The notes under the pieces were generated by a model. It was given only the letters and a program-made list of their open reading frames with translations, had not been told where the DNA came from and ran no database searches. DNA of 64,000 nt, from assembly GCA_943788175.1 (NCBI GenBank), contig CALSPG010000005.1, forward strand, positions 326,211 through 390,210. Reading direction: 5' to 3'. This document shows, piece after piece, positions 1 to 64,000 of this stretch. Numbering within the stretch: position 1 is the stretch's first letter; every line of letters begins with the position of its first letter. The DNA comes from an uncultured bacterium. GTDB lineage: Bacteria; Fidelibacterota; Marinisomatia; Marinisomatales; UBA1611. The position numbers and the translations under genes were made by a program.

Positions 1-1
1 T

Positions 2-187
2 ACCGCTGCTCATAGGGCTGGTATTAAAGAGGTCATATTACCTTACTTAAATCAAAAAGACATTGAAGATGTACCTGAAAACGTATCTAAAGATATTAAA
101 TTTCATTTTGCGAAAGAAATCTGGGATGTTTTAAAGGTCGCATTGCCAAAGATTGCAAAGAACAGGAAAAATACTAAAGCTAAATAG
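2..187 (+). CDS. lon: Lon protease, C-terminal fragment (5' end lies outside the window)
   Basis: Frame 2 translates to TAAHRAGIKEVILPYLNQKDIEDVPENVSKDIKFHFAKEIWDVLKVAL...*. This resembles the end of the Lon proteolytic domain (AAHRAGIK.VI.P..N..D...P). The stop is TAG at 185-187. Confidence 0.6.
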   Translation, partial: TAAHRAGIKEVILPYLNQKDIEDVPENVSKDIKFHFAKEIWDVLKVALPKIAKNRKNTKAK

Positions 188-218
188 AGTAATATTTCTT
201 AATATTATCGTACATATT

Positions 219-292
219 GGGCGTTTAGCTCAGCTGGTCAGAGCGCTGCCCTTACAAGGCAGATGTCGGGAGTTCGAATCTCTCAACGCCCA
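219..292 (+). tRNA. tRNA-Val (anticodon TAC), complete
   Basis: Acceptor stem GGGCGTT/AACGCCC. D-arm AGCTCAGCTGGTCAGAGC. Anticodon stem CTGCC/GGCAG with loop CTTACAA. T-arm GGGAGTTCGAATCTCTC. Discriminator A. CCA is not encoded. Confidence 0.9.
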
Positions 293-478
293 CTTCTCAG
301 AAACCCTCGTTTATTGACGGGGGTTTTTGTTTTTATATAAGTCTGTCAAAGTTATCATTCCTTATCATTGTATGACATTTATAATAATTGGACACATATT
401 TGGAGGACACAACCTAATTCAATTCTTATCTCAACCAAAGTAGGGGGGCATACCCCGTTTGATAGGGGGGGTAGGTAT
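241..478 (+). repeat. Left direct repeat (attL-like): 3' 52 nt of tRNA-Val plus about 185 bp downstream
   Basis: Manual alignment with 10207-10440 gives about 6 mismatches over the first ~147 nt. A more divergent ~40-nt patch with small indels follows, and then a conserved block (cctaattcaatt...aaccaaagtaggggggcataccccgtttgatagg...gtaggtat). Confidence 0.8.
301..334 (+). terminator. Rho-independent terminator after tRNA-Val (lies inside the left direct repeat)
   Basis: Stem CCCTCG (304-309) pairs with CGGGGG (318-323) with one G-U pair, followed by a T-run at 324-334. The same structure recurs at about 10268-10300. Confidence 0.6.
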
Positions 479-529
479 GTGTATATAAGACGCTCACACA
501 TTGAAGGGTAATTTTTTGTAGGTTTAGAT

Positions 530-682
530 ATGGAAATAATTAAGAAATTCTTTGATGGTATTGCTAAGTTTAATTTGAGGAAGTTGAAAGATGCTTTTCC
601 ATCAATAGCAGATAAGATTGATGTAAGACTAACTCCACCCGATGATGATGCATATTTTACTAACCTTTTAAAGGTCATATAA
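530..682 (+). pseudogene. Relic of the 3' end of a second tyrosine integrase
   Basis: It translates to ...AKFNLRKLKDAFPSIADKIDVRLTPPDDDAYFTNLLKVI*. This parallels the C-terminus of the island integrase (YAKFNLRKLRDDFPSLKERINLRLTPPSEDSYFTTLLNAI*). No upstream integrase body is present. Confidence 0.6.
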
Positions 683-860
683 GGAATCCTTTTTACTACA
701 TACTCGGTTTTAAAGAGGGGACGTACTTACCCATATGATAGTTAAGTGATTGGGTATTTATATAACCAAAATATTCTACAAATTTAATTCTATCAATATT
801 AAGTTTTCCCTCTGTTTAAACCTTTTTAATTAACATACCTATCATAAATATTTTTAGAAA

Positions 861-1780
861 ATGAATGAAGACATTAAACTTGCTATAAAAATTCGTTCCA
901 TTGAGGAAAATTTTCTTGAAATGTTTTCCGAGGGTTTATTAAATGGTACAGTTCATACATGCATAGGACAAGAGCTGTCAGGCGTAGGGATATCAAAATT
1001 TTTAAATAGAGACGATTTTGTTTTTAGTAACCATAGGTGCCATGGTCATTATATTTCATTTACTAAAAAATATAAAAACTTAATAGATGAACTAATGGGG
1101 AAAGAATCTGGAGTATGTGGTGGCATTGGTGGTAGTCAGCATATAGCGAGTGATAATTTCTTTTCTAATGGGCCTCAGGGGTCTTTGGCACCTGTTGCAG
1201 TTGGCGTAGCTGAAGGTTTAAAACGCAAAAAAAATAACTCTGTTTCTGTTTGCTTCATCGGTGATGGCACAATGGGTGAAGGTATAATCTATGAATCTAT
1301 GAACTTGATGTCCCTTTATGAATTGCCGATGATTTTGGTATGCGAAAATAACATGTATGCACAATCAACTAGTATAAAAAGTAATTTATCGGGCGATATC
1401 AATTTAAGAGCATCTTCATTTGGAATAAAAGTTTATGAACTTAATACTTGGGATTATGAGGGTCTAATAAAATCCTCTCAAGAGGCAATATCAAACGCAA
1501 GAAAAAATATCCCATCTTTCATTCATATTAATACTTACAGGTTAAAGGCTCATTCAAAAGGAGATGATAACAGAGATGGAAATGAAATTAAAGAATTCGA
1601 AAAAAAGATTTAATAAATAATTTTATCTTAAACAATGATGAATACGCTAAATATTATAAAGAAATAAAAGATAAAATTAGAGCTTATTCTAATTCAGTTA
1701 GTGAAAATTCTCAAATGGACAAAAATAAATATGTGGACGGTGAGAAGCTTAAACTATATAAAAAAATATTCATTATGTGA
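861..1780 (+). CDS. TPP-dependent 2-oxoacid dehydrogenase E1 component, alpha subunit (apparent frameshift in the A7 run at 1600-1606)
   Basis: TPP-binding motif GDGTMGEGIIYESMNLMSLYELPMILVCENN, plus HTCIGQE and GGIGGSQH. After the A7 run, the +2 frame continues with an E1-alpha-like C-terminus (KKDLINNFILNNDEYAKYYKEIKDKIRAYSNSV...) to the TGA at 1778-1780. Confidence 0.8.
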
Positions 1781-2783
1781 TGTGAGAATTGAAAAAAAGC
1801 AATCAGATTTAATTAATAATTATTTTCATGAAAGCATAAATGATGATAAAAATATTTTATTGATTGGTGAAGATATTAAAGATCCTTATGGCGGAGCTTT
1901 TAAAATAACAAAAGGGTTATCTGATAGATATAATGAAAATGTTATTTCCACCCCTATTTCTGAAGCTGCAATAGTAGGCATGGGTATTGGACTATCCATT
2001 CTAGGCTTTAAGCCTTACGTAGAAATCATGTTTGGAGACTTTATCACATATGCGTTTGATCAAATAGTTTCTAATGCTTCTAAGTTTTATCATATGTACA
2101 ATAAAAAGTACAATGTCCCTCTAGTTATAAGGACTCCCATGGGTGGAAATAGAGGCTATGGGCCAACACATTCACAAAGTATTGAAAAATTCTTCATTGG
2201 CGTAAATAACATTCAAATAGTCGCGCTTAATACATTATTGAAGCCAAAAGAAATATATGAATCAATTAAAAATTTTAAACATCTTACACTTTTAATCGAA
2301 AATAAAGTTGATTATGGAAGATTAATCAATTATTCGCCTAAATCTATTAATTATGAATTCAAAAAATCCGACTCTGATTATCCGATAATTACTGGAGAGC
2401 CTGTCAGTGCTAAAGCAAAAATAAGTGTTATTACTTATGGTGGTTCTATCCATCCTGTATTAGAAAGCATAGACGATATATTTTTTGAGTTTGAAGAATT
2501 TATTAAAGTAATTGTAATTACTAAACTGTATCCACTCGACATGGAAGAATTATCATTACTAACAAAGGATTCTTATTTTATAATTACGGTAGAAGAGAGT
2601 AATATTGAAGGTGGGTTTGGTTCAGAAATAATCTCTGGTCTTTCAGAAATAGAAAATGAAAAACAAAAAAAATACTTAAGGATTGGTTCGGAAAATGTAC
2701 CTATACCATCAACAAAAAAACTTGAAAGTGAGATTTTAGTTTCTAAAGATTTAATTGTCCGAAAAATGAAAGAAATGTTATGA
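1731..2783 (+). CDS. 2-oxoacid dehydrogenase E1 component, beta subunit
   Basis: LLIGEDIKDPYGGAFKITKGL, TPISEAAIVGMGIGLSILGFKPYVEIMFGDF and RGYGPTHSQS are typical of the transketolase-like pyrimidine-binding and C-terminal domains. The ATG at 1731 is preferred over the GTG at 1701. The stop overlaps the E2 start (ATGA). Confidence 0.85.
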   Translation: MWTVRSLNYIKKYSLCDVRIEKKQSDLINNYFHESINDDKNILLIGEDIKDPYGGAFKITKGLSDRYNENVISTPISEAAIVGMGIGLSILGFKPYVEIMFGDFITYAFDQIVSNASKFYHMYNKKYNVPLVIRTPMGGNRGYGPTHSQSIEKFFIGVNNIQIVALNTLLKPKEIYESIKNFKHLTLLIENKVDYGRLINYSPKSINYEFKKSDSDYPIITGEPVSAKAKISVITYGGSIHPVLESIDDIFFEFEEFIKVIVITKLYPLDMEELSLLTKDSYFIITVEESNIEGGFGSEIISGLSEIENEKQKKYLRIGSENVPIPSTKKLESEILVSKDLIVRKMKEML

Positions 2784-3979
2784 GCGTAATTGAAACTTTG
2801 AAAATCCCTCAAGATAATGTAAACGATAATGATGTGACTATATCAAGCATTTTCATTGAAAAGAATGATTATGTTGATGTAAATACTCTTGTTTTAGATT
2901 ATGAGACATCAAAAGCAAATTTTGAATTATTTATTACAAAGTCAGGCTATGTGCAGCTTAATTGCAAAGAGGGGGAGATTGTTAAAATTGGACAAACTAT
3001 TGGTATTGTTTCAGATGACAAAGATTACGTCCATCAATTTGAAGAAAATATAAATGAGAAAGAATTTTCTAAACAAACATTCAGCAAAAAAGCAGAAATT
3101 TTAATTAATGAAATGTCAATTGATAAGAGTGTCTTTAAGTATGAACAATTTGTCACTGAGGAAATTGTTAGAAATTTTTTAAATGATTCAAATGACATTA
3201 TACCAAGTGGTGACATAATTAAAATTTCTCCACGAAAATATTTTGAGATAAAAAACTTAACTAATGTTAGTAGGAACGGGCTCGTTTCTACAATTGAAAA
3301 AACAATCAATAGTTCTATAGTTGATACGGACTCAATTTATGAAAAAAATGAGTTTAAAGGGTCATTATCTATTTTGCTCATTAAAGTAATATCAGACTTA
3401 CTTAAAATAGAAAAATATAAACATTTAAATAGTTATTGCGACGGGGAAAATATCTATATTAATAATGATGTAAATTTTGGTCTAGCGCTCAATTTAGGTT
3501 CTGGTCTAAAAATAGGAGTTATAAAAAAATCTAATTCTTTATCAATTAATGAAATAGAATCAAAAACAATACAGTTAATAGATAAATACATTGATGATAA
3601 ACTTCAAAAAGAAGATATTGAGGATTTTTCAATTGTATTGACTGATTTAACAGAAAAAGAGATTGATAACTTTACACCTCTCATTACTTCTTCAAATACA
3701 ATAATGATTGGTTTATGTGGAGTAAAAGGTTCAACCCAAAGATTAATAATCTCATTTGATCACAGAGTTTCAGATGGATTAGAAATTGCAAATTTTATGA
3801 ATGATATTATATCAACTTTAAAAAATGAATATCCCAATTTTATTGATGAAAATAGTTGTTCATCGTGTTTAAAAACTATTGAAGAAGATAAAGAGCTTGA
3901 TACTCCGGGTCTAATAAGAATACTAGGTCATGATAAAACATTAAAATTCATTTGTAGAAATTGTTTAGAAGGATTTTAA
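2780..3979 (+). CDS. Dihydrolipoamide acyltransferase (E2)-like protein: lipoyl domain, E3/E1-binding-like segment, catalytic domain and a C-terminal CxxC...CxxC tail
   Basis: Lipoyl-lysine context LDYETSKANFEL (K45). PSBD-like segment FSKKAEILINEMSIDKSVFKYEQFVTEEIVRNFL. Catalytic motif ISFDHRVSDGLEIANF (DHRxxDG). Tail CSSC-x28-CRNC at 3857-3979. Confidence 0.85.
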   Translation: MSVIETLKIPQDNVNDNDVTISSIFIEKNDYVDVNTLVLDYETSKANFELFITKSGYVQLNCKEGEIVKIGQTIGIVSDDKDYVHQFEENINEKEFSKQTFSKKAEILINEMSIDKSVFKYEQFVTEEIVRNFLNDSNDIIPSGDIIKISPRKYFEIKNLTNVSRNGLVSTIEKTINSSIVDTDSIYEKNEFKGSLSILLIKVISDLLKIEKYKHLNSYCDGENIYINNDVNFGLALNLGSGLKIGVIKKSNSLSINEIESKTIQLIDKYIDDKLQKEDIEDFSIVLTDLTEKEIDNFTPLITSSNTIMIGLCGVKGSTQRLIISFDHRVSDGLEIANFMNDIISTLKNEYPNFIDENSCSSCLKTIEEDKELDTPGLIRILGHDKTLKFICRNCLEGF

Positions 3980-3981
3980 AC

Positions 3982-4203
3982 ATGAGCGATCTAATAATAA
4001 AAAAAATAGTTTCAGTATTTCTTAAAACTAAACCGAATAAAATTACAAATGATACCATAATTGACACCTCGGTAATACAGGGGAGTGTGTTGTTTCATAG
4101 AATGATTGCACGTATAAATGATTATTGTAATATTGAAATTGAAAATTATGATAAAATTCATACTTTCCAAGATTTATTAGATCAAATTAAATTAAAGCAA
4201 TGA
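3982..4203 (+). CDS. Small acyl/peptidyl carrier protein-like protein (73 aa)
   Basis: MSDLIIKKIVSVFLKTKPNKITNDTIIDTSVIQGSVLFHRMIARINDYCNIEIENYDKIHTFQDLLDQI has the size and helix pattern of a carrier protein. The candidate phosphopantetheine-attachment Ser is in the GS motif, followed by an amphipathic helix and an I-E-I turn. The ATG at 3982 lies 3 nt after the E2 stop. Confidence 0.6.
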   Translation: MSDLIIKKIVSVFLKTKPNKITNDTIIDTSVIQGSVLFHRMIARINDYCNIEIENYDKIHTFQDLLDQIKLKQ

Positions 4204-4207
4204 GTTT

Positions 4208-4528
4208 TTGTTAAGATTTGGTGTTGATATTATTGAAATTGATTCATTCCCATCTTTTATTAAAGGTAAGGATGATTCTTTCTTTTTGTATAATTATACA
4301 AAAAGCGAAATAGAATTTGCTAAAAACAAACTCAACCCGGATATTGAGTTTGTTAAAATGTTTTCAATTAAAGAGTCTCTTGTCAAGTCAGACAATTTAT
4401 TAGTAGGAAAGAATTTTAATAAAATAGAATTGTCATTTGTTGGGGATTGTTATATTTATAATGATTACAAGATAACTACATCAACTGCGAACAATAATTG
4501 CATATCATTTGTTTTAAGCACTACGTAA
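4208..4528 (+). CDS. AcpS-type 4'-phosphopantetheinyl transferase (106 aa, TTG start)
   Basis: N-terminus (M)LRFGVDIIEIDSF matches the AcpS G.D.vEi motif. YTKSEIEF and FSIKESLVKS match the AcpS FaaKEA..Ka motif. Confidence 0.65.
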   Translation: MLRFGVDIIEIDSFPSFIKGKDDSFFLYNYTKSEIEFAKNKLNPDIEFVKMFSIKESLVKSDNLLVGKNFNKIELSFVGDCYIYNDYKITTSTANNNCISFVLSTT

Positions 4529-4595
4529 TCTTTTGTAGGCATAATAATTGGTTTAATGTTATGGAGGTGTAAGTAGGGTATGCTTTAAAACGGAG

Positions 4596-4611
4596 GATGA
4601 ACAGATGAACA
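4596..4611 (+). repeat. Tandem octamer GATGAACA x2 (candidate iteron)
   Basis: Perfect direct repeat gatgaaca|gatgaaca in the 135-nt non-coding gap between the cargo operon and the 299-aa gene. The same octamer recurs at 8025-8074. Confidence 0.4.
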
Positions 4612-4663
4612 CTTATTACATATACTACCTACACTATTGAGATGTATGGATTTATATATAAAC

Positions 4664-5563
4664 CTAATTAAGGAGTTCGGGGTAGTCATCAATATCATCT
4701 AAACTATCACTTAAATATTTGGCATCATCGTTACGAAGTAAGTGAGGTGCATATAGAACTAATAGATTAAGAATAGTTTTATCAGTACATCCATAGTGTT
4801 CAGATAATTTCTTCTTATTGATGTTTCCATTCTTTTTAAATCTGATCGAGTCTACAACCTTTTCTAATCTTCCACTTTCTAAGTCTTCTTGAAATGCAAC
4901 TTCGTATCTTTTATTTTTGTATTTCTTTTTTAACTCACGCTCTTTTAATAAGGCTTGTGTTGTTACCCTTAATTGATTTTCTAAAACACTTGCAGAAGTA
5001 TGTACCACGGGTTTTTCTGTTTCAGATAAATTTGGTAAAGTATTTGCATCAAGTAAGGTAGGGGCAAAGTCTATCATAACACCCTTTACTTGAAACCAAT
5101 TTTCAAATTCTAATTTAGGTTTATAAAGAATATGTTCATCAGATATGAACTTGCTTCTGCCGTCATTAAAACTTTTAGGTAACATATTAATTATCCAAGT
5201 GTATATCATTTTATTAAAGGCTATACAAAAGTTCTTATTATCAAGATTCAAACCTTTGATGTAAGAATATTGATTATCAAGAGTAACTTGATGAACTAAT
5301 TTTTCTCCTTGCTTATATTTCCAAGTAGTTGGCTGATTGAAATAAACATTAAAAGAATACAATGGGAACTCATATTCTTCACCATAACCCCATTTCTGAT
5401 AATTCGCTTCGATACCTAATTCATTTTGTTGCTCATTATAGAACTGATTGAAGTCTTGAATCTTTTTATTGATTCTTGTTAAAACTCTTAATCTGTCTTT
5501 CTCATCTCCCCTTATCCATTCATCGGTATAGGGTTTTGTTATCTCTCCTATCAGTAAACTCAA
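4664..5563 (-). CDS. Hypothetical protein (299 aa, TTG start), island-borne
   Basis: Long ORF with a 4-nt overlap (TTGA) with the upstream small ORF. The C-terminal part (KKKLSEHYGCTDKTILNLLVLYAP) looks HTH-like. I do not recognise a family. Confidence 0.5.
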   Translation of the reverse strand: MSLLIGEITKPYTDEWIRGDEKDRLRVLTRINKKIQDFNQFYNEQQNELGIEANYQKWGYGEEYEFPLYSFNVYFNQPTTWKYKQGEKLVHQVTLDNQYSYIKGLNLDNKNFCIAFNKMIYTWIINMLPKSFNDGRSKFISDEHILYKPKLEFENWFQVKGVMIDFAPTLLDANTLPNLSETEKPVVHTSASVLENQLRVTTQALLKERELKKKYKNKRYEVAFQEDLESGRLEKVVDSIRFKKNGNINKKKLSEHYGCTDKTILNLLVLYAPHLLRNDDAKYLSDSLDDIDDYPELLN

Positions 5564-5826
5564 CCTTGTTTGTTATATACCCCACCCCAAGCAAAATTAA
5601 TAGGGAGTAGTTCTTTTAGTTTATCATTATCGATATAATCTGAATTAATCTTATTAGCCTCACACATTTTGTAGATCATTTCTATCAATCCTATTTGTTC
5701 ATAGGCATCTTGTAATGTAGGTGTTTTCTTTTCTTCCATATTTCTTTTTTCGGAGTAATTCCGAAATAATTCGGATTTCGGATGGCGCGAATTTATGATG
5801 TAATAGGGTATGGCACAACTAATCAA
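5560..5826 (-). CDS. Small hypothetical protein (88 aa as drawn; possibly 59 aa from the ATG at 5739)
   Basis: ORF translationally coupled to the 299-aa gene and divergent from the excisionase-like gene. No recognisable motif. Confidence 0.35.
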   Translation of the reverse strand: MISCAIPYYIINSRHPKSELFRNYSEKRNMEEKKTPTLQDAYEQIGLIEMIYKMCEANKINSDYIDNDKLKELLPINFAWGGVYNKQG

Positions 5827-5856
5827 GGTTGGTCATAAACCAATAGGAAATGAATA

Positions 5857-6075
5857 ATGGAAATAAGAATAGTTGAATTATTAAATGAAATAAGAACTCT
5901 AATACTTGGCAAGGTAAATGAGAGATGGTTGAATCTCAGAGATGTATCTGAATACACATCTGTTTCAGAAAGTACAATTCGTAGGGCAATCAAAAAAGGT
6001 GTCCTTAAATCATCAAACAAAACGGGAAGATTACTTTTTAAAGTATCTGATGTTGATAGGTGGCTGAACTCATAA
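5857..6075 (+). CDS. Excisionase/AlpA-type helix-turn-helix DNA-binding protein
   Basis: WLNLRDVSEYTSVSESTIRRAIKKGVLKSSNKTGRLLFKVSDVDRWL fits the excisionase-family HTH pattern. Its stop overlaps the primase ATG (TAATG). Confidence 0.7.
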   Translation: MEIRIVELLNEIRTLILGKVNERWLNLRDVSEYTSVSESTIRRAIKKGVLKSSNKTGRLLFKVSDVDRWLNS

Positions 6076-7996
6076 TGGATTACACCCATATCTTTGAAAG
6101 AGACTTCAAATAGAAGTTAATAAGCGAAGTGGGATTCAATGGCAAGGTAGATGTCCATTACCAAGCCACGAAGATAGAAAAGCATCCTTTTCTTGGAATA
6201 TAGATAACGGACTATGGAAATGTCACGGGTGCTTTGAATCGGGGAATGCTTATCAATTAGCAGAAATATTAGGTATAGCAAACCCATCCCAATATATAGA
6301 AAAAGAAACGGGGGGATATAGGAACAACCCCCCTCCAATACAGAAAGTTAATGTAATGAGTAGTGAAGAACTCGATGCACTTAAAAAAAAGTATCACTCA
6401 AATCTAACTGAACAAGATACCACATTTACCAATCCATATACAATACACGGAAGACGGGATGATGGGAATTTAGTTTTCTTTCTACCCGATGCAATTAAGC
6501 ATCACAAGTCTCAACCATATTGGGAGGGCAACAATAAGAAGTGTCAAATATTTGGTAGTGAATATCTTGCTGAGATAGATGCGAATGATACTCTATACAT
6601 ATTCGAGGGAGAAAAAGAAGTATGTTACTCTCCATACAAGGGAATCAGTTTCACGGCTGGTGCTGGAAATGTTCCCGAAGACTTATCTCAATTATACGCC
6701 TATAAAGATATTTGCATCATTCCCGATAATGATGATGCTGGATATAAGGGTGCTGATAAATGGGCAAAGGTCTGTTCAAGTAAATGGGGTGCATCCGTAA
6801 GGATTGCACAATGGGATGAGACACTCCCAAAAGGTTACGATGTGTATGATGATTATGTCCGTTCAACAAATGGAGATGAAGATTACATATTTGATGAAAC
6901 CGATAAGGCAATCAGCAAAGCAATCCCCTTTAAAGAAAATAACCACAAAACTGAAATTGGAGGTTTCAATACAATGGCAATAAACAACTACATACAAACA
7001 TATCAAGATGAAGAAGTAAGTCATATCATAGATGGATTATTAGTTAAAGGAGGTGTGACAATCCTTGCTGGTTCTGATGGAGTTGGTAAGTCTTGGTTAG
7101 GTTTACAAATGGGATTCTGTATCTCAAATGGAAATGAGTTCTTAGGTTGGGAAACAAAGAAGATGCCCGTTCTGCTTATTCAATTTGAATTAGGTACGGC
7201 TCAACTGAAAGATAGATTACAGATACTATCTAAATCCTATGATATGAATACTGATTTCAATGTGGTAGACCTATCAGATGAAGACCTCATCTTTACAGAT
7301 GCTTGGGATAAGATAGAACAGACTATTGATAATCAATCTTTTACGGATGGAGTTATCATTGTAGATAATCTATATGCAAGTACTGATAAGGATGTATCTC
7401 AAAATCACGAACTCAAACCTATCTTAAAAAAGATAAGAAAGTTGTGTGTGGAGTATGACAATGCTTTTGTCTTGATTGCTCATCACAATAAGAACGAAAA
7501 AGATGATGAGCCGATCCTGACAAAAAAACTGATAACGGGAGGGAAGACACTTACAAATTTCCCCAACAATGTTATTCAAGTTGGCAGTAGCAGTTTAGGT
7601 AATGACATCTTTAGAGGCAAGATTACAAAGATAAGAGATAAAGGTAGTGATTTAATAAACATTCCTTTTATCCTCAACTTTGACCAAGACACTTGTGTTT
7701 TTTCAAGGGGTGTAATCATTGTATCTGAGATACTTCATTGCCAACCCATTAAAAAGAGATGGGAATATGAATTGCTTATAGACTTCCTTGCCTATCAATC
7801 TAATGAGGCGTTTACTCGTTCAAGGTTATGGCAATTCCTATCTACAAAAGACGGATGGGAAAAGACTCCATCAAATCAAACTAAGGTTACAAGGTTTCTA
7901 AGTAGAATGAAAACTTGGGGATTCATTATAGAGCGTGAATACAATCTGTATGAATTAAGCCTTGAAGATATAAGGAGGCTGGAAGAAGAAAGATGA
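6075..7996 (+). CDS. Bifunctional primase-helicase (CHC2 zinc finger, TOPRIM and RecA/DnaB-like P-loop), with an apparent -1 frameshift near 6098-6111
   Basis: MDYTHIFERDFK* in one frame. The next frame continues (no start codon) with ...GRCPLPSHEDRKASFSW...WKCHGCFESGNAY (CHC2 finger), in frame with the 546-aa ORF. TOPRIM motifs are YIFEGEKEV and IIPDNDDAGYKGADKW. Walker A is GSDGVGKSW, Walker B is VIIVDNL, and LIAHHNKN is also present. Confidence 0.8.
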
Positions 7997-8024
7997 TTTA
8001 CGGGGGGTGAATATAGTGTTTAAG

Positions 8025-8074
8025 TGTTCATCTTAGGTGCTTATGTATTCCCCTCTCAAATGAACAGATAAACA
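8025..8074. repeat. GATGAACA-type octamers (one inverted, two direct degenerate copies)
   Basis: tgttcatc at 8025-8032 is the reverse complement of gatgaaca. aatgaaca (8059-8066) and gataaaca (8067-8074) are in tandem. The block lies just downstream of the primase-helicase stop. Confidence 0.4.
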
Positions 8075-8109
8075 GACTTAACCATACATAGCAAGAGGAT
8101 TTAAAGATA

Positions 8110-8454
8110 ATGGAATATAAAGTAATGGACTTTCAAAAATATACAGACTACTTAGGTGATAGGTGGGATGATACTATTGAAATGGGAAAGTTTGATACCT
8201 ATGAAATGGCATTGGAATCGAATGAGTATCATTGAGCAAGACCTTGCAAACGGGTAAGAATGGATTGCCTAAAGATAGTACTTTAGAACTAATTCAATTC
8301 GTAACAGAGTCACATCATACGGGTGGTAATAAGTCTTAATGAAGATGGCTGGATTGTGGTACTACACAAACCCGATATTGTTACAGATGTTACAAATGTT
8401 ACAGATGGCTCAGAAGTAGGTACTCAAGCACACGCTGAACAGGAGGTAAACTAG
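8110..8454 (+). pseudogene. Degraded ORF of unknown function (at least 3 frame changes)
   Basis: Coding-like segments MEYKVMDFQKYTDYLGDRWDDTIEMGKFDTYEMALE / NRMSIIEQDLANG / KNGLPKDSTLELIQFVTESHHTGGNKS / EDGWIVVLHKPDIVTDVTNVTDGSEVGTQAHAEQEVN* lie in successive frames. The track shows no ORF of 60 aa or more between 7997 and 9187. Confidence 0.45.
8376..8405 (+). repeat. Three direct 9-bp-spaced copies of TGTTACA
   Basis: attgttaca gatgttaca aatgttaca gat, with TGTTACA at 8379, 8388 and 8397. It lies within the degraded ORF and codes IVTDVTNVTD. Confidence 0.35.
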
Positions 8455-8456
8455 GG

Positions 8457-8799
8457 CTATCTCTCACTCAGAACAGAGAGACATCGACTTGTCAAAACTT
8501 GACATTGAAGATGATATTTTCCCCCCTAAAAAAGGTGCAGATGAGGATAGTAACTCCCCCAATTTTGGCAGAGGTCAGCATCCTAATTCAAAGAAGAATC
8601 TGAAGCCATTATGAGAAAGGTGTTAGTGGTAATCCATCGGGTAAACCAAAAAAGGTAGCACAATTAAAAGAGGTCTTAGATTGGTGGGGTAGGCTTAACT
8701 GAATATGATAATTGGTCTTGGGATAAATACACCAATAGAGCAAATGGTAGTCAAAGGTATATGGAAAAGAGCAACCTCATGGTAATAGACAAGACTTAG
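8457..8799 (+). pseudogene. Relic of a small phage-type protein with an NLKP...G.SGNP.G.PK motif (DUF5681/small-terminase-like)
   Basis: ...GRGQHPNSKKNLKPL* is followed after a frame change by YEKGVSGNPSGKPKKVAQLKEVLDWWGRLN*, and after another by EYDNWSWDKYTNRANGSQRYMEKSNLMVIDKT*. I recall the motif from phage DUF5681/TerS-like proteins. An HMM search is needed to confirm. Confidence 0.4.
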
Positions 8800-8990
8800 A
8801 TATTTGCTATCACTTGGATTACTTGATTCAGACAAGTTTAAAGACTAATTTAGGAACGCTTAAATCAACATGTTAAATATACCTAAATACAATTCCCCCT
8901 ATGAGATGTGGTCAGCAGTAATGCCCCAAACGATTTCAACATGTTATCGTAAGCCATCTTTGGGGGGATGTAGGTAATAGGAGTCAGCAT

Positions 8991-10106
8991 ATGGCTACAT
9001 ATATAAAACAAAGAAAACGTCAGTACTCATCCCGTATTCAATGGAGAGACTGAGAATGGTAATAAGAGAGAACGAAAAATACCTCTTAAAACTTCTTCTA
9101 AATCTGTTGCAGTAGTCAGAAACAATGAAGTAACGAAAGTTGAAGATACTATTATCGATGGAGATAATTGGTCTTTTGCTTGGATGAATGATGATGGTAA
9201 AAGTTAAACTAATTAGATTATCTATTAGCGAGGCTTATGAAGAATATAGGATTGTCCAAAACATAGATGGAGTGAGAGCGTCTACGCTCGATCGAGTTGA
9301 TAACTCTATGAAGACACTATATAAAGTCTTTGGAGAGAACTATCCAATAGCATCATTAACATACTCGCATATAGAACAATTCAAAGAGTATTGGCACGGA
9401 ACACATCAACCAACTACAATGAATATTAATCTATCAAAGATTAAAGCGTTTCATAATTGGTGTCTTAAAAAAAGATATACTATAAAAGATGTAGAGTTTA
9501 AGATGGTTAAGGAAGATGAAAAGCCTCCACAATATCTAACAGATGCTGAGTTTAAAAGCATAATGAAATGTGATATAATAGATGACCATTTCAAGAAAGC
9601 ATTTGTATTCTATTTGTATACGGGTTGTAGAAAAACAGAACCATTTATTGCAGACTTAAATGGTAATTGGCTTACAATCAAATCAACAGATGCTAAGTCT
9701 CACAGAACTCGTGATATTGAATTAAATGAAGTAACTAAGGGCATAGTTCAAGATATGAGAGATAGGTATCATTACTATATGGATGAATATGCACAGAAAC
9801 CAAGAAATGTGATTATGAACTATGGTAAGCAGTTCAAAAAGGCTTGTAGATACTTAGGTATCAAGGGCAAGACCTTACATTCATTGAGACATACTTATGC
9901 AGTTAGACGCTGGGCAATCACGGGAGACATTAAGATGGTATCTCAAGAGATTGGTCATAGTCTCAGTAGTGATGACAGAGAAGTATGCTAAGTTCAATCT
10001 TAGAAAGTTAAGAGATGATTTCCCCTCATTAAAAGAGCGTATCAATCTTAGACTTACTCCACCAAGTGAAGACTCATATTTTACTACGCTTTTAAATGCT
10101 ATTTAG
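8991..10106 (+). pseudogene. int: Tyrosine recombinase (phage integrase family) with at least 3 frameshifts
   Basis: N-terminus MATYIKQRKRQYSSRIQWRD, then a shift to ENGNKRERKIPLKTSSKSVAVVRNNEV...AWMNDDGKS, then a shift into the 267-aa ORF. That ORF carries box I (TGCRKTE), box II (HSLRHTYA) and GHS. A further shift precedes SVVMTEKYAKFNL, which holds the catalytic Tyr. The breaks are not at long homopolymers. Confidence 0.8.
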
Positions 10107-10206
10107 AGGCATAAAATGGCAAAGAGGACACGTTTTGGAGGATACACCTAATAGACCTAAAATGCTAAGTGTAGTAATATATGTAGTTAGGAGTTAAAAA
10201 CGCTGA

Positions 10207-10440
10207 GAGCGTTGCCCTTACAAGGCAGATGTCGGGAGTTCGAATCTCTCAACGCCCACTCCTCAGAAACCCTCGTTTATTGACGGGGGTTTTTGTTTTT
10301 CTACAAGTCTGTCAAAGTCGTCATTCCTTATCATTGTATGACATTTATAATAGGAACTTTGGAGGCTACCAAGCCCTAATTCAATTACTTATTTCAACCA
10401 AAGTAGGGGGGCATACCCCGTTTGATAGGTCGGTAGGTAT
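10207..10440 (+). repeat. Right direct repeat (attR-like): partial tRNA-Val (3' ~52 nt) plus about 180 bp downstream
   Basis: gagcgttgcccttacaaggcagatgtcgggagttcgaatctctcaacgcccac... duplicates 241-478. It lacks the 5' acceptor and D arm, so it is not a functional tRNA. Confidence 0.8.
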
Positions 10441-10504
10441 CTTTGATTTAAAATTTTATGTTTTTATTGAAAAGAACTATCGGAAGAAATAACTATAAAT
10501 GTAA

Positions 10505-10549
10505 ATATTTTGAGGTTCAAACTTTGAATAAATTCAAACCTCAAAATAT
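10505..10549. terminator. Bidirectional hairpin terminator downstream of cspA
   Basis: A 13-bp stem, atattttgaggtt (10505-10517) with aacctcaaaatat (10537-10549). Both sides are T-rich. Confidence 0.55.
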
Positions 10550-10579
10550 CATTTTTAATAAAAAAGTTACTAGAGTAGT

Positions 10580-10792
10580 CTATTTAGGTACTACGTTTGT
10601 TGCGCAAGGACCTTTATCAGAAGAACCTTCTTCATAATCAACTTCCTGCCCGTCTCTTAAGGTTTTGTACCCATCCATTTGAATCTCATTCATATGAACA
10701 AATAAGTCTTTATCACCATCTTTTGGTGCTATAAATCCAAATCCTTTTTTATCATTGAACCATTTTACGGTTCCTTCTTTTACATCACTCAT
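10580..10792 (-). CDS. cspA: Cold-shock protein (CspA family)
   Basis: [15 protein letters not shown] (RNP1-like) and DLFVH (RNP2-like); 70 aa. Confidence 0.9.
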
Positions 10793-10930
10793 TTTATTAT
10801 TTTCCTACTTTTGTTTATTTATTCAATTATTACTTATTTAATTGAATACTGCAATTTAATACTGTTATTACATAAATAAATTTAATTATTATTTAAGTCT
10901 ATAAAAAAATATATTGCATAGTTTAATCAC

Positions 10931-10951
10931 ATTATCACAATTTTTGATAAT
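10931..10951. promoter_or_regulatory. Inverted repeat ATTATCA-N7-TGATAAT overlapping the start codon of the His/Cys-rich gene (candidate metalloregulator operator)
   Basis: attatca (10931-10937) and tgataat (10945-10951). ATTATC/GATAAT hexamers are the building blocks of Fur-type boxes. In AT-rich DNA this could arise by chance. Confidence 0.25.
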
Positions 10952-11273
10952 GAAAAAATCGATAAATAAATTCATTTTAACTGGGATAGCTCTTTTATTT
11001 TTTAGCTCGATTTTTCATTTAGATCATACTCCGGCGCACGAGCATCAAAATGGATACAACATATGCAATATAGGATGTAAGGATATTGAGCATCATTCTT
11101 ATTCTCATCAATGTGAAAAGTGTTTAAGCAAAACCCAAAGATATGTAAGTGTAAATCTTTTTGATTTATCACTTCATAACAACTCAACATCATTTGACAA
11201 TCCTAAAGACATTACTTTTTCTAAATTCATAAATTTTAATTCAAATAAAAGAGCCCCACCCATTATCCTTTAG
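10950..11273 (+). CDS. Small His/Cys-rich membrane-anchored or secreted protein, paralog of 15045-15392
   Basis: MKKSINKFILTGIALLFFSS (signal or TM), then HLDHTPAHEHQNGYNICNIGCKDIEHHSYSHQCEKC, and ...KRAPPIIL at the C-terminus. The pattern H.H...GY.ICN..C....HH.....C.KC...RAPP is shared with the paralog. Confidence 0.6.
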   Translation: MKKSINKFILTGIALLFFSSIFHLDHTPAHEHQNGYNICNIGCKDIEHHSYSHQCEKCLSKTQRYVSVNLFDLSLHNNSTSFDNPKDITFSKFINFNSNKRAPPIIL

Positions 11274-11463
11274 ATTTTATTAAAGGAGCAACAGTTTCAG
11301 TAAAAATACATTTTGTATGCAATGAGTGCATGCCAGTTTCGTATTTGTCGTAAACATCTATCATCAATTTTTCAGTAATGATTATAATTGAATTATGATT
11401 GAGAAATTTGATGCTCCTAAATCTTTGTTCAAAAATATCTTTTGAAAATCATAAAGGAAACAA

Positions 11464-11877
11464 ATGATGTTAAATTCAATAAATATTTCGATAAAAAATA
11501 TTAAAGTAGATAGTCTTGGCGCTTTGGTAAGCGGCTTATGCATGTTGCATTGTCTTGCAACGCCAATCTTTTTTATTGCTTCAGCTTGTTCAGCAGCATG
11601 TTGTAACTTTGCTCCAACTTGGTGGCAATCATTAGATTATATTTTTCTAGTTATTTCTCTTTTTGCTGTAATCCAAGCATCTAGAAATTCAAATAGTTCA
11701 TTGGTTCCTAGGGGGCTACTAGCTAGTTGGTTAGGGTTAGGTTTTTTTATATTGAACGCTAAGTTTGGTTGGATTAGCGTTCATCAGAATATTAAGTTTA
11801 TTCCTGCGTTTCTTCTTATTGGATTTCATCTATACAATATGAAGTACTGTCAATGTGAGAGCAATGAATGTTGCTAA
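11464..11877 (+). CDS. MerC-like membrane protein with a Cys-rich C-terminus
   Basis: GALVSGLCMLHCLATPIFF is the MerC-domain-type C.LHC motif in TM1. There are four predicted TM stretches, a CSAACC segment, and a tail CQCESNECC. Confidence 0.6.
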   Translation: MMLNSINISIKNIKVDSLGALVSGLCMLHCLATPIFFIASACSAACCNFAPTWWQSLDYIFLVISLFAVIQASRNSNSSLVPRGLLASWLGLGFFILNAKFGWISVHQNIKFIPAFLLIGFHLYNMKYCQCESNECC

Positions 11878-11911
11878 ATTATTTAATGTTTTTTTAATGA
11901 GAGGATGAAGA

Positions 11912-12160
11912 ATGAAAGAAAATGAATTTCCACTTCTAAAGATTACAAATATTGATTGGGATCCAGATCATGAAGAATTTGAAAAATTACCCAAAAAATT
12001 AGAGCTTAAATGGGATAAAAAAAATTGGACCATCGATGATGTTTCAAACTGGTTAAGTCTTGAATTTGACTGGGTTTTTAACAGTCTTAATATTAATCAA
12101 GTTGGAATTTGGGAGAATGGTGGTTGTAGTTGCTGCGCTGGCGGATGTAGTTGCTGCTAA
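11912..12160 (+). CDS. 82-aa acidic, Trp-rich protein with the C-terminal tail GGCSCCAGGCSCC
   Basis: The ORF has an RBS-like gagg upstream. The last 13 residues contain 6 Cys in two GGCSCC repeats. It ends 4 nt from the convergent TonB-dependent receptor stop. Confidence 0.55.
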   Translation: MKENEFPLLKITNIDWDPDHEEFEKLPKKLELKWDKKNWTIDDVSNWLSLEFDWVFNSLNINQVGIWENGGCSCCAGGCSCC

Positions 12161-12164
12161 ATTT

Positions 12165-14393
12165 TTAAATACGAAACCTGTAATTAATATTGAATCCTAG
12201 CCCGGGTTCAGGCATTATCATTTTAATTTTAGATAAATGATTATAATAGGTTTCATTTAATATATTAGATACTTGAAATATTAATTGATGCATGCTATTA
12301 TTTTTACTAAAAGTATACGTACAGTTATAATTAAAAAGTTTGTATCCATTTGTTGGCGTTTCAAACTCACCAAGTTTATCTTGATTAGAAACTAACAAAA
12401 ATTCAAAAGTGTTATTTAAAAACAGAATATTTTTTTCTATTTGAAATCGAATCAAATCTGGAGGAATGTATGCCAGTGACATATCGTTCTGTAAATCTAA
12501 ACCTCGACATATTGAGGCATTTCCTAATAGGTTAAAATATTTTAGATTAATCTTAAAATTTGGCTCAAACCCATAAATCAAGGTTTCAAGGCCAAATATT
12601 TTATATTTATATAACCAACCTGAAGACCCACTACCCCACTCAATCCAATCGGCCCCAGTTTCGTAACCATCTCCCATTTTTTGAAAAATGTGAAAATTAG
12701 AGCTATAGTTTATATAACTGGTAAGATTGAATTCATTTTTATCATTAAAAAAAGAAAAAGTATTTTCAAATCCTAATGTATTCTCCTGATCAAGCTTTGG
12801 TTCGCCAATCTCATACGAATAGCTTCCTAGATGGGGACCATCAGAATATAGATCTTCGATTTTTGGAGCGCGGCTTGTGTACAGAATATGATTGTATATT
12901 GAATAATTTTTTCTCTTATTTAGTGCTGATATACCAAAAGAAAACAATATAAAATCACGTTTTTTTACATCTTCGGGTTCAATATTAGAAAAGAAAGTAT
13001 CTTCAACACTAGGGTTGATTGATCGGTATTCAATCCTTCCAGAAAATTGCAATTTAAGGTTATCATACTTTCTATTATTTATGCCAAATACAGCTAATTT
13101 TGTTTCATTGGAATTTGGAGTCCATATAAAACCGCGTGTAAGGTAGTCTCTATTTTGATAGTTAATACCAATTTTTAATGTTTCTCCGCTCAGTAAAGCA
13201 TTCAAATAAATAATATTTTGTCTCAAATCAACAGATGCATAATTAGCATCCTTAACAAATTCCTTGTGCCCATATCTAATGTATCCTTGTTCAATATCTA
13301 AAATATTAAATGAAAAAAGTTTAATATCGCTGTGATACATTAATTTTTGGCTTTGATTTTTTAGTTCTAAGTCAACTCCATTAATATGTCCCTCTGGACT
13401 TCCTGGGATTCCATAATCCATTGAAAAATCTTTTATTTGAAGGGAAGTGAAATTTTTGGCACCAAACTTTGTTACAGCTATTGAAAGGTCGTTTTTTATT
13501 AATGCTGTATTTTTTAGAGAACCCAAGGGAGAAGATTGATCATTAGATTTTCTATTAGTTATTGACGTAAAAAGTTGATAGGTGTTTAATGGAATACTAA
13601 TATTTGTTCCTAAAAGCTTTGACTGGTTCGAGCTCTCATGTCCAAAAAATACATTATATAAAGCTCGTTCTATCTTTTTTTGACTATTCATTGGAGATAG
13701 TATGTTAATTATACCAGCAATAGTGTTTGACCCATAGGCTAAGGTCTCTGGTCCTCGCATTACTTCTATACCTTCTGCAGAAGAAATTTCCATGCTCACC
13801 GCGTGGTCGGCAGTAGTGTTAGATAAATCACCAAGTTCAAAACCATCAGAGGTAATTAGGAATCTATCCCCTGAGTATCCTCTTAGAATAGGTCTTTGGG
13901 TTGCTTGCCCGGATGATCTCATCGCAACACCAGACTCCCCAGTAAGAGTGGTCGCAAGGTCGCTATTAATGTTTTTTTTCAATCTACTACCAATCATCGA
14001 TATTGAAGATGGGGCTTTATTCTTATTGCTCTCTTCATGTGAATGGACTGTTACTCCGCTCATTTGGATTGTTTTAGGAGTCAAAAAAACTTTGTATTTA
14101 TTCTTTATATTTTTGTGACTTACAAATAAGGTTGTATCCTTGAACCCAATCATCGAAATCTTTATTTCATTTTTCTTTAAATTATCTAAAGAGAGTGAAA
14201 AAGTTCCTAATTCACTGGAGACTGTACCAAGATCACTATCTACAATATAAACATTAGCACCAGATATAGGTTTCAGATTACTATTGTCAAATATTACTCC
14301 TTTAATTGATGCTACTTCTTGAGCAGAAAGTGAGTTGATAAAAAATAGAGCTATATATAGAGGTAGATAACGCACGAAAAGAAGGAGTATCAT
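12165..14393 (-). CDS. TonB-dependent receptor (CarboxypepD_reg-like N-domain, plug and barrel)
   Basis: IKGVIFDNSNLKPISGANVYIV (carboxypeptidase-regulatory-like). Plug motifs PILRGYSGDRFLITSDG and IEVMRGPETLAYGSNTIAGIINI. Long beta-barrel ending NINYRFRI. Confidence 0.85.
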   Translation of the reverse strand: MILLLFVRYLPLYIALFFINSLSAQEVASIKGVIFDNSNLKPISGANVYIVDSDLGTVSSELGTFSLSLDNLKKNEIKISMIGFKDTTLFVSHKNIKNKYKVFLTPKTIQMSGVTVHSHEESNKNKAPSSISMIGSRLKKNINSDLATTLTGESGVAMRSSGQATQRPILRGYSGDRFLITSDGFELGDLSNTTADHAVSMEISSAEGIEVMRGPETLAYGSNTIAGIINILSPMNSQKKIERALYNVFFGHESSNQSKLLGTNISIPLNTYQLFTSITNRKSNDQSSPLGSLKNTALIKNDLSIAVTKFGAKNFTSLQIKDFSMDYGIPGSPEGHINGVDLELKNQSQKLMYHSDIKLFSFNILDIEQGYIRYGHKEFVKDANYASVDLRQNIIYLNALLSGETLKIGINYQNRDYLTRGFIWTPNSNETKLAVFGINNRKYDNLKLQFSGRIEYRSINPSVEDTFFSNIEPEDVKKRDFILFSFGISALNKRKNYSIYNHILYTSRAPKIEDLYSDGPHLGSYSYEIGEPKLDQENTLGFENTFSFFNDKNEFNLTSYINYSSNFHIFQKMGDGYETGADWIEWGSGSSGWLYKYKIFGLETLIYGFEPNFKINLKYFNLLGNASICRGLDLQNDMSLAYIPPDLIRFQIEKNILFLNNTFEFLLVSNQDKLGEFETPTNGYKLFNYNCTYTFSKNNSMHQLIFQVSNILNETYYNHLSKIKMIMPEPGLGFNINYRFRI

Positions 14394-14434
14394 AAAAAAA
14401 CTAAAAGCTGCCCAGACATTGATCTAGGCAGCTT
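14394..14434 (-). terminator. Intra-operon hairpin with T-run between the lipoprotein gene and the receptor gene
   Basis: An 8-bp stem, aagctgcc (14405-14412) with ggcagctt (14427-14434). On the minus strand it is followed by a T-rich run (complement of 14394-14404). Confidence 0.5.
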
Positions 14435-14452
14435 CTTGTCTAATTACTACGA

Positions 14453-14978
14453 TTAATTAACAGTTACTGTTACGTTATTTGTAGAGGTGTAGTCTGCATG
14501 ACCATCGTGCATTAATTGGATTTGAAAGCTAGTGCTTCCTGAGCTCACCCCAATAATGTGTAAAGCAGCTCCATGTTCTTCTTCATGATCATGATCGTGG
14601 CTCTTCTTCTTCATGTTCTACTTCGACTATAGCAATACTTGCATCAGAACCAGATACCTCGAGTTCGCCTTCTTCGTGTCCTTCTTCCTCTTCTTCTTCC
14701 TCATCATGTTCAATTTCATTTCCATCATGATCAAGAAAATGGACAGATAATTCAAGAGTGTCGCCGACACTTAAAGCGACAGAACCAGTTACGGCGCCTT
14801 CAAACTCTCTATAAACTTCAGTTCCGCTTTCATTCTCTAAAATGAAACCATCTGCATCGGTATGTCCGTCATCGTTGTTATCATGGTCGTCGTCTTCACA
14901 ACCAGTTATAAATAACATGGCACATGTAAGTGAAAAAATAGTATACGCTTTTAATGAACGTAAGAATAGTGTTTGCAT
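14453..14978 (-). CDS. His/Asp/Glu-rich lipoprotein with two related beta-rich repeats (apparent frameshift near 14595-14600)
   Basis: Lipobox FITGC. CEDDDHDNNDDGHTDADG...LELSVHFLDHDGNEIEHDEEEEEEEGHEEGE...VEHEEEE. The next frame continues HDHDHEEEHGAALHIIGVSSGSTSFQIQLMHDGHADYTSTNNVTVTVN* to the stop at 14453-14455. Confidence 0.6.
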
Positions 14979-15044
14979 AAAATGCTCCTTTAAAATTTTA
15001 AAATAGAATTGTACTAATTTATTAGTACGAGTGTAATACTGTTT

Positions 15045-15392
15045 TTAGTTAAAGGATGAGGGGGGTGCCCTTGAGGGGATATTTAATTGGTTTAAAAGAT
15101 TTTTGAAAACATGCTCATCAAAATAATACGAATTTTTTGTTTTTACATAGGTATTGATTTTATATGTGTCATTATATATTTTCTGGTTATTCTGATTTCT
15201 TGTACACTTATCGCAATCAGCCTTTAAAACATGGTGATCTGATGAGTTACATTCAGGGTTACAGATACTGTATCCTTCTTCTTTTGTGTGGTCATGCTCA
15301 GAAATATGAAGACTACCAGAAAGGAGTAGAAATGATAACGTAATTTGGCAAAGTCCTTGCAAGATGTTTTTTATGTTATTTTTCTTATGCAT
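15045..15392 (-). CDS. Small His/Cys-rich membrane-anchored or secreted protein, paralog of 10950-11273
   Basis: Hydrophobic N-terminus, then HISEHDHTKEEGYSICNPECNSSDHHVLKADCDKC, and ...SRAPPSSFN. Confidence 0.6.
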   Translation of the reverse strand: MHKKNNIKNILQGLCQITLSFLLLSGSLHISEHDHTKEEGYSICNPECNSSDHHVLKADCDKCTRNQNNQKIYNDTYKINTYVKTKNSYYFDEHVFKNLLNQLNIPSRAPPSSFN

Positions 15393-15480
15393 AAAAAGAG
15401 AGAACTAATTTAGTAATTAATACAAATAGAGTTACTATTCAAATTTTCACATTATAAAAATTAATTGCATTGTTTTAATA

Positions 15481-15505
15481 ATTGATATTGAGACTAAATA
15501 TCAAT
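15481..15505. promoter_or_regulatory. Palindrome ATTGATAT-N9-ATATCAAT in the divergent promoter region between the flavodoxin gene and the His/Cys-protein/receptor operon
   Basis: Perfect 8-bp arms. The preceding aataattgatat resembles Fur-box half sites. This is a candidate shared operator, with support from sequence only. Confidence 0.25.
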
Positions 15506-15648
15506 ATGTGTATATTCACCTATTGGTTATTAAAATACAAAAATAAAAACAAATGGGTTCTGTTCTAAATTATAAGTAATACTTAAAATTGGTTCCAAAA
15601 CTATGAATGGGACCCGTTTTGTTTTTTTAAATATTTAAAGGATAAAAA

Positions 15649-16164
15649 ATGGAAAAAATAGGTTTATTTTGGGGTAGTAATACTGGGAATCAAGAAGAAG
15701 CGACAAACTTTCTTGCTGATTATTTAAAGTCATAACGCTGTCAGTTAGATTTGTATAATATTGTTGATACACCACCTTCAAAAATGTTGGAATATAAAAA
15801 ACTATTAGTAGGTTGTCCGACTTGGCACATTGGGGAACTGCAAGACGATTGGGATGCAATATACGAAGAGTATAAAAAATTAGATTTTTCAAATGTTAAA
15901 GCTGCTTTTTTTGGATGCGGAGATTAAGTAGGCTACAGCGATAATTTCTTAGATGCTATCGGATTACTCGCGAAACCTTTTATTGGTAATGGTGGAACAT
16001 TAATTGGTCGTTGGCCAACAGAGGGTTATGAATTTGAGCATTCCTTAGCTTTAGATGGCGATGATTTTCTTGGTCTTGGATTGGATAATGATAATGAAGA
16101 AGAATTAACAGAAGAGCGTTTAATTATTTGGGCTGAATTAATTAGAGATGAATTCGAATCATAG
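15649..16164 (+). pseudogene. fldA: Long-chain flavodoxin with two in-frame TAA codons (15733-15735 and 15925-15927)
   Basis: MEKIGLFWGSNTGNQEEATNF...LKS*RCQ...LLVGCPTWHIGELQDDWD...AAFFGCGD*VGYSDNFLDAIG...GRWPTEGYEFEHS...LGLGLDNDNEEELTEERL aligns with E. coli FldA over its full length, from memory. The second TAA sits where FldA has Gln (GCGDQ). Confidence 0.75.
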
Positions 16165-16316
16165 CCAGCATATTTAAACCTCCTTTAAACAAATCTTTTA
16201 ATTACTCTTCATTAAAATGCTCTTTTAAAGAGTTAAGATTATAATATTTAGAAATGGGAAATATCATTATTCGTTAACCTTTTTGTGGCTTTTTTCTTTT
16301 TACGGTATATTCGACA

Positions 16317-17720
16317 ATGCGCCAATATGATCTGAAGAAATTTTATCCTTTAATACTAATATTTGTTTTTTGGTTTTTAAAACCACCTGAAGAATTAGAT
16401 ATAAATGGCTATCGCGTGTTTATCGTTTTTGTTTCTGTCATTTTTTCGATTTTATTGCAATCTATTCCGACAGCGGTGAGTGTCCTAACCGGTTTAACTT
16501 TTTCTGTTTTAACCGGATTAATGCCTTTAAAGTCTGCTTTGAAAGGCTATAGTGATTCAACAACATGGCTTGTCGTAATTGCATTTTTGATTGCTGGTGC
16601 AATAATTAACTCAGGACTAGGTAACAGAATATCCCTTCTAAGTATATATTATCTTGGCCGGTCTATCACTGGTTTAGGTTATGCTATATGTTGTGCTGAG
16701 CTTATTTTAGGGCCAGTTGTGCCTTCAAATACAGCAAGGGGAGGTGGTATATTGGCACCAATCGTTGACTCGATTTCAAGGACGCTAGGATCTTCACCAA
16801 ATAGTAACCCTCGAAAAGCAGGGCAGTATCTCAATCTAGTTGGAGCTCACGCAAACTTAATCACGGCTGCTATGTTTTTGACTGGAATGGCAGCAAATCC
16901 TCTAGTATCCAGAGCAGCCTTAGAGGTTTTTGAAATTGAATTTGGCTGGCTAAAATGGGCGTTAGGAGCTATAGTCCCAGGACTAATTGGGTTAGCTGGG
17001 TTACCATTATTAATGAAGTATTTGTCTCCTCCAAGTATTGAATCAATCGAACCAGTTCGGATTAGAATAAATAAAGAGCTCCAAACGCTTGGTTCTTGGA
17101 CTAGAGCTGAGATAATCACTGGAATTATAATGGTTCTGATGGTTTTTTTATGGTTGAGTAAAAGTTTTCATGGCTTTGGTACTACGATAGTAGCTCTAAG
17201 TGGACTTATGTTGATTCTATTTTTCAAAGTAGTCTCCTGGGATAACATGGTAAAAAATCATAAAGCCTGGGATACTCTAATCTGGCTAGGCGGACTATTA
17301 ACGATAGCAACAAGTTTAAAAGAAGCTGGGTTTATTTTTTGGTTTTCTGGAATACTTGAAAATAGTTTATTAGATTTTTCTCCAATTTTAATCACACTAT
17401 CCTTAGCACTTATTTATTTCTATTCAATGTATTTATTTTCAATGTTAACAGCTCATATTGTTGCATTATCTGGTGCAATGTTTTTAATTGTACATAACTT
17501 GGGGTTTGAACCAATAATTATAATCTGTTTAATTGCATATTTTTCTAACTTGAGTGGTTGTCTAACTAATTATTCAACTGGGCCAATGATTATTTATTTT
17601 GGGAATGGCTATGTCATGCCATCTGCATGGTTTAAGATTGGATTTATAGTTTCAATATACCACATAGTTGTCTGGCTTGGTATTGGTTCTATCTGGTGGA
17701 AATTTCTTGGCTGGTGGTAA
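16317..17720 (+). CDS. DASS-family (divalent anion:Na+ symporter-type) anion permease
   Basis: 467 aa and polytopic. The SNTARGGGILAPIV motif is characteristic of this family, and a second hairpin-like repeat is present. Confidence 0.75.
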   Translation: MRQYDLKKFYPLILIFVFWFLKPPEELDINGYRVFIVFVSVIFSILLQSIPTAVSVLTGLTFSVLTGLMPLKSALKGYSDSTTWLVVIAFLIAGAIINSGLGNRISLLSIYYLGRSITGLGYAICCAELILGPVVPSNTARGGGILAPIVDSISRTLGSSPNSNPRKAGQYLNLVGAHANLITAAMFLTGMAANPLVSRAALEVFEIEFGWLKWALGAIVPGLIGLAGLPLLMKYLSPPSIESIEPVRIRINKELQTLGSWTRAEIITGIIMVLMVFLWLSKSFHGFGTTIVALSGLMLILFFKVVSWDNMVKNHKAWDTLIWLGGLLTIATSLKEAGFIFWFSGILENSLLDFSPILITLSLALIYFYSMYLFSMLTAHIVALSGAMFLIVHNLGFEPIIIICLIAYFSNLSGCLTNYSTGPMIIYFGNGYVMPSAWFKIGFIVSIYHIVVWLGIGSIWWKFLGWW

Positions 17721-17907
17721 AAAATTCAATGGTGCATTTTGGATTATTTTAGATATGAAGAGCAATCTTAACGATTTAAATAATCAAAAAGATAGATATA
17801 TATCTAATATAAATAGTTTTATGTAATAAAATTTTAAAAAGGGTTAATTAGTTCTCTTTATTAGAGAAAACAATTTTTAATTTGAGCGATAATAATTTTA
17901 GAGAATA

Positions 17908-18585
17908 ATGATGGTTGATGTATTCGAGTTTATAAAAGAAAAAAGAGCAGATTTAAAAGATAATACAGATCGTTACCGCGTTATGATTGAACCAAAATTC
18001 AAAGCATTATCTCAAAAATTGAATAGTAGTATCAGTAACACTTTGAATAACCCTTGGATGCTCAATTTACCATCGATTGATAAATCAAATATTTTTAAGA
18101 AAAAAGAGCCTATTTCAAATGAAAATATTAAAAAGGCCTACGATAAAATTAAAAACCGAGTAGGGGAAGAGATTTTAGTGGGGCAATGGGAAACGGTAAA
18201 TCAAGATCAAATAAATAGGTTTGCGGATTTAACAGGAGACAATCAGTGGATTCACACGGATGTCGAAAAAGCCAAGATTGAATCGCCATTTAAATCAACA
18301 ATAGCCCATGGGTTTTTGACTTTGTCACTAATTCCAAAATTAACAGAAAATTTTGACTTTGAAAGTATCCACCCCGGATTAAAAATGATCGTTAATTGTG
18401 GATTAAATCAAGTCCGCTTTCCATATCCTGTAAAGTCAGGCTCGAAAATAAGAGGAAGAGTAAAGATTACTAATTTGACTCCAAAAAAAAATAATATTGA
18501 GCTAGTGAATGAAGTTAGTATAGAGGTTGAAGGAAGAAAACGATTCGGTTGTGTCGCTGAAACAGTCTTGAGATTATATTATTGA
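17908..18585 (+). CDS. MaoC-like (R)-specific enoyl-CoA hydratase/dehydratase, hot-dog fold
   Basis: FADLTGDNQWIHTDVEKAKIESPFKSTIAHGFLTLSL matches the MaoC dehydratase motif. There is an N-terminal extension of about 90 aa. Confidence 0.75.
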   Translation: MMVDVFEFIKEKRADLKDNTDRYRVMIEPKFKALSQKLNSSISNTLNNPWMLNLPSIDKSNIFKKKEPISNENIKKAYDKIKNRVGEEILVGQWETVNQDQINRFADLTGDNQWIHTDVEKAKIESPFKSTIAHGFLTLSLIPKLTENFDFESIHPGLKMIVNCGLNQVRFPYPVKSGSKIRGRVKITNLTPKKNNIELVNEVSIEVEGRKRFGCVAETVLRLYY

Positions 18586-18632
18586 ACTAAGTTCGTTATT
18601 TAAGTGATATTAACAATTTTAGAAGAAGAATA

Positions 18633-19946
18633 AATATTAAATCCTCTATTTTCAAAATTTTTGCTAGTTATAAAAATCTTCCTAAAAATGTACATCTATT
18701 ATTTTTTTTAGAATTTAGCTTAAGCCTTATTCATGTCGCGTTTATCCTAATCCTTAACATTTATTTAAGAAAGAAGGGTTTCTCTGATCCTGAGATTGCT
18801 TCTTTTAATTCCTTGCGATTTGTTGGCGCGCTTACCTTTGCCTTACCACTAGGCATATATATCAGAGGGAAAAAATTAAAACCTTTCTTTGTTTTGTCTT
18901 CAATAGCGGTGCCTCTAACTAGTATAATGATTATTGAGTCAATTAGACTGTCTATTATACCTTTAATTCAGCTAGCATTCATCCTTTGGGGAATAGGCAT
19001 GATGGTAATGCGAGTATGTTCATTGCCATTTATTATTAGAAGTACATCTGAAAAGAATAGCACTGAAGCTTTATCGCTAAGCGCATCGACATGGTCTCTT
19101 TCGACGATTTTTTCAGGCTTGATGATATCTGGTCTCGATTGGATTTCTAGTTTAGAAATAGTTGACAATAAATTTTCATTTTCAGAATACAATATTTTAT
19201 GGATTATTACAATAATTGGATTATCATCTTATTCTTTTGCAATGAAAATTGATGAAAGTGGAGAGGGTAAACCGATAAAAAAAAGTGGTATTTTTTCATT
19301 ACATAAAAATTATGATTGGAAAATAATATTTAGAGCACTTTCGCCTTTGATTCTTATTTCCATTGGAGCTGGATTAACAATACCATTTGTTAATTTATTT
19401 TTTAATTCAGTTTTTGGTCTTAGTTCAAGCAATTTTAGTTTGCTAGGTAGTATCACAGCTATTTTAGTTTTTATATTTTCTTTATTAGTCCCAACTCTGA
19501 GAAAAAAATATGGTTATTGGGCAACAATTGTTGTTGTCCAAAGCTTTGCTATAATATTTTTAATCATTATGTCGCTGACAGAATTATACGCGAATCATAG
19601 CTATGCTTTATTTGTCGCTATTTCAGCTTATATATTGAGGCAACCTTTAATGCATATGGCTCACCCTGCTTCTAATGAGCTAATGATGAACTTTGTGGGT
19701 AAAAAAAATCAAGAATTAATTAGTGCATTAAGTTCAAGTTTATGGAGCGCTTCATGGTTCATTAGTGCCAAAATATTTGAATGGCTAAGACTACTGGACT
19801 TCAGATATTATGAAATATTTTCAATAACGGCTGCTTTTTATATAGCGGGTGTTATTCTTTTTGGTTTTATTATAAATGAATATGAAAAAAACAAAAATAA
19901 GTCTAAACCTGTCTTGCCAATTGCTGAAGAGTTATCAATCGATTAG
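18633..19946 (+). CDS. MFS transporter (5' end uncertain)
   Basis: A polytopic ORF from 18813 (TTG), open in frame back to 18633 (..FFASYKNLPKNVHLLFFLEFSLSLIHVAF...) with no canonical start. An adjacent frame upstream (NFRRRINIKSSIFKIF) would join at the T6 run at 18657-18662, suggesting a homopolymer frameshift. Confidence 0.6.
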   Translation, partial: NIKSSIFKIFASYKNLPKNVHLLFFLEFSLSLIHVAFILILNIYLRKKGFSDPEIASFNSLRFVGALTFALPLGIYIRGKKLKPFFVLSSIAVPLTSIMIIESIRLSIIPLIQLAFILWGIGMMVMRVCSLPFIIRSTSEKNSTEALSLSASTWSLSTIFSGLMISGLDWISSLEIVDNKFSFSEYNILWIITIIGLSSYSFAMKIDESGEGKPIKKSGIFSLHKNYDWKIIFRALSPLILISIGAGLTIPFVNLFFNSVFGLSSSNFSLLGSITAILVFIFSLLVPTLRKKYGYWATIVVVQSFAIIFLIIMSLTELYANHSYALFVAISAYILRQPLMHMAHPASNELMMNFVGKKNQELISALSSSLWSASWFISAKIFEWLRLLDFRYYEIFSITAAFYIAGVILFGFIINEYEKNKNKSKPVLPIAEELSID

Positions 19947-20009
19947 AAAATAATGTTGGATAAGTTCTACTTGAGAATCATATATTTTATAAACACTTAG
20001 GAGTTAATT

Positions 20010-20309
20010 ATGAAAAATCTGTTATTACCCATATTATTATTCTCATTCTTATTTGCTGAAGGTAATAAAGTTAATTTAAAAATTGATGGTATGAAGTGCG
20101 CATACAGTTGTGCAGGAAAAGTATCCAAAGTTGTTCAAAATATAAAAGGTGTAGAAGAGTGTAAGGTAGATTTTGCCTCTGGTACAGCTGAGGTGGTTTA
20201 TGATGATAAGAAAATTAATTCAAAGAAAATTGTAAATTTTTTGAACAACGAAACATATTACAAAGCATCAATTCAAGACAAAAAAGATTCGAAAGATAAT
20301 TCAATTTAA
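20010..20309 (+). CDS. Secreted heavy-metal-associated (HMA) domain protein
   Basis: Signal peptide, then KIDGMKCAYSCAGKVSKVV (GM.C...C metal-binding loop) and a ferredoxin-like fold pattern. Confidence 0.7.
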   Translation: MKNLLLPILLFSFLFAEGNKVNLKIDGMKCAYSCAGKVSKVVQNIKGVEECKVDFASGTAEVVYDDKKINSKKIVNFLNNETYYKASIQDKKDSKDNSI

Positions 20310-20328
20310 TGTTGAATGTTTAATTTTT

Positions 20329-20356
20329 AAAACCCCGCTTTAAGCGGGGTTTTTTG
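20329..20356 (+). terminator. Rho-independent terminator
   Basis: ccccgc (20333-20338), loop tttaa, gcgggg (20344-20349), then T6. Confidence 0.8.
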
Positions 20357-20381
20357 TTTAAAACTTAGCCATGGAATCAAA

Positions 20382-21026
20382 GTGTGTGGTAGATACGTAA
20401 ATAAAAACACTAAGGAAGAAATAATCGAGTTTTTTGGTTCAGAAATTGAGCTTAATGAACCAAATACACTTAAACCCAGTTACAATATCTGCCCTACTCA
20501 GCTTGCTCCGATTTTAAGGGTTGCTTCTAGTGGTATGAAATTAGAAAATATGCATTGGGGTTTGATTCCTTCATGGTCTAAAGATAAAAAGTATGCATCT
20601 AATTTAATTAATGCTCGGTTGGAAACTCTAAATGATAAACCTAGTTTTAAAGGTTTAGTGAAAAATCATAGGTGCATAGTCGTCGCTAGTGGATATTATG
20701 AGTGGGTAAATACACAAAATGGAAAGCAACCTATGTACATACATTCAAATCAATCTGTTTTGCCTTTAGCTGGCCTATGGACTCGTTGGGGAAATGTGAA
20801 CTCATTCACTATAGTCACACAGAATTCTTTTAGTCACCTAAAAACACTTCACCATAGAATGCCTTTAATATTAAATAATTCAAGTATCTTAACATATCTA
20901 GATGATAGTATTGAATTTAAGAACTCGTATAAATTGTCCATAGATGGAATTCAATATCACAAAGTTTCAAAAATAGTTAATTCGGTTAAGTATAATAATG
21001 ATGCTTGCATAAAAAGTATAGATTAA
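20382..21026 (+). CDS. SOS-response-associated peptidase (SRAP/YedK family), GTG start
   Basis: The N-terminus MCGRY carries the catalytic Cys2. Also NMHWGLIPSW, NARLET and ASGYYEW. Confidence 0.85.
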   Translation: MCGRYVNKNTKEEIIEFFGSEIELNEPNTLKPSYNICPTQLAPILRVASSGMKLENMHWGLIPSWSKDKKYASNLINARLETLNDKPSFKGLVKNHRCIVVASGYYEWVNTQNGKQPMYIHSNQSVLPLAGLWTRWGNVNSFTIVTQNSFSHLKTLHHRMPLILNNSSILTYLDDSIEFKNSYKLSIDGIQYHKVSKIVNSVKYNNDACIKSID

Positions 21027-21116
21027 CATTTTTATAATGATTATTCTTTAGGAATAAAATTAAAGAAAATTCTACTTTTTTTGAACTTCACATTTTAGAT
21101 AATTATTGGAGGTTTT

Positions 21117-21809
21117 ATGTATAAATATTTATCAGCTATTTTAGTTTTATTTTTTATTTCATGTTCTGGATCAAAACCAAAAATGTTATTACCAGAGAAG
21201 GTTTCTCCTGATGTCTATGAGGTTCTATTAGATAATGAAACAGTAAAAGTCATGAAAGTTAGTTTTGCACCTGGGCAGAGTGACAGTATGCATGATCACT
21301 ACCCATTTACATTTCACCTCTTAGACGGTGGTAAAGCTCAGGTCACAATGCCAGATGGTACAATAAATGAAAGACAAATTCCTGGGGGATTTACAGGACA
21401 CAACGGGCAGGGTGTTCGTCATCAAGTTAAAAATATTGGATCAGAAGAAATTAACATTATTTTGATTGAACATAAAAAATTAGGCTCTATGCCATCTTTT
21501 AATACTGATGAAAGCTTTGCTCCTCAAAAAGTATCTCCCGAAATTTATGAGGTAGTTCATGAAGATGAAAAAATTAAAATATATTTAGCTTCATTTGCTG
21601 CAGGTAAAAGTGATAAAGTGCATGAGCATGGTCCAAATACCGCCTATATAATAAACGGAGGGATTGTAAAAGTAGTAGGAGCAGATGGTTCTATTAGCGA
21701 ACGATCATTCCAGGATGGTGCAGTTTCTTTTTCAGATAATGTAGTTAGACATCAGGTTGAAAATATTGGAAGTACGAACATAAAAGTATTAATTGCAGAA
21801 TATAAATAA
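21117..21809 (+). CDS. Lipoprotein with two tandem cupin-like domains
   Basis: Lipobox FISCSG. There are two repeats of about 100 aa: KVSPDVYEVLLDNETVKVMKVSFAPGQSDSMHDH...HQVKNIGSEEINIILIE and KVSPEIYEVVHEDEKIKIYLASFAAGKSDKVHEH...HQVENIGSTNIKVLIAE. Confidence 0.6.
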   Translation: MYKYLSAILVLFFISCSGSKPKMLLPEKVSPDVYEVLLDNETVKVMKVSFAPGQSDSMHDHYPFTFHLLDGGKAQVTMPDGTINERQIPGGFTGHNGQGVRHQVKNIGSEEINIILIEHKKLGSMPSFNTDESFAPQKVSPEIYEVVHEDEKIKIYLASFAAGKSDKVHEHGPNTAYIINGGIVKVVGADGSISERSFQDGAVSFSDNVVRHQVENIGSTNIKVLIAEYK

Positions 21810-21900
21810 TGTTATTTTTAATGATTTATACCTTAAAAATAAAAATCAATCATTTGAATCTTTCGCTTTTGATTTTTAAATATTTCTAATAATATCCAGC

Positions 21901-22302
21901 ATGCGTACACAAATAATTGCTTTCATTGTGCTTATCGGGTTCGTCTTCTCTCAAGATGGCAGGCCTTTTGAAATAACAGTGACACCTAGATATGTTGATG
22001 AGAAAAGAATTGTAGTTAATGTTCAATTAACTAATCTCACAAATAAACCCTTAGATTACCTAGAAGGCTTTCTTTTAGAAAGGAATTCCTCTAGGAAACT
22101 TCTTGATGAAAAAAGAGTCGTACTAACTGCTGGTTATGAACCTTCGCTCGAGACTGGCTTTGCTTCAACAAAAAGTATGTCATACCAAGTAAGTAAAGGT
22201 AAACCTAATACATATGAGTTTGTTATTTCTAAATGTAAGTTTTTTGGAGAGTCCAAAATATTTACCTGGCATCCAAAAGCAGGTTACATTCGAATCGAGT
22301 AA
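21901..22302 (+). CDS. Hypothetical secreted protein (133 aa)
   Basis: ORF with an N-terminal signal-like segment, followed by a strong terminator. Confidence 0.5.
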   Translation: MRTQIIAFIVLIGFVFSQDGRPFEITVTPRYVDEKRIVVNVQLTNLTNKPLDYLEGFLLERNSSRKLLDEKRVVLTAGYEPSLETGFASTKSMSYQVSKGKPNTYEFVISKCKFFGESKIFTWHPKAGYIRIE

Positions 22303-22328
22303 TAGACAAAAACAAATTGATTTTAAAA

Positions 22329-22357
22329 AGCCCCTGGATTTTTTCAGGGGCTTTTTG
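22329..22357 (+). terminator. Rho-independent terminator
   Basis: agcccctg (22329-22336) with caggggct (22345-22352), then a T-run. Confidence 0.8.
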
Positions 22358-22386
22358 TTTTATTAGGTTCCAATGAACATATATTA

Positions 22387-22560
22387 ATGAAACAAAAACA
22401 CTGGCAAAGAATAAAAAATATTCATGATATGTCATGGATGGAATCAATTAAGATAGGACTCTTTAATTCTAATTTTAAAAAAGCATTAAATAATAAAGTT
22501 ATAATTTCTGCTATAAATTTTTCAAATTATCAACGAAATAAAAATAGAGGTCAAGAATGA
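22387..22560 (+). CDS. Possible small basic protein (57 aa), below the ORF-track cutoff
   Basis: MKQKHWQRIKNIHDMSWMESIKIGLFNSNFKKALNNKVIISAINFSNYQRNKNRGQE*. Its stop overlaps the ATG of the next gene (ATGA). Confidence 0.25.
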   Translation: MKQKHWQRIKNIHDMSWMESIKIGLFNSNFKKALNNKVIISAINFSNYQRNKNRGQE

Positions 22561-22931
22561 ATAAATTTTTTGTTTTTTTTATCTTAACTTTTTTACAGGG
22601 AAATAATTTGAGGCTTGCTCATGATTTTTATGATAACAGGATACCAAAGAGTATATACACTTATAAAGAGACATCATCAGAAATTATTTTAAAAGAGAGC
22701 ACTTCTTATTACAAAAATGGTAATATTAGTTATAAAGTTGAATATGATGCTAATGGGCTGAATAGTAGAAAAACTTGGTGGCATAATAATGGTAACAAAA
22801 GTAAAATGATTACATTCGATGCTGGAAAAATTGATGGCATATGGATCACTTGGTCTTATGAAGGTTTAAAAATAAGCGAGAGATTTTATAAGGATGGCCT
22901 TATGATTAAAGAACGATTTCATCAGAAATAA
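22557..22931 (+). CDS. MORN-repeat-variant (YwqK-family) protein
   Basis: Repeats of the type YYKNGNISYKVEYDANGLNSRKTWWHNNGNKSKMITFDAGKIDGIWITWSYEG. Confidence 0.65.
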   Translation: MNKFFVFFILTFLQGNNLRLAHDFYDNRIPKSIYTYKETSSEIILKESTSYYKNGNISYKVEYDANGLNSRKTWWHNNGNKSKMITFDAGKIDGIWITWSYEGLKISERFYKDGLMIKERFHQK

Positions 22932-23015
22932 AACTTTTATAGATTCTGTTAAACTATTCAATTTAGATGTATATTTTTTTAGTAGTATAATTATAATTAT
23001 AAACAATTTTAATAT

Positions 23016-23531
23016 ATGGAATTATTTAAAATAAAATCCAATATTGATGAAATAGCTAATGCACTTACTTATCAAGTCACATTGGTTAGTACGGTATTTT
23101 CAGGACATATTGTTGAAAATTATAATCTCACTTATAAGCAGCATTTAAGATTAATACTTATTTCTACTGCGCAACAAATTCATTTAATTGATAGATTGCT
23201 GTTGAATAATAATTTGACATCCCGTAAGGCTATTATACATCGTATCTTCATTGGGCAGGCTAGGATGGTTGCAGGATTATGGCCTAATTTATATGAAGAA
23301 GGCTCTTTAGAGTTTTTTTCAGATAAGCAATTAGAATATACCCAGTATCCTGGAAAAATAAAAAATGATGATATTAACTATCCAGCAGGTTCACTATTAT
23401 GGGAGTTTGGTGAGGAAATAGCTTTTAATAGCCGCATGCAAAAAAATCACAAAATTATTTTAACAACAATAGGCACTTATAAATTTTATTATATCAATAA
23501 TGATGAAATAATGTCCTTCATCAGAAATTAA
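23016..23531 (+). CDS. Hypothetical protein (171 aa)
   Basis: ORF only. No motif recognised. Confidence 0.4.
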   Translation: MELFKIKSNIDEIANALTYQVTLVSTVFSGHIVENYNLTYKQHLRLILISTAQQIHLIDRLLLNNNLTSRKAIIHRIFIGQARMVAGLWPNLYEEGSLEFFSDKQLEYTQYPGKIKNDDINYPAGSLLWEFGEEIAFNSRMQKNHKIILTTIGTYKFYYINNDEIMSFIRN

Positions 23532-23551
23532 TATCTAATCAGGGAATACAA

Positions 23552-24739
23552 ATGAACAACTTCTTTTTAAGAAATGCAATTATTCTTGCTTTGTCAATAT
23601 CTTCACTTTTCTCACAGCAAAAAAGAGTAATGTGGAAAGAGTTAATAGATAAAAAGGGTGTAAAGTATGTATATGGTTCAAAAAAACCATTCTCTGGTAG
23701 AGTCTTTGATAACTATAGAAATAAGGGAAGAAAACTCACTGGAGAATTAAAAAATGGTAAAATGCATGGTGACTGGACATTCTGGAATGAAGATGGTAAG
23801 ACAGATAGAGAAGAATCATATTTGCTAGACCAAAAAAATGGAGAATGGACTTATTACGATGATAAAGGAAATAAAAAAAAATCAGAAAGATATATAAAAG
23901 GAAAGAAAACTGGTTCAGTTAGTTATTATCATGCGAACGGTAATAAATCTAAAGAAGAAATATACATTAATGATAAGCGGGAAGGGAAATGGACGGCCTG
24001 GTACTCAAATAGTAAAAAAGAGAAAGAGGAGTTTTATAAAAAAGGTAAAAAAGTTGGTAAATGGAATTATTTTAATGAAAGTGGTAAAAAGGAAAGTGTT
24101 ATATCATATAAGAATGATTTTAAAGATGGCAAGTCGATCTATTATTTCGAAACTAATGGTAATAAAAATCGTGAAGAAAGTTGGAAAAGAGGTGTCGAAA
24201 ATGGATTGTGGCTATGGCTAGATCAAAATGGGGAAAAAATTAAAGAGGGAAGTTACAGAGCAGGGCAAAAACATGGCTTATGGATGAGCTTCAATGATGC
24301 AGGAAAAAAAATTGAAGACAGTCAATGGAAAGATGGAGAGCTCTTTGGTAAAACTACATTATGGAACGGCGATGGAATTAAGACGGCTATGAAAAGTTTT
24401 AAATTAGATGAAAAAGATGGTTTATGGGTTTGGTGGGGACCAAAAGGTCGAAAAATTAAAGAAGGTAATTACAAACTTGGAAAGAAAAATGGAACATGGA
24501 CATACTATCATGAAAATGGGTCGAAGAAGCGGATTGAGAATTATGTAAAAGATAAAAAGCATGGGAAACTCATTAAATGGTTTGAGAATGGGCAAAAATC
24601 TCAAGAAGAAGTATATAAAAATGATAAAAAAAATGGGAAATTCATTTACTGGTTTGAAAATGGAAAACTTGAGAAAGAAGAGAAATATTCAAATGATGTT
24701 CAAACAGATGGTAAACATTATGATTATTTTGATAATTAA
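23552..24739 (+). CDS. MORN-repeat-variant (YwqK-family) protein, about 14 repeats, with a signal peptide
   Basis: Reiterated G.W..W..NG.K..E..Y..GKK.G units throughout the 395 aa. Confidence 0.7.
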   Translation: MNNFFLRNAIILALSISSLFSQQKRVMWKELIDKKGVKYVYGSKKPFSGRVFDNYRNKGRKLTGELKNGKMHGDWTFWNEDGKTDREESYLLDQKNGEWTYYDDKGNKKKSERYIKGKKTGSVSYYHANGNKSKEEIYINDKREGKWTAWYSNSKKEKEEFYKKGKKVGKWNYFNESGKKESVISYKNDFKDGKSIYYFETNGNKNREESWKRGVENGLWLWLDQNGEKIKEGSYRAGQKHGLWMSFNDAGKKIEDSQWKDGELFGKTTLWNGDGIKTAMKSFKLDEKDGLWVWWGPKGRKIKEGNYKLGKKNGTWTYYHENGSKKRIENYVKDKKHGKLIKWFENGQKSQEEVYKNDKKNGKFIYWFENGKLEKEEKYSNDVQTDGKHYDYFDN

Positions 24740-25028
24740 ATCGAAGATATCGTTGATAATAAATGCTTAGATATGCTTATCTTTATAAAGAAAAAGTCTT
24801 TTTTTAATTTGTAGGTTTTTAGTTTATGGTTTTAGTTTGTGGCCTAATATAAATACCAAGCGATTAGTCATATTAAATGTTTATACTAAAAATTTATTCT
24901 TAAAGACAACTTCAAAAAATTACGTGAAAAAATATTTAATTCGGATGTCAATTATTTCCATAATCGGGTTTTTGGTATATTACTATTTAATAATTTGGTC
25001 TACTCATTTTTAACTTTCTTTCAGATAA

Positions 25029-25199
25029 ATGAAAATAACACCAAAGATACTATTCGTAATGATATTTTGGATGACAGTTATTACGGGAGTTATTTTTAGT
25101 ATAAATGCAGCTTTTGATATACCGGATGAAATAACAGGGCCTGCTTTTTTTTTATCGATTGGAATGACAATATCTTCAACTATTAACTATTATAAATAA
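25029..25199 (+). CDS. Possible small membrane protein (56 aa)
   Basis: MKITPKILFVMIFWMTVITGVIFSINAAFDIPDEITGPAFFLSIGMTISSTINYYK* has two hydrophobic segments. It is below the ORF-track cutoff. Confidence 0.3.
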   Translation: MKITPKILFVMIFWMTVITGVIFSINAAFDIPDEITGPAFFLSIGMTISSTINYYK

Positions 25200-26031
25200 A
25201 TGAAATATAAATTATATATATCAATGCTTTTATTGTCTTCAACAATTTTTTCAGTAGGGGATAAAGAATTAATTTTTATTTATAATGCTAAAAGTGGTTT
25301 AGTTAATGAAATGATTGATTTTGCTCATAAAATAGTCAGTCCCCGGAACTTACGACTGTAATCTTTGTGCTATGTCGTATGGTACATTTACGAAAAAAAA
25401 AAGATGGTCAGACTATATTAATTCTTTACCAATCAAATCGACATTTACATATAAAGATAAGGTCTCGGCTTTGGAAAAAGAGTTAAGTAATTTAAAGTTT
25501 CCAACTATAATAATTCGTGACGGTGTGGAGTTAAATGAGATAATTTCTAGGGATGAAATAAATAGTATTAAAAATTTAAATCAATTAATTAGTCTTTTAA
25601 ATGAAAGGTTAGATGAAAACGGAATGAAATTAAAAAAGGGTAAAGACAAATATGTTACTGAACAGGAATGGGAAAAAAAATTAACGCCAGAGGAATTTCA
25701 TATATTAAGGGAAAAGGGAACTGAAAAACCTTTTACGGGCGAGTATGATAAGTTTGATAAAGAAGGCATGTATAAATGCGCTGGTTGCGGTACTGAATTA
25801 TTTTCTTCTGATACAAAGTATGATTCTGGATGCGGTTGGCCTGCGTTTTATGAAGCTCTGCCTGACAAAATTGAAGAGACAGCGGATAATACATTTGGTA
25901 TGAAGCGTATAGAAATTACATGTGAAAACTGTGGGGGGCATTTAGGACATGTATTTAATGATGGCCCTCAGCCTTCTGGATTAAGGTACTGCGTAAATTC
26001 AATCTCTTTAGATTTTAATTCAGAAAAGTAA
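25200..26031 (+). CDS. msrB: Fusion of an N-terminal CxxC domain of unknown function with methionine-(R)-sulfoxide reductase MsrB (apparent frameshift in the C4 run at 25341-25344)
   Basis: MKYKLYISMLLLSSTIFSVGDKELIFIYNAKSGLVNEMIDFAHKIVSP is followed, after a shift, by GTYDCNLCAMSYGTFTKKKRWSDYINSLP..., which continues into the 219-aa ORF. The MsrB part carries CAGCG...GCGWPAF...CENCGGHLGHVFNDGP...RYCVNS. Confidence 0.7.
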
Positions 26032-26092
26032 TTAAATAATTAAGTCACGACCATTCTAAAATTGATTTTTTATCGAGTCATAGCTTTAAATC

Positions 26093-26758
26093 TTATCTAT
26101 TTTTTTCATAATCCTTCATTCTGTTTTCAAAGTCATTTTTATCCTTGGCTTGTAGTAGTGGACTAATTTCAATATTTTTTCGAATGCTAATGCTTGGTAC
26201 TTTGCCATAGTTATGGCCTGGATAGATAATCGTACTTTGAGGTAAGGTGAGTATGGTTTTATAAATTGAATTATATAAATCCTTCACATTGCTGCCATTG
26301 CTTACCGTTCTTCCAGTCCTTCCAACAAACATTGTATCTCCTGTAAAAATTATATTTTCTAAATGAAAGCAGATAGAATCAAAGTAGTGCCCAGGGGTGT
26401 GCAATATTTTAATATTTAATTTTCCTACTTTGACCGCTGAATTATGCATTGAAGGAAAATAATTATTTCCACTAATATTAAATTTTGATTCAGGGTGGCC
26501 GACTATTTTTATCTCGGGATAGAGATCAATAAAATTTTTAATGTATTTTACATGATCATGATGCGAATGTGTTATAAAAATGGCTGATGGTTTATCGCCT
26601 TGAGAAAGTTCTAAAATGCTTGGGTGTAAACTAGCATCAATAATTATTGACTTCGTAGTCTTTAAGCAAGTAAGTATATAAGAAAAGTTTTTATCATATC
26701 CACCTTCGAAAGATTGGATCGAAAAGGTTGCTTTAAGTTTATTTATATTTTTACGCAT
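26093..26758 (-). CDS. MBL-fold metallo-hydrolase (glyoxalase II-like)
   Basis: ITHSHHDH motif, HTPGH, and downstream Asp and His ligands. Confidence 0.75.
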   Translation of the reverse strand: MRKNINKLKATFSIQSFEGGYDKNFSYILTCLKTTKSIIIDASLHPSILELSQGDKPSAIFITHSHHDHVKYIKNFIDLYPEIKIVGHPESKFNISGNNYFPSMHNSAVKVGKLNIKILHTPGHYFDSICFHLENIIFTGDTMFVGRTGRTVSNGSNVKDLYNSIYKTILTLPQSTIIYPGHNYGKVPSISIRKNIEISPLLQAKDKNDFENRMKDYEKNR

Positions 26759-26824
26759 TCTTTAACTTATTTAAACTAATTTATTATACTAATTTGTCAT
26801 ATAATAAATTTACAAAATGAAAAT

Positions 26825-26998
26825 ATGAGTGATTATAATGAAAAACTTCCGTGGATATTAATCCTAGGGGGATGTGCAATCTTGGCTTTACGCCTAATTG
26901 TAGCTTTATTTTCCAGTTTGAGTCTAATTGATTGGCTTGCCATTATTATAGTTTTTGCGGGATTAATTATGCTAATTCTGAACAATAACAATAAATAA
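26825..26998 (+). CDS. Possible small membrane protein (57 aa)
   Basis: MSDYNEKLPWILILGGCAILALRLIVALFSSLSLIDWLAIIIVFAGLIMLILNNNNK* has two TM-like segments. It is below the ORF-track cutoff. Confidence 0.3.
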   Translation: MSDYNEKLPWILILGGCAILALRLIVALFSSLSLIDWLAIIIVFAGLIMLILNNNNK

Positions 26999-27046
26999 TT
27001 AATAGTTCATTTTTAAAAAAATAAACTCCTTAACAGAAAGAATCCA

Positions 27047-27775
27047 ATGAAAAATAAATTTTACATGAATCCATTTATTTTAATGACTTTTTTGATATTT
27101 TATACATCATGTAGTAGTGGTGGTGTTGACCAAAATCAAGATATTGCAATAAACATCGTTGATAGTGTTGATTCAATAAGCTACTCCATTGGAGCAGATA
27201 TTGGAGATAACTTAATTACTCAAGGTATAGATATTAACTATGATGCTTTCTTAGGAGGATTTAAAAAGGGTTATGAAAAGAAAACACATCTATTAACTAC
27301 CAATGAAAGAAAGCAACTTTTTAAAACAATGCAAGATCGTATGCGAGTAAAACAGCAAGCTGAATCTAAAAAAGCATTAGAAAAAGCAGAAAATTTTTTG
27401 AAGGATAATAAAGATCAAAATAAGGATATATTAGAAACAAAATCAGGACTTCAATATCGAATCGTAAGAAAAGGAGAGGGTAAGTCTCCAGACTCTTCTT
27501 CTGATCAAGTAAGAGTCAATTATGAAGGGAAATTAGTGGACGGTACAATTTTTGACAGCTCTTATGAAAAAGGGGAACCTTTCGTTACTAGATTGAACAG
27601 GGTTATCAAGGGATGGACAGAAGGTATCCAATTAATGAATGAAGGCTCTGAGTATGAGTTTTTTATCCACCCTAGACTAGCGTATGGTCCAAGACCAAAT
27701 AATAATATTCCGGCAAATAGTGTTTTGATTTTTAAAGTGGAATTACAAAAAGTATTTGAGAAGAATATAAAATAA
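27047..27775 (+). CDS. FKBP-type peptidyl-prolyl cis-trans isomerase (FkpA/Mip-like) lipoprotein
   Basis: N-terminal dimerisation-type helix region, then SGLQYRIVRKGEGKSP...VRVNYEGKLVDGTIFDSS...VIKGWTEGIQLMNEGSEYEFFIHPRLAYG. Confidence 0.85.
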   Translation: MKNKFYMNPFILMTFLIFYTSCSSGGVDQNQDIAINIVDSVDSISYSIGADIGDNLITQGIDINYDAFLGGFKKGYEKKTHLLTTNERKQLFKTMQDRMRVKQQAESKKALEKAENFLKDNKDQNKDILETKSGLQYRIVRKGEGKSPDSSSDQVRVNYEGKLVDGTIFDSSYEKGEPFVTRLNRVIKGWTEGIQLMNEGSEYEFFIHPRLAYGPRPNNNIPANSVLIFKVELQKVFEKNIK

Positions 27776-27792
27776 AAAGTCTTTTTAGATAG

Positions 27793-27866
27793 TACCCCGG
27801 ACAGGATTCGAACCTGTGGCCTCCGGATTAGAAATCCGATGCTCTATCCAGCTGAGCTACCGGGGC
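27793..27866 (-). tRNA. tRNA-Arg (anticodon TCT)
   Basis: The reverse complement is GCCCCGGTAGCTCAGCTGGATAGAGCATCGGATTTCTAATCCGGAGGCCACAGGTTCGAATCCTGTCCGGGGTA. The anticodon loop is TTTCTAA. There is a G1-U72 wobble. Confidence 0.85.
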
Positions 27867-27968
27867 ATAATATCGAAAAAATTTGATGCCTTAAATTACT
27901 TTATGAATTAGACTTTTTCGAATGAAATATTAGCTTATTTTCTCGACGAGGTCTCCTCGATAAAAATC

Positions 27969-27998
27969 TTGACATGAACCTTTAAAATTTCGTACTAT
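27969..27998 (+). promoter_or_regulatory. Sigma70-like promoter upstream of the 76-aa repeat protein
   Basis: TTGACA (27969-27974), an 18-nt spacer, then TACTAT (27993-27998). It lies about 75 nt upstream of the ATG, which has a ggagg RBS. Confidence 0.45.
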
Positions 27999-28073
27999 TA
28001 ATAGGCAGATGGAGTGAGATTTTACTCTAACCACTACCATAAAAAACAAATCAAATAATAATCGGAGGCTTTA

Positions 28074-28304
28074 ATGGCTGAAAAAGTAAAAAATACAGGT
28101 GTATCTAAAGAAAAAGGATACCTATACTATCTTGATAAAGAAGGCGATGTATCTCGTTCGCAAATGGCTCGTGCTGGTAAGGGCGGTGGGAATGCTGAAA
28201 AAGTTTCTACAGCTGGTGTTACCAGAGAGTCTGGTTTTCTATATTTTATTGATAAAGATGGTGATGTCTCAAGATCACCAATGGCCAGAGGTCGTAAGAA
28301 ATAG
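28074..28304 (+). CDS. Small basic protein with two tandem ~35-aa repeats (unknown family)
   Basis: Repeat 1 is NTGVSKEKGYLYYLDKEGDVSRSQMAR and repeat 2 is TAGVTRESGFLYFIDKDGDVSRSPMAR. It has a good RBS, a promoter and a terminator. Confidence 0.65.
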   Translation: MAEKVKNTGVSKEKGYLYYLDKEGDVSRSQMARAGKGGGNAEKVSTAGVTRESGFLYFIDKDGDVSRSPMARGRKK

Positions 28305-28315
28305 AATATGTTCTT

Positions 28316-28347
28316 AAAAAAAGCCCTCATATGAGGGCTTTTTTTTT
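28316..28347 (+). terminator. Rho-independent terminator
   Basis: agccctca (28322-28329) with tgagggct (28332-28339), then T9. Confidence 0.8.
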
Positions 28348-28409
28348 GTCTTTGCGTATTCATTAAATGTTTTAAATTCTGTGAAGAAATTTATTAGATA
28401 TATAAAATA

Positions 28410-29216
28410 ATGAAATTAAAACATAAAATATTCATACTAACCGCTTCTGCATTACTTTTGTATCCTTTTTCTTCTTTAAAGGCAGAAGACCAATTGTTTG
28501 GTGGTAAGGAAAAAGATTCTGATTCTAAGAATAAAGCATCCAAACAGATGGTCCAGGAAGAAGCTCCAATTATGGAGATGCCTAAAATTTTACCACCCAT
28601 TAGTCGCAATAAGATAGAGTCAGTCATACCTGTAAAAAGGTTACCTGATGGCTGGGTTTTTAGGGACGAGTTGCTTGCTCCGTGGTCAACAAGTTTGCCG
28701 GCAGTATTAACGATTGTTCCAGACACCACTGTTGAAGTTGTCTATACGGATGAATCTCGTACGACAAAAGATGGTATAGTCTTACCAATCAAGAGAGCGA
28801 CTGTTGAGTTTAACTATGTGACGCGTTTAACAATAGAAAGAATTACTCTCGGTTTTGTTAATATTGATTATGTGTACAGTACAACTAACAATAGTGATTC
28901 GCATTACATACTTGAAAGTGTTGTTAAAAAAATAAAATTGAAAGATACTGGTTTCCCGCAGCTTACAGCTGAAGATGTTATTAAACATAAAGTCCTCATG
29001 GAATATGGTACCCCAAAGGAATATGACGGAGTTTGGCATAATTATGGAGATGAAAATTCAATCTTTAGAGTAAGAAAACTAGATGAACGAAATGTTAAAG
29101 TCGAGGTTGATGGTTTAACCATTGCGGATAAGCTTAATAAAGCGATTGAAGATGTTTATTCTCAGCAGGGTATCGAATATAAGAAGCGTTTAATGATGGA
29201 TGGTATTGACCTGTAA
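28410..29216 (+). CDS. Hypothetical secreted protein (268 aa)
   Basis: ORF with a signal peptide (MKLKHKIFILTASALLLYPFSSLKA). No family recognised. Confidence 0.5.
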   Translation: MKLKHKIFILTASALLLYPFSSLKAEDQLFGGKEKDSDSKNKASKQMVQEEAPIMEMPKILPPISRNKIESVIPVKRLPDGWVFRDELLAPWSTSLPAVLTIVPDTTVEVVYTDESRTTKDGIVLPIKRATVEFNYVTRLTIERITLGFVNIDYVYSTTNNSDSHYILESVVKKIKLKDTGFPQLTAEDVIKHKVLMEYGTPKEYDGVWHNYGDENSIFRVRKLDERNVKVEVDGLTIADKLNKAIEDVYSQQGIEYKKRLMMDGIDL

Positions 29217-29247
29217 ATTTTTGAAATTTAGAAATGATTATACTGAA

Positions 29248-29273
29248 AGGCCTGCGATGACAGGCCTTTTTTT
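29248..29273 (+). terminator. Hairpin with T-run after the 268-aa gene
   Basis: aggcctg (29248-29254) with caggcct (29261-29267), then T7. The loop contains the ATG (29257) of the next gene. Confidence 0.55.
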
Positions 29274-30504
29274 ATTATTATATTTAATACTTAGCTCAAT
29301 TGTTTTTTCTGCTAATTATAAACCAAAAATAACAAATATTGATGTTATTGGTTTGGATAAAACTTTGCAATATGTTGTGGAGAGGGAAATCCATCATTCT
29401 TTGGATGTCCACATAGATTCAAGCATTGCAAACCTCGATAGGAATCGAATATTTAATTTGGGGCTTTTTGAAGATGTCGCTTGGCGTTTAGTTCCTCTTG
29501 AAAATGGTGATGCAGTCTTACAGTATATTATGGTTGAATCAATAAATAAAACTCCGCCACTATTATTTCCTAGTTATGATGAAGAAAAAGGATGGTCATT
29601 AAATTCTCTATTAATGATTAAAAACTTGCAAGGTAGAAATCGAACTCTTGAAGTTTTTGCAGGTTTTGGTGGTCAACAAAAAATCCAATTATTATTCAGT
29701 GATCCATGGTTGTTTGGTGATCATATTTCAATATCCACTTATTTAGAAAAAAATTCATATGATCACCTTTTTTTAGATAGAAGTATAAATATAAGTAGCA
29801 TAAAAATAAGCATTGGGAAATGGTACGGAGAAAAAATAAAGCTAAGGTTTTCTCCTGCTTTGATTAATAAAAGTTTTACAAACAGTATAAATACATTGAC
29901 CTACAAGTTCTTTATCCCAGAGTTAAAAATAGAGATAGATACTAGAGACATTTTTTGGAACCCAACAAAAGGTTCTAGAATTATACAATCAATTATTCCA
30001 ATGTTAGGCAATAATAAGTTTATTGTATGGAATCAATCTTATAGTTTTTTCCTACCTGCACTTAAAAATATAGTTTTAGGAATGAACACAACAATACAAA
30101 GAAAAATTGGTCATAAAAATGATGTATGGTTAAACTATTTTGGTAATTCTTATAATATTAGAGGTTGGAATCTGCCTGATAAAAATGAATCTTTTAATAA
30201 TTATCGTTTTGGGCATGAGTTCCTATTTTCAAGTTTTGAATTAAGAAAGCTTTTTTTTAATAAGAATGGAGCTTGGTTTGGCTTCAAAAAGGGCATAGGT
30301 ATTGTTGCATTTACTGATATCGGAGCTATTAACAAGAATTGGAAATCTATATCCAGAGATACTATGCTTGGAGGAGCAGGGTTTGGAATTAGATTACCGG
30401 TACCGATTCTTCAATCTGTTAGAATAGATTTAGGTTGGGGATTTAAAAATAAGAAATTTAATAAGAATTTTAACTTGCATTTTGCAGTTCAACAAAAATT
30501 CTAA
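29257..30504 (+). CDS. Omp85/BamA-family outer-membrane protein (single POTRA plus surface-antigen barrel)
   Basis: Signal peptide MTGLFLLLYLILSSIVFSA. POTRA-like ITNIDVIGLDKTLQYVVEREI. Barrel ending ...NLHFAVQQKF (terminal Phe). Confidence 0.65.
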   Translation: MTGLFLLLYLILSSIVFSANYKPKITNIDVIGLDKTLQYVVEREIHHSLDVHIDSSIANLDRNRIFNLGLFEDVAWRLVPLENGDAVLQYIMVESINKTPPLLFPSYDEEKGWSLNSLLMIKNLQGRNRTLEVFAGFGGQQKIQLLFSDPWLFGDHISISTYLEKNSYDHLFLDRSINISSIKISIGKWYGEKIKLRFSPALINKSFTNSINTLTYKFFIPELKIEIDTRDIFWNPTKGSRIIQSIIPMLGNNKFIVWNQSYSFFLPALKNIVLGMNTTIQRKIGHKNDVWLNYFGNSYNIRGWNLPDKNESFNNYRFGHEFLFSSFELRKLFFNKNGAWFGFKKGIGIVAFTDIGAINKNWKSISRDTMLGGAGFGIRLPVPILQSVRIDLGWGFKNKKFNKNFNLHFAVQQKF

Positions 30505-30604
30505 CACGATATATTATTAGAATTATAAATTACGTTAAATAGGAAAGCTTGTGGCGTATAAAAAAAGGCTAAGAGATTTATGAAGTTGGTTAGCGGTTGT
30601 CGTT

Positions 30605-31528
30605 TTAAGACTTCGGTTGCATATAAACTACAATTAGACTTGCAACAAATATACTAGAATAAGTTCCAACCAGCACTCCAATAATCAATGCAAAGGAGAA
30701 AGAGTGTATTACTTCACCGCCAAAGAAATAAAGTACAAGGACCACAAATAAGGTAGTCATAGAAGTGACAATAGTACGACTTAAAGATTCATTGATACTT
30801 CTGTTGACAGTATCAATAATGGATCCTCTTTTTAGAGTTTTTAGGTTCTCTCGGATTCTATCAAATATCACAATTGTGTCATTGAGTGAATAGCCAACAA
30901 TTGTAAGAAAAGCTGCAATAACTGATAGTGAAATTTCATAACCAAGTATTGAAAAAATGCCCAGAGTAATAATTACATCATGAGCTATTGCAGCTATAGC
31001 TCCAATAGCAAAAATGAATTCAAATCTCAAGGATATATATATAAGTATTAAAGACAGAGCGTAAATAATTGCCATAATTGCTTTCGCGCTAAGCTCAGAA
31101 CCGACTTTAGGACTAATTTTATCTTTTGATAAGACGAAGTCTTTTTTGTCTTCTGGAAGTGAATTTGGGTAGATTGTTTTTAAAACTTCAATTACATCTC
31201 TAGAAAAATTTTCTGGCTCGTTTTCAAGTTCAGCAATTCGCAAAGCGACGCTAGAAGTGTTACCAAAGTGTTTTATTTCAGATGAGCCAAAATCAAATTT
31301 TTGGCCATTAATATTAATATCACTTAATTTAGACCTGAATTCGTTAATATTGACTGGTTTGGTATATTTAACTGCTATTAATGTCCCTCCTTTAAAGTCG
31401 ATACTTAACTTTGGTCCATTATTTATTATTAATGAAAAAATTCCTGCTAAAACTAATGCACTAGAAAGTAAAACAGTTAATTTTGAATTATTGATGAAAT
31501 CAATATTTGAGTTTTTAATAATCTGCAT
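30605..31528 (-). CDS. secF: Protein translocase subunit SecF
   Basis: IDFKGGT, GYSLNDTIVIFDRIREN, and 6 TM segments. Confidence 0.9.
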   Translation of the reverse strand: MQIIKNSNIDFINNSKLTVLLSSALVLAGIFSLIINNGPKLSIDFKGGTLIAVKYTKPVNINEFRSKLSDININGQKFDFGSSEIKHFGNTSSVALRIAELENEPENFSRDVIEVLKTIYPNSLPEDKKDFVLSKDKISPKVGSELSAKAIMAIIYALSLILIYISLRFEFIFAIGAIAAIAHDVIITLGIFSILGYEISLSVIAAFLTIVGYSLNDTIVIFDRIRENLKTLKRGSIIDTVNRSINESLSRTIVTSMTTLFVVLVLYFFGGEVIHSFSFALIIGVLVGTYSSIFVASLIVVYMQPKS

Positions 31529-33424
31529 TTATATACTTAAAGTTTTGATTGATTTTTTGGTTATTGTATAAAAAATAGTTCGTGTAACATAAACAGCAGT
31601 AAACATACTTATTAATATCCCCCAGAAAAGTACCGTAGCAAATCCTTTAATGGGACCAGTTCCGAATTGGTATAATACTAATGAAGCAATAACAGTAGTT
31701 AAGTTTGCATCAATTATAGTTGTAATAGCTCTATTATATCCCGCTTCTATAGCTGACTTAGGTGTCTTACCTTTGCGTAGTTCTTCGCGTATTCTTTCAA
31801 AAATAATAACATTAGAATCAATGCACATTCCTACTGTAAGGATTAATCCTGCAATGCCAGGTAAAGTTAATGTCGCGCCTAATGATGCTAATACAGCTAA
31901 AATAAGAACAATATTCCAAATCAATGCGAAATTTGCAATCGCCCCTGCCGCTCTATAGTAAATGAGCATAAAAATAAAAACGACTCCAAGGCCAATGAGA
32001 ATAGATTTTTGACCTCTAGCAATAGAGTCTGCTCCTAGACTTGGGCCGACAGTTCTTTCTTCAATAATGTTGACGGGTGCTGGCAGAGCACCAGCTCTTA
32101 AAATAATTGCTATATCCTTAGCTTCATTTATGTCAGCAAACCCTTCAATTTGAGTTCTCCCTCCAGGGATTTTTTCTCTAATGTTTGGAGCCATATGAAC
32201 TTTGTTATCAAGTACTATGGCAATGCGCTGTCCAATATTTGCACCTGTTACTCTGGACCAAGTTTTTGAACCTTCACTATTCATATCGAGTGATACTACA
32301 GGTAAACCTGCGCTTCCGCCACCAAGACTACCCAAGTTTGCCTTTGCTTTTTCCACAACACCGCCAGTTAGTTCTGGAACAGTTTCTAAGTAATAAAGTC
32401 TGAAATATTCTCCTGAGGCTCCTAGCGATTCAGAGTCATTACCAAAAACAAACTGTCCTGAAGATGATTTAAGCTTTAGTTTGGCTGTCTCTTCAGATAA
32501 TAACTTTTTTAAAGCGTAAACATTTTTTGATTTCACAACCAGATCGCCTTGAACAAATTCTATTAATGACTGCAACGGTGAATCAAGTGAAAGGTCAGAT
32601 TCTCCGCCCAAATTGTCAGAGTTAGAGTCAGTTGTTTCTCCAAAAATCTCATCAACTGTTGTAACATTGTTTTCTGATTGGTTGGAGTCCTTGGTTGGCT
32701 TTTTGTCAAGTTTAGATTCAGAGATAAGTATCTCTAATTCTTCTTCGCTAACTGACTTTTTCAAAATATTGTCTAGCTGAGAAATTATTTCATTTGTAGA
32801 AGCAATGTTTTTAACTAAATAAAATTCAAGTAAAGCGGTACTCTGTAACAGTGCTCTAGCTCTTTCAGAATCTTGAATACCCGCCAGTTCAACTAAAATT
32901 CTATATTTACCTTGCTTTTGGATTGTAGGTTCAGAAACACCAAACTGATCTATTCTGTTTTGTAATATTTCTAATACTCTGTTAATTGAATCTTCTGTCT
33001 CATCTTCAATTGCTGCAATGATATCTTCGAGGTTGGAACCATATTCATGATAATACCGGACCACCTTAATATCACTATTGGCAATTTTTTCACGAAAAAT
33101 ATTAAAAAAGTTTTCTCCCCTATTTAATTTAAACTCATTTGTTATTTCTTCAATTAGGTTATCAAATTTTTCATTACGATTTGAAGCAAGACTTTTAACT
33201 AATGTGGGAATATCTGTTTCTAATAGAATATACATGCCGCCTTTAAGGTCAAGTCCTTGACGTATGATACGAGATTCTATTTGAGCTAAGTTTCCTTGCT
33301 CTCTTAACAACTCTTTTTCTTCTGCATCTAAATTTTGGTATTTTATAGATGGCCATAGAGAGTAAAAAGACCAGCCAAGAAGGACCATGATGACTATGTA
33401 TCTGGGTGTTAAACTATTTTTCAA
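31529..33424 (-). CDS. secD: Protein translocase subunit SecD
   Basis: GLDLKGGMYILLE, a large periplasmic domain, and GMCIDSNVIIFERIREE. It is contiguous with secF. Confidence 0.9.
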   Translation of the reverse strand: MKNSLTPRYIVIMVLLGWSFYSLWPSIKYQNLDAEEKELLREQGNLAQIESRIIRQGLDLKGGMYILLETDIPTLVKSLASNRNEKFDNLIEEITNEFKLNRGENFFNIFREKIANSDIKVVRYYHEYGSNLEDIIAAIEDETEDSINRVLEILQNRIDQFGVSEPTIQKQGKYRILVELAGIQDSERARALLQSTALLEFYLVKNIASTNEIISQLDNILKKSVSEEELEILISESKLDKKPTKDSNQSENNVTTVDEIFGETTDSNSDNLGGESDLSLDSPLQSLIEFVQGDLVVKSKNVYALKKLLSEETAKLKLKSSSGQFVFGNDSESLGASGEYFRLYYLETVPELTGGVVEKAKANLGSLGGGSAGLPVVSLDMNSEGSKTWSRVTGANIGQRIAIVLDNKVHMAPNIREKIPGGRTQIEGFADINEAKDIAIILRAGALPAPVNIIEERTVGPSLGADSIARGQKSILIGLGVVFIFMLIYYRAAGAIANFALIWNIVLILAVLASLGATLTLPGIAGLILTVGMCIDSNVIIFERIREELRKGKTPKSAIEAGYNRAITTIIDANLTTVIASLVLYQFGTGPIKGFATVLFWGILISMFTAVYVTRTIFYTITKKSIKTLSI

Positions 33425-33586
33425 TTTTTATCTATATTTGTTTAAATGTTGATTTAAGAGCGGAAATTTAACTTTGGACAAGGCTTAGAGCAACATAACA
33501 TATTCATTTTTATTTAGCGGTATACTTTCTTAAATACATTTTTTTGCAAATTAATAAGAATTAATTTAGACGCTATCTATTTAATC

Positions 33587-34351
33587 ATGGGAAAAGTTTT
33601 ATCATTTATAAATCAAAAAGGTGGAGTTGGAAAAACAACTTCGGCTGTCAATGTTGGGCTTAGTCTAGCTGTATCAGAAATAAAAACGCTGATAGTAGAT
33701 TTAGACCCTCAAGCAAATGCTACGATTGGTTTATCTGATTTAACTAAAAAATCAGATAAAAACATTTATGATGTTTTGATAAATGAAACTGATATTACTG
33801 ATGCAATTGTAAAAACGACATTTCCTTGCTTAGATGTTGTGCCCTCTACAAATGATTTAGTTGGCGCTGAGATAGAACTGGTAAATATTATGGCTAGGGA
33901 GTATCAATTAAAAACAGCGTTAAAAAAAATTGTACGTAAATATGATGTCATAATTTTAGACTGTCCCCCATCCCTGGGGTTGTTAACTATTAATGCTTTG
34001 ACCTCCTCTCATGCTATTATTATTCCAATACAGTGTGAGTACTATGCCTTAGAGGGATTAAGTCAACTTTTAAACACCTTTAGATTAGTACAGCGACACC
34101 TAAATAAAAAACTTGTAATCGGTGGTGTTTTAATGACAATGTATGATAGTAGATTGAATTTGTCTAAACAAGTAGTTCAAGAAGTTAAAAGCTATTTTAA
34201 AGAAAAATTATTTAAAACATTAATTTACCGTAATGTAAAATTAAGTGAAGCGCCCAGTTTTGGAAAGCCTGCGTTACTTTATGACGCGAGCTCAAATGGA
34301 GCAAAAAACTATCTAAGTCTTACAGAGGAGATATTACAGCGTGTCATCTAA
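33587..34351 (+). CDS. parA: Chromosome-partitioning ATPase ParA/Soj
   Basis: Deviant Walker A NQKGGVGKTT, DLDPQANAT and ILDCPPSLG. Confidence 0.9.
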   Translation: MGKVLSFINQKGGVGKTTSAVNVGLSLAVSEIKTLIVDLDPQANATIGLSDLTKKSDKNIYDVLINETDITDAIVKTTFPCLDVVPSTNDLVGAEIELVNIMAREYQLKTALKKIVRKYDVIILDCPPSLGLLTINALTSSHAIIIPIQCEYYALEGLSQLLNTFRLVQRHLNKKLVIGGVLMTMYDSRLNLSKQVVQEVKSYFKEKLFKTLIYRNVKLSEAPSFGKPALLYDASSNGAKNYLSLTEEILQRVI

Positions 34352-35198
34352 AAGATTAGGAAAAGGTATTAATGCAATAATTAATACGAACTCTAAAAAA
34401 GGTGAAAAAACCATCAGTGCACCAGGTGTAAGTAAAATACAACTAAAAGATATTAAGCCAAATCCTGACCAACCAAGACGAGACTTTAATGAAAAGTCTT
34501 TAGATGAATTATGCTCTTCTATTAAAGAGAAAGGTATTATCACCCCGATTACAGTTAGAGAGCATGCCGGGACTTATGAAATCATTGCTGGAGAAAGAAG
34601 GTGGCGAGCAGCAAAAAAGGCAAAGCTTCGCTCTGTTCCTGCGTATGTTATTAATATTAAAAATGCGTCTGAAATGATGGAAGTTGCTCTCATTGAAAAC
34701 ATTCAAAGAGAGAATTTAAACCCTATTGAAGAAGCTGAAGGTTATGCGATTTTGAATAGTCAGCATAATTTATCCCATGATGACATCGCTAAAACAATTG
34801 GTAAAAAGCGAACTACTGTTTCTAATGCTCTTCGCCTACTTAAGCTCCCGCCAGAAATTCGTAAAAGCATACGGAATGGAAAGATTTCTGCTGGCCATGG
34901 TAGGGCTATACTTCAGAAAAAATCTGTTCCAGCTATGGAAAATTTATGGAAAAAAATTATTAATGATTCGTTAAGTGTTAGAGCAGCTGAAGCACTTGTA
35001 AAACCTAAGCTTAAAACAAGAGTTGTAAAAAAAATAAAAATTCATAAGGCTCCTGCTCGCGCAATTGAAAATCAGTTGGTCGAGATTTTTGGAACAAAAG
35101 TAAAATTGAAGCCCGCTCAGGTTGGAGGGTCGATAGAAATAACCTACTTTTCAGATGATGATTTGGAGAGAATTATTGATCTTCTTCAGTCACTATAA
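34341..35198 (+). CDS. parB: Chromosome-partitioning protein ParB/Spo0J (GTG start)
   Basis: NPDQPRRDF, IIAGERRWRAAK and an HTH segment (IAKTIGKKRTTVSNALRLLKLP). Confidence 0.9.
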   Translation: MSSKRLGKGINAIINTNSKKGEKTISAPGVSKIQLKDIKPNPDQPRRDFNEKSLDELCSSIKEKGIITPITVREHAGTYEIIAGERRWRAAKKAKLRSVPAYVINIKNASEMMEVALIENIQRENLNPIEEAEGYAILNSQHNLSHDDIAKTIGKKRTTVSNALRLLKLPPEIRKSIRNGKISAGHGRAILQKKSVPAMENLWKKIINDSLSVRAAEALVKPKLKTRVVKKIKIHKAPARAIENQLVEIFGTKVKLKPAQVGGSIEITYFSDDDLERIIDLLQSL

Positions 35199-35203
35199 TT
35201 TTT

Positions 35204-35983
35204 ATGGCTAAAAAATTCACTCTTGTTGTTATACCTGACGATGATTCTGAAACAAGGTCCTATAGCTTCAACAAGTTTTTTTTAAACTTTTCATTAGTTG
35301 TATTAGTTGTATTCTTTTTCACGAGTGCATTAATATTATTCTTTTCTATTCCGCGAATTGCTAATTATGAAGAATTAGATAATAAATATAGCGTTTTAGT
35401 AAATGAACGAATGAAAGTTCTTAAACTAGCAGAGAACTTGGAACGATTAAACCAAATGGATGAATTTGTTAGAAATTCTTTGGGCTCAGAGTTTAATTTT
35501 TCTGAAAAACCTGAAATTATTGATAGTGTCTTAATGATCATCCCTGATGACCAGTTAATTTCTTTCTCTGATAATATTCCATCTGTTATTCCGATAGAAG
35601 GGTTTGTAAGCAAGCGGATGGAAGGTGCTTTTTCAAATGTTGATAACTTGCATGGTGGAATTGATATAGTTGCAAAGCAAGGAACTCCTATTAAATCTAC
35701 TTCTGCTGGTGTGGTAGTTTTTTCAGGTTGGACTTATAAAATGGGAAATCTAATAATAATTTACCATGGCGATGATTACTTAACTCATTATGGGCATAAC
35801 CAACAAAACATCGTTTCAAGGCTTGATATGGTCAAAAAAGGAGATGTGATAGGATTAGTCGGTAATACAGGCATTTCATCTGGGCCTCATTTGCATTTCG
35901 AAATTTGGAAAGGCGGAAGGTCGATTGACCCGCTGATATATTTTCCAGAATTGATTAAAAAAGACTTAACTTTAAAAAAGTGA
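35204..35983 (+). CDS. M23-family metallopeptidase (membrane-anchored)
   Basis: HGGIDI, THYGHN and GPHLHFEIW. Confidence 0.85.
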   Translation: MAKKFTLVVIPDDDSETRSYSFNKFFLNFSLVVLVVFFFTSALILFFSIPRIANYEELDNKYSVLVNERMKVLKLAENLERLNQMDEFVRNSLGSEFNFSEKPEIIDSVLMIIPDDQLISFSDNIPSVIPIEGFVSKRMEGAFSNVDNLHGGIDIVAKQGTPIKSTSAGVVVFSGWTYKMGNLIIIYHGDDYLTHYGHNQQNIVSRLDMVKKGDVIGLVGNTGISSGPHLHFEIWKGGRSIDPLIYFPELIKKDLTLKK

Positions 35984-36354
35984 TGATTAAATCTAAATTT
36001 AAAAATGTTCACACGATGATAGGTCCGGATGCCGTACTAAAAGGCTCTATTAAGCTTGAGCAAGGATTAATTGTTTATGGACAAGTATTTGGGGACGTTC
36101 AAACTAGAGGATCTATTAGAATAGCTCGTGGGGCAATGGTTGACGGCAATGTAACAGGCGCCAGTATTGTGCTTGGTGGGAAAGTTGTAGGACATTTGAA
36201 ATCTGAGGGATCTGTTATATTAAAAAAAACAAGCGAGTTAAAAGGGAATATTAGTTACAGAAAATTGCATATTGAAGATGGCGCTCAATTTGAGGGGCAA
36301 TGCGACTTGGTCTTGGATTCTTCAGGCCCATCAACACCGAACAAAGTGGTTTAA
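35980..36354 (+). CDS. Bactofilin-family cytoskeletal protein
   Basis: Repetitive beta-helix pattern: G.I.....V.V.G.V.G.V. Confidence 0.7.
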   Translation: MMIKSKFKNVHTMIGPDAVLKGSIKLEQGLIVYGQVFGDVQTRGSIRIARGAMVDGNVTGASIVLGGKVVGHLKSEGSVILKKTSELKGNISYRKLHIEDGAQFEGQCDLVLDSSGPSTPNKVV

Positions 36355-36423
36355 AATAAGAGTTTATTAAAAAAACTTATTTTGAATTTTTTTCAAAAAG
36401 TTTTGCAAAAAGCTGTTCCAGTT

Positions 36424-36597
36424 ATGTCTGCAGTTCATTCTTTGTTTTCTTACGTTATTATTTTATCAATCTTTGGGTATTTTTTAGATAATAGTTTTAA
36501 TACGTTTCCACTGCTGTTTTTAATTGCTCTTTTCATGGGCTTAATAATCGGTTTTTATCAATTATCACGAGCAACAAATTTTAAAAAAAAGAGTTGA
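36424..36597 (+). CDS. AtpZ/AtpI-like small membrane protein preceding the atp operon
   Basis: A two-TM protein (FGYFLDNSFNTFPLLFLIALFMGLIIGFYQL) in the usual position. The start could be the TTG at 36382 or the ATG at 36424. Confidence 0.5.
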   Translation: MSAVHSLFSYVIILSIFGYFLDNSFNTFPLLFLIALFMGLIIGFYQLSRATNFKKKS

Positions 36598-36804
36598 TAT
36601 CACTTATTTGGTTGTCTGTCAAGATTGTTATAATTCTCAGTTTTATGATAAGGCATAGCACATTATTTAAAAAAGTATTTAAATAATCAATGATATTTAT
36701 TTTAAACCCACAGCTTTTATGCTTACCTTTGCGACCTTAAATGTAGTATTTATTTAGTCTTTAACTATAAAACTAATAATTAACGATTACGGATTTATAT
36801 TAAA

Positions 36805-37722
36805 ATGGTAGCTGCCAACTCCAGTCATAGTAATCAGACTGTCCTAGAACAGGTTGGTCCTAATATTATCCATCATGTTTCTAATTCAGATATAACTCAC
36901 CCAATAATACAGTTGCCTTCATTTTTTGGTATTGATTTTTCAGTTACGAAACATGTTCTAATGTTATGGCTTGTAGCGTTTATAGTTTCAATCGTAGTGA
37001 TTCTGCCAATAAGAAAATATTTATCTAGTAATGGTAAAAAGAAGTCTAATTGGGTTTCTCTAATAGAGTATATAGTTGAGTTTGTGAAAGATACAATTGC
37101 TGCGCCAAATGTTGGTCCTAATTGGGTCATGACATGGACGCCTCTTTTTTTAACATTTTTCTTTTTTATTCTTTTTGCAAACGGTATCGGCATGATTCCA
37201 ATATTTGATACCATAGGTTTACTAGATAGGTTCCTTTTAAAGACTGATTCGCATTCAACAATTAATAATTTGCTTCATGGCGGTGTAACGGCAACTGGAA
37301 ACTTTAATGTAACAGCTGGCCTTGCGGCAGTCACTTTTTTCTCTATCATAATCGCAGGTGTCAAAAAACATGGTTTTATCAAGCATTGGGCAAATCTTGT
37401 CCCTCATGGCTTAGCTTGGCCAGTATATATTATTTTGATTCCGATTGAACTAATGGGGCTCTTTGTAAAACCATTTGCTCTAACCATGAGACTTGCAGCA
37501 AATATGACAGGAGGGCATATTGCAATATTAGCTCTTTTATCGCTTATGGCTATAATTGGAGAAATGTTTTCAGCCGCGGCCGGAATAGGTGTAGCATTTG
37601 TATCTATACCAATGGCTGCTGCAATATCAGGTTTGGAAATTATAGTAGTGCTTGTTCAAGCATATGTTTTTACTTTATTATCGGCTGTGTTTGTTGGCAT
37701 GGCTATCAATGTACATCATTAA
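36805..37722 (+). CDS. atpB: F0F1 ATP synthase subunit a
   Basis: LTMRLAANMTGGHI (essential Arg) and a polytopic layout. Confidence 0.9.
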   Translation: MVAANSSHSNQTVLEQVGPNIIHHVSNSDITHPIIQLPSFFGIDFSVTKHVLMLWLVAFIVSIVVILPIRKYLSSNGKKKSNWVSLIEYIVEFVKDTIAAPNVGPNWVMTWTPLFLTFFFFILFANGIGMIPIFDTIGLLDRFLLKTDSHSTINNLLHGGVTATGNFNVTAGLAAVTFFSIIIAGVKKHGFIKHWANLVPHGLAWPVYIILIPIELMGLFVKPFALTMRLAANMTGGHIAILALLSLMAIIGEMFSAAAGIGVAFVSIPMAAAISGLEIIVVLVQAYVFTLLSAVFVGMAINVHH

Positions 37723-37746
37723 CAAAATAAAAAAAGGAAGTATATA

Positions 37747-37962
37747 ATGGATGGAACTTTATTAGTACCTATTGGATTAGGAATAGTTGTAATAGGCGCA
37801 GCGCTTGGAATATCAAAATTTGCAGCAGCAGCAGCAGAAGCTATTGCTCGGCAGCCTGAAGCTGCTGATAAGATTAGTGGGGTAGTTCAATTGCCGCTTT
37901 TCTTATTAGAGGGTGTGGCTATTCTTGCTGAAGTATTCATATTCTTAATGCTGATTCTGTAA
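37747..37962 (+). CDS. atpE: F0F1 ATP synthase subunit c
   Basis: ARQPE loop and the carboxylate in LLEGVAILA. 71 aa hairpin. Confidence 0.9.
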   Translation: MDGTLLVPIGLGIVVIGAALGISKFAAAAAEAIARQPEAADKISGVVQLPLFLLEGVAILAEVFIFLMLIL

Positions 37963-37965
37963 ACG

Positions 37966-38541
37966 ATGAATCAATATTGGACTATTCCAGGGGATAATGC
38001 GCTCCATGAGTCAACTGGTACTCATGGAGCACAATCTGAGCAAAATCCTTTAGTCAAATTAGATCCGGGTCTTTTTATTTGGACGGTTTTAACATTTGTT
38101 TTATTGCTCACTGTTTTAGCCAAATTTGCTTGGAAACCTTTACTCTTAATGCTTGATGAGAGGAATAAGAGTATTGAAGAATCACTCCTATCCGCTGAAA
38201 AAGCTAGAAAGGAGCTCGAAAACATAAATCAAGAGTCTGAATCAATTTTAATGAAAGCAAGAACAGAGGCTCAGTCTATTGTTGGGGAAGCAAAATCAGC
38301 TGCTGATAATATGAAAGAGGATATTGTCTCGAAAGCAAGGTCTGAAGCAGAGGGTCAACTTGAAAAAGCAAAAATACAAATTAATGTTGAAAAAGATAAA
38401 GCTATGGCTGAAATCCGTGAAGAGGTTGTGAACCTCTCTATTCATGTTGCAGAAAAAATAATTAAAAAAAACATATCAAAAGAAGACAATGTTGAATTAA
38501 TTAAAAAGTCCTTAGATAGTATGGAAGGTTATGAAGCATAA
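37966..38541 (+). CDS. atpF: F0F1 ATP synthase subunit b
   Basis: A single TM segment followed by a long charged helix (LDERNKSIEESLLSAEKARKE...). Confidence 0.85.
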   Translation: MNQYWTIPGDNALHESTGTHGAQSEQNPLVKLDPGLFIWTVLTFVLLLTVLAKFAWKPLLLMLDERNKSIEESLLSAEKARKELENINQESESILMKARTEAQSIVGEAKSAADNMKEDIVSKARSEAEGQLEKAKIQINVEKDKAMAEIREEVVNLSIHVAEKIIKKNISKEDNVELIKKSLDSMEGYEA

Positions 38542-39070
38542 GTTTTCCGCAAAAAGGTTAGCAGATGTTCTTTTCGAATCTGCAAAATCCAACGGCAGTC
38601 TTGATTCGGCAAGGGATTCGATTACTGAGTTTGATAGAATTTTAAGAATAAATAATGACTTAAAAAGTTTTGTTCAATCAAAAAGGTTCTCTCAAACTGA
38701 AAAACAAGCAATATTAATTGATTCTTTAGGAGTTTCTTTTAATGGGCTTGTATTGGGCGTTGTGTCTTATGTCGATGGCATGTTAGCCCATAGAACTATT
38801 AATCAAATCAAAAAATCGTTTGTAGAAAAGTATAAACATGCCAAAAATATAGTTTCTGTTCATGCAATTTTTAGTGATCGAATCGGCGTTGACGATTTGA
38901 AGTTCATGGAAAAAAAAATAGGCAATCTCTTAAAAAAAGAAACAGAATTAACTACTGAAGTTGATGAGTCTTTGATTGGTGGCGCTAAATTTAGAATTGA
39001 AAACACATTTTTAGACGCATCTATTAAAAGCCAATTGAAAAATATTAAATCAGATTTAATGAAAATATAA
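38531..39070 (+). CDS. atpH: F0F1 ATP synthase subunit delta (OSCP)
   Basis: Position in the operon and the C-terminal VDESLIGGAKFRIENTFLDASIKSQL motif. Confidence 0.85.
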   Translation: MKHKFSAKRLADVLFESAKSNGSLDSARDSITEFDRILRINNDLKSFVQSKRFSQTEKQAILIDSLGVSFNGLVLGVVSYVDGMLAHRTINQIKKSFVEKYKHAKNIVSVHAIFSDRIGVDDLKFMEKKIGNLLKKETELTTEVDESLIGGAKFRIENTFLDASIKSQLKNIKSDLMKI

Positions 39071-39081
39071 GTTAGGAAATT

Positions 39082-40606
39082 ATGGAAATTAAAACAGATC
39101 AAATAACAGAGTTGCTCAAAAAGCAATTAGAAAAATATGATAATGATATTGATGTCTCTGAAGTTGGTGAAATTATAGAGGTTGGAGACGGGGGTAGCAA
39201 GGGCTTCAGGCCTAGAAAACGTAATGAGTTCAGAATTGGTTGAGCTTCCCAATGGCGTTTTTGGTATGGCACTGAACCTTGAAGAGGACAATGTCGGACT
39301 TGTTTTATTTGGAGATACTAGATTAGTCAAAGAAGGTGATATCGCAAAAAGAACTGGGAAAGTTGTTGAAGTACCGGTTGGTAAAGAAATGCTTGGTAGA
39401 ATAGTTAACCCTCTAGGTCAACCTATTGATGGTAAAGGGCCTATTAACACGAGTGAGTCATTACCTGTTGAGCGAAAAGCGCTCGGAGTTATGGCAAGAA
39501 GTCCTGTGAATCAACCATTACAGACTGGGATCAAAGCAATCGATAGTATGGTTCCAATTGGAAGAGGGCAGCGAGAACTAATCATTGGAGATAGGCAGAC
39601 AGGTAAAACTGCTGTTGCTATTGATGCTATTATTAATCAAAAACATTCTCATTCGACTGATGCACCAGTTTATTGTGTTTATGTAGCGATTGGACAGAAG
39701 GCATCAACTGTTGCTAGTTTGGTTTCAGAACTTGAAGCACAGGGTGCAATGGAATACACTGTTGTAGTGGCTGCTAATGCTTCTGATCCTGCGCCTATGC
39801 AGTATATTGCGCCTTATGCCGGTTGTTCTATGGGAGAATATTTTAGGGATAAAGGACAACATGCCCTGATTGTTTATGATGACTTATCTAAACAAGCGGT
39901 TGCATATAGACAGATGTCATTGGTTTTAAGAAGGCCTCCTGGAAGAGAAGCTTTTCCAGGTGATGTTTTCTATTTGCATAGCCGCCTTTTAGAGAGGGCC
40001 TCTAAATTGTCAGAAGATCTCGGCGGTGGTTCTCTAACAGCTCTTCCGATAATTGAAACGCAAGAAGGTGATGTTTCAGCATATATTCCAACAAATGTTA
40101 TTTCAATTACAGATGGTCAGATTTTTCTAGAAACAAATTTATTTAATTCAGGAATTCGTCCAGCTATTGATGTGGGTCTATCTGTATCACGTGTAGGTGG
40201 TAATGCTCAAATTAAAGCAATGAAGAAGGTTGCTGGTACTTTAAGACTTGACTTAGCTCAATTTAGAGAACTAGAAGCTTTTGCTAAATTTGGATCAGAT
40301 CTAGATAAATCTACTCTATCGCAACTGGCAAGAGGTGAAAGAATGGTCGAAATTCTGAAGCAAAACCAGTACGTGCCTATGACTGTTGAGAGGCAAATAG
40401 CTATCATATTTGCTGCTTCAAAAGGACATCTTGATGATATTGCGATAGAGCAAGTAGCTAATTTTGAAAGCAGTCTTTTTGACTACCTTGATGCAAATGC
40501 GGCTGCACAGCTTAAAGCAATAAGTGACGCTGGTGATCTTAATGACGAGCAAGGTAAAGATCTCGAAAAAGTTATTATTGATTTTAAAAATAGTTTCATA
40601 TCATAA
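39082..40606 (+). CDS. atpA: F0F1 ATP synthase subunit alpha (apparent frameshift in the G5 run at 39190-39194)
   Basis: [37 protein letters not shown] is followed, after a shift, by [21 protein letters not shown]... into the 474-aa ORF, which carries GDRQTGKT. The expected GDGVARA junction needs G4, not G5. Confidence 0.9.
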
Positions 40607-40609
40607 TTA

Positions 40610-41464
40610 GTGGCTAGTCTAAAAGACATCCGGGACAGAATAAAATCTGTCAAAAGTATCCAAAAAGTTACCAGTGCTATGAAGATGGTTGCTGCTGCAA
40701 AAGTTCGGAAAGCACAAGAGAAAATGGAGCAGGCTAGGCCTTATACATATGCTCTGGAAGAGACGATAAATCATATCTTGCCAGATGTTAGTAGAGGGGA
40801 TTTGGATTTATTAAATGTCCGGGAAATTAGACGAAAAGCATATGTCATTGTTTCGGCTGATAGAGGACTAGCTGGTGGATTTAATTCTAACATAATAAAA
40901 GTTGCTGAAAAAGAAATTGCAGAATTCGGAAAAGAAAATGTAGACTTGTTCTGTATTGGAAAGAAAGCTAGAGATCATTTTAAAAGAAGAGACTATAATA
41001 TTATAGAAAGCCATATTGATTTTTGGAGCGAACTAAATTTCGATAATGCTATGATGATTGGTAGAAGTGCTATTGAGCATTTCACAAGTGGTAAGGTTGA
41101 TGAAATACACGTTATCTATAATTATTTTGTAAATATGGCTCAACAAGAAATAAAGTCAGAAGTATTACTTCCTCTATCTTATCACGATGAGGGTTTTGAA
41201 GAAAAAGACAGATTATATGAACCATCGAAAGAGGTATTAGTCAGTTCATTAGTACCTAGGCATTTGAATATCCAAATATGGAAGTATCTCCTTGAGTCAT
41301 ATGCAAGTGAGCAAGCAGCCAGAATGATGGCGATGGAGAATGCAACAACAAATGCAGGGGATATGATAAAAAGTTTAACATTGGAGTTTAATAAGGCAAG
41401 GCAAGCGGCTATCACAACAGAAATGCTTGAAATAGTCAGTGGTGCTGAAGCTTTAAAAGAGTAA
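40610..41464 (+). CDS. atpG: F0F1 ATP synthase subunit gamma (GTG start)
   Basis: MASLKDIRDRIKSVKSIQKVTSAMKMVAAAK... and the C-terminal ITTEMLEIVSGAEAL. Confidence 0.9.
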   Translation: MASLKDIRDRIKSVKSIQKVTSAMKMVAAAKVRKAQEKMEQARPYTYALEETINHILPDVSRGDLDLLNVREIRRKAYVIVSADRGLAGGFNSNIIKVAEKEIAEFGKENVDLFCIGKKARDHFKRRDYNIIESHIDFWSELNFDNAMMIGRSAIEHFTSGKVDEIHVIYNYFVNMAQQEIKSEVLLPLSYHDEGFEEKDRLYEPSKEVLVSSLVPRHLNIQIWKYLLESYASEQAARMMAMENATTNAGDMIKSLTLEFNKARQAAITTEMLEIVSGAEALKE

Positions 41465-42882
<1,418 letters not shown>

Positions 42883-42883
<1 letters not shown>

Positions 42884-43281
42884 TGGACTCTTTTGTTGTT
42901 GAAATTGTAACGCCTATTAGGGTTGTTAATCAAGAAAATGTAAAGTATTTAAGGTGCCCTGGCATTGATGGGTCCTTTGGTGTGATGAAAAACCATAGAA
43001 ACGGTGTCATTGCTCTTGATGTTGGAGAAATTAAAGTTGAGACTAAAGATGATGTTGAATGGTACGCTACTAGTGGTGGCTTTGTTGAGATTTTGGATAA
43101 TAAAGTTGAATTATTATTAGAATCAGTCGAGCGATCTAACGAGATAGATGTTAAAAGAGCTTCTGGCGCTCTGGAAAGAGCAAGCCAGAGAAAAAAAAAT
43201 ACCAAAGAGCCTATTGACAATATGCGTTTAGAGGCATCACTATTAAGAGCAGTGAATAGGCTGAGAGTATCCAAAAAATAA
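42883..43281 (+). CDS. atpC: F0F1 ATP synthase subunit epsilon (GTG start)
   Basis: Position in the operon, an N-terminal beta-sandwich pattern and a C-terminal helical hairpin. Confidence 0.85.
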
Positions 43282-43352
43282 TCTTAATTGAATTCACCTG
43301 TAAATCCTCTTTTTATTTTTAATGCATTTTCTTTTTACTTTATATTCTTATA

Positions 43353-45104
43353 ATGTATAAACGAACACATACCTGCGGAGAGTTAGACAAATCTTACATA
43401 GGTGAAAAAGTCATATTAAATGGCTGGGTCAACACATCAAGGTTGCATGGTAAAGTTGTTTTTATCGATTTAAGAGATAGGTATGGTAAAACGCAACTAG
43501 TTCTTGATGAAACTACTTTTATTAATGAATTCGATAGCATTAAAAAACTGTCCAGTGAAGATGTTATTTCTGTAGAGGGAATAGTTAAAATCAGAGATGG
43601 TGGCGCTGAAAATACCAAAATGAAAACGGGCGCAATAGAAATAGCTGTATCTAAATTTTTATTGTTGAATAAAGCTTCCACATTGCCCTTTGTGCTAACT
43701 GATCGCAATAGTTCTGAAGAGCAGCTTAGATTAAAATATCGTTATCTCGAGTTGCGATTTGATGAACTTCAAAATAACATTATTACTAGACACGAAACAT
43801 ATCAGGCTGTAAGGAAATATCTTTCAAAAAATAATTTTCTTGAAATTGAGACTCCTATTTTAATGAAATCAACTCCAGAAGGTGCTCGAGATTTTCTGGT
43901 ACCTAGTCGCGTTCAAAAAGGTAAATTTTATGCATTGCCTCAATCCCCACAAATATATAAACAAATTTTAATGATATCAGGGTACGATAGATATTTTCAA
44001 GTTGTAAAGTGTTTTAGAGATGAAGACCTCAGAGCAGATAGACAACCAGAATTCACTCAAATAGATATTGAAATGTCTTTTGTGGATGAAGAAACTATTT
44101 TCTCGCACATGGAAAACTTAACTAGACATATTTTTAAATCAGTGAAGAACATAGATCTGCCCGATACGTTTCCTAGAATTACGTATAAAGAAGCGATGGA
44201 GAGATATGGTTCGGATAAGCCAGACACGAGGTATGGTATGGAACTTATTGATATCAAGCCGTTTACTGATAAATCTGAATTTAAAGCTTTTAGTAATGTT
44301 GAATTTGTCAAGGCTATCGTTGTTGATTCGGGAGCTAAGTTTTCACGGAAAGTAATAGATGAGTTAACTGATATTGCTAAAAAAAGCGGCGCTAAAGGAC
44401 TTGCGTGGATGAAATTTCAAGATGGAAGCCTTAGTGGCGGTATATCAAAGTTTTTTTCTGAAGTTTTACAAAAAAATATGGTTAAAAGTTTAAACCTTAA
44501 AAATGATGAGATAATATTAATCGTTGGAGATCAGCAAAATATTGTATGTAAAACACTAGGAAAACTTCGTACTTTGATAGCTTCTAGAGAAAAATTAACA
44601 GATAAAAATTTATTTAACCCTATTTGGGTTACTGAGTTTCCTATGTTTGATTTTGATGAAAAAAGCGACCGTTATGTGGCCATGCACCACCCGTTCACAG
44701 CTCCTAGAGAGTCTGACATTGATAAACTTAATAGTGAACCAGCTACCGCTCTTAGTCGCGGTTATGATTTAACAATGAATGGCCATGAAATTGCTGGTGG
44801 TTCTATTCGTATACATTCTCCAGAAATTCAAGAAAAAGTTTTTTCTCTTTTAGGGTTAACTCAAAAAGAGGCTGTAGAAAAATTTGGGTTTTTGGTGGAA
44901 GCGCTACGATATGGTGCTCCTCCACATGGAGGAATTGCATTTGGGTTTGATAGGTTAGTAATGCTGTTAGCTGGAACTGAAAATATTCGCGATGTCATTG
45001 CATTTCCAAAAACTACATCAGCTACATCTTTAATGGATGAAAGCCCAAGTTATGTCGATAATAATCAGCTTAAGGATCTAGGGCTTAAGCTAGATAGTAA
45101 CTAA
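43353..45104 (+). CDS. aspS: Aspartate--tRNA ligase
   Basis: LRDRYG, FRDEDLRADRQPEFTQID, and GGIAFGFDRLVMLL (class II motif 3). Confidence 0.95.
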   Translation: MYKRTHTCGELDKSYIGEKVILNGWVNTSRLHGKVVFIDLRDRYGKTQLVLDETTFINEFDSIKKLSSEDVISVEGIVKIRDGGAENTKMKTGAIEIAVSKFLLLNKASTLPFVLTDRNSSEEQLRLKYRYLELRFDELQNNIITRHETYQAVRKYLSKNNFLEIETPILMKSTPEGARDFLVPSRVQKGKFYALPQSPQIYKQILMISGYDRYFQVVKCFRDEDLRADRQPEFTQIDIEMSFVDEETIFSHMENLTRHIFKSVKNIDLPDTFPRITYKEAMERYGSDKPDTRYGMELIDIKPFTDKSEFKAFSNVEFVKAIVVDSGAKFSRKVIDELTDIAKKSGAKGLAWMKFQDGSLSGGISKFFSEVLQKNMVKSLNLKNDEIILIVGDQQNIVCKTLGKLRTLIASREKLTDKNLFNPIWVTEFPMFDFDEKSDRYVAMHHPFTAPRESDIDKLNSEPATALSRGYDLTMNGHEIAGGSIRIHSPEIQEKVFSLLGLTQKEAVEKFGFLVEALRYGAPPHGGIAFGFDRLVMLLAGTENIRDVIAFPKTTSATSLMDESPSYVDNNQLKDLGLKLDSN

Positions 45105-45746
45105 TTAATTATTAAATAGTTTACTTATTAAACCGACGGAATTTTTTGCACATATTTGTGTTGTGCTTGATAGTTCTATACCACTATACCAATAAGAATG
45201 AGTCCAAACTAAAAGTCCGGTGTCTTCATCTTTGATTTTTAGTATTACTCCAACTCTCGCTTGCGTATATTCAATTTTTCCGCTTTCTTGGATCGAGCCA
45301 CCGTCTGTAGTGGTGGTGGTAGATGTTGTCGCAATAGCATTTTTTTCACTGCCGCTGGAAGCCGACGATTGAGTGATTGTAGTTTCAATCGTCCCTTTAT
45401 CTTCAAGTCGATAGGGGATTAGAATGGTCTCTCTATCTGTATAATCTGTTAATGTGCACGACAATGTAAGTGTCTTTTTACCTTTGTTATTTAGGTTAAT
45501 CACTGTTTTATTATTGTTAAGCTGAGATACGTTGAAACCATTTTTCATGAACATAAACGATATGTTGTCTTCCATTATTTGTCCTGAACCAGGCCTATTT
45601 ACATGGTCAGCTATTTTATCAAGATTTATAACACTTACTAGGTCAAAATTATAGCTTTCATTTATTGCGGGAGCATCAAAGCAACTTACATTTAAAGATA
45701 TTATTACAAAAAATATTAATTTGTTTTTGAACAAGTTAAAACCCAT
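45105..45746 (-). CDS. Hypothetical lipoprotein (213 aa)
   Basis: Lipobox LNVSC and a Thr/Ser-rich linker. The C-terminus ARVGVILKIKDEDTGLLVW resembles CsgG/LpoB-type lipoproteins only loosely. Confidence 0.45.
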   Translation of the reverse strand: MGFNLFKNKLIFFVIISLNVSCFDAPAINESYNFDLVSVINLDKIADHVNRPGSGQIMEDNISFMFMKNGFNVSQLNNNKTVINLNNKGKKTLTLSCTLTDYTDRETILIPYRLEDKGTIETTITQSSASSGSEKNAIATTSTTTTTDGGSIQESGKIEYTQARVGVILKIKDEDTGLLVWTHSYWYSGIELSSTTQICAKNSVGLISKLFNN

Positions 45747-46065
45747 TTAAGTATTCTAAATGTATATTGGCTTCATTGATTATTTCTTGATCTTTTGAAT
45801 AACGAATACAATCTTTCCAAGCAAGAATTGAATTTTCATCTTCTGATAAGGCTTCGTAAAGAAGAGCTTTTAATTTATAAATTTGGGCATTTTTCGGTTC
45901 ATTTTTAAGTGCATTATTAAGCTGCTTTAATGATTCTTCAAATAAGCCGACTTCCATTGCTGATATTGCTCGTTTTAAGTAGTTATCTGACTGACCAGAC
46001 AAAGGGGATGAAAAGGTTAACAGAACCATTAGGGTAAATAATTTTATTATTGATGTTTTTATCAT
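45736..46065 (-). CDS. TPR-repeat protein (109 aa, secreted)
   Basis: Signal peptide plus a TPR-like AISAMEVGLFEESLKQLNNALKNEPKNAQIYKLKALLYEAL. Confidence 0.55.
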   Translation of the reverse strand: MIKTSIIKLFTLMVLLTFSSPLSGQSDNYLKRAISAMEVGLFEESLKQLNNALKNEPKNAQIYKLKALLYEALSEDENSILAWKDCIRYSKDQEIINEANIHLEYLNGF

Positions 46066-46081
46066 TTTCTAGTTACCCCGT

Positions 46082-46957
46082 TTATTCAAATAAAGTGTCT
46101 TGCTGCCTGAGCAGTAATTTGGCTCTTTCTTGGTAAAACATGTTTTCTGCCATTATTTCAGGATAAATAGACGCATCAAGTTTTATTACTGATTTCAGTA
46201 GTGTTAAAAAGGATGATTTGTCTTCAGCTTTTTGATAATAAAATTCTGATTTTTGAACTTTATTACCAAAATAATTTTCAGATGATGTAATCGCTTTTTC
46301 AAAATAAATTTTTGACTGATTTAACTCTACACCAGGTATTCGACTATAAAAGACCCCAAAAAATCTATATGCCCCCCCTTGCTCATATTCAGGTTCAAGC
46401 GAAATTATTCTATGCATAATTACCTCTAGTAATTCTCTGTGGTGTATACGTTCAATAGCTGCTTTATTATTTAGGTACCATAACTTATTTGTGGCCCACC
46501 AATACATTGCAGGAATTAGCTCTTTGGGCGCTTCTGAAAGTGTAGATAAAATTTTAAAACTTGAATCACCAATCATATTGTTTAATTTTTGTTTGAATGC
46601 GAAATTACTTAAAACCGCTGTTTTTGAAATTTCAGATCCTTTTAAAAACAGACTATCTTTTATTTTATTATCTTCTTCTAAGAACATACCTTGAAAAAAA
46701 AGAGATTTGCTGTATAGCTCTAAAATTTCAGGATTGTCTTGTTCAACATCATATGCAAGACCTAGAATGTGATTTGCATTTTTCAAAGCAGTCGAATCAG
46801 ATCTTTGTTCCCAAAGCATTTTAGCTTGCTCAATAAGAAAATCTATATTTTGGGACTGAGCATGATCTAATTCTATTTTTTGGCTGCTACATTGCCATGA
46901 CTTAAATACGCAGAGTATTAATATTAGGAGTCTAGAAAGGGAAAAGATGAATTTCAT
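46082..46957 (-). CDS. TatT-like helical (TPR-like) periplasmic protein
   Basis: 291 aa, all-helical, with a signal peptide. Its C-terminal segment (...YFEKAI...IYPEIMAENMFYQERAKLLL) is reminiscent of TRAP-T-associated TatT-family proteins. Assigned from memory and needs an HMM search. Confidence 0.4.
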   Translation of the reverse strand: MKFIFSLSRLLILILCVFKSWQCSSQKIELDHAQSQNIDFLIEQAKMLWEQRSDSTALKNANHILGLAYDVEQDNPEILELYSKSLFFQGMFLEEDNKIKDSLFLKGSEISKTAVLSNFAFKQKLNNMIGDSSFKILSTLSEAPKELIPAMYWWATNKLWYLNNKAAIERIHHRELLEVIMHRIISLEPEYEQGGAYRFFGVFYSRIPGVELNQSKIYFEKAITSSENYFGNKVQKSEFYYQKAEDKSSFLTLLKSVIKLDASIYPEIMAENMFYQERAKLLLRQQDTLFE

Positions 46958-46993
46958 TATTGAGTATTAGACCATTGGAATGTGTAAATTTAT

Positions 46994-47980
46994 ATGTATA
47001 AAATTACGATGTTATTCCTAGATATGGAAAAAATTATAGAACTAAAATCAATTGAATTAGCGGATATGCTTGGCATTGGAGATCAGCACATTAAGCTAAT
47101 AGAGTCAAGTATTCCTGTCTCTATCTCAGCTAGAGGTGGTCGTTTATCTATTAATGGAAATGATGATGACATTCAAAAAGTTGATAGCCTTTTTAAAGAG
47201 ATGAGTGGAACCTTTTCCAGTAAAGGAGCTCTGCATTCTACTGATGTAAGCAATTTAATTAAGCTTATTAAAACAAATAGTACAAGCTCAAATGGAACAA
47301 TAAATAAAAATAACATTGTTTATAAAAGTCGGAAGGGAGTGATTGGCCCTCGCACAAAAGGTCAAGTCTCTTTTTTAGAAAACGTTATTCAAAATGATAT
47401 AGCTTTTGGTATAGGCCCAGCGGGAACTGGTAAAACATTTCTGTCGATGGCTTTTGCACTCTCTTCATTAGAAGAGAATGAAGTTGATAGAATAATTCTT
47501 TGCCGCCCCGCAGTTGAAGCGGGAGAAAACCTAGGCTTTTTGCCCGGCGATTTGAAAGAAAAAGTAGATCCCTATCTATCTCCTCTTTATGACGCATTGG
47601 ATGCCTTGTTACCGAAAAAAAAATTAGGAGCATTGATTGAAAATAAAAATATTGAAATCGTTCCTTTGGCTTATATGAGAGGTCGGACTCTTGATAATGC
47701 ATTTATAATTCTTGATGAAGCTCAGAATAGTACGGCAATGCAAATGAAGATGTTTCTTACAAGATTAGGCATGGGGTCTAAAGCAATTATTAATGGTGAC
47801 ACAACCCAAATAGATTTAGCTGGAAATAAACTTTCTGGATTAATTCAAGCTAAAAACATTTTACAAGATGTTGAAGGTATCGGTTTTACATATTTTGATG
47901 AATCTGATATTGTCAGACATCCATTAGTTAAAAAAATCATAGTTGCCTATGATGAGAATGATCAAAAAAACAGGGATTAA
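46994..47980 (+). CDS. phoH: PhoH-family ATPase
   Basis: GPAGTGKTFLSMA, ILDEAQN and GDTTQIDL. The start may be the ATG at 47024. Confidence 0.9.
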   Translation: MYKITMLFLDMEKIIELKSIELADMLGIGDQHIKLIESSIPVSISARGGRLSINGNDDDIQKVDSLFKEMSGTFSSKGALHSTDVSNLIKLIKTNSTSSNGTINKNNIVYKSRKGVIGPRTKGQVSFLENVIQNDIAFGIGPAGTGKTFLSMAFALSSLEENEVDRIILCRPAVEAGENLGFLPGDLKEKVDPYLSPLYDALDALLPKKKLGALIENKNIEIVPLAYMRGRTLDNAFIILDEAQNSTAMQMKMFLTRLGMGSKAIINGDTTQIDLAGNKLSGLIQAKNILQDVEGIGFTYFDESDIVRHPLVKKIIVAYDENDQKNRD

Positions 47981-47983
47981 GAT

Positions 47984-49132
47984 ATGAAGAATGAATCTTA
48001 CATCGTAAGTGCGCTAAGAACGCCGATTGGCTCTTTTGGTGGGCAATTATCATCATTTTCTGCGCCTAAACTAGGCGCTGAGGTTATAAAAGCGCTGACG
48101 AATAGTGAAGAAATTGGAAAAAATAAATATGACGAAGTCATAATGGGTAACGTTCTATCTGCTGGACTAGGCCAAGCTCCAGCCAGACAAGCCGCTTTAT
48201 TATCCGGCTTGAATCAAAATATTGAATGTTTAACTATAAATAAAATGTGTGGTTCTGGATTAAAAGCGGTAATGCTAGCAGATGGTGCCATTAAATCCCA
48301 TGGTGCTAATGCAATCATAGCCGGTGGCATGGAGAGCATGTCAAACGCGCCGCTTCTTATGACAAAGAATCCTACTAAAATTGGTCATAATAAAATGTTA
48401 GACAGCATGGTTCATGATGGATTATGGGATGCATACAACGATATGCACATGGGTAGTTGCGCTGAAATGCTAGCTTCAAAAAAAGGTTATTCGCGAGAAG
48501 AGCAAGATAATTTTGCGGTACGATCTTATGAGCGTGCACAAAATGCGATTTCCAATGGTTCTTTTGAAAGTGAATTGGTTTCGATTGATTTAGTAGAAAA
48601 AGATGAAGAACCAGGAAGAGCTAAGTTTGAAAAAATACCTAAAATAAAGCCTGTTTTCGATAAAAACGGCACTATTACAGCTGCAAATGCATCAAAGCTA
48701 AATGATGGTGCGGCTGCGATAACTTTAATGTCTAAAGAAAATGTAAAAAAATACAACTTAAAACCCCTGGCGAAAATTGTCGCTCATTGTTCTTTTGCGC
48801 ATGAGCCAGAATGGTTCACAACTGCTCCGAGTCAAGTTATTAAAAAAATATTAAGCTTATCAGGTTTAACGAAAAATGATATAGATATATGGGAAATAAA
48901 TGAAGCTTTTTCAGCTGTTGCAATGTCAGCGATTGAAGACTTTGAACTAGATGAAACTAGAGTTAACATTCACGGCGGTGCAGTGGCATTGGGCCATCCA
49001 ATTGGTGCTTCAGGAGCAAGAATATTGACAACTCTCGTTCATTCTTTAGGTAAGTATGATAAAAATCTTGGTTTGGCAACGCTCTGTATCGGTGGCGGAG
49101 AAGCATCTGCTATGATAGTTGAAAAATTATGA
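47984..49132 (+). CDS. Acetyl-CoA C-acetyltransferase (thiolase II)
   Basis: NKMCGSGLKAV (active-site Cys), NIHGGAVALGHPIGASGARIL and CIGGGEASAMIVE. Confidence 0.9.
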   Translation: MKNESYIVSALRTPIGSFGGQLSSFSAPKLGAEVIKALTNSEEIGKNKYDEVIMGNVLSAGLGQAPARQAALLSGLNQNIECLTINKMCGSGLKAVMLADGAIKSHGANAIIAGGMESMSNAPLLMTKNPTKIGHNKMLDSMVHDGLWDAYNDMHMGSCAEMLASKKGYSREEQDNFAVRSYERAQNAISNGSFESELVSIDLVEKDEEPGRAKFEKIPKIKPVFDKNGTITAANASKLNDGAAAITLMSKENVKKYNLKPLAKIVAHCSFAHEPEWFTTAPSQVIKKILSLSGLTKNDIDIWEINEAFSAVAMSAIEDFELDETRVNIHGGAVALGHPIGASGARILTTLVHSLGKYDKNLGLATLCIGGGEASAMIVEKL

Positions 49133-50154
49133 TGAACAAAAAAGACATAGATTGGGATAACCTTGGTTTTTATGCTCATGAAACCAAAAGTATGTTTAAG
49201 GCTATTTATACAGCCGAAAAAAAATGGCAGGTCGAAGGATTAATTCCATATGGTAATGTAAGTATGTCCCCGGCATCTACAATATTAAACTACGGTCAAG
49301 GGATTTTTGAAGGAACCAAAGCATATCGAACTTCAAAAGATAGAGTAGCCGGTTTTAGAATTGAAGAAAATGCCGCAAGATTTGCTTCATCCTCAGAACG
49401 CCTATGTATTCCTCAATTACCTGAGGGCCTGTTTTTAAATGCAGTGCAAGAAGTTGTAAAAGACAATTCTGATTTTTTACCAACTCAAGAGCAAGGGAGT
49501 CTTTACATTAGACCTCTAGCCTATGGAGATGGGCCTATGTTAGGCGTAAAAGCTTCAGATGATTATACTTTCTTGGTTTATGCTACCCCTGTAGGCTCAT
49601 ATTTTAAATCAGGCTTAAAAATGTTAGATACTATTTTAACAGATAAATATCACAGAATTGCAACAAAAAGCATTGGTTTTGCAAAAGCCGTTGGTAATTA
49701 TGCGGGCACATTGCTACCCTACAAAGAAATTACATTGGAAGGATTTGATGAGGTTATATTTTTAAATTCTTCAGATGAAAATATTATTGATGAGGCGAGA
49801 TCGGCAAATGTTTTTGTTCTTAAGGGGAATGTTTTAAAAACACCCGCTTTACAAGGATCTATTCTTCCTGGGATTACTAGAGATTCAACCATTAAGGTAG
49901 CTCGTGAATTATTTGATTTAGAAGTTTATGAGGAAGATGTCACCGTTGAAGATTTATTAAATGCTGATGAGGTTTTTTTTACTGGAACAGCTGCTGTTGT
50001 TGCACCAGCTGGGAGCATTAATTATAAAAATAATAAAGTTCAATTTGAGACCAGTTATAATGCATCTATGACAAAAAAAATCAGAGAAAAACTTATCGAT
50101 ATACAATATGAAAATATCGAAGACCCGTTTGGGTGGGTTGTCCCATTAGGATGA
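49129..50154 (+). CDS. ilvE: Branched-chain amino-acid aminotransferase (fold type IV)
   Basis: GQGIFEGTKAYR, LYIRP, and ILPGITRDS...TGTAAVVAP. Confidence 0.85.
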   Translation: MMNKKDIDWDNLGFYAHETKSMFKAIYTAEKKWQVEGLIPYGNVSMSPASTILNYGQGIFEGTKAYRTSKDRVAGFRIEENAARFASSSERLCIPQLPEGLFLNAVQEVVKDNSDFLPTQEQGSLYIRPLAYGDGPMLGVKASDDYTFLVYATPVGSYFKSGLKMLDTILTDKYHRIATKSIGFAKAVGNYAGTLLPYKEITLEGFDEVIFLNSSDENIIDEARSANVFVLKGNVLKTPALQGSILPGITRDSTIKVARELFDLEVYEEDVTVEDLLNADEVFFTGTAAVVAPAGSINYKNNKVQFETSYNASMTKKIREKLIDIQYENIEDPFGWVVPLG

Positions 50155-50588
50155 ATATGATTGAAAAAACCATTGAAAAACATCCCAGGCGTAAAGCAAG
50201 GGAGTACACCATGCAGGCACTATATGCTCTTGAAATAAATAATGGTTATCCGACTGATATTCTTGAATTATATGATCAGTCATTTAATGAGTCGGAAGAT
50301 GATGAGTATATGAAGGAATTATTTCATTGTGTTGTTGAAAAAAAATCATGGGCTGATGATTTAATTACAGAGTGTCTCCAAAACTGGGAATATGGAAGAG
50401 TAGCCATTCTTGATAAAATACTCCTCAGAATGGGTGTAAGTGAAATTTATCACATTAGCGACGTACCGCCTAAAGTGACCATAAGTGAAATGGTTGAAAT
50501 AGCAAAAGAATATAGTACTGAAGAGAGCTCAAGCTTCGTCAACGGTATTTTAGATACGATCTATAAAAATTATAGCAAAGAGAATTAA
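50151..50588 (+). CDS. nusB: Transcription antitermination factor NusB
   Basis: RRKAREYTMQALYALE and VAILDKILLRMGVSEI...PPKVTISEMVEIAKEYSTEESSSFVNGILD. The ATG overlaps the ilvE stop. Confidence 0.85.
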   Translation: MNMIEKTIEKHPRRKAREYTMQALYALEINNGYPTDILELYDQSFNESEDDEYMKELFHCVVEKKSWADDLITECLQNWEYGRVAILDKILLRMGVSEIYHISDVPPKVTISEMVEIAKEYSTEESSSFVNGILDTIYKNYSKEN

Positions 50589-53500
50589 ATGTTTTTAAAG
50601 AAGATTTTTGGAACCAGTTCCACCCGGTATATAAAAAAAATATTTCCAATTGTTCAAAATATCAATGATTTTTATGGCGGGCTTGAATCTAAGTCTGATC
50701 AAGATCTTGTAGATAGGACATTAGAGCTAAAAACTTTAGTTAATCAGGCCAGAGAAGAGGCTAAAGTGAAATATGAAAATGATCTAGAGGGCAATGAATT
50801 AAAGAAGAAAATATTAGAAGCAGAACAAAAAGCTTTAGATGATGTTATGGTGGAAGCTTTTGCAATGGTTAAAGAGACCTGCCGTAGAATGGTTGGGCAA
50901 ACTTTTAGGGTTTCAGGCCAGAACGAAGAATGGAATATGATACCATATGATGTCCAACTGTTAGGTGCAATGGTACTTCATAATGGTAAGGTTTCTGAAA
51001 TGAAAACAGGTGAAGGAAAAACGCTTGTTGCTACAATGCCAATCTATCTAAATGCACTTACGGGAAGAGGCGTGCACGTTATTACTGTAAATGATTATTT
51101 AGCGCAAAGAGATGCTGAATGGATGGGCGAGGTTTATAGAAGACTAGGCCTAACAGTCGGGTTTATTTTGAACTCAATGGATAATGTTAAGCGTCGCGAA
51201 ATGTATGCCTGCGATATAACGTACGGAACAAATAACGAATTTGGTTTTGATTATCTTCGAAACAATATGGCGCTTCACCCAGATGAGTTGTGTCAAAGAG
51301 ATTACGCCTTTGCTGTAGTAGATGAGGTGGATAGTGTTTTAATCGATGAAGCTAGGACTCCCTTAATTATTTCAGGGGCTGTTGATGCGCCAGTTGATGA
51401 CACGTTTGTTAAGTTAAAACCCGATGTCCAAGACCTTGTTAGAAAACAAAATATTTTAGTATCAGAATTAATTAAAGACGTAAAAGAATTATTAGAATCG
51501 GATAAAGACAAAGCAGGGTTAAAATTATTACAGGCTAAGCGGGCCCTGCCTAAGCATCCACAGGTTATGAAGATTTTTCAAGAACCAGGCACGCTGAAAT
51601 TATCTCAGAGCGTAGAATCGGAATACATAAGAGATAAAAAATTACATGAAGTAGATGACGATTTATATTTTTCTGTTGATGAAAAATCGCATGTTATGGA
51701 TATTACTGAAAAAGGAAGAAATGTTTTAGCTCCCAATAGCCCTGAGACTTTTATCATTCCTGACATAGGAGAACTCCTTCTAGAAATAGATGAAAAACAA
51801 GATTTGGACAGTAGTGCAAAAGAAATAGAAAAAGAGAAGGCTCATCAATTCCATGCTCAAAGGAGCGGGCAAATCCATAATTTTAATCAGCTTCTTAGAG
51901 CTTATACAATGTATGAAAAAGACGTTGAATATGTTGTCCAAGAAGGTAAAGTGTTGATTGTAGATGAGTTTACTGGGAGAATATTAGCGGGACGCAGATA
52001 CTCCGATGGCTTGCATCAAGCTCTCGAGGCAAAAGAAAGCGTAAAAATTGAGAGGGAAACGCAAACATTAGCAACGATTACAATTCAAAACTATTTTAGG
52101 CTTTATGACAAAATCTCTGGTATGACGGGTACCGCGGAGACTGAGGCCGAAGAGTTAGGGTCAATATATGGATTAGAGGTCGTTGTCATTCCAACTCACC
52201 GTGACATCTCAAGAGACGATAGAGATGATTTAGTTTATAAGACTAAAAGAGAAAAATATAATGCTGTTGTAGATGAAATAGTCGCCGCGCACCATCGGGG
52301 GCAGCCAGTACTTGTTGGTACGATAGCTGTTGAGACGTCTGAGCTTATAGCCAGGATGTTAAAAAGAAAAAACATTCCGCACAGTGTTTTAAATGCCAAA
52401 CAGCATGAAAAAGAAGCTGAAGTTGTAGCTAGAGCTGGTCAAAAAAGTGCAGTGACTATTGCTACGAATATGGCAGGGAGAGGTACAGATATTAAACTCG
52501 GTGACGGCGTTAAAGAAGCAGGTGGCTTACATATACTTGGAACCGAGCGGCATGATTCTCGAAGAATCGATTTGCAATTAAGGGGTAGGTCAGGTAGACA
52601 AGGTGATGCAGGTTCGTCGGTGTTTTATTTATCTCTTGAAGATGATTTGATGCGATTATTTGGTTCAGATAAAGTAGCGAGCATCATGGATAGAATGGGG
52701 ATTGAAGAAGGTGAGGTAATTACGGCTGGGATGATTACTCGAGCTATCGGAAATGCTCAGAAAAAAGTTGAAGTAAGAAATTTTGGCGTAAGAAAACATT
52801 TGCTCGAATATGATGATGTAATGAATCAACAGAGGCAAGTCGTTTATGACTTGAGAAGTCAGGCTCTTTCTGGAAAGAATATGAGAGAGACAGTCATGCA
52901 GGTTATTGAAGACTATATCATTGACGAGATTGAGTCCCATGCGGGAATTGATTCTATGGCTGATTGGGATTGGGATTTAATACGCAATAATTTTGCTACT
53001 CATTTATTAGTTGATGTTAGTCATCAAAAATTAGTTTCAGAACTAGGCAAAGAAGATATTAGTTCGGATGAACTCATTGATTGGGTCACTAGCGAAGCAG
53101 AGTCTGTCTACAAAGTGAGAGAGTCGTTAGTTTCTCCAGAAGTAATCAGGGGTTTTGAAAGATTTGTTATTTTAAGGACGATAGATGAAAAATGGAAGGA
53201 CCATTTATATGCTATGGATCAATTACGAGAAGGTATAAATCTTAGAGCCTATGGACAAAAAAACCCTTTATTAGAGTATAAATCTGAGGGTTTTGGAATG
53301 TTTCAAGAGATGATGAAAGACATGAATGCTGTTACGGCTCAAAGAATTTTCCGTACTCAATTACAGGGGATGGATCAAGCGCCATCATTATCGTCAAATA
53401 GTGTAAGAAATATTAAAACAGAACACCAAGACACCACGGGAATGGGGTTTGTTGGGCAACCGTCAAGAAGTGCGAGTCAAAAAAAACCAACGACTCCAGT

Positions 53501-53624
53501 TACTGTTGATAAAAAAATTGGAAGAAATGAGAAAATAAATGTTCAATCTCCTAGTGGAGAAAAGATTCAAATTAAATATAAAAAATTACAGCAATATTTA
53601 AATCAAGGTTATACTGAGGTGTAA
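50589..53624 (+). CDS. secA: Preprotein translocase ATPase SecA
   Basis: MKTGEGKTLVATMP, DEVDSVLIDEARTPLIISG, TNMAGRGTDIKLG and GRSGRQGDAGSS. The C-terminal tail lacks the usual Cys/His zinc ligands. Confidence 0.95.
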   Translation: MFLKKIFGTSSTRYIKKIFPIVQNINDFYGGLESKSDQDLVDRTLELKTLVNQAREEAKVKYENDLEGNELKKKILEAEQKALDDVMVEAFAMVKETCRRMVGQTFRVSGQNEEWNMIPYDVQLLGAMVLHNGKVSEMKTGEGKTLVATMPIYLNALTGRGVHVITVNDYLAQRDAEWMGEVYRRLGLTVGFILNSMDNVKRREMYACDITYGTNNEFGFDYLRNNMALHPDELCQRDYAFAVVDEVDSVLIDEARTPLIISGAVDAPVDDTFVKLKPDVQDLVRKQNILVSELIKDVKELLESDKDKAGLKLLQAKRALPKHPQVMKIFQEPGTLKLSQSVESEYIRDKKLHEVDDDLYFSVDEKSHVMDITEKGRNVLAPNSPETFIIPDIGELLLEIDEKQDLDSSAKEIEKEKAHQFHAQRSGQIHNFNQLLRAYTMYEKDVEYVVQEGKVLIVDEFTGRILAGRRYSDGLHQALEAKESVKIERETQTLATITIQNYFRLYDKISGMTGTAETEAEELGSIYGLEVVVIPTHRDISRDDRDDLVYKTKREKYNAVVDEIVAAHHRGQPVLVGTIAVETSELIARMLKRKNIPHSVLNAKQHEKEAEVVARAGQKSAVTIATNMAGRGTDIKLGDGVKEAGGLHILGTERHDSRRIDLQLRGRSGRQGDAGSSVFYLSLEDDLMRLFGSDKVASIMDRMGIEEGEVITAGMITRAIGNAQKKVEVRNFGVRKHLLEYDDVMNQQRQVVYDLRSQALSGKNMRETVMQVIEDYIIDEIESHAGIDSMADWDWDLIRNNFATHLLVDVSHQKLVSELGKEDISSDELIDWVTSEAESVYKVRESLVSPEVIRGFERFVILRTIDEKWKDHLYAMDQLREGINLRAYGQKNPLLEYKSEGFGMFQEMMKDMNAVTAQRIFRTQLQGMDQAPSLSSNSVRNIKTEHQDTTGMGFVGQPSRSASQKKPTTPVTVDKKIGRNEKINVQSPSGEKIQIKYKKLQQYLNQGYTEV

Positions 53625-53627
53625 ATT

Positions 53628-54791
53628 ATGTCAAAAGAAAATAAATTTGAAACCAATGCCATTCATGTAGGCAATAAGCCCGATCCTTCAACCGGGTCTA
53701 TTTCCCCACCAATTCACCTAACCTCTACTTATGTTCAAGATGGAATCGGGAAAAATAAAGGCTTTGATTATTCAAGAGGCACTAATCCAACTCGTGAAAG
53801 GCTAGAGAAAAATATAGCTTCTTTAGAGGGTGGCTATGATGCAATTGCATTCTCAAGTGGTATGGCTGCAACCACGGCACTATTACAACATCTAAAGCAA
53901 GGTGACCATATAATAATTTCTAGAAATGTTTATGGTGGTACCTATCGAATGACCACTCAAGTATTGAGTAACCATGGTTTGAAATTTGATTTTGTTGATA
54001 CAACGGATGTGCAAAATATTAAAAAAGCAATCAAGCCAGAAACCAAGTGGGTTTTTATTGAAACGCCTACAAATCCTATGCTTGAAGTAACTGATATTGC
54101 TGCGGTTTCAAAAATATGTAAAGAGGGTAATATAAAATTTGCTGTTGATAATACCTTTATGAGTCCTTTTGGGCAACGTCCAATTGAGCATGGTGCAGAT
54201 TGTGTTATGCACAGTACAACAAAATTCATTGGTGGGCATAGCGATGTGCTTGGTGGCGTTTTGGTGGCCAAAGATAAAGAGTTGGCAGATAAATTACATT
54301 TCATCCAAAAATCGGGAGGAGCTATTCCAAGTCCTTTTGATGCTTGGCTCCTTTTAAGGTCTGTTAAAACATTAGGGATGCGAGTTCAAAAAGCGTCAGA
54401 TAATGCTATGGTGATTGCAAAGTATTTTGATTCCAATTCAAAAATTGCTAAAACAATTTATCCAGGCTTGGAATCTCACCCCCAAAATAGTATATCCAAA
54501 AAGCAGCAAATTACGCCTCATGGAGATATCATATTCGGCAGCATGGTTTCTATCGTTTTTCATTCTAAGATTGAGATGGAAGCCTTTATCAAGAAAATAA
54601 ATCTATTTTCACTAGCAGAAAGTCTGGGTGGGGTAGAGAGTCTTATGTCTGTTCCGTATTTTATGACTCATGCTGATGTCCCAGCGGATGTTAAAGCTGA
54701 GATGGACTTAGTTCCAGAGTTGTTAAGACTTGCTGTAGGAATTGAGCATATCGATGATTTAATTGAAGATATAGAGAATGCTTTATCTTAA
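53628..54791 (+). CDS. PLP-dependent Cys/Met-metabolism enzyme (cystathionine gamma-synthase/beta- or gamma-lyase family)
   Basis: YSRGTNPTR and HSTTKFIGGHSDVLGG (PLP-binding Lys). The length fits the family. Confidence 0.85.
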   Translation: MSKENKFETNAIHVGNKPDPSTGSISPPIHLTSTYVQDGIGKNKGFDYSRGTNPTRERLEKNIASLEGGYDAIAFSSGMAATTALLQHLKQGDHIIISRNVYGGTYRMTTQVLSNHGLKFDFVDTTDVQNIKKAIKPETKWVFIETPTNPMLEVTDIAAVSKICKEGNIKFAVDNTFMSPFGQRPIEHGADCVMHSTTKFIGGHSDVLGGVLVAKDKELADKLHFIQKSGGAIPSPFDAWLLLRSVKTLGMRVQKASDNAMVIAKYFDSNSKIAKTIYPGLESHPQNSISKKQQITPHGDIIFGSMVSIVFHSKIEMEAFIKKINLFSLAESLGGVESLMSVPYFMTHADVPADVKAEMDLVPELLRLAVGIEHIDDLIEDIENALS

Positions 54792-54917
54792 TTAATTAGT
54801 GGCAAGTTTTACCATTTAATACTTATTATTTTTCGGTACAGAGTCTTAGATTATAACCTTTGCTGATAGAATTGTATTTTATGTGCAATCAAAAATTTCA
54901 TTTTGGAGGTAGTTTTA

Positions 54918-57900
54918 ATGTTTAAATATTTAAATAATGCGTTTTTGTCTCTTGCGCTTGTCTTCTCCTTTATTGGGGCGCAGGATGTTGAGCTTACAAT
55001 AGTAGACACTTCGTTTGCTGGTTACACGGATGAAATCATTGTGCCTATTTTAATCTCAAACCCGAACAATAATGTCGGTGGAGTTCAATTTGATGTATCA
55101 GTAAGTCCTAACATGGTGAGTTTAACAGGTGTTTCATCCGTGGGTAATGCTTCTAGTTTTTCTGCTGCTTACAATGCGTTAAGTGATGGTAGTTCAAGAG
55201 TAGTATTTTATAATGGGAGTGATCCAAGTGGCCTAAACCCTGGTACAGATGCTAGAGTTCTAAATCTCCATTTTGGAGGCACAGACGTGTTGTCTGCTGT
55301 TCTTGAAATTAAATTAAACAATTTAATTGTAAGTGATGGAGAGGGTGGAGTTCTTACTTCTCAATCGTCATCTGGAAATCTTACAATTGGTGATGTAGTA
55401 TACTTAAGCGGATCAACTTCTACTGGGGATGTTGGTGAAACCGTTTCTATTGACTTTAGTATTAGTAATACAGGCGCAGTCGGAGGAGTTCAATTCGATG
55501 TTAAAGATAGCCCAAACTATTTAAGTTTAGTCTCAGTTGCTACAACAGCTAGGACTGCAGAATTTTCTGCTGATTTTAATAATATTAATGATGGTGACAC
55601 TTCACGAATTATTCTTTTTAGCTCTGATAATGTTAACCTAGCACCAGGTACAGGTCCGGTACTTTCAGCAACTTTTGAAATTGTAAATAATGCCTATGCT
55701 GATTCTGTTTCTGTTTTTATGGAAAACATCCTGGTTACAGATGGTGTTGGTGGTAGTTATTGGATAGCAGCGGCTGACTCTGGTACTGTAGCAGTTTACC
55801 CCGGGTATATCGAAGAGCCTTCTAACTTGCAAGCTATTGATGGTCAAGATGCCTATGTTGCATTGTCATGGAACCCGCCATCAGGCCCTATACCAGATAA
55901 CATAACTGAAGATTTTGAAGATGGGATTCCAGACGATTGGACACTTACAACTAGTTCTGCGCAAGGGTGGTATTTAACTACAGATTGCACGAGTGAATGG
56001 TGGACAGTTCCTGCACACACAAACTATATGTGTTCTAATGATGACCAGGCAAACGATGACGGAGCGCTGGATTATATGGTTACTCCAATGCTAAACGTTA
56101 GCGGAGCTGCAAGTGTCATACTAAACTTTGATTCATATTTTGATGGGGCCTATGGTCAAACTGCTTCTATTGGTGTAAGTGATAATGGAGTAGATTTTAC
56201 AGAGGTGTATCCGTTAGTTGCTGGAACAGAGTGGATTAATGAGACAGTAGATTTAACGCCTTTTATTACTGGCGATAATTTGTATATTTTATTTCATTCA
56301 AATGATAATGCAGCTTGGGCGTCTGGATGGGCGGTTGATGATATTTCAATTTCTTTTGAAACTCGAGTAATTCCTGAGAGATTAGTACATTATAATTTAA
56401 CAGATCTGGGTGAGTGGGTAGTCAGCGCTCCTAAAGAGGATGTCATGAACAAGTACGGAGGCGGAATTCCTTTTGCAGATAGAATTGATTTAGACAACCC
56501 AGTTAATCTTAATAACCAACGTCCTGTAGCTATTGATGCCTATAAAGTTTACAAATCACTAAGTGAGACGTCTGATTTTGAAGAAATTGTTGAGCTAGAA
56601 GCCAGTGTGACTTCTTATACAGACGAAGATGTCGTAAATAATACTGCCTACTATTATTATGTGACAGCTATATATCCTGATGGTTCTGAATCTGTACCGA
56701 CAAGTACTGTATCAGCAACCCCGGTTGAATGGATAGAGTGTTACATTAGTGATGGTGGCTCTTTGACTGGCATAGCCGATACAATAGATATCTCCGTTAA
56801 TAATGAAAGTTTATTGGGTGGTTTATTTTTTGAAATTGAAGATTTCCCAGATGTCCTTGTTGGAGAGAGTGTTTTGCCAGCTGAAAGAACGACTGGAACA
56901 AATGGACAACCTTCATGGACCTTTTCATTATTAGATGATAATGGAAAAATTTCAATTGCAGGCTTTGGACCTCTAGCGGGTGCAGCTGCTCTTGAGCCAG
57001 GTAATGGCCCTGTATGTAGAGTCGTCGTTCGACCTCAAGGAGACCAAGCTCAGACTTTAACACTTACAATGACAGATGTTCAGATTCAAGACACTAGTAA
57101 CCCACCAGTACAATTAAACTGGACAGCAGAAACTGCAGCTTATGAAGTGGGAATTGAAACGCAATATATTATGTTAACTGATGGAAACGCAGCGCCTGGT
57201 GCTCAGCTAAGCTCATCAATGTGCTTAGTAAATACACAAGATGTTTATGGAATTCAAGTTGAATTTGTTGCTGATCCGCCATTCGTAAGCGGGTCGGGTC
57301 TACAAGTAACTGATTTACTAGACTTAAGCACTTGGTCAGTTTCTTCTCAACAACTTGGTAATACATTTACACTATTACTTTTTGATAACACTCTTAGTAA
57401 TCCTGTACCTCCAGGATACTGGTACTTAGGCGAGGTTTTAATAGATGTCCTTCCTGGATCTCCTGAAGATTTTATTGTTGATGTTGAATATGGAGAGATG
57501 ATTTTGTCCGATGCTTATAATCAGCCTATGATATCTGTTGGTTTACCTTCAGAAGTTTATATAGGTGCGCCTCCAGTTTCTTACAGTATCCACAACGTAG
57601 AAGGTCTACTAACTCCAGGGGGTGAGGGCTCTTTTGAAGTTCACATGACGAATACAGAAACAGTTGGTACTATGTCTTTTGAAATTGAAGATGCTCCAGA
57701 GTATCTAACGGTTACTTCTGTAGAAGCCGTTGGTAGATTTGCAAATGGAATTATTGACGGAAGCACGGGTGAAGACTCTAATAATGAGAACTTTTATTTT
57801 CTTGGATATGACTTTACTGGTGGAATTCCTGAAGGTGACGGTCCAATAATAAAAGTAAATGTTCAAATGTCTCAAAATATAAATAACCCAAATGTTATGC

Positions 57901-58298
57901 TACTTTTTGAAGAAGTAAGTGGAGGAGATGCTGGTGCGAATTCGATAACGGCCGCTTCTCAGGGTCTGGGCTTATTTACTAACAGTACTCTTTCAGCTAA
58001 TGGAGAAACAAGTTTGCCTTCGGAGTATACGTTGCATGCAAATTATCCGAACCCATTTAACCCTTCAACTGTTATCACCTATGATTTAGCCGGTCAGGGT
58101 CATGTAGACCTTTCGATTTACAACGTTGTTGGTAAAAAAGTAAAAACGATTGTAAATAAAAATGAAACCGCCGGTAGGAAAGTAGCTGTCTGGTACGGTG
58201 TCGATGATAGTGGTAATTCATTGAGTGCTGGTATGTATTTTTACAGACTTACAGCTGGAGCTAAAGTATTTACAAAGAAGATGGTATTAATGAAATAG
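54918..58298 (+). CDS. Large secreted protein: about 5 cohesin-like modules, a central MAM/choice-of-anchor-like domain, an FN3-like segment and a T9SS C-terminal sorting domain
   Basis: Signal peptide MFKYLNNAFLSLALVFSFIGAQD. Recurring modules carry ...GGVQFDV..SPN.. and ...FEIED.PE. Central segment WASGWAVDDISI. C-terminus YPNPFNPSTVITYDL...SIYNVVGKKV...AGMYFYRL...TKKMVLMK. Confidence 0.75.
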   Translation: MFKYLNNAFLSLALVFSFIGAQDVELTIVDTSFAGYTDEIIVPILISNPNNNVGGVQFDVSVSPNMVSLTGVSSVGNASSFSAAYNALSDGSSRVVFYNGSDPSGLNPGTDARVLNLHFGGTDVLSAVLEIKLNNLIVSDGEGGVLTSQSSSGNLTIGDVVYLSGSTSTGDVGETVSIDFSISNTGAVGGVQFDVKDSPNYLSLVSVATTARTAEFSADFNNINDGDTSRIILFSSDNVNLAPGTGPVLSATFEIVNNAYADSVSVFMENILVTDGVGGSYWIAAADSGTVAVYPGYIEEPSNLQAIDGQDAYVALSWNPPSGPIPDNITEDFEDGIPDDWTLTTSSAQGWYLTTDCTSEWWTVPAHTNYMCSNDDQANDDGALDYMVTPMLNVSGAASVILNFDSYFDGAYGQTASIGVSDNGVDFTEVYPLVAGTEWINETVDLTPFITGDNLYILFHSNDNAAWASGWAVDDISISFETRVIPERLVHYNLTDLGEWVVSAPKEDVMNKYGGGIPFADRIDLDNPVNLNNQRPVAIDAYKVYKSLSETSDFEEIVELEASVTSYTDEDVVNNTAYYYYVTAIYPDGSESVPTSTVSATPVEWIECYISDGGSLTGIADTIDISVNNESLLGGLFFEIEDFPDVLVGESVLPAERTTGTNGQPSWTFSLLDDNGKISIAGFGPLAGAAALEPGNGPVCRVVVRPQGDQAQTLTLTMTDVQIQDTSNPPVQLNWTAETAAYEVGIETQYIMLTDGNAAPGAQLSSSMCLVNTQDVYGIQVEFVADPPFVSGSGLQVTDLLDLSTWSVSSQQLGNTFTLLLFDNTLSNPVPPGYWYLGEVLIDVLPGSPEDFIVDVEYGEMILSDAYNQPMISVGLPSEVYIGAPPVSYSIHNVEGLLTPGGEGSFEVHMTNTETVGTMSFEIEDAPEYLTVTSVEAVGRFANGIIDGSTGEDSNNENFYFLGYDFTGGIPEGDGPIIKVNVQMSQNINNPNVMLLFEEVSGGDAGANSITAASQGLGLFTNSTLSANGETSLPSEYTLHANYPNPFNPSTVITYDLAGQGHVDLSIYNVVGKKVKTIVNKNETAGRKVAVWYGVDDSGNSLSAGMYFYRLTAGAKVFTKKMVLMK

Positions 58299-58321
58299 TA
58301 CTTAAGATTTTTTAAATAAAA

Positions 58322-58347
58322 AGGGCACATGATAGTGCCCTTTTTTT
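58322..58347 (+). terminator. Rho-independent terminator
   Basis: agggcac (58322-58328) with gtgccct (58335-58341), then T7. Confidence 0.8.
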
Positions 58348-58362
58348 ATAATTTTAGTGTAT

Positions 58363-58445
58363 GCCGCGGTGGTGGAATTGGTAGACACGCTAGATTTAGG
58401 ATCTAGTGCACATTGTGCGTGAAGGTTCGAGCCCTTTCCGCGGTA
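58363..58445 (+). tRNA. tRNA-Leu (anticodon TAG), class II with a long variable arm
   Basis: GCCGCGGTGGTGGAATTGGTAGACACGCTAGATTTAGGATCTAGTGCACATTGTGCGTGAAGGTTCGAGCCCTTTCCGCGGTA. Anticodon loop TTTAGGA. Confidence 0.85.
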
Positions 58446-58548
58446 CTTTTCGAGAGACCTCACTTTTAGTGGGGTTTTTTACTGGATAAAAATAACTTTA
58501 AACCAATCTATAACTATATAACAATGAGCTAGTAAACAAAGGACAGTT

Positions 58549-60768
58549 ATGTACAAAATCAAACCAAATTTATTCATTTTTACTTTTCTGGCTATATGCT
58601 TTGGTGCTGATATTTATGCTCCAAAATCTTTCAGTTCGATAATGTCGGATGCGACTAATAAGCTATGGACTCCAGTTTCAGTAACTGCTGTTGAAAACAG
58701 AGCTCATGTTATTATGATTGATAATACCGGATCATACTGCTTAAAAGTAGGCTCAGATATCAAAGGTAGTTTAGCTGTAGGTAATGTAAGCTATTTAAAA
58801 GATGGAACTGCTACTTATGGAGATGCGCTGCAATCTATGTTTCAAATTCTAGATATGAATACTTCTTCACTTGCCACAAGCAGCCTCTCTGGTACTTACA
58901 CAATTCATCCTGAACTTGCCTCTTATTACGCTGTCGATGCTGATGGAATCTCGTTGACTATTCGAGACAAATCTTCTTTTTATCAATCGGGAGAGGCTAT
59001 TTCTGCTTATTTAGTATTTACGATAACTGATGCTGGTCAATCTTCTGTTTCTTATACCATTAAAGCATCTTCAAGATATGTTTACAATGCAAGTACAAGT
59101 GCATTTGCAATTGATAATAGCTGGAACCAAAGTCAATGGATAAAACTAAATACAGATATGACGGTTGTGCTGACGTCTGTTGAATCTGAGGCGACAGCTT
59201 GGACGTTGGCTAGCGCAAGGGACTTAATTGATATTGGCGTTGATCAAGCTAGTGAATTTAATCCTGGTAGTACATCATGGCAGACAAACTCGTTCGCTGC
59301 TTATCCAGTGGATCAAAACACTGGCGATCTTGCTGTATGGAACTACGATGATAGTCCTCTTAAAACAAACCAATTTTATAATAATGTTGATGATGATTAT
59401 CAAAATCAGCTTGGGCATTCCACAACAGCTGATGCAGCGGCTAGCGCCGTATTAAGCGTTATTGATCAAAATTTATCTAACATGGGAGAATCGCTTCGCT
59501 ATTCGAAAGAAACGTATATCGCTTTTAGGAGTGCTTTACTTGAAAATGATTTTAGCAGTGTAGATGTATATAACGCTAAGCTTGGTGAAAGAGCAGTTGA
59601 GCATGTTTATTTTACAAGCTCTTATGATGATGACGGGGTTTATCATCCTTTTATGGTGATTGCAACCCATAATGCTCCTTCAGGTCCTCAGTTTTTAATT
59701 GATGTTGCTAGGCCTCCGGGAGACGGAACACCAGGTACTAACTATGACCAGCAAACGGTTACTAGAAATGCTGTTTTAGAACAAAAGTTGGTCAAGATTC
59801 CGTTAAAAGATTATGGTTTAGTCTCCACGTTATTGGATAATGATTTAACTCCTTATGGAACGCTTGGATCAGATGCAAACCTTTCGCAGTCCGATTGGGA
59901 TGTTGATAATTATACGAGCCTTTCTTCCACAGGTATTGCAGTCGATGGGGTAATTATTTATCCTTCATCAAACAACGTTCTGATCTACGCATCCTTAGCT
60001 GCGGAGATAACATCCACAGGTATTCATGTTGGTAGAGGTATGGGGTTTCACTATCATGCAGATGGACACGGATTCAATGGGAATGGGATTAATCTCTACA
60101 ACGCGAGCGATTATGATGGGCATAGTCATCCTCCGTTAATTGGTTTTGTTTTTGATGGAATTGCGCTATTTGGGAAAAATGATGAGGGGACTACTCAGCT
60201 AGATGGAGTATCAGAAACTCTTGATGAATATGGTGGCCATGCTCATGATGATTATGGCTATCACTATCATGCTCATTCGGGTACAACAACTCAGCAAAAT
60301 GGTCCAAATACGCACACCTTTAATCAGAATTTTTTACAAAAAGGAGCATTCAAAGGATTGATAAATGATGTTCCTGGATTTTTAAATGTAAACACAAATC
60401 AGTTTATGGATAATGATATCAAGCGTTATGTTGGTGGTTCTGGGACGTCTGTTTTAGAGCATGATATTAATTCTGATCAATTAATACCTAGTAAGGTTAC
60501 AATTTATCAAAACTATCCAAACCCATTTAATCCTATCACGTCTTTGCGATATGATTTACCAGAGGATGGCTTAGTTAACGTTACAATCTATGACATGATG
60601 GGTAGAATCGTAAAAACAGTTATAAATAGTTCACAAAGAGCAGGGTATAATTCAGTTCAGTGGAATGCTACAAATGACCTAGCACAATCAGTTTCTGCGG
60701 GTTTGTATATTTATAGAATTCAAGTTGGAGCGTTTAGCGAGACCAAGAAGATGGTGCTCTTAAAGTAG
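58549..60768 (+). CDS. Secreted YHYH-motif protein with a T9SS C-terminal sorting domain
   Basis: GRGMGFHYHADGHG and DDYGYHYHAHSG (YHYH-type motifs). C-terminus YPNPFNPITSLRYDL...TIYDMMGRIV...AGLYIYRI...TKKMVLLK. Confidence 0.7.
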   Translation: MYKIKPNLFIFTFLAICFGADIYAPKSFSSIMSDATNKLWTPVSVTAVENRAHVIMIDNTGSYCLKVGSDIKGSLAVGNVSYLKDGTATYGDALQSMFQILDMNTSSLATSSLSGTYTIHPELASYYAVDADGISLTIRDKSSFYQSGEAISAYLVFTITDAGQSSVSYTIKASSRYVYNASTSAFAIDNSWNQSQWIKLNTDMTVVLTSVESEATAWTLASARDLIDIGVDQASEFNPGSTSWQTNSFAAYPVDQNTGDLAVWNYDDSPLKTNQFYNNVDDDYQNQLGHSTTADAAASAVLSVIDQNLSNMGESLRYSKETYIAFRSALLENDFSSVDVYNAKLGERAVEHVYFTSSYDDDGVYHPFMVIATHNAPSGPQFLIDVARPPGDGTPGTNYDQQTVTRNAVLEQKLVKIPLKDYGLVSTLLDNDLTPYGTLGSDANLSQSDWDVDNYTSLSSTGIAVDGVIIYPSSNNVLIYASLAAEITSTGIHVGRGMGFHYHADGHGFNGNGINLYNASDYDGHSHPPLIGFVFDGIALFGKNDEGTTQLDGVSETLDEYGGHAHDDYGYHYHAHSGTTTQQNGPNTHTFNQNFLQKGAFKGLINDVPGFLNVNTNQFMDNDIKRYVGGSGTSVLEHDINSDQLIPSKVTIYQNYPNPFNPITSLRYDLPEDGLVNVTIYDMMGRIVKTVINSSQRAGYNSVQWNATNDLAQSVSAGLYIYRIQVGAFSETKKMVLLK

Positions 60769-60787
60769 ATAATTTTTTTCAAAATCA

Positions 60788-60813
60788 AGCCTCGCTTTTT
60801 GCGGGGCTTTTTT
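60788..60813 (+). terminator. Rho-independent terminator
   Basis: agcctcgc (60788-60795) with gcggggct (60801-60808) with one G-U pair, then a T-run. Confidence 0.7.
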
Positions 60814-60872
60814 GTTTATGATATAACCTTGTTATTTCAGATCATATTAGTACAGAATATTTATTTTTGTGT

Positions 60873-61391
60873 TTACGTATACAGCATAATAAATATTATA
60901 ATTCCTGTTACAGAGACATACATCCAAATAGGGAAAGTAATTTTTGCGATTTTTTTATGTTGTTGGATTTGCAATACCATACCTCTATAAACGCTAATCA
61001 TGGCTAAGGGTAAAATAGACATTGCAAGAATAATGTGTGTTAAGAGTACCGGATAATAAATAAAAGTTAGATCTCCAGTGTATGGTTTAGGACCGCTTTT
61101 AAACCAGTGGTAGACAACATAGCTAACAAGGAATAAAGCCGAAGTAAAAAAAGCAGAAAGCATTACGCTTCTATGCTTCTCACGTTTTTTTTGTCGTATT
61201 AAGACGTAACCAATAATGAGCAATATAGTTGTAATTAAATTCAATAAGGCGTTTAAGTATGGCAGTGAGGAAACATCTATAGAACCCTCGATTCCTTCCG
61301 GCCTAGGACCTAGTATCAAAAAGGCTACTGCCAGACTCAAGACAGCGGATAAAATATAAATTATTTTTAACCAAAAATTTTCTTTTTCCAT
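60873..61391 (-). CDS. DUF420-family membrane protein (associated with cytochrome oxidase clusters)
   Basis: 172 aa with 4-5 TM segments. Its position downstream of ctaB matches the usual DUF420 context. Confidence 0.6.
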   Translation of the reverse strand: MEKENFWLKIIYILSAVLSLAVAFLILGPRPEGIEGSIDVSSLPYLNALLNLITTILLIIGYVLIRQKKREKHRSVMLSAFFTSALFLVSYVVYHWFKSGPKPYTGDLTFIYYPVLLTHIILAMSILPLAMISVYRGMVLQIQQHKKIAKITFPIWMYVSVTGIIIFIMLYT

Positions 61392-61396
61392 AATTA

Positions 61397-62278
61397 TTAT
61401 CTATTTAAGTCAATGAAGATTATGATTAGAAGTGCTGGAAGATAAATAACCGAAGTTTTTAGAAGGAGTTTTGCGTTATCGATCGTTGTATCTCTTAAAA
61501 GAGGTATTCCAGAAATCAGATAGGCAATTCCTAATGCCAATGCTCCCCAGAAATAAAAATTACCTAAAATTCCAGTTACAACAAAAAACAGGGAGACTGG
61601 GATTAGTAAAAATGCGTGCCATAATATTTGCCGATTTGTTCTAAAGTTTTCTTTTTCAATAACAGGAAGCATTTTAAATCCTGCTTTTGCATAATCCTTT
61701 TTGCACATTAATGCGATTGCATAAAAATGAGGATGTTGCCATAAAAATAAAATTGAAAAAAGGATCCAAGCATTAGGATCTAATTGATTTGCTGACGCAG
61801 CCCAACCGCCCAAAGCAGGCATCGCTCCTGGAATAGCACCAATTGTGGTATTGAGCCATGTAATTCTTTTGAGCGGAGTGTAAACAAAAATATATAACAA
61901 TACAGTAAATAGGCCAAGTATTCCGCTTAGTAAATTTATTGCAAAGCAAAGAATTAATAGTCCAAAGATAGACAGAATCAATCCAAAGTAAAGTGCAGTT
62001 GAAGCCATTATTAATCCAGACGGGATTGGTCTAGATTTAGTTCTATCCATTAATTTATCAAGGTCTCTTTCTACATAATGGTTAATTGCACCAGCTCCGC
62101 CAGACAAAAGTGCAGTTCCAAACATTGTTAGAAAGAAATTGTAAATATTTGTGTTTCCCGTGTTTCCTAAGTAGTAGCCTAGGGCTGTAGAAACAAGTAT
62201 GAGCATGGTTATTCTAGGTTTTGTCAGCTCGAAAAATGCACTAAATTGATTTTGTGCTTGTAGTGGTTTTCTTTTCAT
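61397..62278 (-). CDS. ctaB: Protoheme IX farnesyltransferase (heme O synthase)
   Basis: UbiA-family motifs NHYVERDLDKLMDRTKSRP and YTPLKR, with a polytopic layout. Confidence 0.9.
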   Translation of the reverse strand: MKRKPLQAQNQFSAFFELTKPRITMLILVSTALGYYLGNTGNTNIYNFFLTMFGTALLSGGAGAINHYVERDLDKLMDRTKSRPIPSGLIMASTALYFGLILSIFGLLILCFAINLLSGILGLFTVLLYIFVYTPLKRITWLNTTIGAIPGAMPALGGWAASANQLDPNAWILFSILFLWQHPHFYAIALMCKKDYAKAGFKMLPVIEKENFRTNRQILWHAFLLIPVSLFFVVTGILGNFYFWGALALGIAYLISGIPLLRDTTIDNAKLLLKTSVIYLPALLIIIFIDLNR

Positions 62279-62880
62279 GCATTTTTACTAAAGTTTTTTA
62301 AAAAAGAATTTATATGATTTCTAAGTATTGATATGCTACCTTTATCTGTTCCATTATAATACTGTCTAATATTGCCTTCTTCATCAATCAATACAAATTT
62401 TACTGAATGGCCTGCTGGCAAGCTCTCGGACATAAACATAAATCCTTCTTTGTTCAGTTTTTTAACACTCTCCATATCTGTTCTTAGAAATTTCCAGCGT
62501 TCATCGTCCACGCCGTTGGCATCAGCATATAATTTTAAAACATCTTGAGTATCGTATTCTGGGTCTACTGATATGGATATAAATTGCAAATTTGGATGGA
62601 GCTTATATTGTTTATAGAGTGTGCGCATGTTACTTGACATAATAGGGCAAGGGCCAGGGCAACTAGTAAAAATAAAATCAAGAACAGAAATTTTATTTTT
62701 TAAACTATCTTGATTAAACGGTGTTCCAGTATGGCTGGTCATTGAGAAGTCAGGTACTTTTTTTATAATTGATGGAAGTTCTTCTATTGAATCATTCGCC
62801 TTTGATATAACCCAAGTCGCACTAATGCCAAGAAAGCTGATGATAGTGACAACGAAAATGATATAGCTTTTCTTGATCAT
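62275..62880 (-). CDS. SCO1/SenC-family copper chaperone
   Basis: TM anchor, then FIFTSCPGPCP (CxxxC) and a thioredoxin-like fold with a downstream His. The ATG at 62880 overlaps the ctaA stop (ATGA). Confidence 0.8.
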   Translation of the reverse strand: MIKKSYIIFVVTIISFLGISATWVISKANDSIEELPSIIKKVPDFSMTSHTGTPFNQDSLKNKISVLDFIFTSCPGPCPIMSSNMRTLYKQYKLHPNLQFISISVDPEYDTQDVLKLYADANGVDDERWKFLRTDMESVKKLNKEGFMFMSESLPAGHSVKFVLIDEEGNIRQYYNGTDKGSISILRNHINSFLKNFSKNA

Positions 62881-63839
62881 GGTTCCAGTGAAATTTTCCA
62901 AAAAGTAAATACAGATACAGTTAACCCAATTAAAAGGGATGAAAACCACATGTGAAATAATTGCATGAGCGGTTTCACATCAAAAAAGACTAATGATTCT
63001 CCAAGTAGTATTTGAGTTACAATCAATATCATTATAGAGTTAACTGAATTTATCATAAATGGTGATGACCTAAATTTAATATCGTAAACAATTTTTCTTA
63101 AGTAAAGTGTAAGGCCCAATAGTGAAAATCCTAAAATAGTATGGATGTATTTAAATGGTCCTAACATTTTTAGTAAAATAATACTTTCAATAAGTGGATT
63201 GTCTTTTCTGCTCATATCAAGACCACCTCTAATTTCTGTTCCAATGATTATTTCAATAAAAAGACAAACTAATATTCCTACTATTACACTTTTTAAGTGA
63301 GGGTGATAATTACTGGATTTTTCAAAATTACCAACAATAAGATAATATGATTGTATAGAGCTGTAAATGATAAGTCCGATAATTATGAGTGCAAGTAGTA
63401 AATGAATAGTTATTGTTATTGGGTCAAGTACTGTATCGACCAATTTAGCTCCAACCCAGCCTTCAAGAAGGGTCAAGAAAAAAGCAACAGATATAGATAA
63501 CAAAACATGTTTAGATTTTTTAAAATGTAGATACCCCAGTACAAATGTTATCAAAATAATGAAACCTACTAAAGCGCCAAAAAGTCTATTGAGGTATTCG
63601 ACCCATGCAAGCACTAAATTGAATTTTTCCGGGTCAATGTAATCCGGTAATTGACTTAAGCTTGTTGGTGGAATCCATCTTCCGAAACATCTCGGCCAAT
63701 CAGGACAACCCATTCCTGCGCCAGACACTCGTACGAGTCCACCTATGAAAATAAGTAGATATGTAAATACCATTGATAAAATTGAAAATTGAAAATATCT
63801 TTGCATATTAAGGTTATAAATTATGTACCAAACGCCCAA
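62877..63839 (-). CDS. ctaA: Heme A synthase (COX15/CtaA)
   Basis: GGLVRVSGAGMGCPDWPRCFG and 8 TM segments with conserved His. The start may be the ATG at 63806. Confidence 0.85.
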   Translation of the reverse strand: MGVWYIIYNLNMQRYFQFSILSMVFTYLLIFIGGLVRVSGAGMGCPDWPRCFGRWIPPTSLSQLPDYIDPEKFNLVLAWVEYLNRLFGALVGFIILITFVLGYLHFKKSKHVLLSISVAFFLTLLEGWVGAKLVDTVLDPITITIHLLLALIIIGLIIYSSIQSYYLIVGNFEKSSNYHPHLKSVIVGILVCLFIEIIIGTEIRGGLDMSRKDNPLIESIILLKMLGPFKYIHTILGFSLLGLTLYLRKIVYDIKFRSSPFMINSVNSIMILIVTQILLGESLVFFDVKPLMQLFHMWFSSLLIGLTVSVFTFWKISLEP

Positions 63840-64000
63840 TAAATCTTAGTACTTTTATTATCGTTTTATAATTGACCTTTATGGTAATATTATGACTAAT
63901 ATTTTGTGTCAATAAAATAAATTAATTAAATAATGTCGAAACCTTTAAACCAAATTGAACTTGGGACTTCTTGTTTTGTGAAAGAGTCAGGACAACCAGG

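Follow-up and report, generated by a model that had tools for sequence, protein, structure and literature searches.

The island of about 10 kb at the tRNA-Val(TAC) gene is a genuine repeat-bounded insertion, and its site is a polymorphic integration hotspot in Candidatus Marinimicrobia (SAR406, Fidelibacterota). Positions 479 to 10205 of the window (the whole 64-kb stretch of DNA analysed) hold what decay has left of a site-specific integrative element, flanked at either end by a copy of the att repeat. The explanation that best accounts for the island as a whole, to which we give a probability of about 0.75, is that this dead element lies at a tRNA-Val site whose host flank was already a relic P' arm, the long repeats then coming from a new P' arm placed beside the older one.

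The repeats and the occupied site

The attachment region comprises the following features.

219-293, + strand: complete tRNA-Val(TAC), the integration target (ARAGORN 219-293; Rfam 219-292, 73.4 bits)
240-478, + strand: left direct repeat (attL), tRNA 3' part plus putative element-borne P' arm
304-328: terminator hairpin inside attL
390-396 and 405-411: putative arm-type site pair GGACACA inside attL
443-456: hairpin GGGGGGCATACCCC inside attL
470-478: end motif GGTAGGTAT of attL
10206-10440, + strand: right direct repeat (attR), partial tRNA-Val (10206-10259) plus probable host-resident relic P' arm
10580-10792, - strand: cspA (Pfam CSD), host gene flanking the hotspot

The original prediction placed a tRNA-Val(TAC) at 219 with a copy of its 3' part some 10 kb further on, and counted about 6 mismatches in the first ~147 nt before a divergent patch. 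ARAGORN, Rfam and alignment recovered both copies, with 54 nt of the tRNA duplicated, and the repeat finder gave the same count (240-386 against 10206-10352: 147 nt, 96%, 6 mismatches), followed by a second block of 42 nt (425-466 against 10388-10429, 98%). Global alignment of 240-479 with 10206-10441 yielded 221 matches, 10 mismatches and 14 gap columns (90.2%). The right copy contains the last 54 nt of the tRNA, with 1 mismatch, along with its terminator, the divergent patch and the GGGGGGCATACCCC hairpin, so that the duplication does run through the terminator and a second hairpin as had been proposed; homology stops exactly after GGTAGGTAT, at 478 and 10440. No third copy was found elsewhere in the 64-kb window. 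That the blocks flanking the divergent patch have kept such high identity would call for gene conversion or selection.

The anticodon stem-loop of the tRNA (TGCC-CTTACAA-GGCA, 247-262) is the inferred core, or crossover, site. SNPs place the crossover only as 3' of the first anticodon-stem base, which is C in the genuine tRNA and T in 5 of 6 partial copies (the copy in locus L005 has C), and homology of all partial copies begins 7-8 nt 5' of the stem.

The two repeats end differently. The attL terminus, GGGGGGGTAGGTAT followed by GTGTATATAAG, is like that of the element-borne copies in L010, L098, L001 and L179, unlike host copies, which terminate in GGTCGGTAGGTAT followed by CTTTGATT. As for attR, it runs unbroken into the cspA side and is collinear with the empty sites L002-L004 and L007. 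An assembly artefact, whether a falsely duplicated repeat or a chimeric island, has for it the general risk that repeats carry in metagenome assemblies, and we regard it as practically negligible: 10 mismatches and 14 gap columns set the copies apart, the right copy enters cspA as empty sites do while the left one has an element-type end, and the layout of partial tRNA plus flank recurs in independent assemblies (L001, twice, L005, L179, L010 and L098). Assembly duplication is excluded because the copies differ and independent assemblies share the architecture.

Empty and differently occupied sites were located with cspA as anchor, which an exact-sequence look-up placed in 335 blocks of the collection. 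The tRNA-Val site is bracketed by lon upstream and cspA downstream, and the order lon-tRNA-Val-flank-cspA, in which the tRNA stands next to the cspA-side flank as expected of an empty site, was found complete in L002, L003 and L004; L007 has an identical empty-site junction on a truncated contig. Other or tandem inserts occupy the site in L001, L005 and L006. The relatives do not all share the same 10 kb. The host assignment to Marinimicrobia comes from the source names attached to the cspA, MerC-domain and TonB-receptor clusters and from a related element present in a Marinimicrobia single-cell genome (L016).

Arm-type sites and the origin of the long repeats

Between the integrase pseudogene and the partial tRNA lies the second arm of the att site.

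10107-10205, + strand: P arm of the att site, with a layout shared with relatives
10124-10132 and 10137-10147, + strand: putative P-arm arm-type site pair, GAGGACACG and GGAGGATACAC, plus the conserved motif CTAAGTGTAGTAATATA

The same P-arm layout, with exact 9-11-mers, was seen in L010, L098, L102, L122 and L179. A 9-10-mer occurs exactly twice per arm, 14-15 nt apart, an arrangement reached in none of 2000 shuffles, and tandem site pairs near the int end were present in 13 of the 15 family loci. The motif is element-specific (TTAGGACAA in L010, TATGGATACA in L102, AAGGTACAC in L122), and the P' arm pair matches the P-arm pair of the same element and differs between elements. At the level of sequence covariation, the existence of arm-type sites is shown; paired sites of this kind would be bound by the N-terminal domain of the integrase. 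Since the 185-nt flank of the tRNA holds a pair matching the P arm of the same element, it appears to be the element's own P' arm, carrying putative arm-type sites.

The original prediction offered two ways to such long repeats: an attP mimicking the whole tRNA 3' flank, or successive integrations of related elements. The attP junctions in L010, L098 and L122 do carry the tRNA 3' part and the entire 185-nt flank; it is the direction of the mimicry that is most likely reversed. On parsimony, the "native" host flank is most likely the relic of an element P' arm, with DNA having passed from element to host. The opposite course, capture by the element of the host spacer downstream of tRNA-Val (for example through one aberrant excision), would account for a flank that is present in every empty tRNA-Val site examined and that includes a terminator the host needs anyway; a "virgin" site lacking the flank was not found among the sites examined. 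We consider capture unlikely. The arm sites, which match the P arm of the same element and vary from one element to another, would have to arise anew within the captured DNA, and the same arm layout, with a similar terminator and the GGGGGTAGGTAT end followed by GTGTAYATA, is kept in L122, which targets tRNA-Lys. Moreover, at the single integrated tRNA-Lys junction examined (L012, a relative with the same arm motif), the host flank is unrelated to the P' arm.

We thus prefer the relic P' arm reading, in which the events would be as follows. A heterobivalent integrase would exchange strands, most likely in the tRNA anticodon stem-loop, through its catalytic and core-binding domains, while its N-terminal domain would bind two site pairs, one in the P arm, which separates int from the partial tRNA, and the other in the P' arm, about 100 nt past the tRNA end. 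After integration the P' arm would sit behind the reconstituted tRNA and supply its terminator too. The host lineage would previously have borne a solo older P' arm downstream of tRNA-Val, left by an earlier element, and a new integration would then give a left end made of the tRNA 3' part and the new P' arm and a right end made of the tRNA 3' part and the relic one. Imperfect direct repeats of ~235 bp would be produced because the host site already held this solo relic, so the long duplication also reflects successive occupancy, the second of the routes first proposed. Such repeats would permit loss of the element by homologous recombination, independently of the integrase. Empty sites carry differing arm-site alleles that match different element lineages, with pairs intact in L002 and L004, halved in L007 and degenerate in L003; attR in the window likewise has a single degenerate site. 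These differing alleles may be due to homologous-recombination loss across the long repeats.

The element, its decay and its cargo

The island contains the following features between its repeats.

480-534, + strand: conserved element left end (GTGTATATAAGACGCTCACACATTG...), shared with relatives
530-790, + strand: putative relic of another element's integrase C-terminal tail and its P arm
861-4528, + strand: cargo operon of five genes (Pfam, NCBIfam)
861-1613, + strand: E1 alpha
1701-2783, + strand: E1 beta
2780-3979, + strand: E2 acyltransferase with lipoyl domain
3961-4203, + strand: ACP-like protein
4208-4528, + strand: 4'-phosphopantetheinyl transferase (PPTase)
4526-4617: non-coding block conserved in relatives, inner edge of the cargo slot
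4670-5739, - strand: pseudogene of a conserved 356-aa family protein (tblastn with the L010 protein)
5857-6075, + strand: HTH_17 (excisionase/AlpA-type) protein, 72 aa (Pfam PF12728, 4e-11)
6076-7996, + strand: primase-helicase (zf-CHC2, Toprim-like and AAA_25; PHROG 239, DNA primase/helicase)
8110-8843, + strand: DUF5681 (TerS-like) pseudogene (tblastn pieces in frames 1, 2 and 3, stops visible)
8893-8971, + strand: c4-2-like structured RNA candidate, immediately 5' of the integrase start (Rfam RF02944)
8991-10106, + strand: lambda-type tyrosine integrase pseudogene (tblastn pieces in frames 3, 1, 2 and 3)

The intact relatives (L010, L011, L098-L103 and L179) define a family with units of 6.7-7.65 kb. 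Its backbone consists of the 356-aa gene, divergently transcribed, the HTH_17 protein, the primase-helicase, the DUF5681 protein, the c4-like RNA candidate and the lambda-type integrase, with a variable cargo slot between the att site and the conserved non-coding block. L010 spans 1.08 units with a period of 7648 nt, and a different sample yielded L098, which is a 99.3% circular permutation of it, 77 nt short of closure; these two could be collapsed chromosomal tandem copies instead of free circles. L122 has an exact 38-nt terminal overlap, and L106 is its 99.8% permutation. The left end is common to L010 (6838-6894), L098 (4999-5055), L001 (17160-17114) and L127 (11-81, 94%), and also occurs in the tRNA-Lys element L122. 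The block at 4526-4617 contains a tandem octamer, GATGAACAGATGAACA, at 4596-4611. Its conservation is 82-90% in L010, where it occurs twice, and in L098, L001, L012, L102 and L103, between neighbours that vary; it showed no significant fold and may serve as an origin of replication or as a packaging site.

In the window, the HTH_17 gene is the sole intact backbone gene (PHROG 66, excisionase/regulator; 87% identical to the L010 protein). Its stop overlaps the ATG of the primase-helicase (TAATG at about 6073-6078), in which alignment to L010, L099 and L102 revealed a 1-nt deletion in an A-run near 6112, with the resulting stop seen in translation; the longest remaining ORF is 6356-7996, and homologues have 640 aa. 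The 356-aa pseudogene is split over three frames (tblastn pieces in -3, -1 and -2), and the protein had no match in Pfam, PHROG or PDB. The intact L010 homologue of the DUF5681 pseudogene reaches 32.4 bits, above the Pfam cut-off of 27.5. The RNA candidate scores 35.1 bits in Rfam (gathering score 41, E = 2e-4), its counterparts 39.5 bits (L010 and L103) and 31.5 bits (L102), and alignment of the DNA with L010 and L001 showed strong conservation of this block.

The integrase pseudogene has at least 3 frame changes relative to the intact L010 Int. Two are single-base insertions, one in the N-terminal region and one at about 9961, that comparison with relatives resolved, and the third was seen against L001's own frameshifted copy; the last insertion puts the catalytic Tyr (TEKY) out of frame. 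The intact homologue retains R214, K236, H297, R300, H323 and Y332, and catalytic residues are invariant. Its model (pLDDT 89.4) has an N-terminus of three beta-strands and a helix, and among PDB structures it matches full-length lambda Int best (1z1b and 1z1g; 362-369 columns, E = 4e-10).

With the integrase, DUF5681, primase-helicase and 356-aa genes all frameshifted, the copy in the window reads as dead. Long-ORF coverage is 0.60 in the backbone versus 0.85 in the rest of the window, so the decay is local and not an assembly-wide indel problem. Sequencing errors, although possible in principle, are an unlikely source of the frameshifts because the lesions are confined to the element and the L001 integrase has independent lesions.

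Most of the gene set first described between the repeats was recovered, namely the HTH protein, the primase-helicase with stop/start coupling, the DUF5681 relic and the integrase abutting the right repeat; the cargo operon, the pseudogenisation of the backbone, the 562-681 repeat and the minus-strand gene at 4670-5739 had been overlooked. The operon, at 3.7 kb, makes up about 40% of the island. It has a GC content of 25-30% and no internal stops, although E1 alpha looks C-terminally short. All its NCBIfam matches fall below equivalog cut-offs, and identity of the genes to the E1/E2 genes that the host itself carries upstream of lon is just 22-31%. Other genes fill the slot in L010 and L098, and the operon is probably what is retained in the dead element. 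To its left, 562-681 forms a second repeat with 9986-10105 (repeat finder, 73% identical). The ORF at 530-682 corresponds to integrase residues beyond the catalytic Tyr (64% identity to L010 Int residues 333-371 by tblastn) and is followed by P-arm-like motifs, AAAGAGGGGACGT and TTAAGTGATTGGGTATTTATATAAC, read by eye. The 530-790 relic appears to be the leftover of a former tandem neighbour or of a rearrangement.

Lifestyle of the family and related systems

The gene set had been described as the minimal repertoire of phage satellites. This fits the gene set of the family, which has a phage-type primase-helicase and no capsid, tail or lysis genes; the copy in the window is degraded and carries a cargo operon. 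That the family is a genuine satellite (PICI/VEIME-like), with a dead copy in the window, is a claim on lifestyle that is stronger than the anatomy of the element and compatible with it. On helper infection the element would excise, replicate with its own primase-helicase and, through DUF5681, steer the helper TerL to package concatemers of the 7-kb unit. The units of 6.7-7.65 kb without structural or lysis genes suit this course, as do contigs that are circularly permuted or overlapping, as expected of circles or concatemers, and the c4-like RNA candidate. Moreover, the primase-helicase shares 39-41% identity with its counterpart in tailed-phage contigs ~36 kb long, one of which (L035) carries TerL, portal and major head protein genes. 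In phage contigs a gene with the DUF5681 motif takes the place of the small terminase: 5 IMG/VR contigs have it immediately before a PHROG large terminase and a sixth has it one gene upstream, with an hhalign probability of 95.9% across the motif, and comparable marine elements are packaged as concatemers (PMC9618062). Against this, encapsidated copies sought in viromes did not appear: IMG/VR contained no family member and no P'/left-end junction motif, GenBank phages gave no match, and none of the 80 viral primase-profile matches also had HTH, DUF5681 or int genes. The DUF5681 likeness to phage proteins is confined to ~40 residues, and, compared with solved and predicted TerS structures, its model matched none significantly. 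Vesicles or other routes may equally serve for transfer, and cargo carriage with tandem accretion fits a tycheposon-like island equally well. We hold the chances of the satellite reading to be evenly balanced; from the gene set and the position of DUF5681, such a lifestyle is plausible for the family. The copy in the window, degraded and with a metabolic operon on board, is better described as a cargo-carrying, tycheposon-like island than as a "minimal" satellite.

Tycheposons are tRNA-inserted tyrosine-recombinase elements of Prochlorococcus (Hackl et al., bioRxiv 10.1101/2020.12.28.424599). By their description they resemble the SAR406 family in their full and partial tRNA flanks, their integrase, excisionase and primase/helicase module, their variable adaptive cargo with PICI-like variants bearing terS, and their tandem arrays from successive integrations, whose degenerate remnants build islands in a streamlined marine bacterium. 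The host differs (Marinimicrobia here), the DUF5681 and 356-aa genes are specific to the SAR406 family, and attachment repeats of ~40 nt contrast with 235 nt in this island, a difference that would be due to the relic P' arm. [quoted passage not shown] 2022, PMC9618062), whereas no copy of the SAR406 family appeared in IMG/VR or among GenBank phages. As described, they are likewise small and marine, with an integrase, AlpA/excisionase, primase-helicase and sometimes TerS homologues, without capsid genes, and are integrated in genomes of dominant plankton. PICI, SaPI and PICMI-type elements, the last described from Vibrionaceae (PMC10803314), share the int gene, a regulator/excisionase, their own replication initiator, a TerS-like gene and site-specific integration without TerL or structural genes. 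The SAR406 family, known from its genes, differs in having no recognisable capsid-size or interference genes and a T7 gp4-like zf-CHC2/Toprim/RecA-type primase-helicase.

The integrase is predicted to have three domains, including an N-terminal beta-sheet-plus-helix, with lambda Int as best structural match. Like lambda attP, the SAR406 att site would have repeated arm-type sites on both sides of an inverted-repeat core with a 7-nt spacer. It differs in that the putative core lies inside a tRNA anticodon stem-loop and the P' sites begin only beyond the tRNA, at ~100-125 nt from its end and ~150 nt away from the core; lambda attB has no P' arm, whereas the SAR406 host side appears to bear a relic one. 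In phage HP1 of Haemophilus influenzae, attP and attB are identical over ~180 bp, far beyond recombination needs, from the tRNA anticodon region running 3', and this identity is said to reconstitute a tRNA operon. In the SAR406 island, by comparison, most of the identity is non-coding arm DNA with putative integrase-binding sites.

Occupancy of the tRNA-Val site and decay of the island

The tRNA-Val(TAC) gene was placed at 219–293 by ARAGORN and at 219–292 by Rfam, and the direct repeats consist of this full tRNA and a 3' partial copy at 10206–10259 (54 nt, 98%), together with the ~185 nt that follow (the flank). The repeat finder returned 240–386 against 10206–10352 (147 nt, 96%) and 425–466 against 10388–10429 (42 nt, 98%), and global alignment of 240–479 with 10206–10441 gave 221 matches, 10 mismatches and 14 gap columns, nearly all gaps lying within one patch (386–412 on the left, 10353–10380 on the right). 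In both repeats homology ends just after GGTAGGTAT. The original prediction described the imperfect ~235-bp repeats accurately. It did not mention a further pair, 562–681 and 9986–10105 (120 nt, 73%). Within the 64-kb window no other copies of the repeat were found, and none of the other two tRNA genes, Arg-TCT (27792–27866, minus strand) and Leu-TAG (58363–58446, plus strand), has a partial copy there.

Related contigs from other samples (L-numbers) were found through an exact-sequence look-up of the cspA protein (10580–10792, minus strand). In L002, L003 and L004, cspA and lon lie ~435 bp apart with one tRNA-Val and a single flank copy between them, and these are empty sites. L007 has the same cspA-flank-tRNA-Val junction, the contig stopping before lon. 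Further copies of the repeat occur outside the window in L001, where two partial tRNA-plus-flank copies part two different elements in a tandem array; at the same tRNA site L005 carries a 2.2-kb insert with a formyltransferase and L006 an insert with an MBOAT gene and an integrase tail. Occupancy of this fixed tRNA-Val site is polymorphic among relatives, as for a tRNA-targeting integrative element. The clusters that match cspA, the MerC-domain protein and the TonB receptor exactly bear source names of Candidatus Marinimicrobia / Neomarinimicrobiota, now Fidelibacterota, and a Marinimicrobia single-cell genome (L016) harbours a related element. A Flavobacteriia host, considered for the low GC and a CarboxypepD_reg TonB receptor, was rejected on these names.

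Gene calls from Pfam, PHROG and NCBIfam gave the following content.

Features of the island (479–10205)
861–1613, plus strand: E1 alpha
1701–2783, plus strand: E1 beta
2780–3979, plus strand: E2 with lipoyl domain
3961–4203, plus strand: ACP-like protein
4208–4528, plus strand: phosphopantetheinyl transferase (PPTase)
4664–5826, minus strand: two ORFs, function unknown
5857–6075, plus strand: HTH_17
6356–7996, plus strand: AAA_25 helicase ORF
8000–9188, plus strand: no ORF longer than 46 aa
9188–9991, plus strand: integrase ORF

The helicase ORF has homologues of 640 aa that carry a DnaG zinc finger at the N-terminus. The closest intact relative, L010 (~90% identity across 4657–10440), carries in order a reverse-oriented gene for a 356-aa protein (p356), HTH, primase-helicase (640 aa), DUF5681 (243 aa) and integrase (371 aa). 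Against its proteins, p356 in the window falls into three reading frames, DUF5681 into three frames with stops, and the integrase into four pieces, the last frameshift lying between GHS and the catalytic TEKY. In the primase-helicase one nucleotide of an A-run is missing twelve codons past the ATG, and this ATG overlaps the HTH stop codon, as had been claimed. The frameshift positions are about 5540–5580, 6112, 8230–8460, 9053–9070, 9200 and 9961. Since long-ORF coverage was 0.60 for the backbone compared with 0.85 for the rest of the window, and since the lesions in the L001 integrase differ from those in the window, the decay of the backbone is real and not an assembly-wide error. Coverage was also slightly reduced at 12–16 kb and 24–28 kb.

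Intact integrases of the family (L010, L179) keep R214, K236, H297, R300, H323 and Y332; in the window copy the Tyr of this R-K-H-R-H-Y set is out of frame. The window integrase is a relic; the family has a tyrosine recombinase with the complete catalytic set beside the att site. No match to p356 was found in Pfam, PHROG, NCBIfam or PDB. Single-protein scans of viral contigs and GTDB genomes found no close relatives of the primase-helicase, and a profile scan of genomes gave three short contigs only; species-representative genomes essentially lack the family. No record matched the primase-helicase or the E2 protein of the window exactly. L178, a long contig with a family member, was left out, being a long-read assembly with genes fragmented throughout.

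Between 530 and ~790, just inward of the left repeat, lies an intact 50-aa ORF (530–682) that preserves, as a relic, the final 39 residues of a related integrase. After it comes a degenerate P arm (the stretch between int and the partial tRNA), but no partial tRNA. It suggests the trace of a former tandem neighbour cut down by deletions, or a rearrangement. The 398-aa gene next to the left end in L001 was considered as a source of this integrase tail and rejected, as it is a lipoprotein/hydrolase-like ORF. On the other side of the island, beside cspA (10914–12160), are genes for a 119-aa His/Cys-rich protein, a MerC-domain membrane protein (11464–11877) and an 82-aa protein ending GGCSCCAGGCSCC (11912–12160), with an HMA-domain gene further on in related contigs; from its gene content this small group may be a metal-handling cluster.

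The tRNA flank as a probable attachment-site arm

The sequences to the left and right of every anticodon-stem core were tabulated. In intact elements one 9–10-mer occurs twice in the P arm, 14–15 nt apart, and again twice ~97–117 nt past the tRNA end, the motif differing between elements.

Arm-type motifs by element
L010, L098: TTAGGACAA
L102: TATGGATACA
L122, L106, L012: AAGGTACAC
L179: GTAGGACACC in the P arm; TATGGACACGC in the flank of the next element

This pairing was matched by 0/2000 shuffles, and 13 of the 15 family loci have a tandem site pair close to the int end. Repeated arm-type sites thus stand on both attP arms of the family, apart from the core; the window has degenerate forms of them, GAGGACACG with GGAGGATACAC (P arm) and TTGGACACA with GAGGACACA (flank). 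The "divergent patch" that the original prediction had noted within the repeats coincides exactly with this site pair.

The AlphaFold model of the integrase (pLDDT 89.4) places strands at 3–6, 13–20 and 26–32 and a helix at 38–50, and its top Foldseek matches were full-length lambda Int structures (1z1b, 1z1g; 362–369 of 371 columns, E = 4e-10). Pfam arm-domain models gave no match in the integrase; the modelled N-terminus is a predicted arm-binding domain of the lambda type. The arm-site pairs and this confident lambda-like model together argue that the flank is a lambda-style P' arm. Two elements targeting tRNA-Lys point to its owner. In L122 (tRNA-Lys(TTT)) the predicted P' arm is laid out like the tRNA-Val flank, with a similar terminator, a site pair, AACTCAACC and GGGGGTAGGTAT/GTGTAYATA...CTCACACA; L012 shares the arm motif of L122, and at its integrated right junction the flank on the host side is unrelated. 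The P' arm most likely belongs to the element.

As for the core, the anticodon stem-loop TGCC-CTTACAA-GGCA fits it, and homology starts 7–8 nt before the stem. The first base of the stem is C in the tRNA and T in 5/6 partial tRNA copies, the copy in L005 having C. This points to probable strand exchange in the anticodon loop. SNP phasing gave no crossover position, the flank alleles being mosaic between host and element copies.

The attP arrangement, for which a search for circular junctions had been proposed, was found in L010, L098 and L122. L010 runs from integrase through ~90 nt, partial tRNA-Val, the 185-nt flank and the sequence of window 480–534 into other genes, and repeats itself with a period of 7648 nt at 97.6% identity. 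L098, from a different project, is a circular permutation of it (99.3% identical), 77 nt short of closure. In the more distant L122, whose primase is ~45% identical, the two ends overlap exactly over 38 nt, which gives a 6672-nt circle; L106 is a 99.8% permutation of it. From the period, the permutations and the overlap, the family unit exists in circular, concatemeric or collapsed tandem form, and its attP holds part of the tRNA and the entire flank. At its start (11–81), L127 (MDTB01215757.1, 9244 nt) has the hairpin of the flank and the left end, 94% identical to window 431–502, and its primase-helicase is only 40% identical; distinct replication modules thus share the att arm.

All host copies of the flank next to cspA end GGTCGGTAGGTAT/CTTTGATT, and all element-borne copies end GGGGGGTAGGTAT/GTGTATATAAG. 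Arm-site pairs are seen in the empty sites, intact in L002 and L004 (TTGGACACAT twice) and half in L007, with one degenerate site in L003 and in the right copy of the window. Integrase arm sites are of no use to the host. On the simplest reading of these alleles, the tRNA-Val spacer of this lineage would be a solo P' arm, the remainder of an older element. A new integration would set a fresh P' arm beside the tRNA, and the partial tRNA with the relic arm would be shifted to the far end. The relic alleles resemble arm sites of differing element lineages, and the alleles of the conserved blocks are mosaic between host and element copies; repeated loss through homologous recombination across the long repeats, or gene conversion, would fit. 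The long repeats have a specific explanation, one that is ordinary in principle. With a relic P' arm, seemingly virgin sites can be scars, a point that bears on any integration mechanism inferred from long att repeats.

Cargo and conserved non-coding sequences

The cargo ORFs (861–4528) have no internal stops and a GC content of 25–30%. E1 alpha aligns to its profile only up to position ~255 of 315 and may lack part of the C-terminus; E2 has a lipoyl-lysine-like ETSKA motif and DHRVSDG. The host has its own E1/E2 genes beside lon: directly upstream of lon, L002 (13195–17986) encodes a fused E1, E2, lipoyl synthase and lipoate-protein ligase. Identity between cargo and host proteins is 22–31%, and an origin of the cargo by duplication of the host cluster was rejected on this figure. 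By annotation, the island adds to the E1/E2 genes of the host a further, very divergent set at a distance of a few kb. From its gene combination, the operon may transfer an acyl group of a 2-oxoacid or ketose to a carrier protein, not to CoA. Comparable E1/E2/ACP sets form glycolyl-ACP in some antibiotic pathways.

Cargo differs from copy to copy: E1/E2/ACP/PPTase in the window, p79 and p204 in L010, glycan genes in L001, a formyltransferase in L005, an MBOAT gene in L006 and glycerol-use genes in L179. The L001 cargo (10597–17160) comprises a glycosyltransferase, a flippase, MurA-like fragments and a lipoprotein, and that of L179 (5445–15053, at least 10 kb) a T9SS nuclease, glycerol facilitator, glycerol kinase, G3P dehydrogenase and GDPD; the stretch with the formyltransferase is 10600–12750 of L005 and that with the MBOAT acyltransferase 7138–9556 of L006. 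Cargo in these strains, at the same or related att sites, is mostly cell-surface or nutrient-use genes, and the present copy is an ordinary one, a dead element that retains its cargo operon.

A non-coding block of 90 nt (4526–4617, containing GATGAACAGATGAACA), with conserved counterparts in at least six related elements, marks the inner boundary of the variable cargo slot. The block holds the octamer GATGAACA twice in tandem, and 5/6 exact copies of this octamer in the window fall in the island. The 90-nt block showed no stable fold (z = 0.41). The reverse complement of the octamer, TGTTCATC, resembles the P4 ori iteron, TGTTCACC, and the block is a candidate ori or pac site.

A candidate structured RNA resembling c4-2 lies between DUF5681 and int, upstream of int (8893–8971, plus strand; 35.1 bits against an Rfam gathering threshold of 41). 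Relatives carry it at 5294–5371 of L010 (39.5 bits), 6495–6572 of L103 (39.5) and 4543–4618 of L102 (31.5). As all scores are below 41, it is a conserved candidate and not a confirmed member of c4-2 (Rfam clan CL00128). RNAs of the c4 type are antisense regulators of phage immunity.

Satellite or cargo island, and known systems

Relatives of the window element combine their own replication gene with circular or concatemeric forms and have no structural gene among their ORFs, as a satellite would; in the window itself the primase-helicase is frameshifted. The interpretation given in the original prediction is supported in part, and its observation of the repeats in full. That the family is a genuine phage satellite has about even odds, a question irrelevant for the dead window copy. 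The elements are small, and their primase-helicase is 39–41% identical to those of IMG/VR contigs, among them L035 (~36 kb), which carries TerL, portal, major head and tail genes. No HTH, DUF5681 or int gene accompanies any of the 80 viral matches to the primase profile, which speaks against satellite status. L035 (IMGVR_UViG_3300021197_000501, 35,987 nt) is a tailed-phage contig with two DNA methyltransferases and a primase-helicase 39% identical, and about ten other IMG/VR contigs of 34–38 kb have primase-helicases of 27–40% identity. Such contigs are possible relatives of a helper, or a source of the replication module.

The DUF5681 gene bears on the same question. A small protein with G[KQ]HPNS[RK]KNLKPFPxGxSGNP lies directly upstream of the PHROG large terminase in five contigs found with its profile and one gene upstream in a sixth, that is, in the TerS position beside TerL in all six phage-like contigs examined, and hhalign gave 95.9% probability over the ~40-residue motif; the window copy is a pseudogene. 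A TerS-like gene without TerL is the PICI pattern. Against this, the DUF5681 model (pLDDT 58.8, poor in mid-protein) matched no known fold, with no significant hit in PDB or BFVD, and the profile found nothing among PDB sequences; with no fold or sequence match to TerS structures, gene position in phage contigs is the sole TerS signal. No family member was found in IMG/VR, from which the P'/left-end junction motif is missing too, or among GenBank phages, collections that are no direct test of virion packaging. Packaging of such elements is known from marine VEIMEs (PMC9618062).

SAR406 (Marinimicrobia) is an abundant ocean phylum without cultured representatives. To our knowledge, none of its phages and almost none of its mobile elements has been characterised, and the literature searched describes no tRNA-targeting cargo elements, possibly satellites, in Marinimicrobia. 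Together with its relatives, the locus represents a coherent element family in SAR406 with a tRNA-Val hotspot and strain-specific cargo for glycan modification, acyl-carrier chemistry and glycerol use. The element-specific arm-site pairs and the P'/left-end junction can serve as tags for circular or packaged forms in metagenomes and viromes, as can the motif GGTAGGTATGTGTAYATA, alongside L010 and L122. In its boldest form the reading would be of an undescribed family of SAR406 phage satellites of 7 kb, TerS-bearing and self-replicating, with lambda-like attP sites and arm sites co-evolving with the integrase, which would target tRNA-Val and tRNA-Lys, stack in tandem, carry surface and metabolic cargo and leave solo P' footprints that record the last occupant lineage and allow integrase-independent loss. 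We give this reading as a whole a probability of roughly 0.4.

The logic by which these islands are built is that of Prochlorococcus tycheposons. Variable cargo is joined to a conserved integration and replication module, with tandem accretion and decayed remnants, and, compared by description, the family matches tycheposons in cargo carriage, tandem arrays and decayed remnants (bioRxiv 10.1101/2020.12.28.424599).

Follow-up and report, generated by a model that had tools for sequence, protein, structure and literature searches.

Why should genes for a TPP-dependent E1 and a lipoyl-E2 be followed directly by genes for a carrier protein (CP) and a phosphopantetheinyl transferase (PPTase), and what would such a set do at a tRNA-Val integration hotspot of a marine Marinimicrobia genome, flanked by the remnant of an integrase on one side and a small element with primase and integrase genes on the other? 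An earlier, sequence-only reading of the 64-kb stretch of DNA analysed here (referred to as the window) had described five tightly packed genes with a complete E1, carried as self-contained cargo of a mobile island. The explanation that we consider probable is that a four-gene cassette (fused E1alpha-beta, lipoyl-E2, CP and AcpS-type PPTase) makes an acyl-CP donor for glycan acylation, and that what survives of it in the window is an orphaned remnant, probably without activity.

The four genes and their products

Five open reading frames follow one another on the forward strand (861-1613, 1701-2783, 2780-3979, 3982-4203 and 4208-4528). The first matches Pfam E1_dh (8e-44), the second matches Transket_pyr (3e-22) and Transketolase_C (2e-11), and the TPP motif GDG...NN and the HSQS motif reported earlier for E1 are both present. 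However, the unit comprises four genes and not five. From 861 to 2783 there are exactly 1923 nt, which is also the length of the gene that encodes E1alpha-beta as one fused 640-aa protein in the relatives, and E1 is one ORF of ~640-700 aa in nearly all related loci with a complete gene (>80 loci). Pfam and NCBIfam searches, alignments and frame translations agree on a fused gene that is broken twice in the window: frame 0 is read up to 1607, the homologous stretch over 1607-1765 lies in the -1 frame, and frame 0 resumes from 1767. The A-run at 1600-1606 has seven A in the window versus eight in a relative, and that at 1760-1766 has seven versus six. Because of these two frameshifts, alpha and beta appear as distinct ORFs with an 88-nt 'gap' between them. 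Intact 640-aa E1 proteins are found in protein clusters at 90% identity or more, and at 97% in locus L101.

The E2 (2780..3979, + strand) was delineated by Pfam, alignment, PDB profile matches and an AF2 model (pLDDT 83.6), from which the domain boundaries were resolved. It matches 2-oxoacid_dh (1e-23) and, weakly, a lipoyl domain. The lipoyl domain, with Lys45, is followed by a helical subdomain resembling a PSBD, then by the acyltransferase domain with His328 (in FDHRVSDG), and at the C-terminus by a CxxC...CxxC extension. The previously noted ETSKA and DHRVSDG motifs are in place, and T43, S44, K45, D327, H328, R329 and G333 are invariant in the family alignment. Pfam PF02817 (E3_binding) finds no match on the family E2s, unlike on canonical E2s.

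The 73-aa ORF (3982..4203, + strand) has no Pfam PP-binding match. Nevertheless, its family profile retrieves only ACPs from the PDB, with the invariant Ser35 (GSVLFHRM) aligned on the ACP phosphopantetheine serine, and the top 50 Foldseek matches of its AF2 model (pLDDT 86) are all ACPs (TM 0.69-0.82). On these three lines of evidence the ORF is assigned as a CP, as had been proposed, with Ser35 as the predicted phosphopantetheine site. The 106-aa PPTase (4208..4528, + strand, TTG start) matches Pfam ACPS at 32.5 bits (cutoff 25; E-value 9e-8), and its catalytic residues are invariant in the family alignment (G5, D7, K55, E56 and K60), in agreement with the original AcpS-type call. Profile searches with Pfam have thus recovered the expected domains of E1, E2 and PPTase, the last above its gathering score.

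Fusions link these proteins further. CP and PPTase usually form one protein across related loci, and P0314 is a single protein joining lipoyl-E2, CP and PPTase. In L098, P0074 and P0092 a NeuD-type sugar acyltransferase is fused to a lipoyl domain in place of the E2 catalytic domain; L098, in addition, has neither a CP nor a PPTase gene.

The tRNA-Val island and its lesions

The earlier placement of the genes in an island at a tRNA integration site holds. ARAGORN identifies the target as tRNA-Val(TAC) (219..293, + strand). A repeat search (families D1 and D3) finds a long direct repeat at 96-98% identity, whose left copy (240..466) covers the 3′ part of the tRNA plus ~170 nt of flank, and whose right copy (10206..10429), a partial tRNA-Val 3′ end plus flank, marks the end of the island. 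In relatives L089, L096 and L101 the cassette is bordered by the same repeat sequence. An older integrase is represented by a remnant (530..682, + strand) whose translation resembles an integrase C-terminus; it is a 73% DNA repeat of the integrase 3′ end at 9986-10105, and lies ~80 nt ahead of the left edge of the cassette module.

Downstream of the cassette, all the island genes examined are broken except that for an HTH_17 excisionase-like protein (5857..6075, + strand; Pfam 4e-11), which is 100% identical to the L102 copy. A gene with no function assigned, encoding 359 aa in relatives (4664..5739, - strand), carries two frameshifts near 5582 and 5534, and tblastn of P0147 accordingly gives three HSPs in three frames. 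The primase-helicase with a CHC2 zinc finger and AAA_25 (6098..7996, + strand; 640 aa in relatives) has lost its 5′ end to a stop, leaving 6356 as its first start codon. A DUF5681-like gene (8110..8842, + strand; 242 aa in relatives), located by tblastn with the L102 protein, is split over three frames with only 41-46-aa ORFs left, and the tyrosine integrase (9052..10106, + strand) is frameshifted near 9195-9203 and again near 9960. The window copies of E2, CP and PPTase are intact, and the chromosomal proteins found there have the same length as in relatives.

How are these lesions to be read? Since both E1 lesions are homopolymer-length changes (±1 in poly-A runs) in a strain-variable region, they may be uncorrected assembly errors and the window copy possibly intact, supplying acyl-CP to an acyltransferase outside the window. 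The lesions of the 359-aa gene likewise adjoin short homopolymers, strain-to-strain variation of the island can defeat consensus polishing, and the intact CP-PPTase region recurs as an exact copy in another assembly. Against this stand at least nine frame-disrupting lesions inside ~9.3 kb of island, while in the remaining ~54 kb every chromosomal gene examined is full length and several chromosomal proteins recur with identical sequence in as many as 62 further contigs; moreover, one integrase lesion lies outside any homopolymer and the primase start was lost through a stop codon. We regard an intact, functional cassette as possible but rather unlikely. A programmed -1 frameshift at the first E1 lesion, turning the fused gene into an alpha product of 306 aa (TGA 1778-1780) and a beta product (GTG 1782), is the least probable of all the readings considered here. 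The heptamer A_AAA_AAG (1601-1607) is in phase, with a 0-frame stop one codon further on, and matches the dnaX slippery sequence; homology continues in an open -1 frame as far as 1765, and a single nucleotide separates the end of this frame from the possible GTG start. However, in relatives at 90-97% identity the two runs are A8 and A6 and the ORF is an uninterrupted one of 640 aa, and the many other frame-breaking lesions of the same island make general decay or error the simpler account. Judged from sequence, the window cassette is most likely an orphaned remnant that was recently inactivated.

Recurrence, genomic context and kinship

Among 88 loci, E1 is present in 86, E2 in all 88, PPTase in 84 and CP in 79. 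This co-occurrence (79-86 of 88 loci), together with the P0314 fusion, supports the suggestion that E1, lipoyl-E2 and a dedicated holo-carrier act as one system, and dN/dS values of 0.05-0.24 indicate purifying selection over the history of the cassette. In L089, L096, L099 and L101 the cassette is again found at this tRNA-derived site, with integrase remnants next to it; the family at large, in contrast, occupies ordinary chromosomal polysaccharide loci beside glycan acyltransferases, and the description as self-contained was not borne out.

Genes around the cassette in relatives encode Wzx, glycosyltransferases, DegT, CMP-sugar synthases and GDP-mannose dehydratase. The immediate upstream gene is AT3 in 18/68 cases and GT4 in 15/68, and the immediate downstream gene is GT2 in 28/64. 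A Hex, AT3 or MBOAT gene lies within 7 kb in 67 of 83 non-redundant related loci, and GT2 or GT4 is nearby in 64 of the 83. This adjacency is suggestive and not specific, since polysaccharide loci of every kind commonly contain hexapeptide and glycosyltransferase genes. The acyltransferases are of WcaF-type hexapeptide (the Niastella gene clears the WcaF-family cutoff, 213.6 versus 192 bits), AT3 or DltB-like MBOAT type, the only NCBIfam match of the adjoining MBOAT being DltB over its full length (4.7e-44).

In the closest marine relatives (L089/L090, L001-L004, L008), the order CP plus PPTase, MBOAT and a membrane-anchored protein in the DltD position resembles the Dlt pathway of teichoic acid D-alanylation (DltA/DltC/DltB/DltD/DltX), in which a carrier protein feeds an MBOAT for extracytoplasmic acyl transfer (PMC12148441). 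Unlike in Dlt, the loader is an E1/E2 pair and not the adenylating DltA, and the L001 MBOAT keeps a C-terminal FxYxxF acyl-shuttle motif (FIYFQF; PMC12148441), like PatA, where Dlt uses the DltX microprotein. The partner (302-326 aa) has no match to known families or solved structures and no detectable DltD or SGNH signature, and 'DltD-like' refers to its position and N-terminal anchor only. The MBOAT and partner genes, which directly follow the PPTase in these relatives, have been lost from the window copy and occur nowhere in the window.

On sequence comparison, the cassette enzymes come closest, among characterised proteins, to the E1/E2 pairs that form glycolyl-ACP in tetrahydroisoquinoline antibiotic clusters. 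Intact family E1alpha-beta is 43% identical to RenH over 643 aa (517 bits), a level that leaves the substrate unfixed, and shares with it the YRLKAHSKGDD motif and the alpha-beta fusion, whereas the canonical E1 subunits of PDB entries score no more than ~105 bits each. RenI is the best E2 match in the plasmid collection (26% identity). RenH/RenI are described as homologues of the quinocarcin ketose-to-glycolyl system (PMC13249901), and the analogy with QncN/QncL/QncM drawn in the earlier reading is now backed by homology. The cassette shares a TPP E1, lipoyl-E2 and small dedicated ACP with QncN/QncL/QncM (quinocarcin, naphthyridinomycin), RenH/RenI (renieramycin) and SclQ1-4 plus SclP (scleric acid), lacks an E3 gene as these glycolicacyl-ACP systems do, and includes a PPTase like the scl cluster, where a five-protein set has already been described (PMC6335953). 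It differs in having glycosyltransferases and glycan acyltransferases as neighbours instead of NRPS/PKS genes. Unlike SclP (213 aa), the family PPTase is AcpS-type, ~106 aa and often fused to CP, in Chitinophagaceae then carrying a hydrophobic tail, and most family E2s, unlike RenI, have the CxxC...CxxC extension. Carrier-protein loading in place of CoA is itself described in the literature (PMC6335953, PMC5384830, PMC13249901). For the pepteridine cluster of Photorhabdus, which has no E3, direct priming of a carrier domain instead of CoA by a PDH-like E1 and E2 has been proposed (PMC5384830); its E2-NRPS fusion is paralleled by P0314, but its acceptor is an NRPS T-C module acting on pterin, whereas the family CP is free-standing or PPTase-fused and in glycan-gene context.

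Two other roles have to be weighed. The cargo position of the cassette, in the variable part of a small integrase/primase/excisionase element whose intact relatives L102-L105 carry two unrelated genes without assigned function there, would suit an accessory or anti-phage module, as would its recurrence beside integrase remnants. Yet the defence or hijack idea found no support: PADLOC gave no match for any of nine proteins tested, 2.9 million viral contigs yielded one partial match, in a glycan-gene context, the family at large is chromosomal and E1 is disrupted in the window. We consider such a module very unlikely, and give still less credence to an ordinary catabolic 2-oxoacid or acetoin dehydrogenase making acyl-CoA, with incidental small ORFs. 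The best named profile matches are indeed PDH E1alpha, PDH E1beta and E2 models (NCBIfam ranks PDH E1 models above transketolase for E1), and the E1 alpha/beta fold, TPP motif, lipoyl-lysine and DHRxxDG catalytic histidine are those of canonical PDH, BCKDH and acetoin dehydrogenase. However, the scores all fall far under the equivalog cutoffs, alpha and beta are fused, PF02817 and an E3 gene are lacking, and CP and PPTase are obligate and linked to E2 in ~80 loci; the closest relatives load carrier proteins, and the neighbours are glycan genes and not catabolic ones.

A possible route to glycan acylation

In the favoured explanation, E1 would form a C2- or acyl-TPP intermediate, from a ketose phosphate to give a glycolyl unit, as RenH homology hints, or alternatively from a 2-oxoacid. 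Reductive transfer of the unit to Lys45 of the E2 lipoyl domain may follow, after which the E2 catalytic domain (His328) would hand the acyl group not to CoA but to the CP, onto the thiol of the phosphopantetheine that the PPTase would attach at Ser35. Lipoylation and re-oxidation of dihydrolipoamide would fall to housekeeping enzymes. The acyl-CP could then serve as donor for the glycan acyltransferase encoded beside the cassette in other genomes: the DltB-like MBOAT with its membrane-anchored partner in the closest marine relatives, and a WcaF-family hexapeptide or AT3 protein in Chitinophagaceae and others. The 64-kb window itself contains neither an acyltransferase locus nor a polysaccharide locus from which an acceptor in the source genome could be named. 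Such transfer would leave a surface polysaccharide decorated with O- or N-acyl groups, apparently the role of this little-known but widespread cassette.

Gene content of the cassette and the state of E1

The cassette (window 861-4528) reads as five ORFs on the forward strand. Profile-HMM searches against Pfam assigned E1_dh to the first ORF (861-1613; 8e-44), Transket_pyr and Transketolase_C to the second (1701-2783), 2-oxoacid_dh (1e-23) and a weak lipoyl match to the third, the E2 (2780-3979), and ACPS to the fifth, the PPTase (4208-4528; 32.5 bits against a cutoff of 25). The fourth ORF, the carrier protein (CP; 3961/3982-4203), received no Pfam assignment and a weak NCBIfam match to ACP (1e-4). 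The domains that the sequence-only reading had claimed for E1, E2 and PPTase are thus borne out, and the motifs it had quoted (IGDG...CENN, THSQS, YETSKA and FDHRVSDG) are present in the sequence. As in a canonical 2-oxoacid dehydrogenase, E1 and E2 occur together with TPP, lipoyl and catalytic motifs; the top-ranked NCBIfam models are PDH E1alpha, E1beta and E2, with scores all far under their cutoffs.

In an alignment of 25 family members, Lys45 (ETSKA), D327, H328, R329 and G333 of E2 are invariant, and most members carry a CxxC...CxxC segment at the C-terminal end. The AF2 model of E2 (pLDDT 83.6) comprises a lipoyl barrel at residues 1-78 followed by a disordered linker, a small helical subdomain (103-137) with a flexible linker on either side, a catalytic domain at 146-350 and a C-terminal mini-domain of beta-hairpins. 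The peripheral-subunit-binding domain (PF02817) was not detected on E2 in the Pfam search; a 'PSBD-like' subdomain, as previously proposed, is plausible. The CxxC...CxxC mini-domain (residues 351-399, window 3830-3979) is kept in most polysaccharide-type E2s across several phyla, is absent from RenI of the renieramycin system and has been lost in some marine relatives (353-359-aa forms); it might serve in docking of the carrier protein or of E1.

The interpretation of the 73-aa fourth ORF as a carrier protein is well supported. In the PDB, the family profile matched ACPs exclusively and along their full length, and the invariant serine of the family motif [GS]S[IV]xxHRMY (Ser35 in the window CP) aligns with the phosphopantetheine serine. 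All 50 of the top 50 Foldseek matches to the structure model (pLDDT 86) were ACPs, with TM values of 0.69-0.82. In the PPTase family alignment, the AcpS aspartate (GxD) and the KE...K motif are invariant.

The earlier count of five genes with a complete E1 was wrong on both points, as E1 is one broken gene and not two. Every related locus whose sequence is complete encodes E1 as one fused alpha-beta protein of about 640-650 aa, and window 861-2783 is exactly 1923 nt long, the same length as the fused gene of these relatives. Frame 0 ends at the TAA at 1611; beyond it, the homologous reading lies in the -1 frame (DLINNFILNNDEYAKYYKEIKDKIRAYSNSVSENSQMDKNKYVDGEK) before switching back to frame 0. 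The frameshift question was settled by L101, a locus with 97% identical DNA and the same upstream tRNA fragment and integrase remnant, and one of only three loci from the metagenome scan with a single E2 sequence. DNA alignment with L101 revealed two lesions, in the A-runs at 1600-1606 (7 A, against 8 in L101) and at 1760-1766 (7 A, against 6). Most members of the cluster (at least 90% identity) that contains the window's 250-aa ORF are 640-aa proteins, and one of them, P0104, is almost identical to the window E1. The first lesion yields an in-phase A_AAA_AAG heptamer, but programmed frameshifting at this site is unlikely, since near-identical strains carry a plain E1 ORF and lesions riddle the whole island. 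An alternative genetic code for the in-frame stops was also rejected, because the homologous reading lies in another frame.

The island and probable decay of the window copy

The tRNA-Val gene (219-293) and about 170 nt of its flank are repeated at 10206-10429, and a C-terminal integrase remnant lies at 530-682. The island has the P4-like gene set of a tRNA-integrated element, with a tyrosine integrase by the duplicated tRNA 3' end, an excisionase and a primase-helicase; neither capsid nor packaging genes were observed. Window 4713-8839 is 96-98% identical to small elements (L102-L105) that are intact in Tara and other assemblies. These elements encode an integrase, an 89-aa protein, DUF5681, a 640-aa primase-helicase and an HTH_17 excisionase and, in divergent transcription, a 359-aa gene followed by 130-aa and 420-aa genes. 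The cassette takes the place of the last two, with module boundaries at about 762 (left) and 4659 (right); at the corresponding position in L102 (5695-7355), the 130-aa and 420-aa genes are without family matches. Since the intact relatives hold these two genes there, this end of the element is a variable cargo slot. The cassette is again close to integrase remnants or tRNA-derived repeats in four related loci (L089, L096, L099 and L101), and in L088 a different integrase follows it. It is therefore a recurrent passenger of a tRNA integration hotspot, which confirms the island location originally proposed.

A role as defence or hijack cargo, also raised by the sequence-only reading, was dropped because a PADLOC-DB v2 scan of nine island and cassette proteins gave no family at E <= 0.01. 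The cassette is furthermore essentially absent from viral contigs, and its family context is glycan biosynthesis: tblastn of E2 against the phage collection returned only weak matches, to ordinary aceF/sucB in prophage-containing records, and the IMG/VR scan one partial match only (L098). Promoter and terminator counts over window 400-6400 were not above those of shuffled sequence, with a tool that contains no promoters of this phylum.

The damage to the island is extensive. Besides the two lesions in E1, there are two in the 359-aa gene, at least two in DUF5681 and two in the integrase, and the primase has lost its start, amounting to about one frame-disrupting lesion per kb (window 861-10106). 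The chromosomal genes examined in the other about 54 kb are all full length with no frame-disrupting lesions seen, and those of their proteins present in the protein collection are equal in length to their relatives. No MBOAT, AT3, WcaF-type or polysaccharide genes were found among the ORFs scanned within the 64-kb window. Judged from its sequence, the window cassette is probably an orphaned, inactive remnant. The lesions could instead be local assembly errors, a reading to which we assign a minor though not negligible probability because both E1 lesions are homopolymer-length changes. L096, a metagenome contig from long reads polished with Pilon, carries an 89%-identical cassette whose E2 is split into ORFs of 202 and 201 aa (11920-13118). 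Some assemblies of this region thus contain indel noise, a point relevant to the artefact alternative.

The chromosomal surroundings comprise, just outside the island (window 10914-14393), genes of metal-related look: a 119-aa ORF rich in His and Cys that looks secreted (10914-11273), a MerC-like membrane protein (11464-11877; Pfam 2.5e-17), an 82-aa ORF that has the C-terminal end GGCSCCAGGCSCC and contains a 19-nt repeat (11912-12160), and, in convergent orientation, a TonB-dependent receptor (12165-14393). T9SS-type sorting domains are present at 54903-58298 and 58549-60768. TonB and T9SS genes might suggest Bacteroidota as the host, but the names carried by the clusters (at least 90% identity) of SecA, AspRS, a TonB receptor and a symporter place the genome in marine Marinimicrobia (Candidatus Marinimicrobia/Neomarinimicrobiota, SAR406). 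Window 1-186 is the 3' end of a gene whose product, on our reading, resembles a Lon protease at its C-terminus.

Conservation and genomic context of the cassette family

A scan of one genome per species returned 80 cassette loci, with a best E2 match of 49%. Across 88 loci searched with our own HMMs, E2 was found in all 88, E1 in 86, the PPTase in 84 and the CP in 79, and the gene order was always E1-E2-CP-PPTase. Most Chitinophagaceae and other Bacteroidota encode CP and PPTase as a single fusion of about 245 aa, and such fusions make up most of the 198 CP representatives recovered in an exhaustive profile search of 1.84 billion proteins. One of these representatives, P0314 (625 aa), joins a lipoyl domain, the E2 catalytic domain, CP and an ACPS domain in a single chain and is a natural fusion linking E2 with its carrier protein. 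Pairwise dN/dS values of the cassette against its relatives range from 0.05 to 0.24. The cassette is conserved and its genes are functionally linked. In four CP-PPTase fusions (L039:11319-12056, L019:11296-12051, L029:11308-12051 and L011:11235-12014), a hydrophobic segment of about 20 residues lies at the C-terminus, a feature of Chitinophagaceae and relatives in the family alignment. This segment suggests a membrane tail anchor, which would bring the acyl-carrier next to membrane acyltransferases.

The sequence-only reading had described a 'self-contained' module. This is not what the family shows, as the cassette sits in polysaccharide gene clusters with glycan acyltransferases. It is surrounded by Wzx, glycosyltransferases, a DegT aminotransferase and sulfotransferases in the marine relatives L001-L004, by Wzx and glycosyltransferases at the P0013 locus, and by glycosyltransferases, an aminotransferase and CMP-sugar synthases in L006/L007. 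In Niastella caeni, its neighbours are GDP-mannose dehydratase, GT4, GT2, an asparagine synthase-like amidotransferase and CpsB, and the hexapeptide gene just upstream of E1 exceeds the WcaF-family cutoff. The gene immediately upstream of the cassette is AT3 in 18 and GT4 in 15 of 68 cases, and the one immediately downstream is GT2 in 28 of 64. Within 7 kb, hexapeptide (Hex), AT3 or MBOAT acyltransferases occur in 67 and GT2 or GT4 in 64 of the 83 non-redundant loci; those without such neighbours are mostly short contigs.

In the closest relatives on long contigs (L089/L090; 72% E2 identity), a 485-aa MBOAT and then a 302-aa protein with an N-terminal anchor come directly after the PPTase. L001-L004 and L008 likewise have an MBOAT, with a comparable protein of 326 aa after it. 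The sole NCBIfam match of the cassette-adjacent MBOAT is DltB (TIGR04091), over its full length at 4.7e-44 and under the cutoff of that model. The L001 MBOAT ends in FIYFQF; FxYxxF is the acyl-shuttle motif of bacterial MBOATs (PMC12148441). A variant organisation is found in L098 (8001-11017; IMG/VR UViG_3300032283_000778), where the gene after E1alpha-beta encodes a 345-aa fusion of the lipoyl domain and linker directly to a NeuD/PglD-type hexapeptide sugar acyltransferase. This locus has glycosyltransferase neighbours and contains no E2 catalytic domain, CP or PPTase; the same lipoyl-hexapeptide fusion occurs in proteins P0074 and P0092. Together, the genomic contexts, the acyltransferase neighbours and the L098-type fusion point to the cassette supplying an acyl group for glycan decoration.

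Relation to known systems and proposed role

To our knowledge, loading of a carrier protein via a PDH-like E1/E2 pair has been described only for a handful of antibiotic pathways. The family E1alpha-beta (from L089) is 43% identical to RenH of the renieramycin system, end to end over 643 aa (517 bits), compared with about 105 bits for each of the best canonical E1 subunits in the PDB. The canonical E1alpha motif is YRxxGHSxSD, whereas RenH and the family E1alpha-beta both carry YRLKAHSKGDD. The best annotated match of E2 in the plasmid collection is RenI (2e-25, 87% coverage; 2e-33 by BLASTP), which is adjoined by RenH. RenH/RenI have been described as homologous to the quinocarcin enzymes, which convert ketose sugars to an ACP-bound glycolyl unit (PMC13249901). 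E1alpha, E1beta, E2 and ACP are likewise encoded in the scleric acid cluster, together with a PPTase (PMC6335953), and the work on pepteridine put forward the general concept that E1/E2 pairs of this type load a carrier protein rather than CoA (PMC5384830). The carrier-loading logic proposed for the cassette is therefore of a known kind, and the analogy with the quinocarcin (Qnc) enzymes holds as homology of the family E1/E2 to RenH/RenI. Shared with the Qnc/Ren/Scl type are a homologous E1, a lipoyl and acyltransferase E2 and a dedicated small ACP beside them. The cassette differs in its glycan context, in an AcpS-type and often fused PPTase, and in the zinc-ribbon-like tail of its E2.

Other assignments fit less well. 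Against an ordinary catabolic dehydrogenase stand CP and PPTase as obligate components, the fusions, the neighbours and the missing E3: as previously stated, the ORF and Pfam scan detected no E3 within the island, and Pyr_redox_2 was found in 2 of 64 downstream neighbours of related cassettes. Supply of a secondary-metabolite precursor was rejected because no NRPS or PKS genes lie nearby; as had been noted from the sequence, none were present among the window ORFs scanned, and the genes immediately flanking related cassettes gave one AMP-binding match among 68 upstream genes. The Dlt system is resembled in part, with a DltB-like MBOAT beside the CP in L089/L090, L001-L004 and L008 but not in the window. 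However, the cassette contains no AMP-binding gene, and thus no DltA loader, and the 302-326-aa partner of the MBOAT, with no match in Pfam, NCBIfam or PDB, does not show the SGNH feature of DltD.

We tentatively propose, with confidence a little short of even, that the cassette represents a widespread, uncharacterised form of glycan decoration. The PDH/transketolase-like E1-E2 pair would assemble a small acyl group other than acetyl on a carrier protein of its own, most plausibly a glycolyl group drawn from a sugar phosphate, and the acyl-carrier protein would pass this group on to an acyltransferase of the DltB-like MBOAT, AT3 or WcaF/NeuD type. The literature searched contained no published description of a PDH-like module with an ACP in polysaccharide loci or in combination with an MBOAT. 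What is new here is the same machinery within polysaccharide clusters of 80 genomic loci, adjoining three classes of glycan acyltransferase. As far as our searches show, the proposal, if true, would describe the first MBOAT route other than Dlt to depend on a carrier protein. Unusual acyl groups would also gain a genetic explanation, for example in Tannerella forsythia, for which N-glyceroyl and possibly N-glycolyl nonulosonic acids have been reported and the modifying genes are not known (PMC5378307); a link between the cassette and these sugars is speculation.

The window copy shows such modules travelling via a tRNA integration hotspot in marine Marinimicrobia, and decaying there. For the family at large, acyl supply by the cassette, if it holds, would explain the origin of some unusual acyl decorations on capsules, O-antigens and glycoproteins, provide MBOAT and AT3 enzymes with acyl-donor candidates other than acetyl-CoA, and define a compact set of enzymes for making acyl-carrier proteins out of central metabolites.
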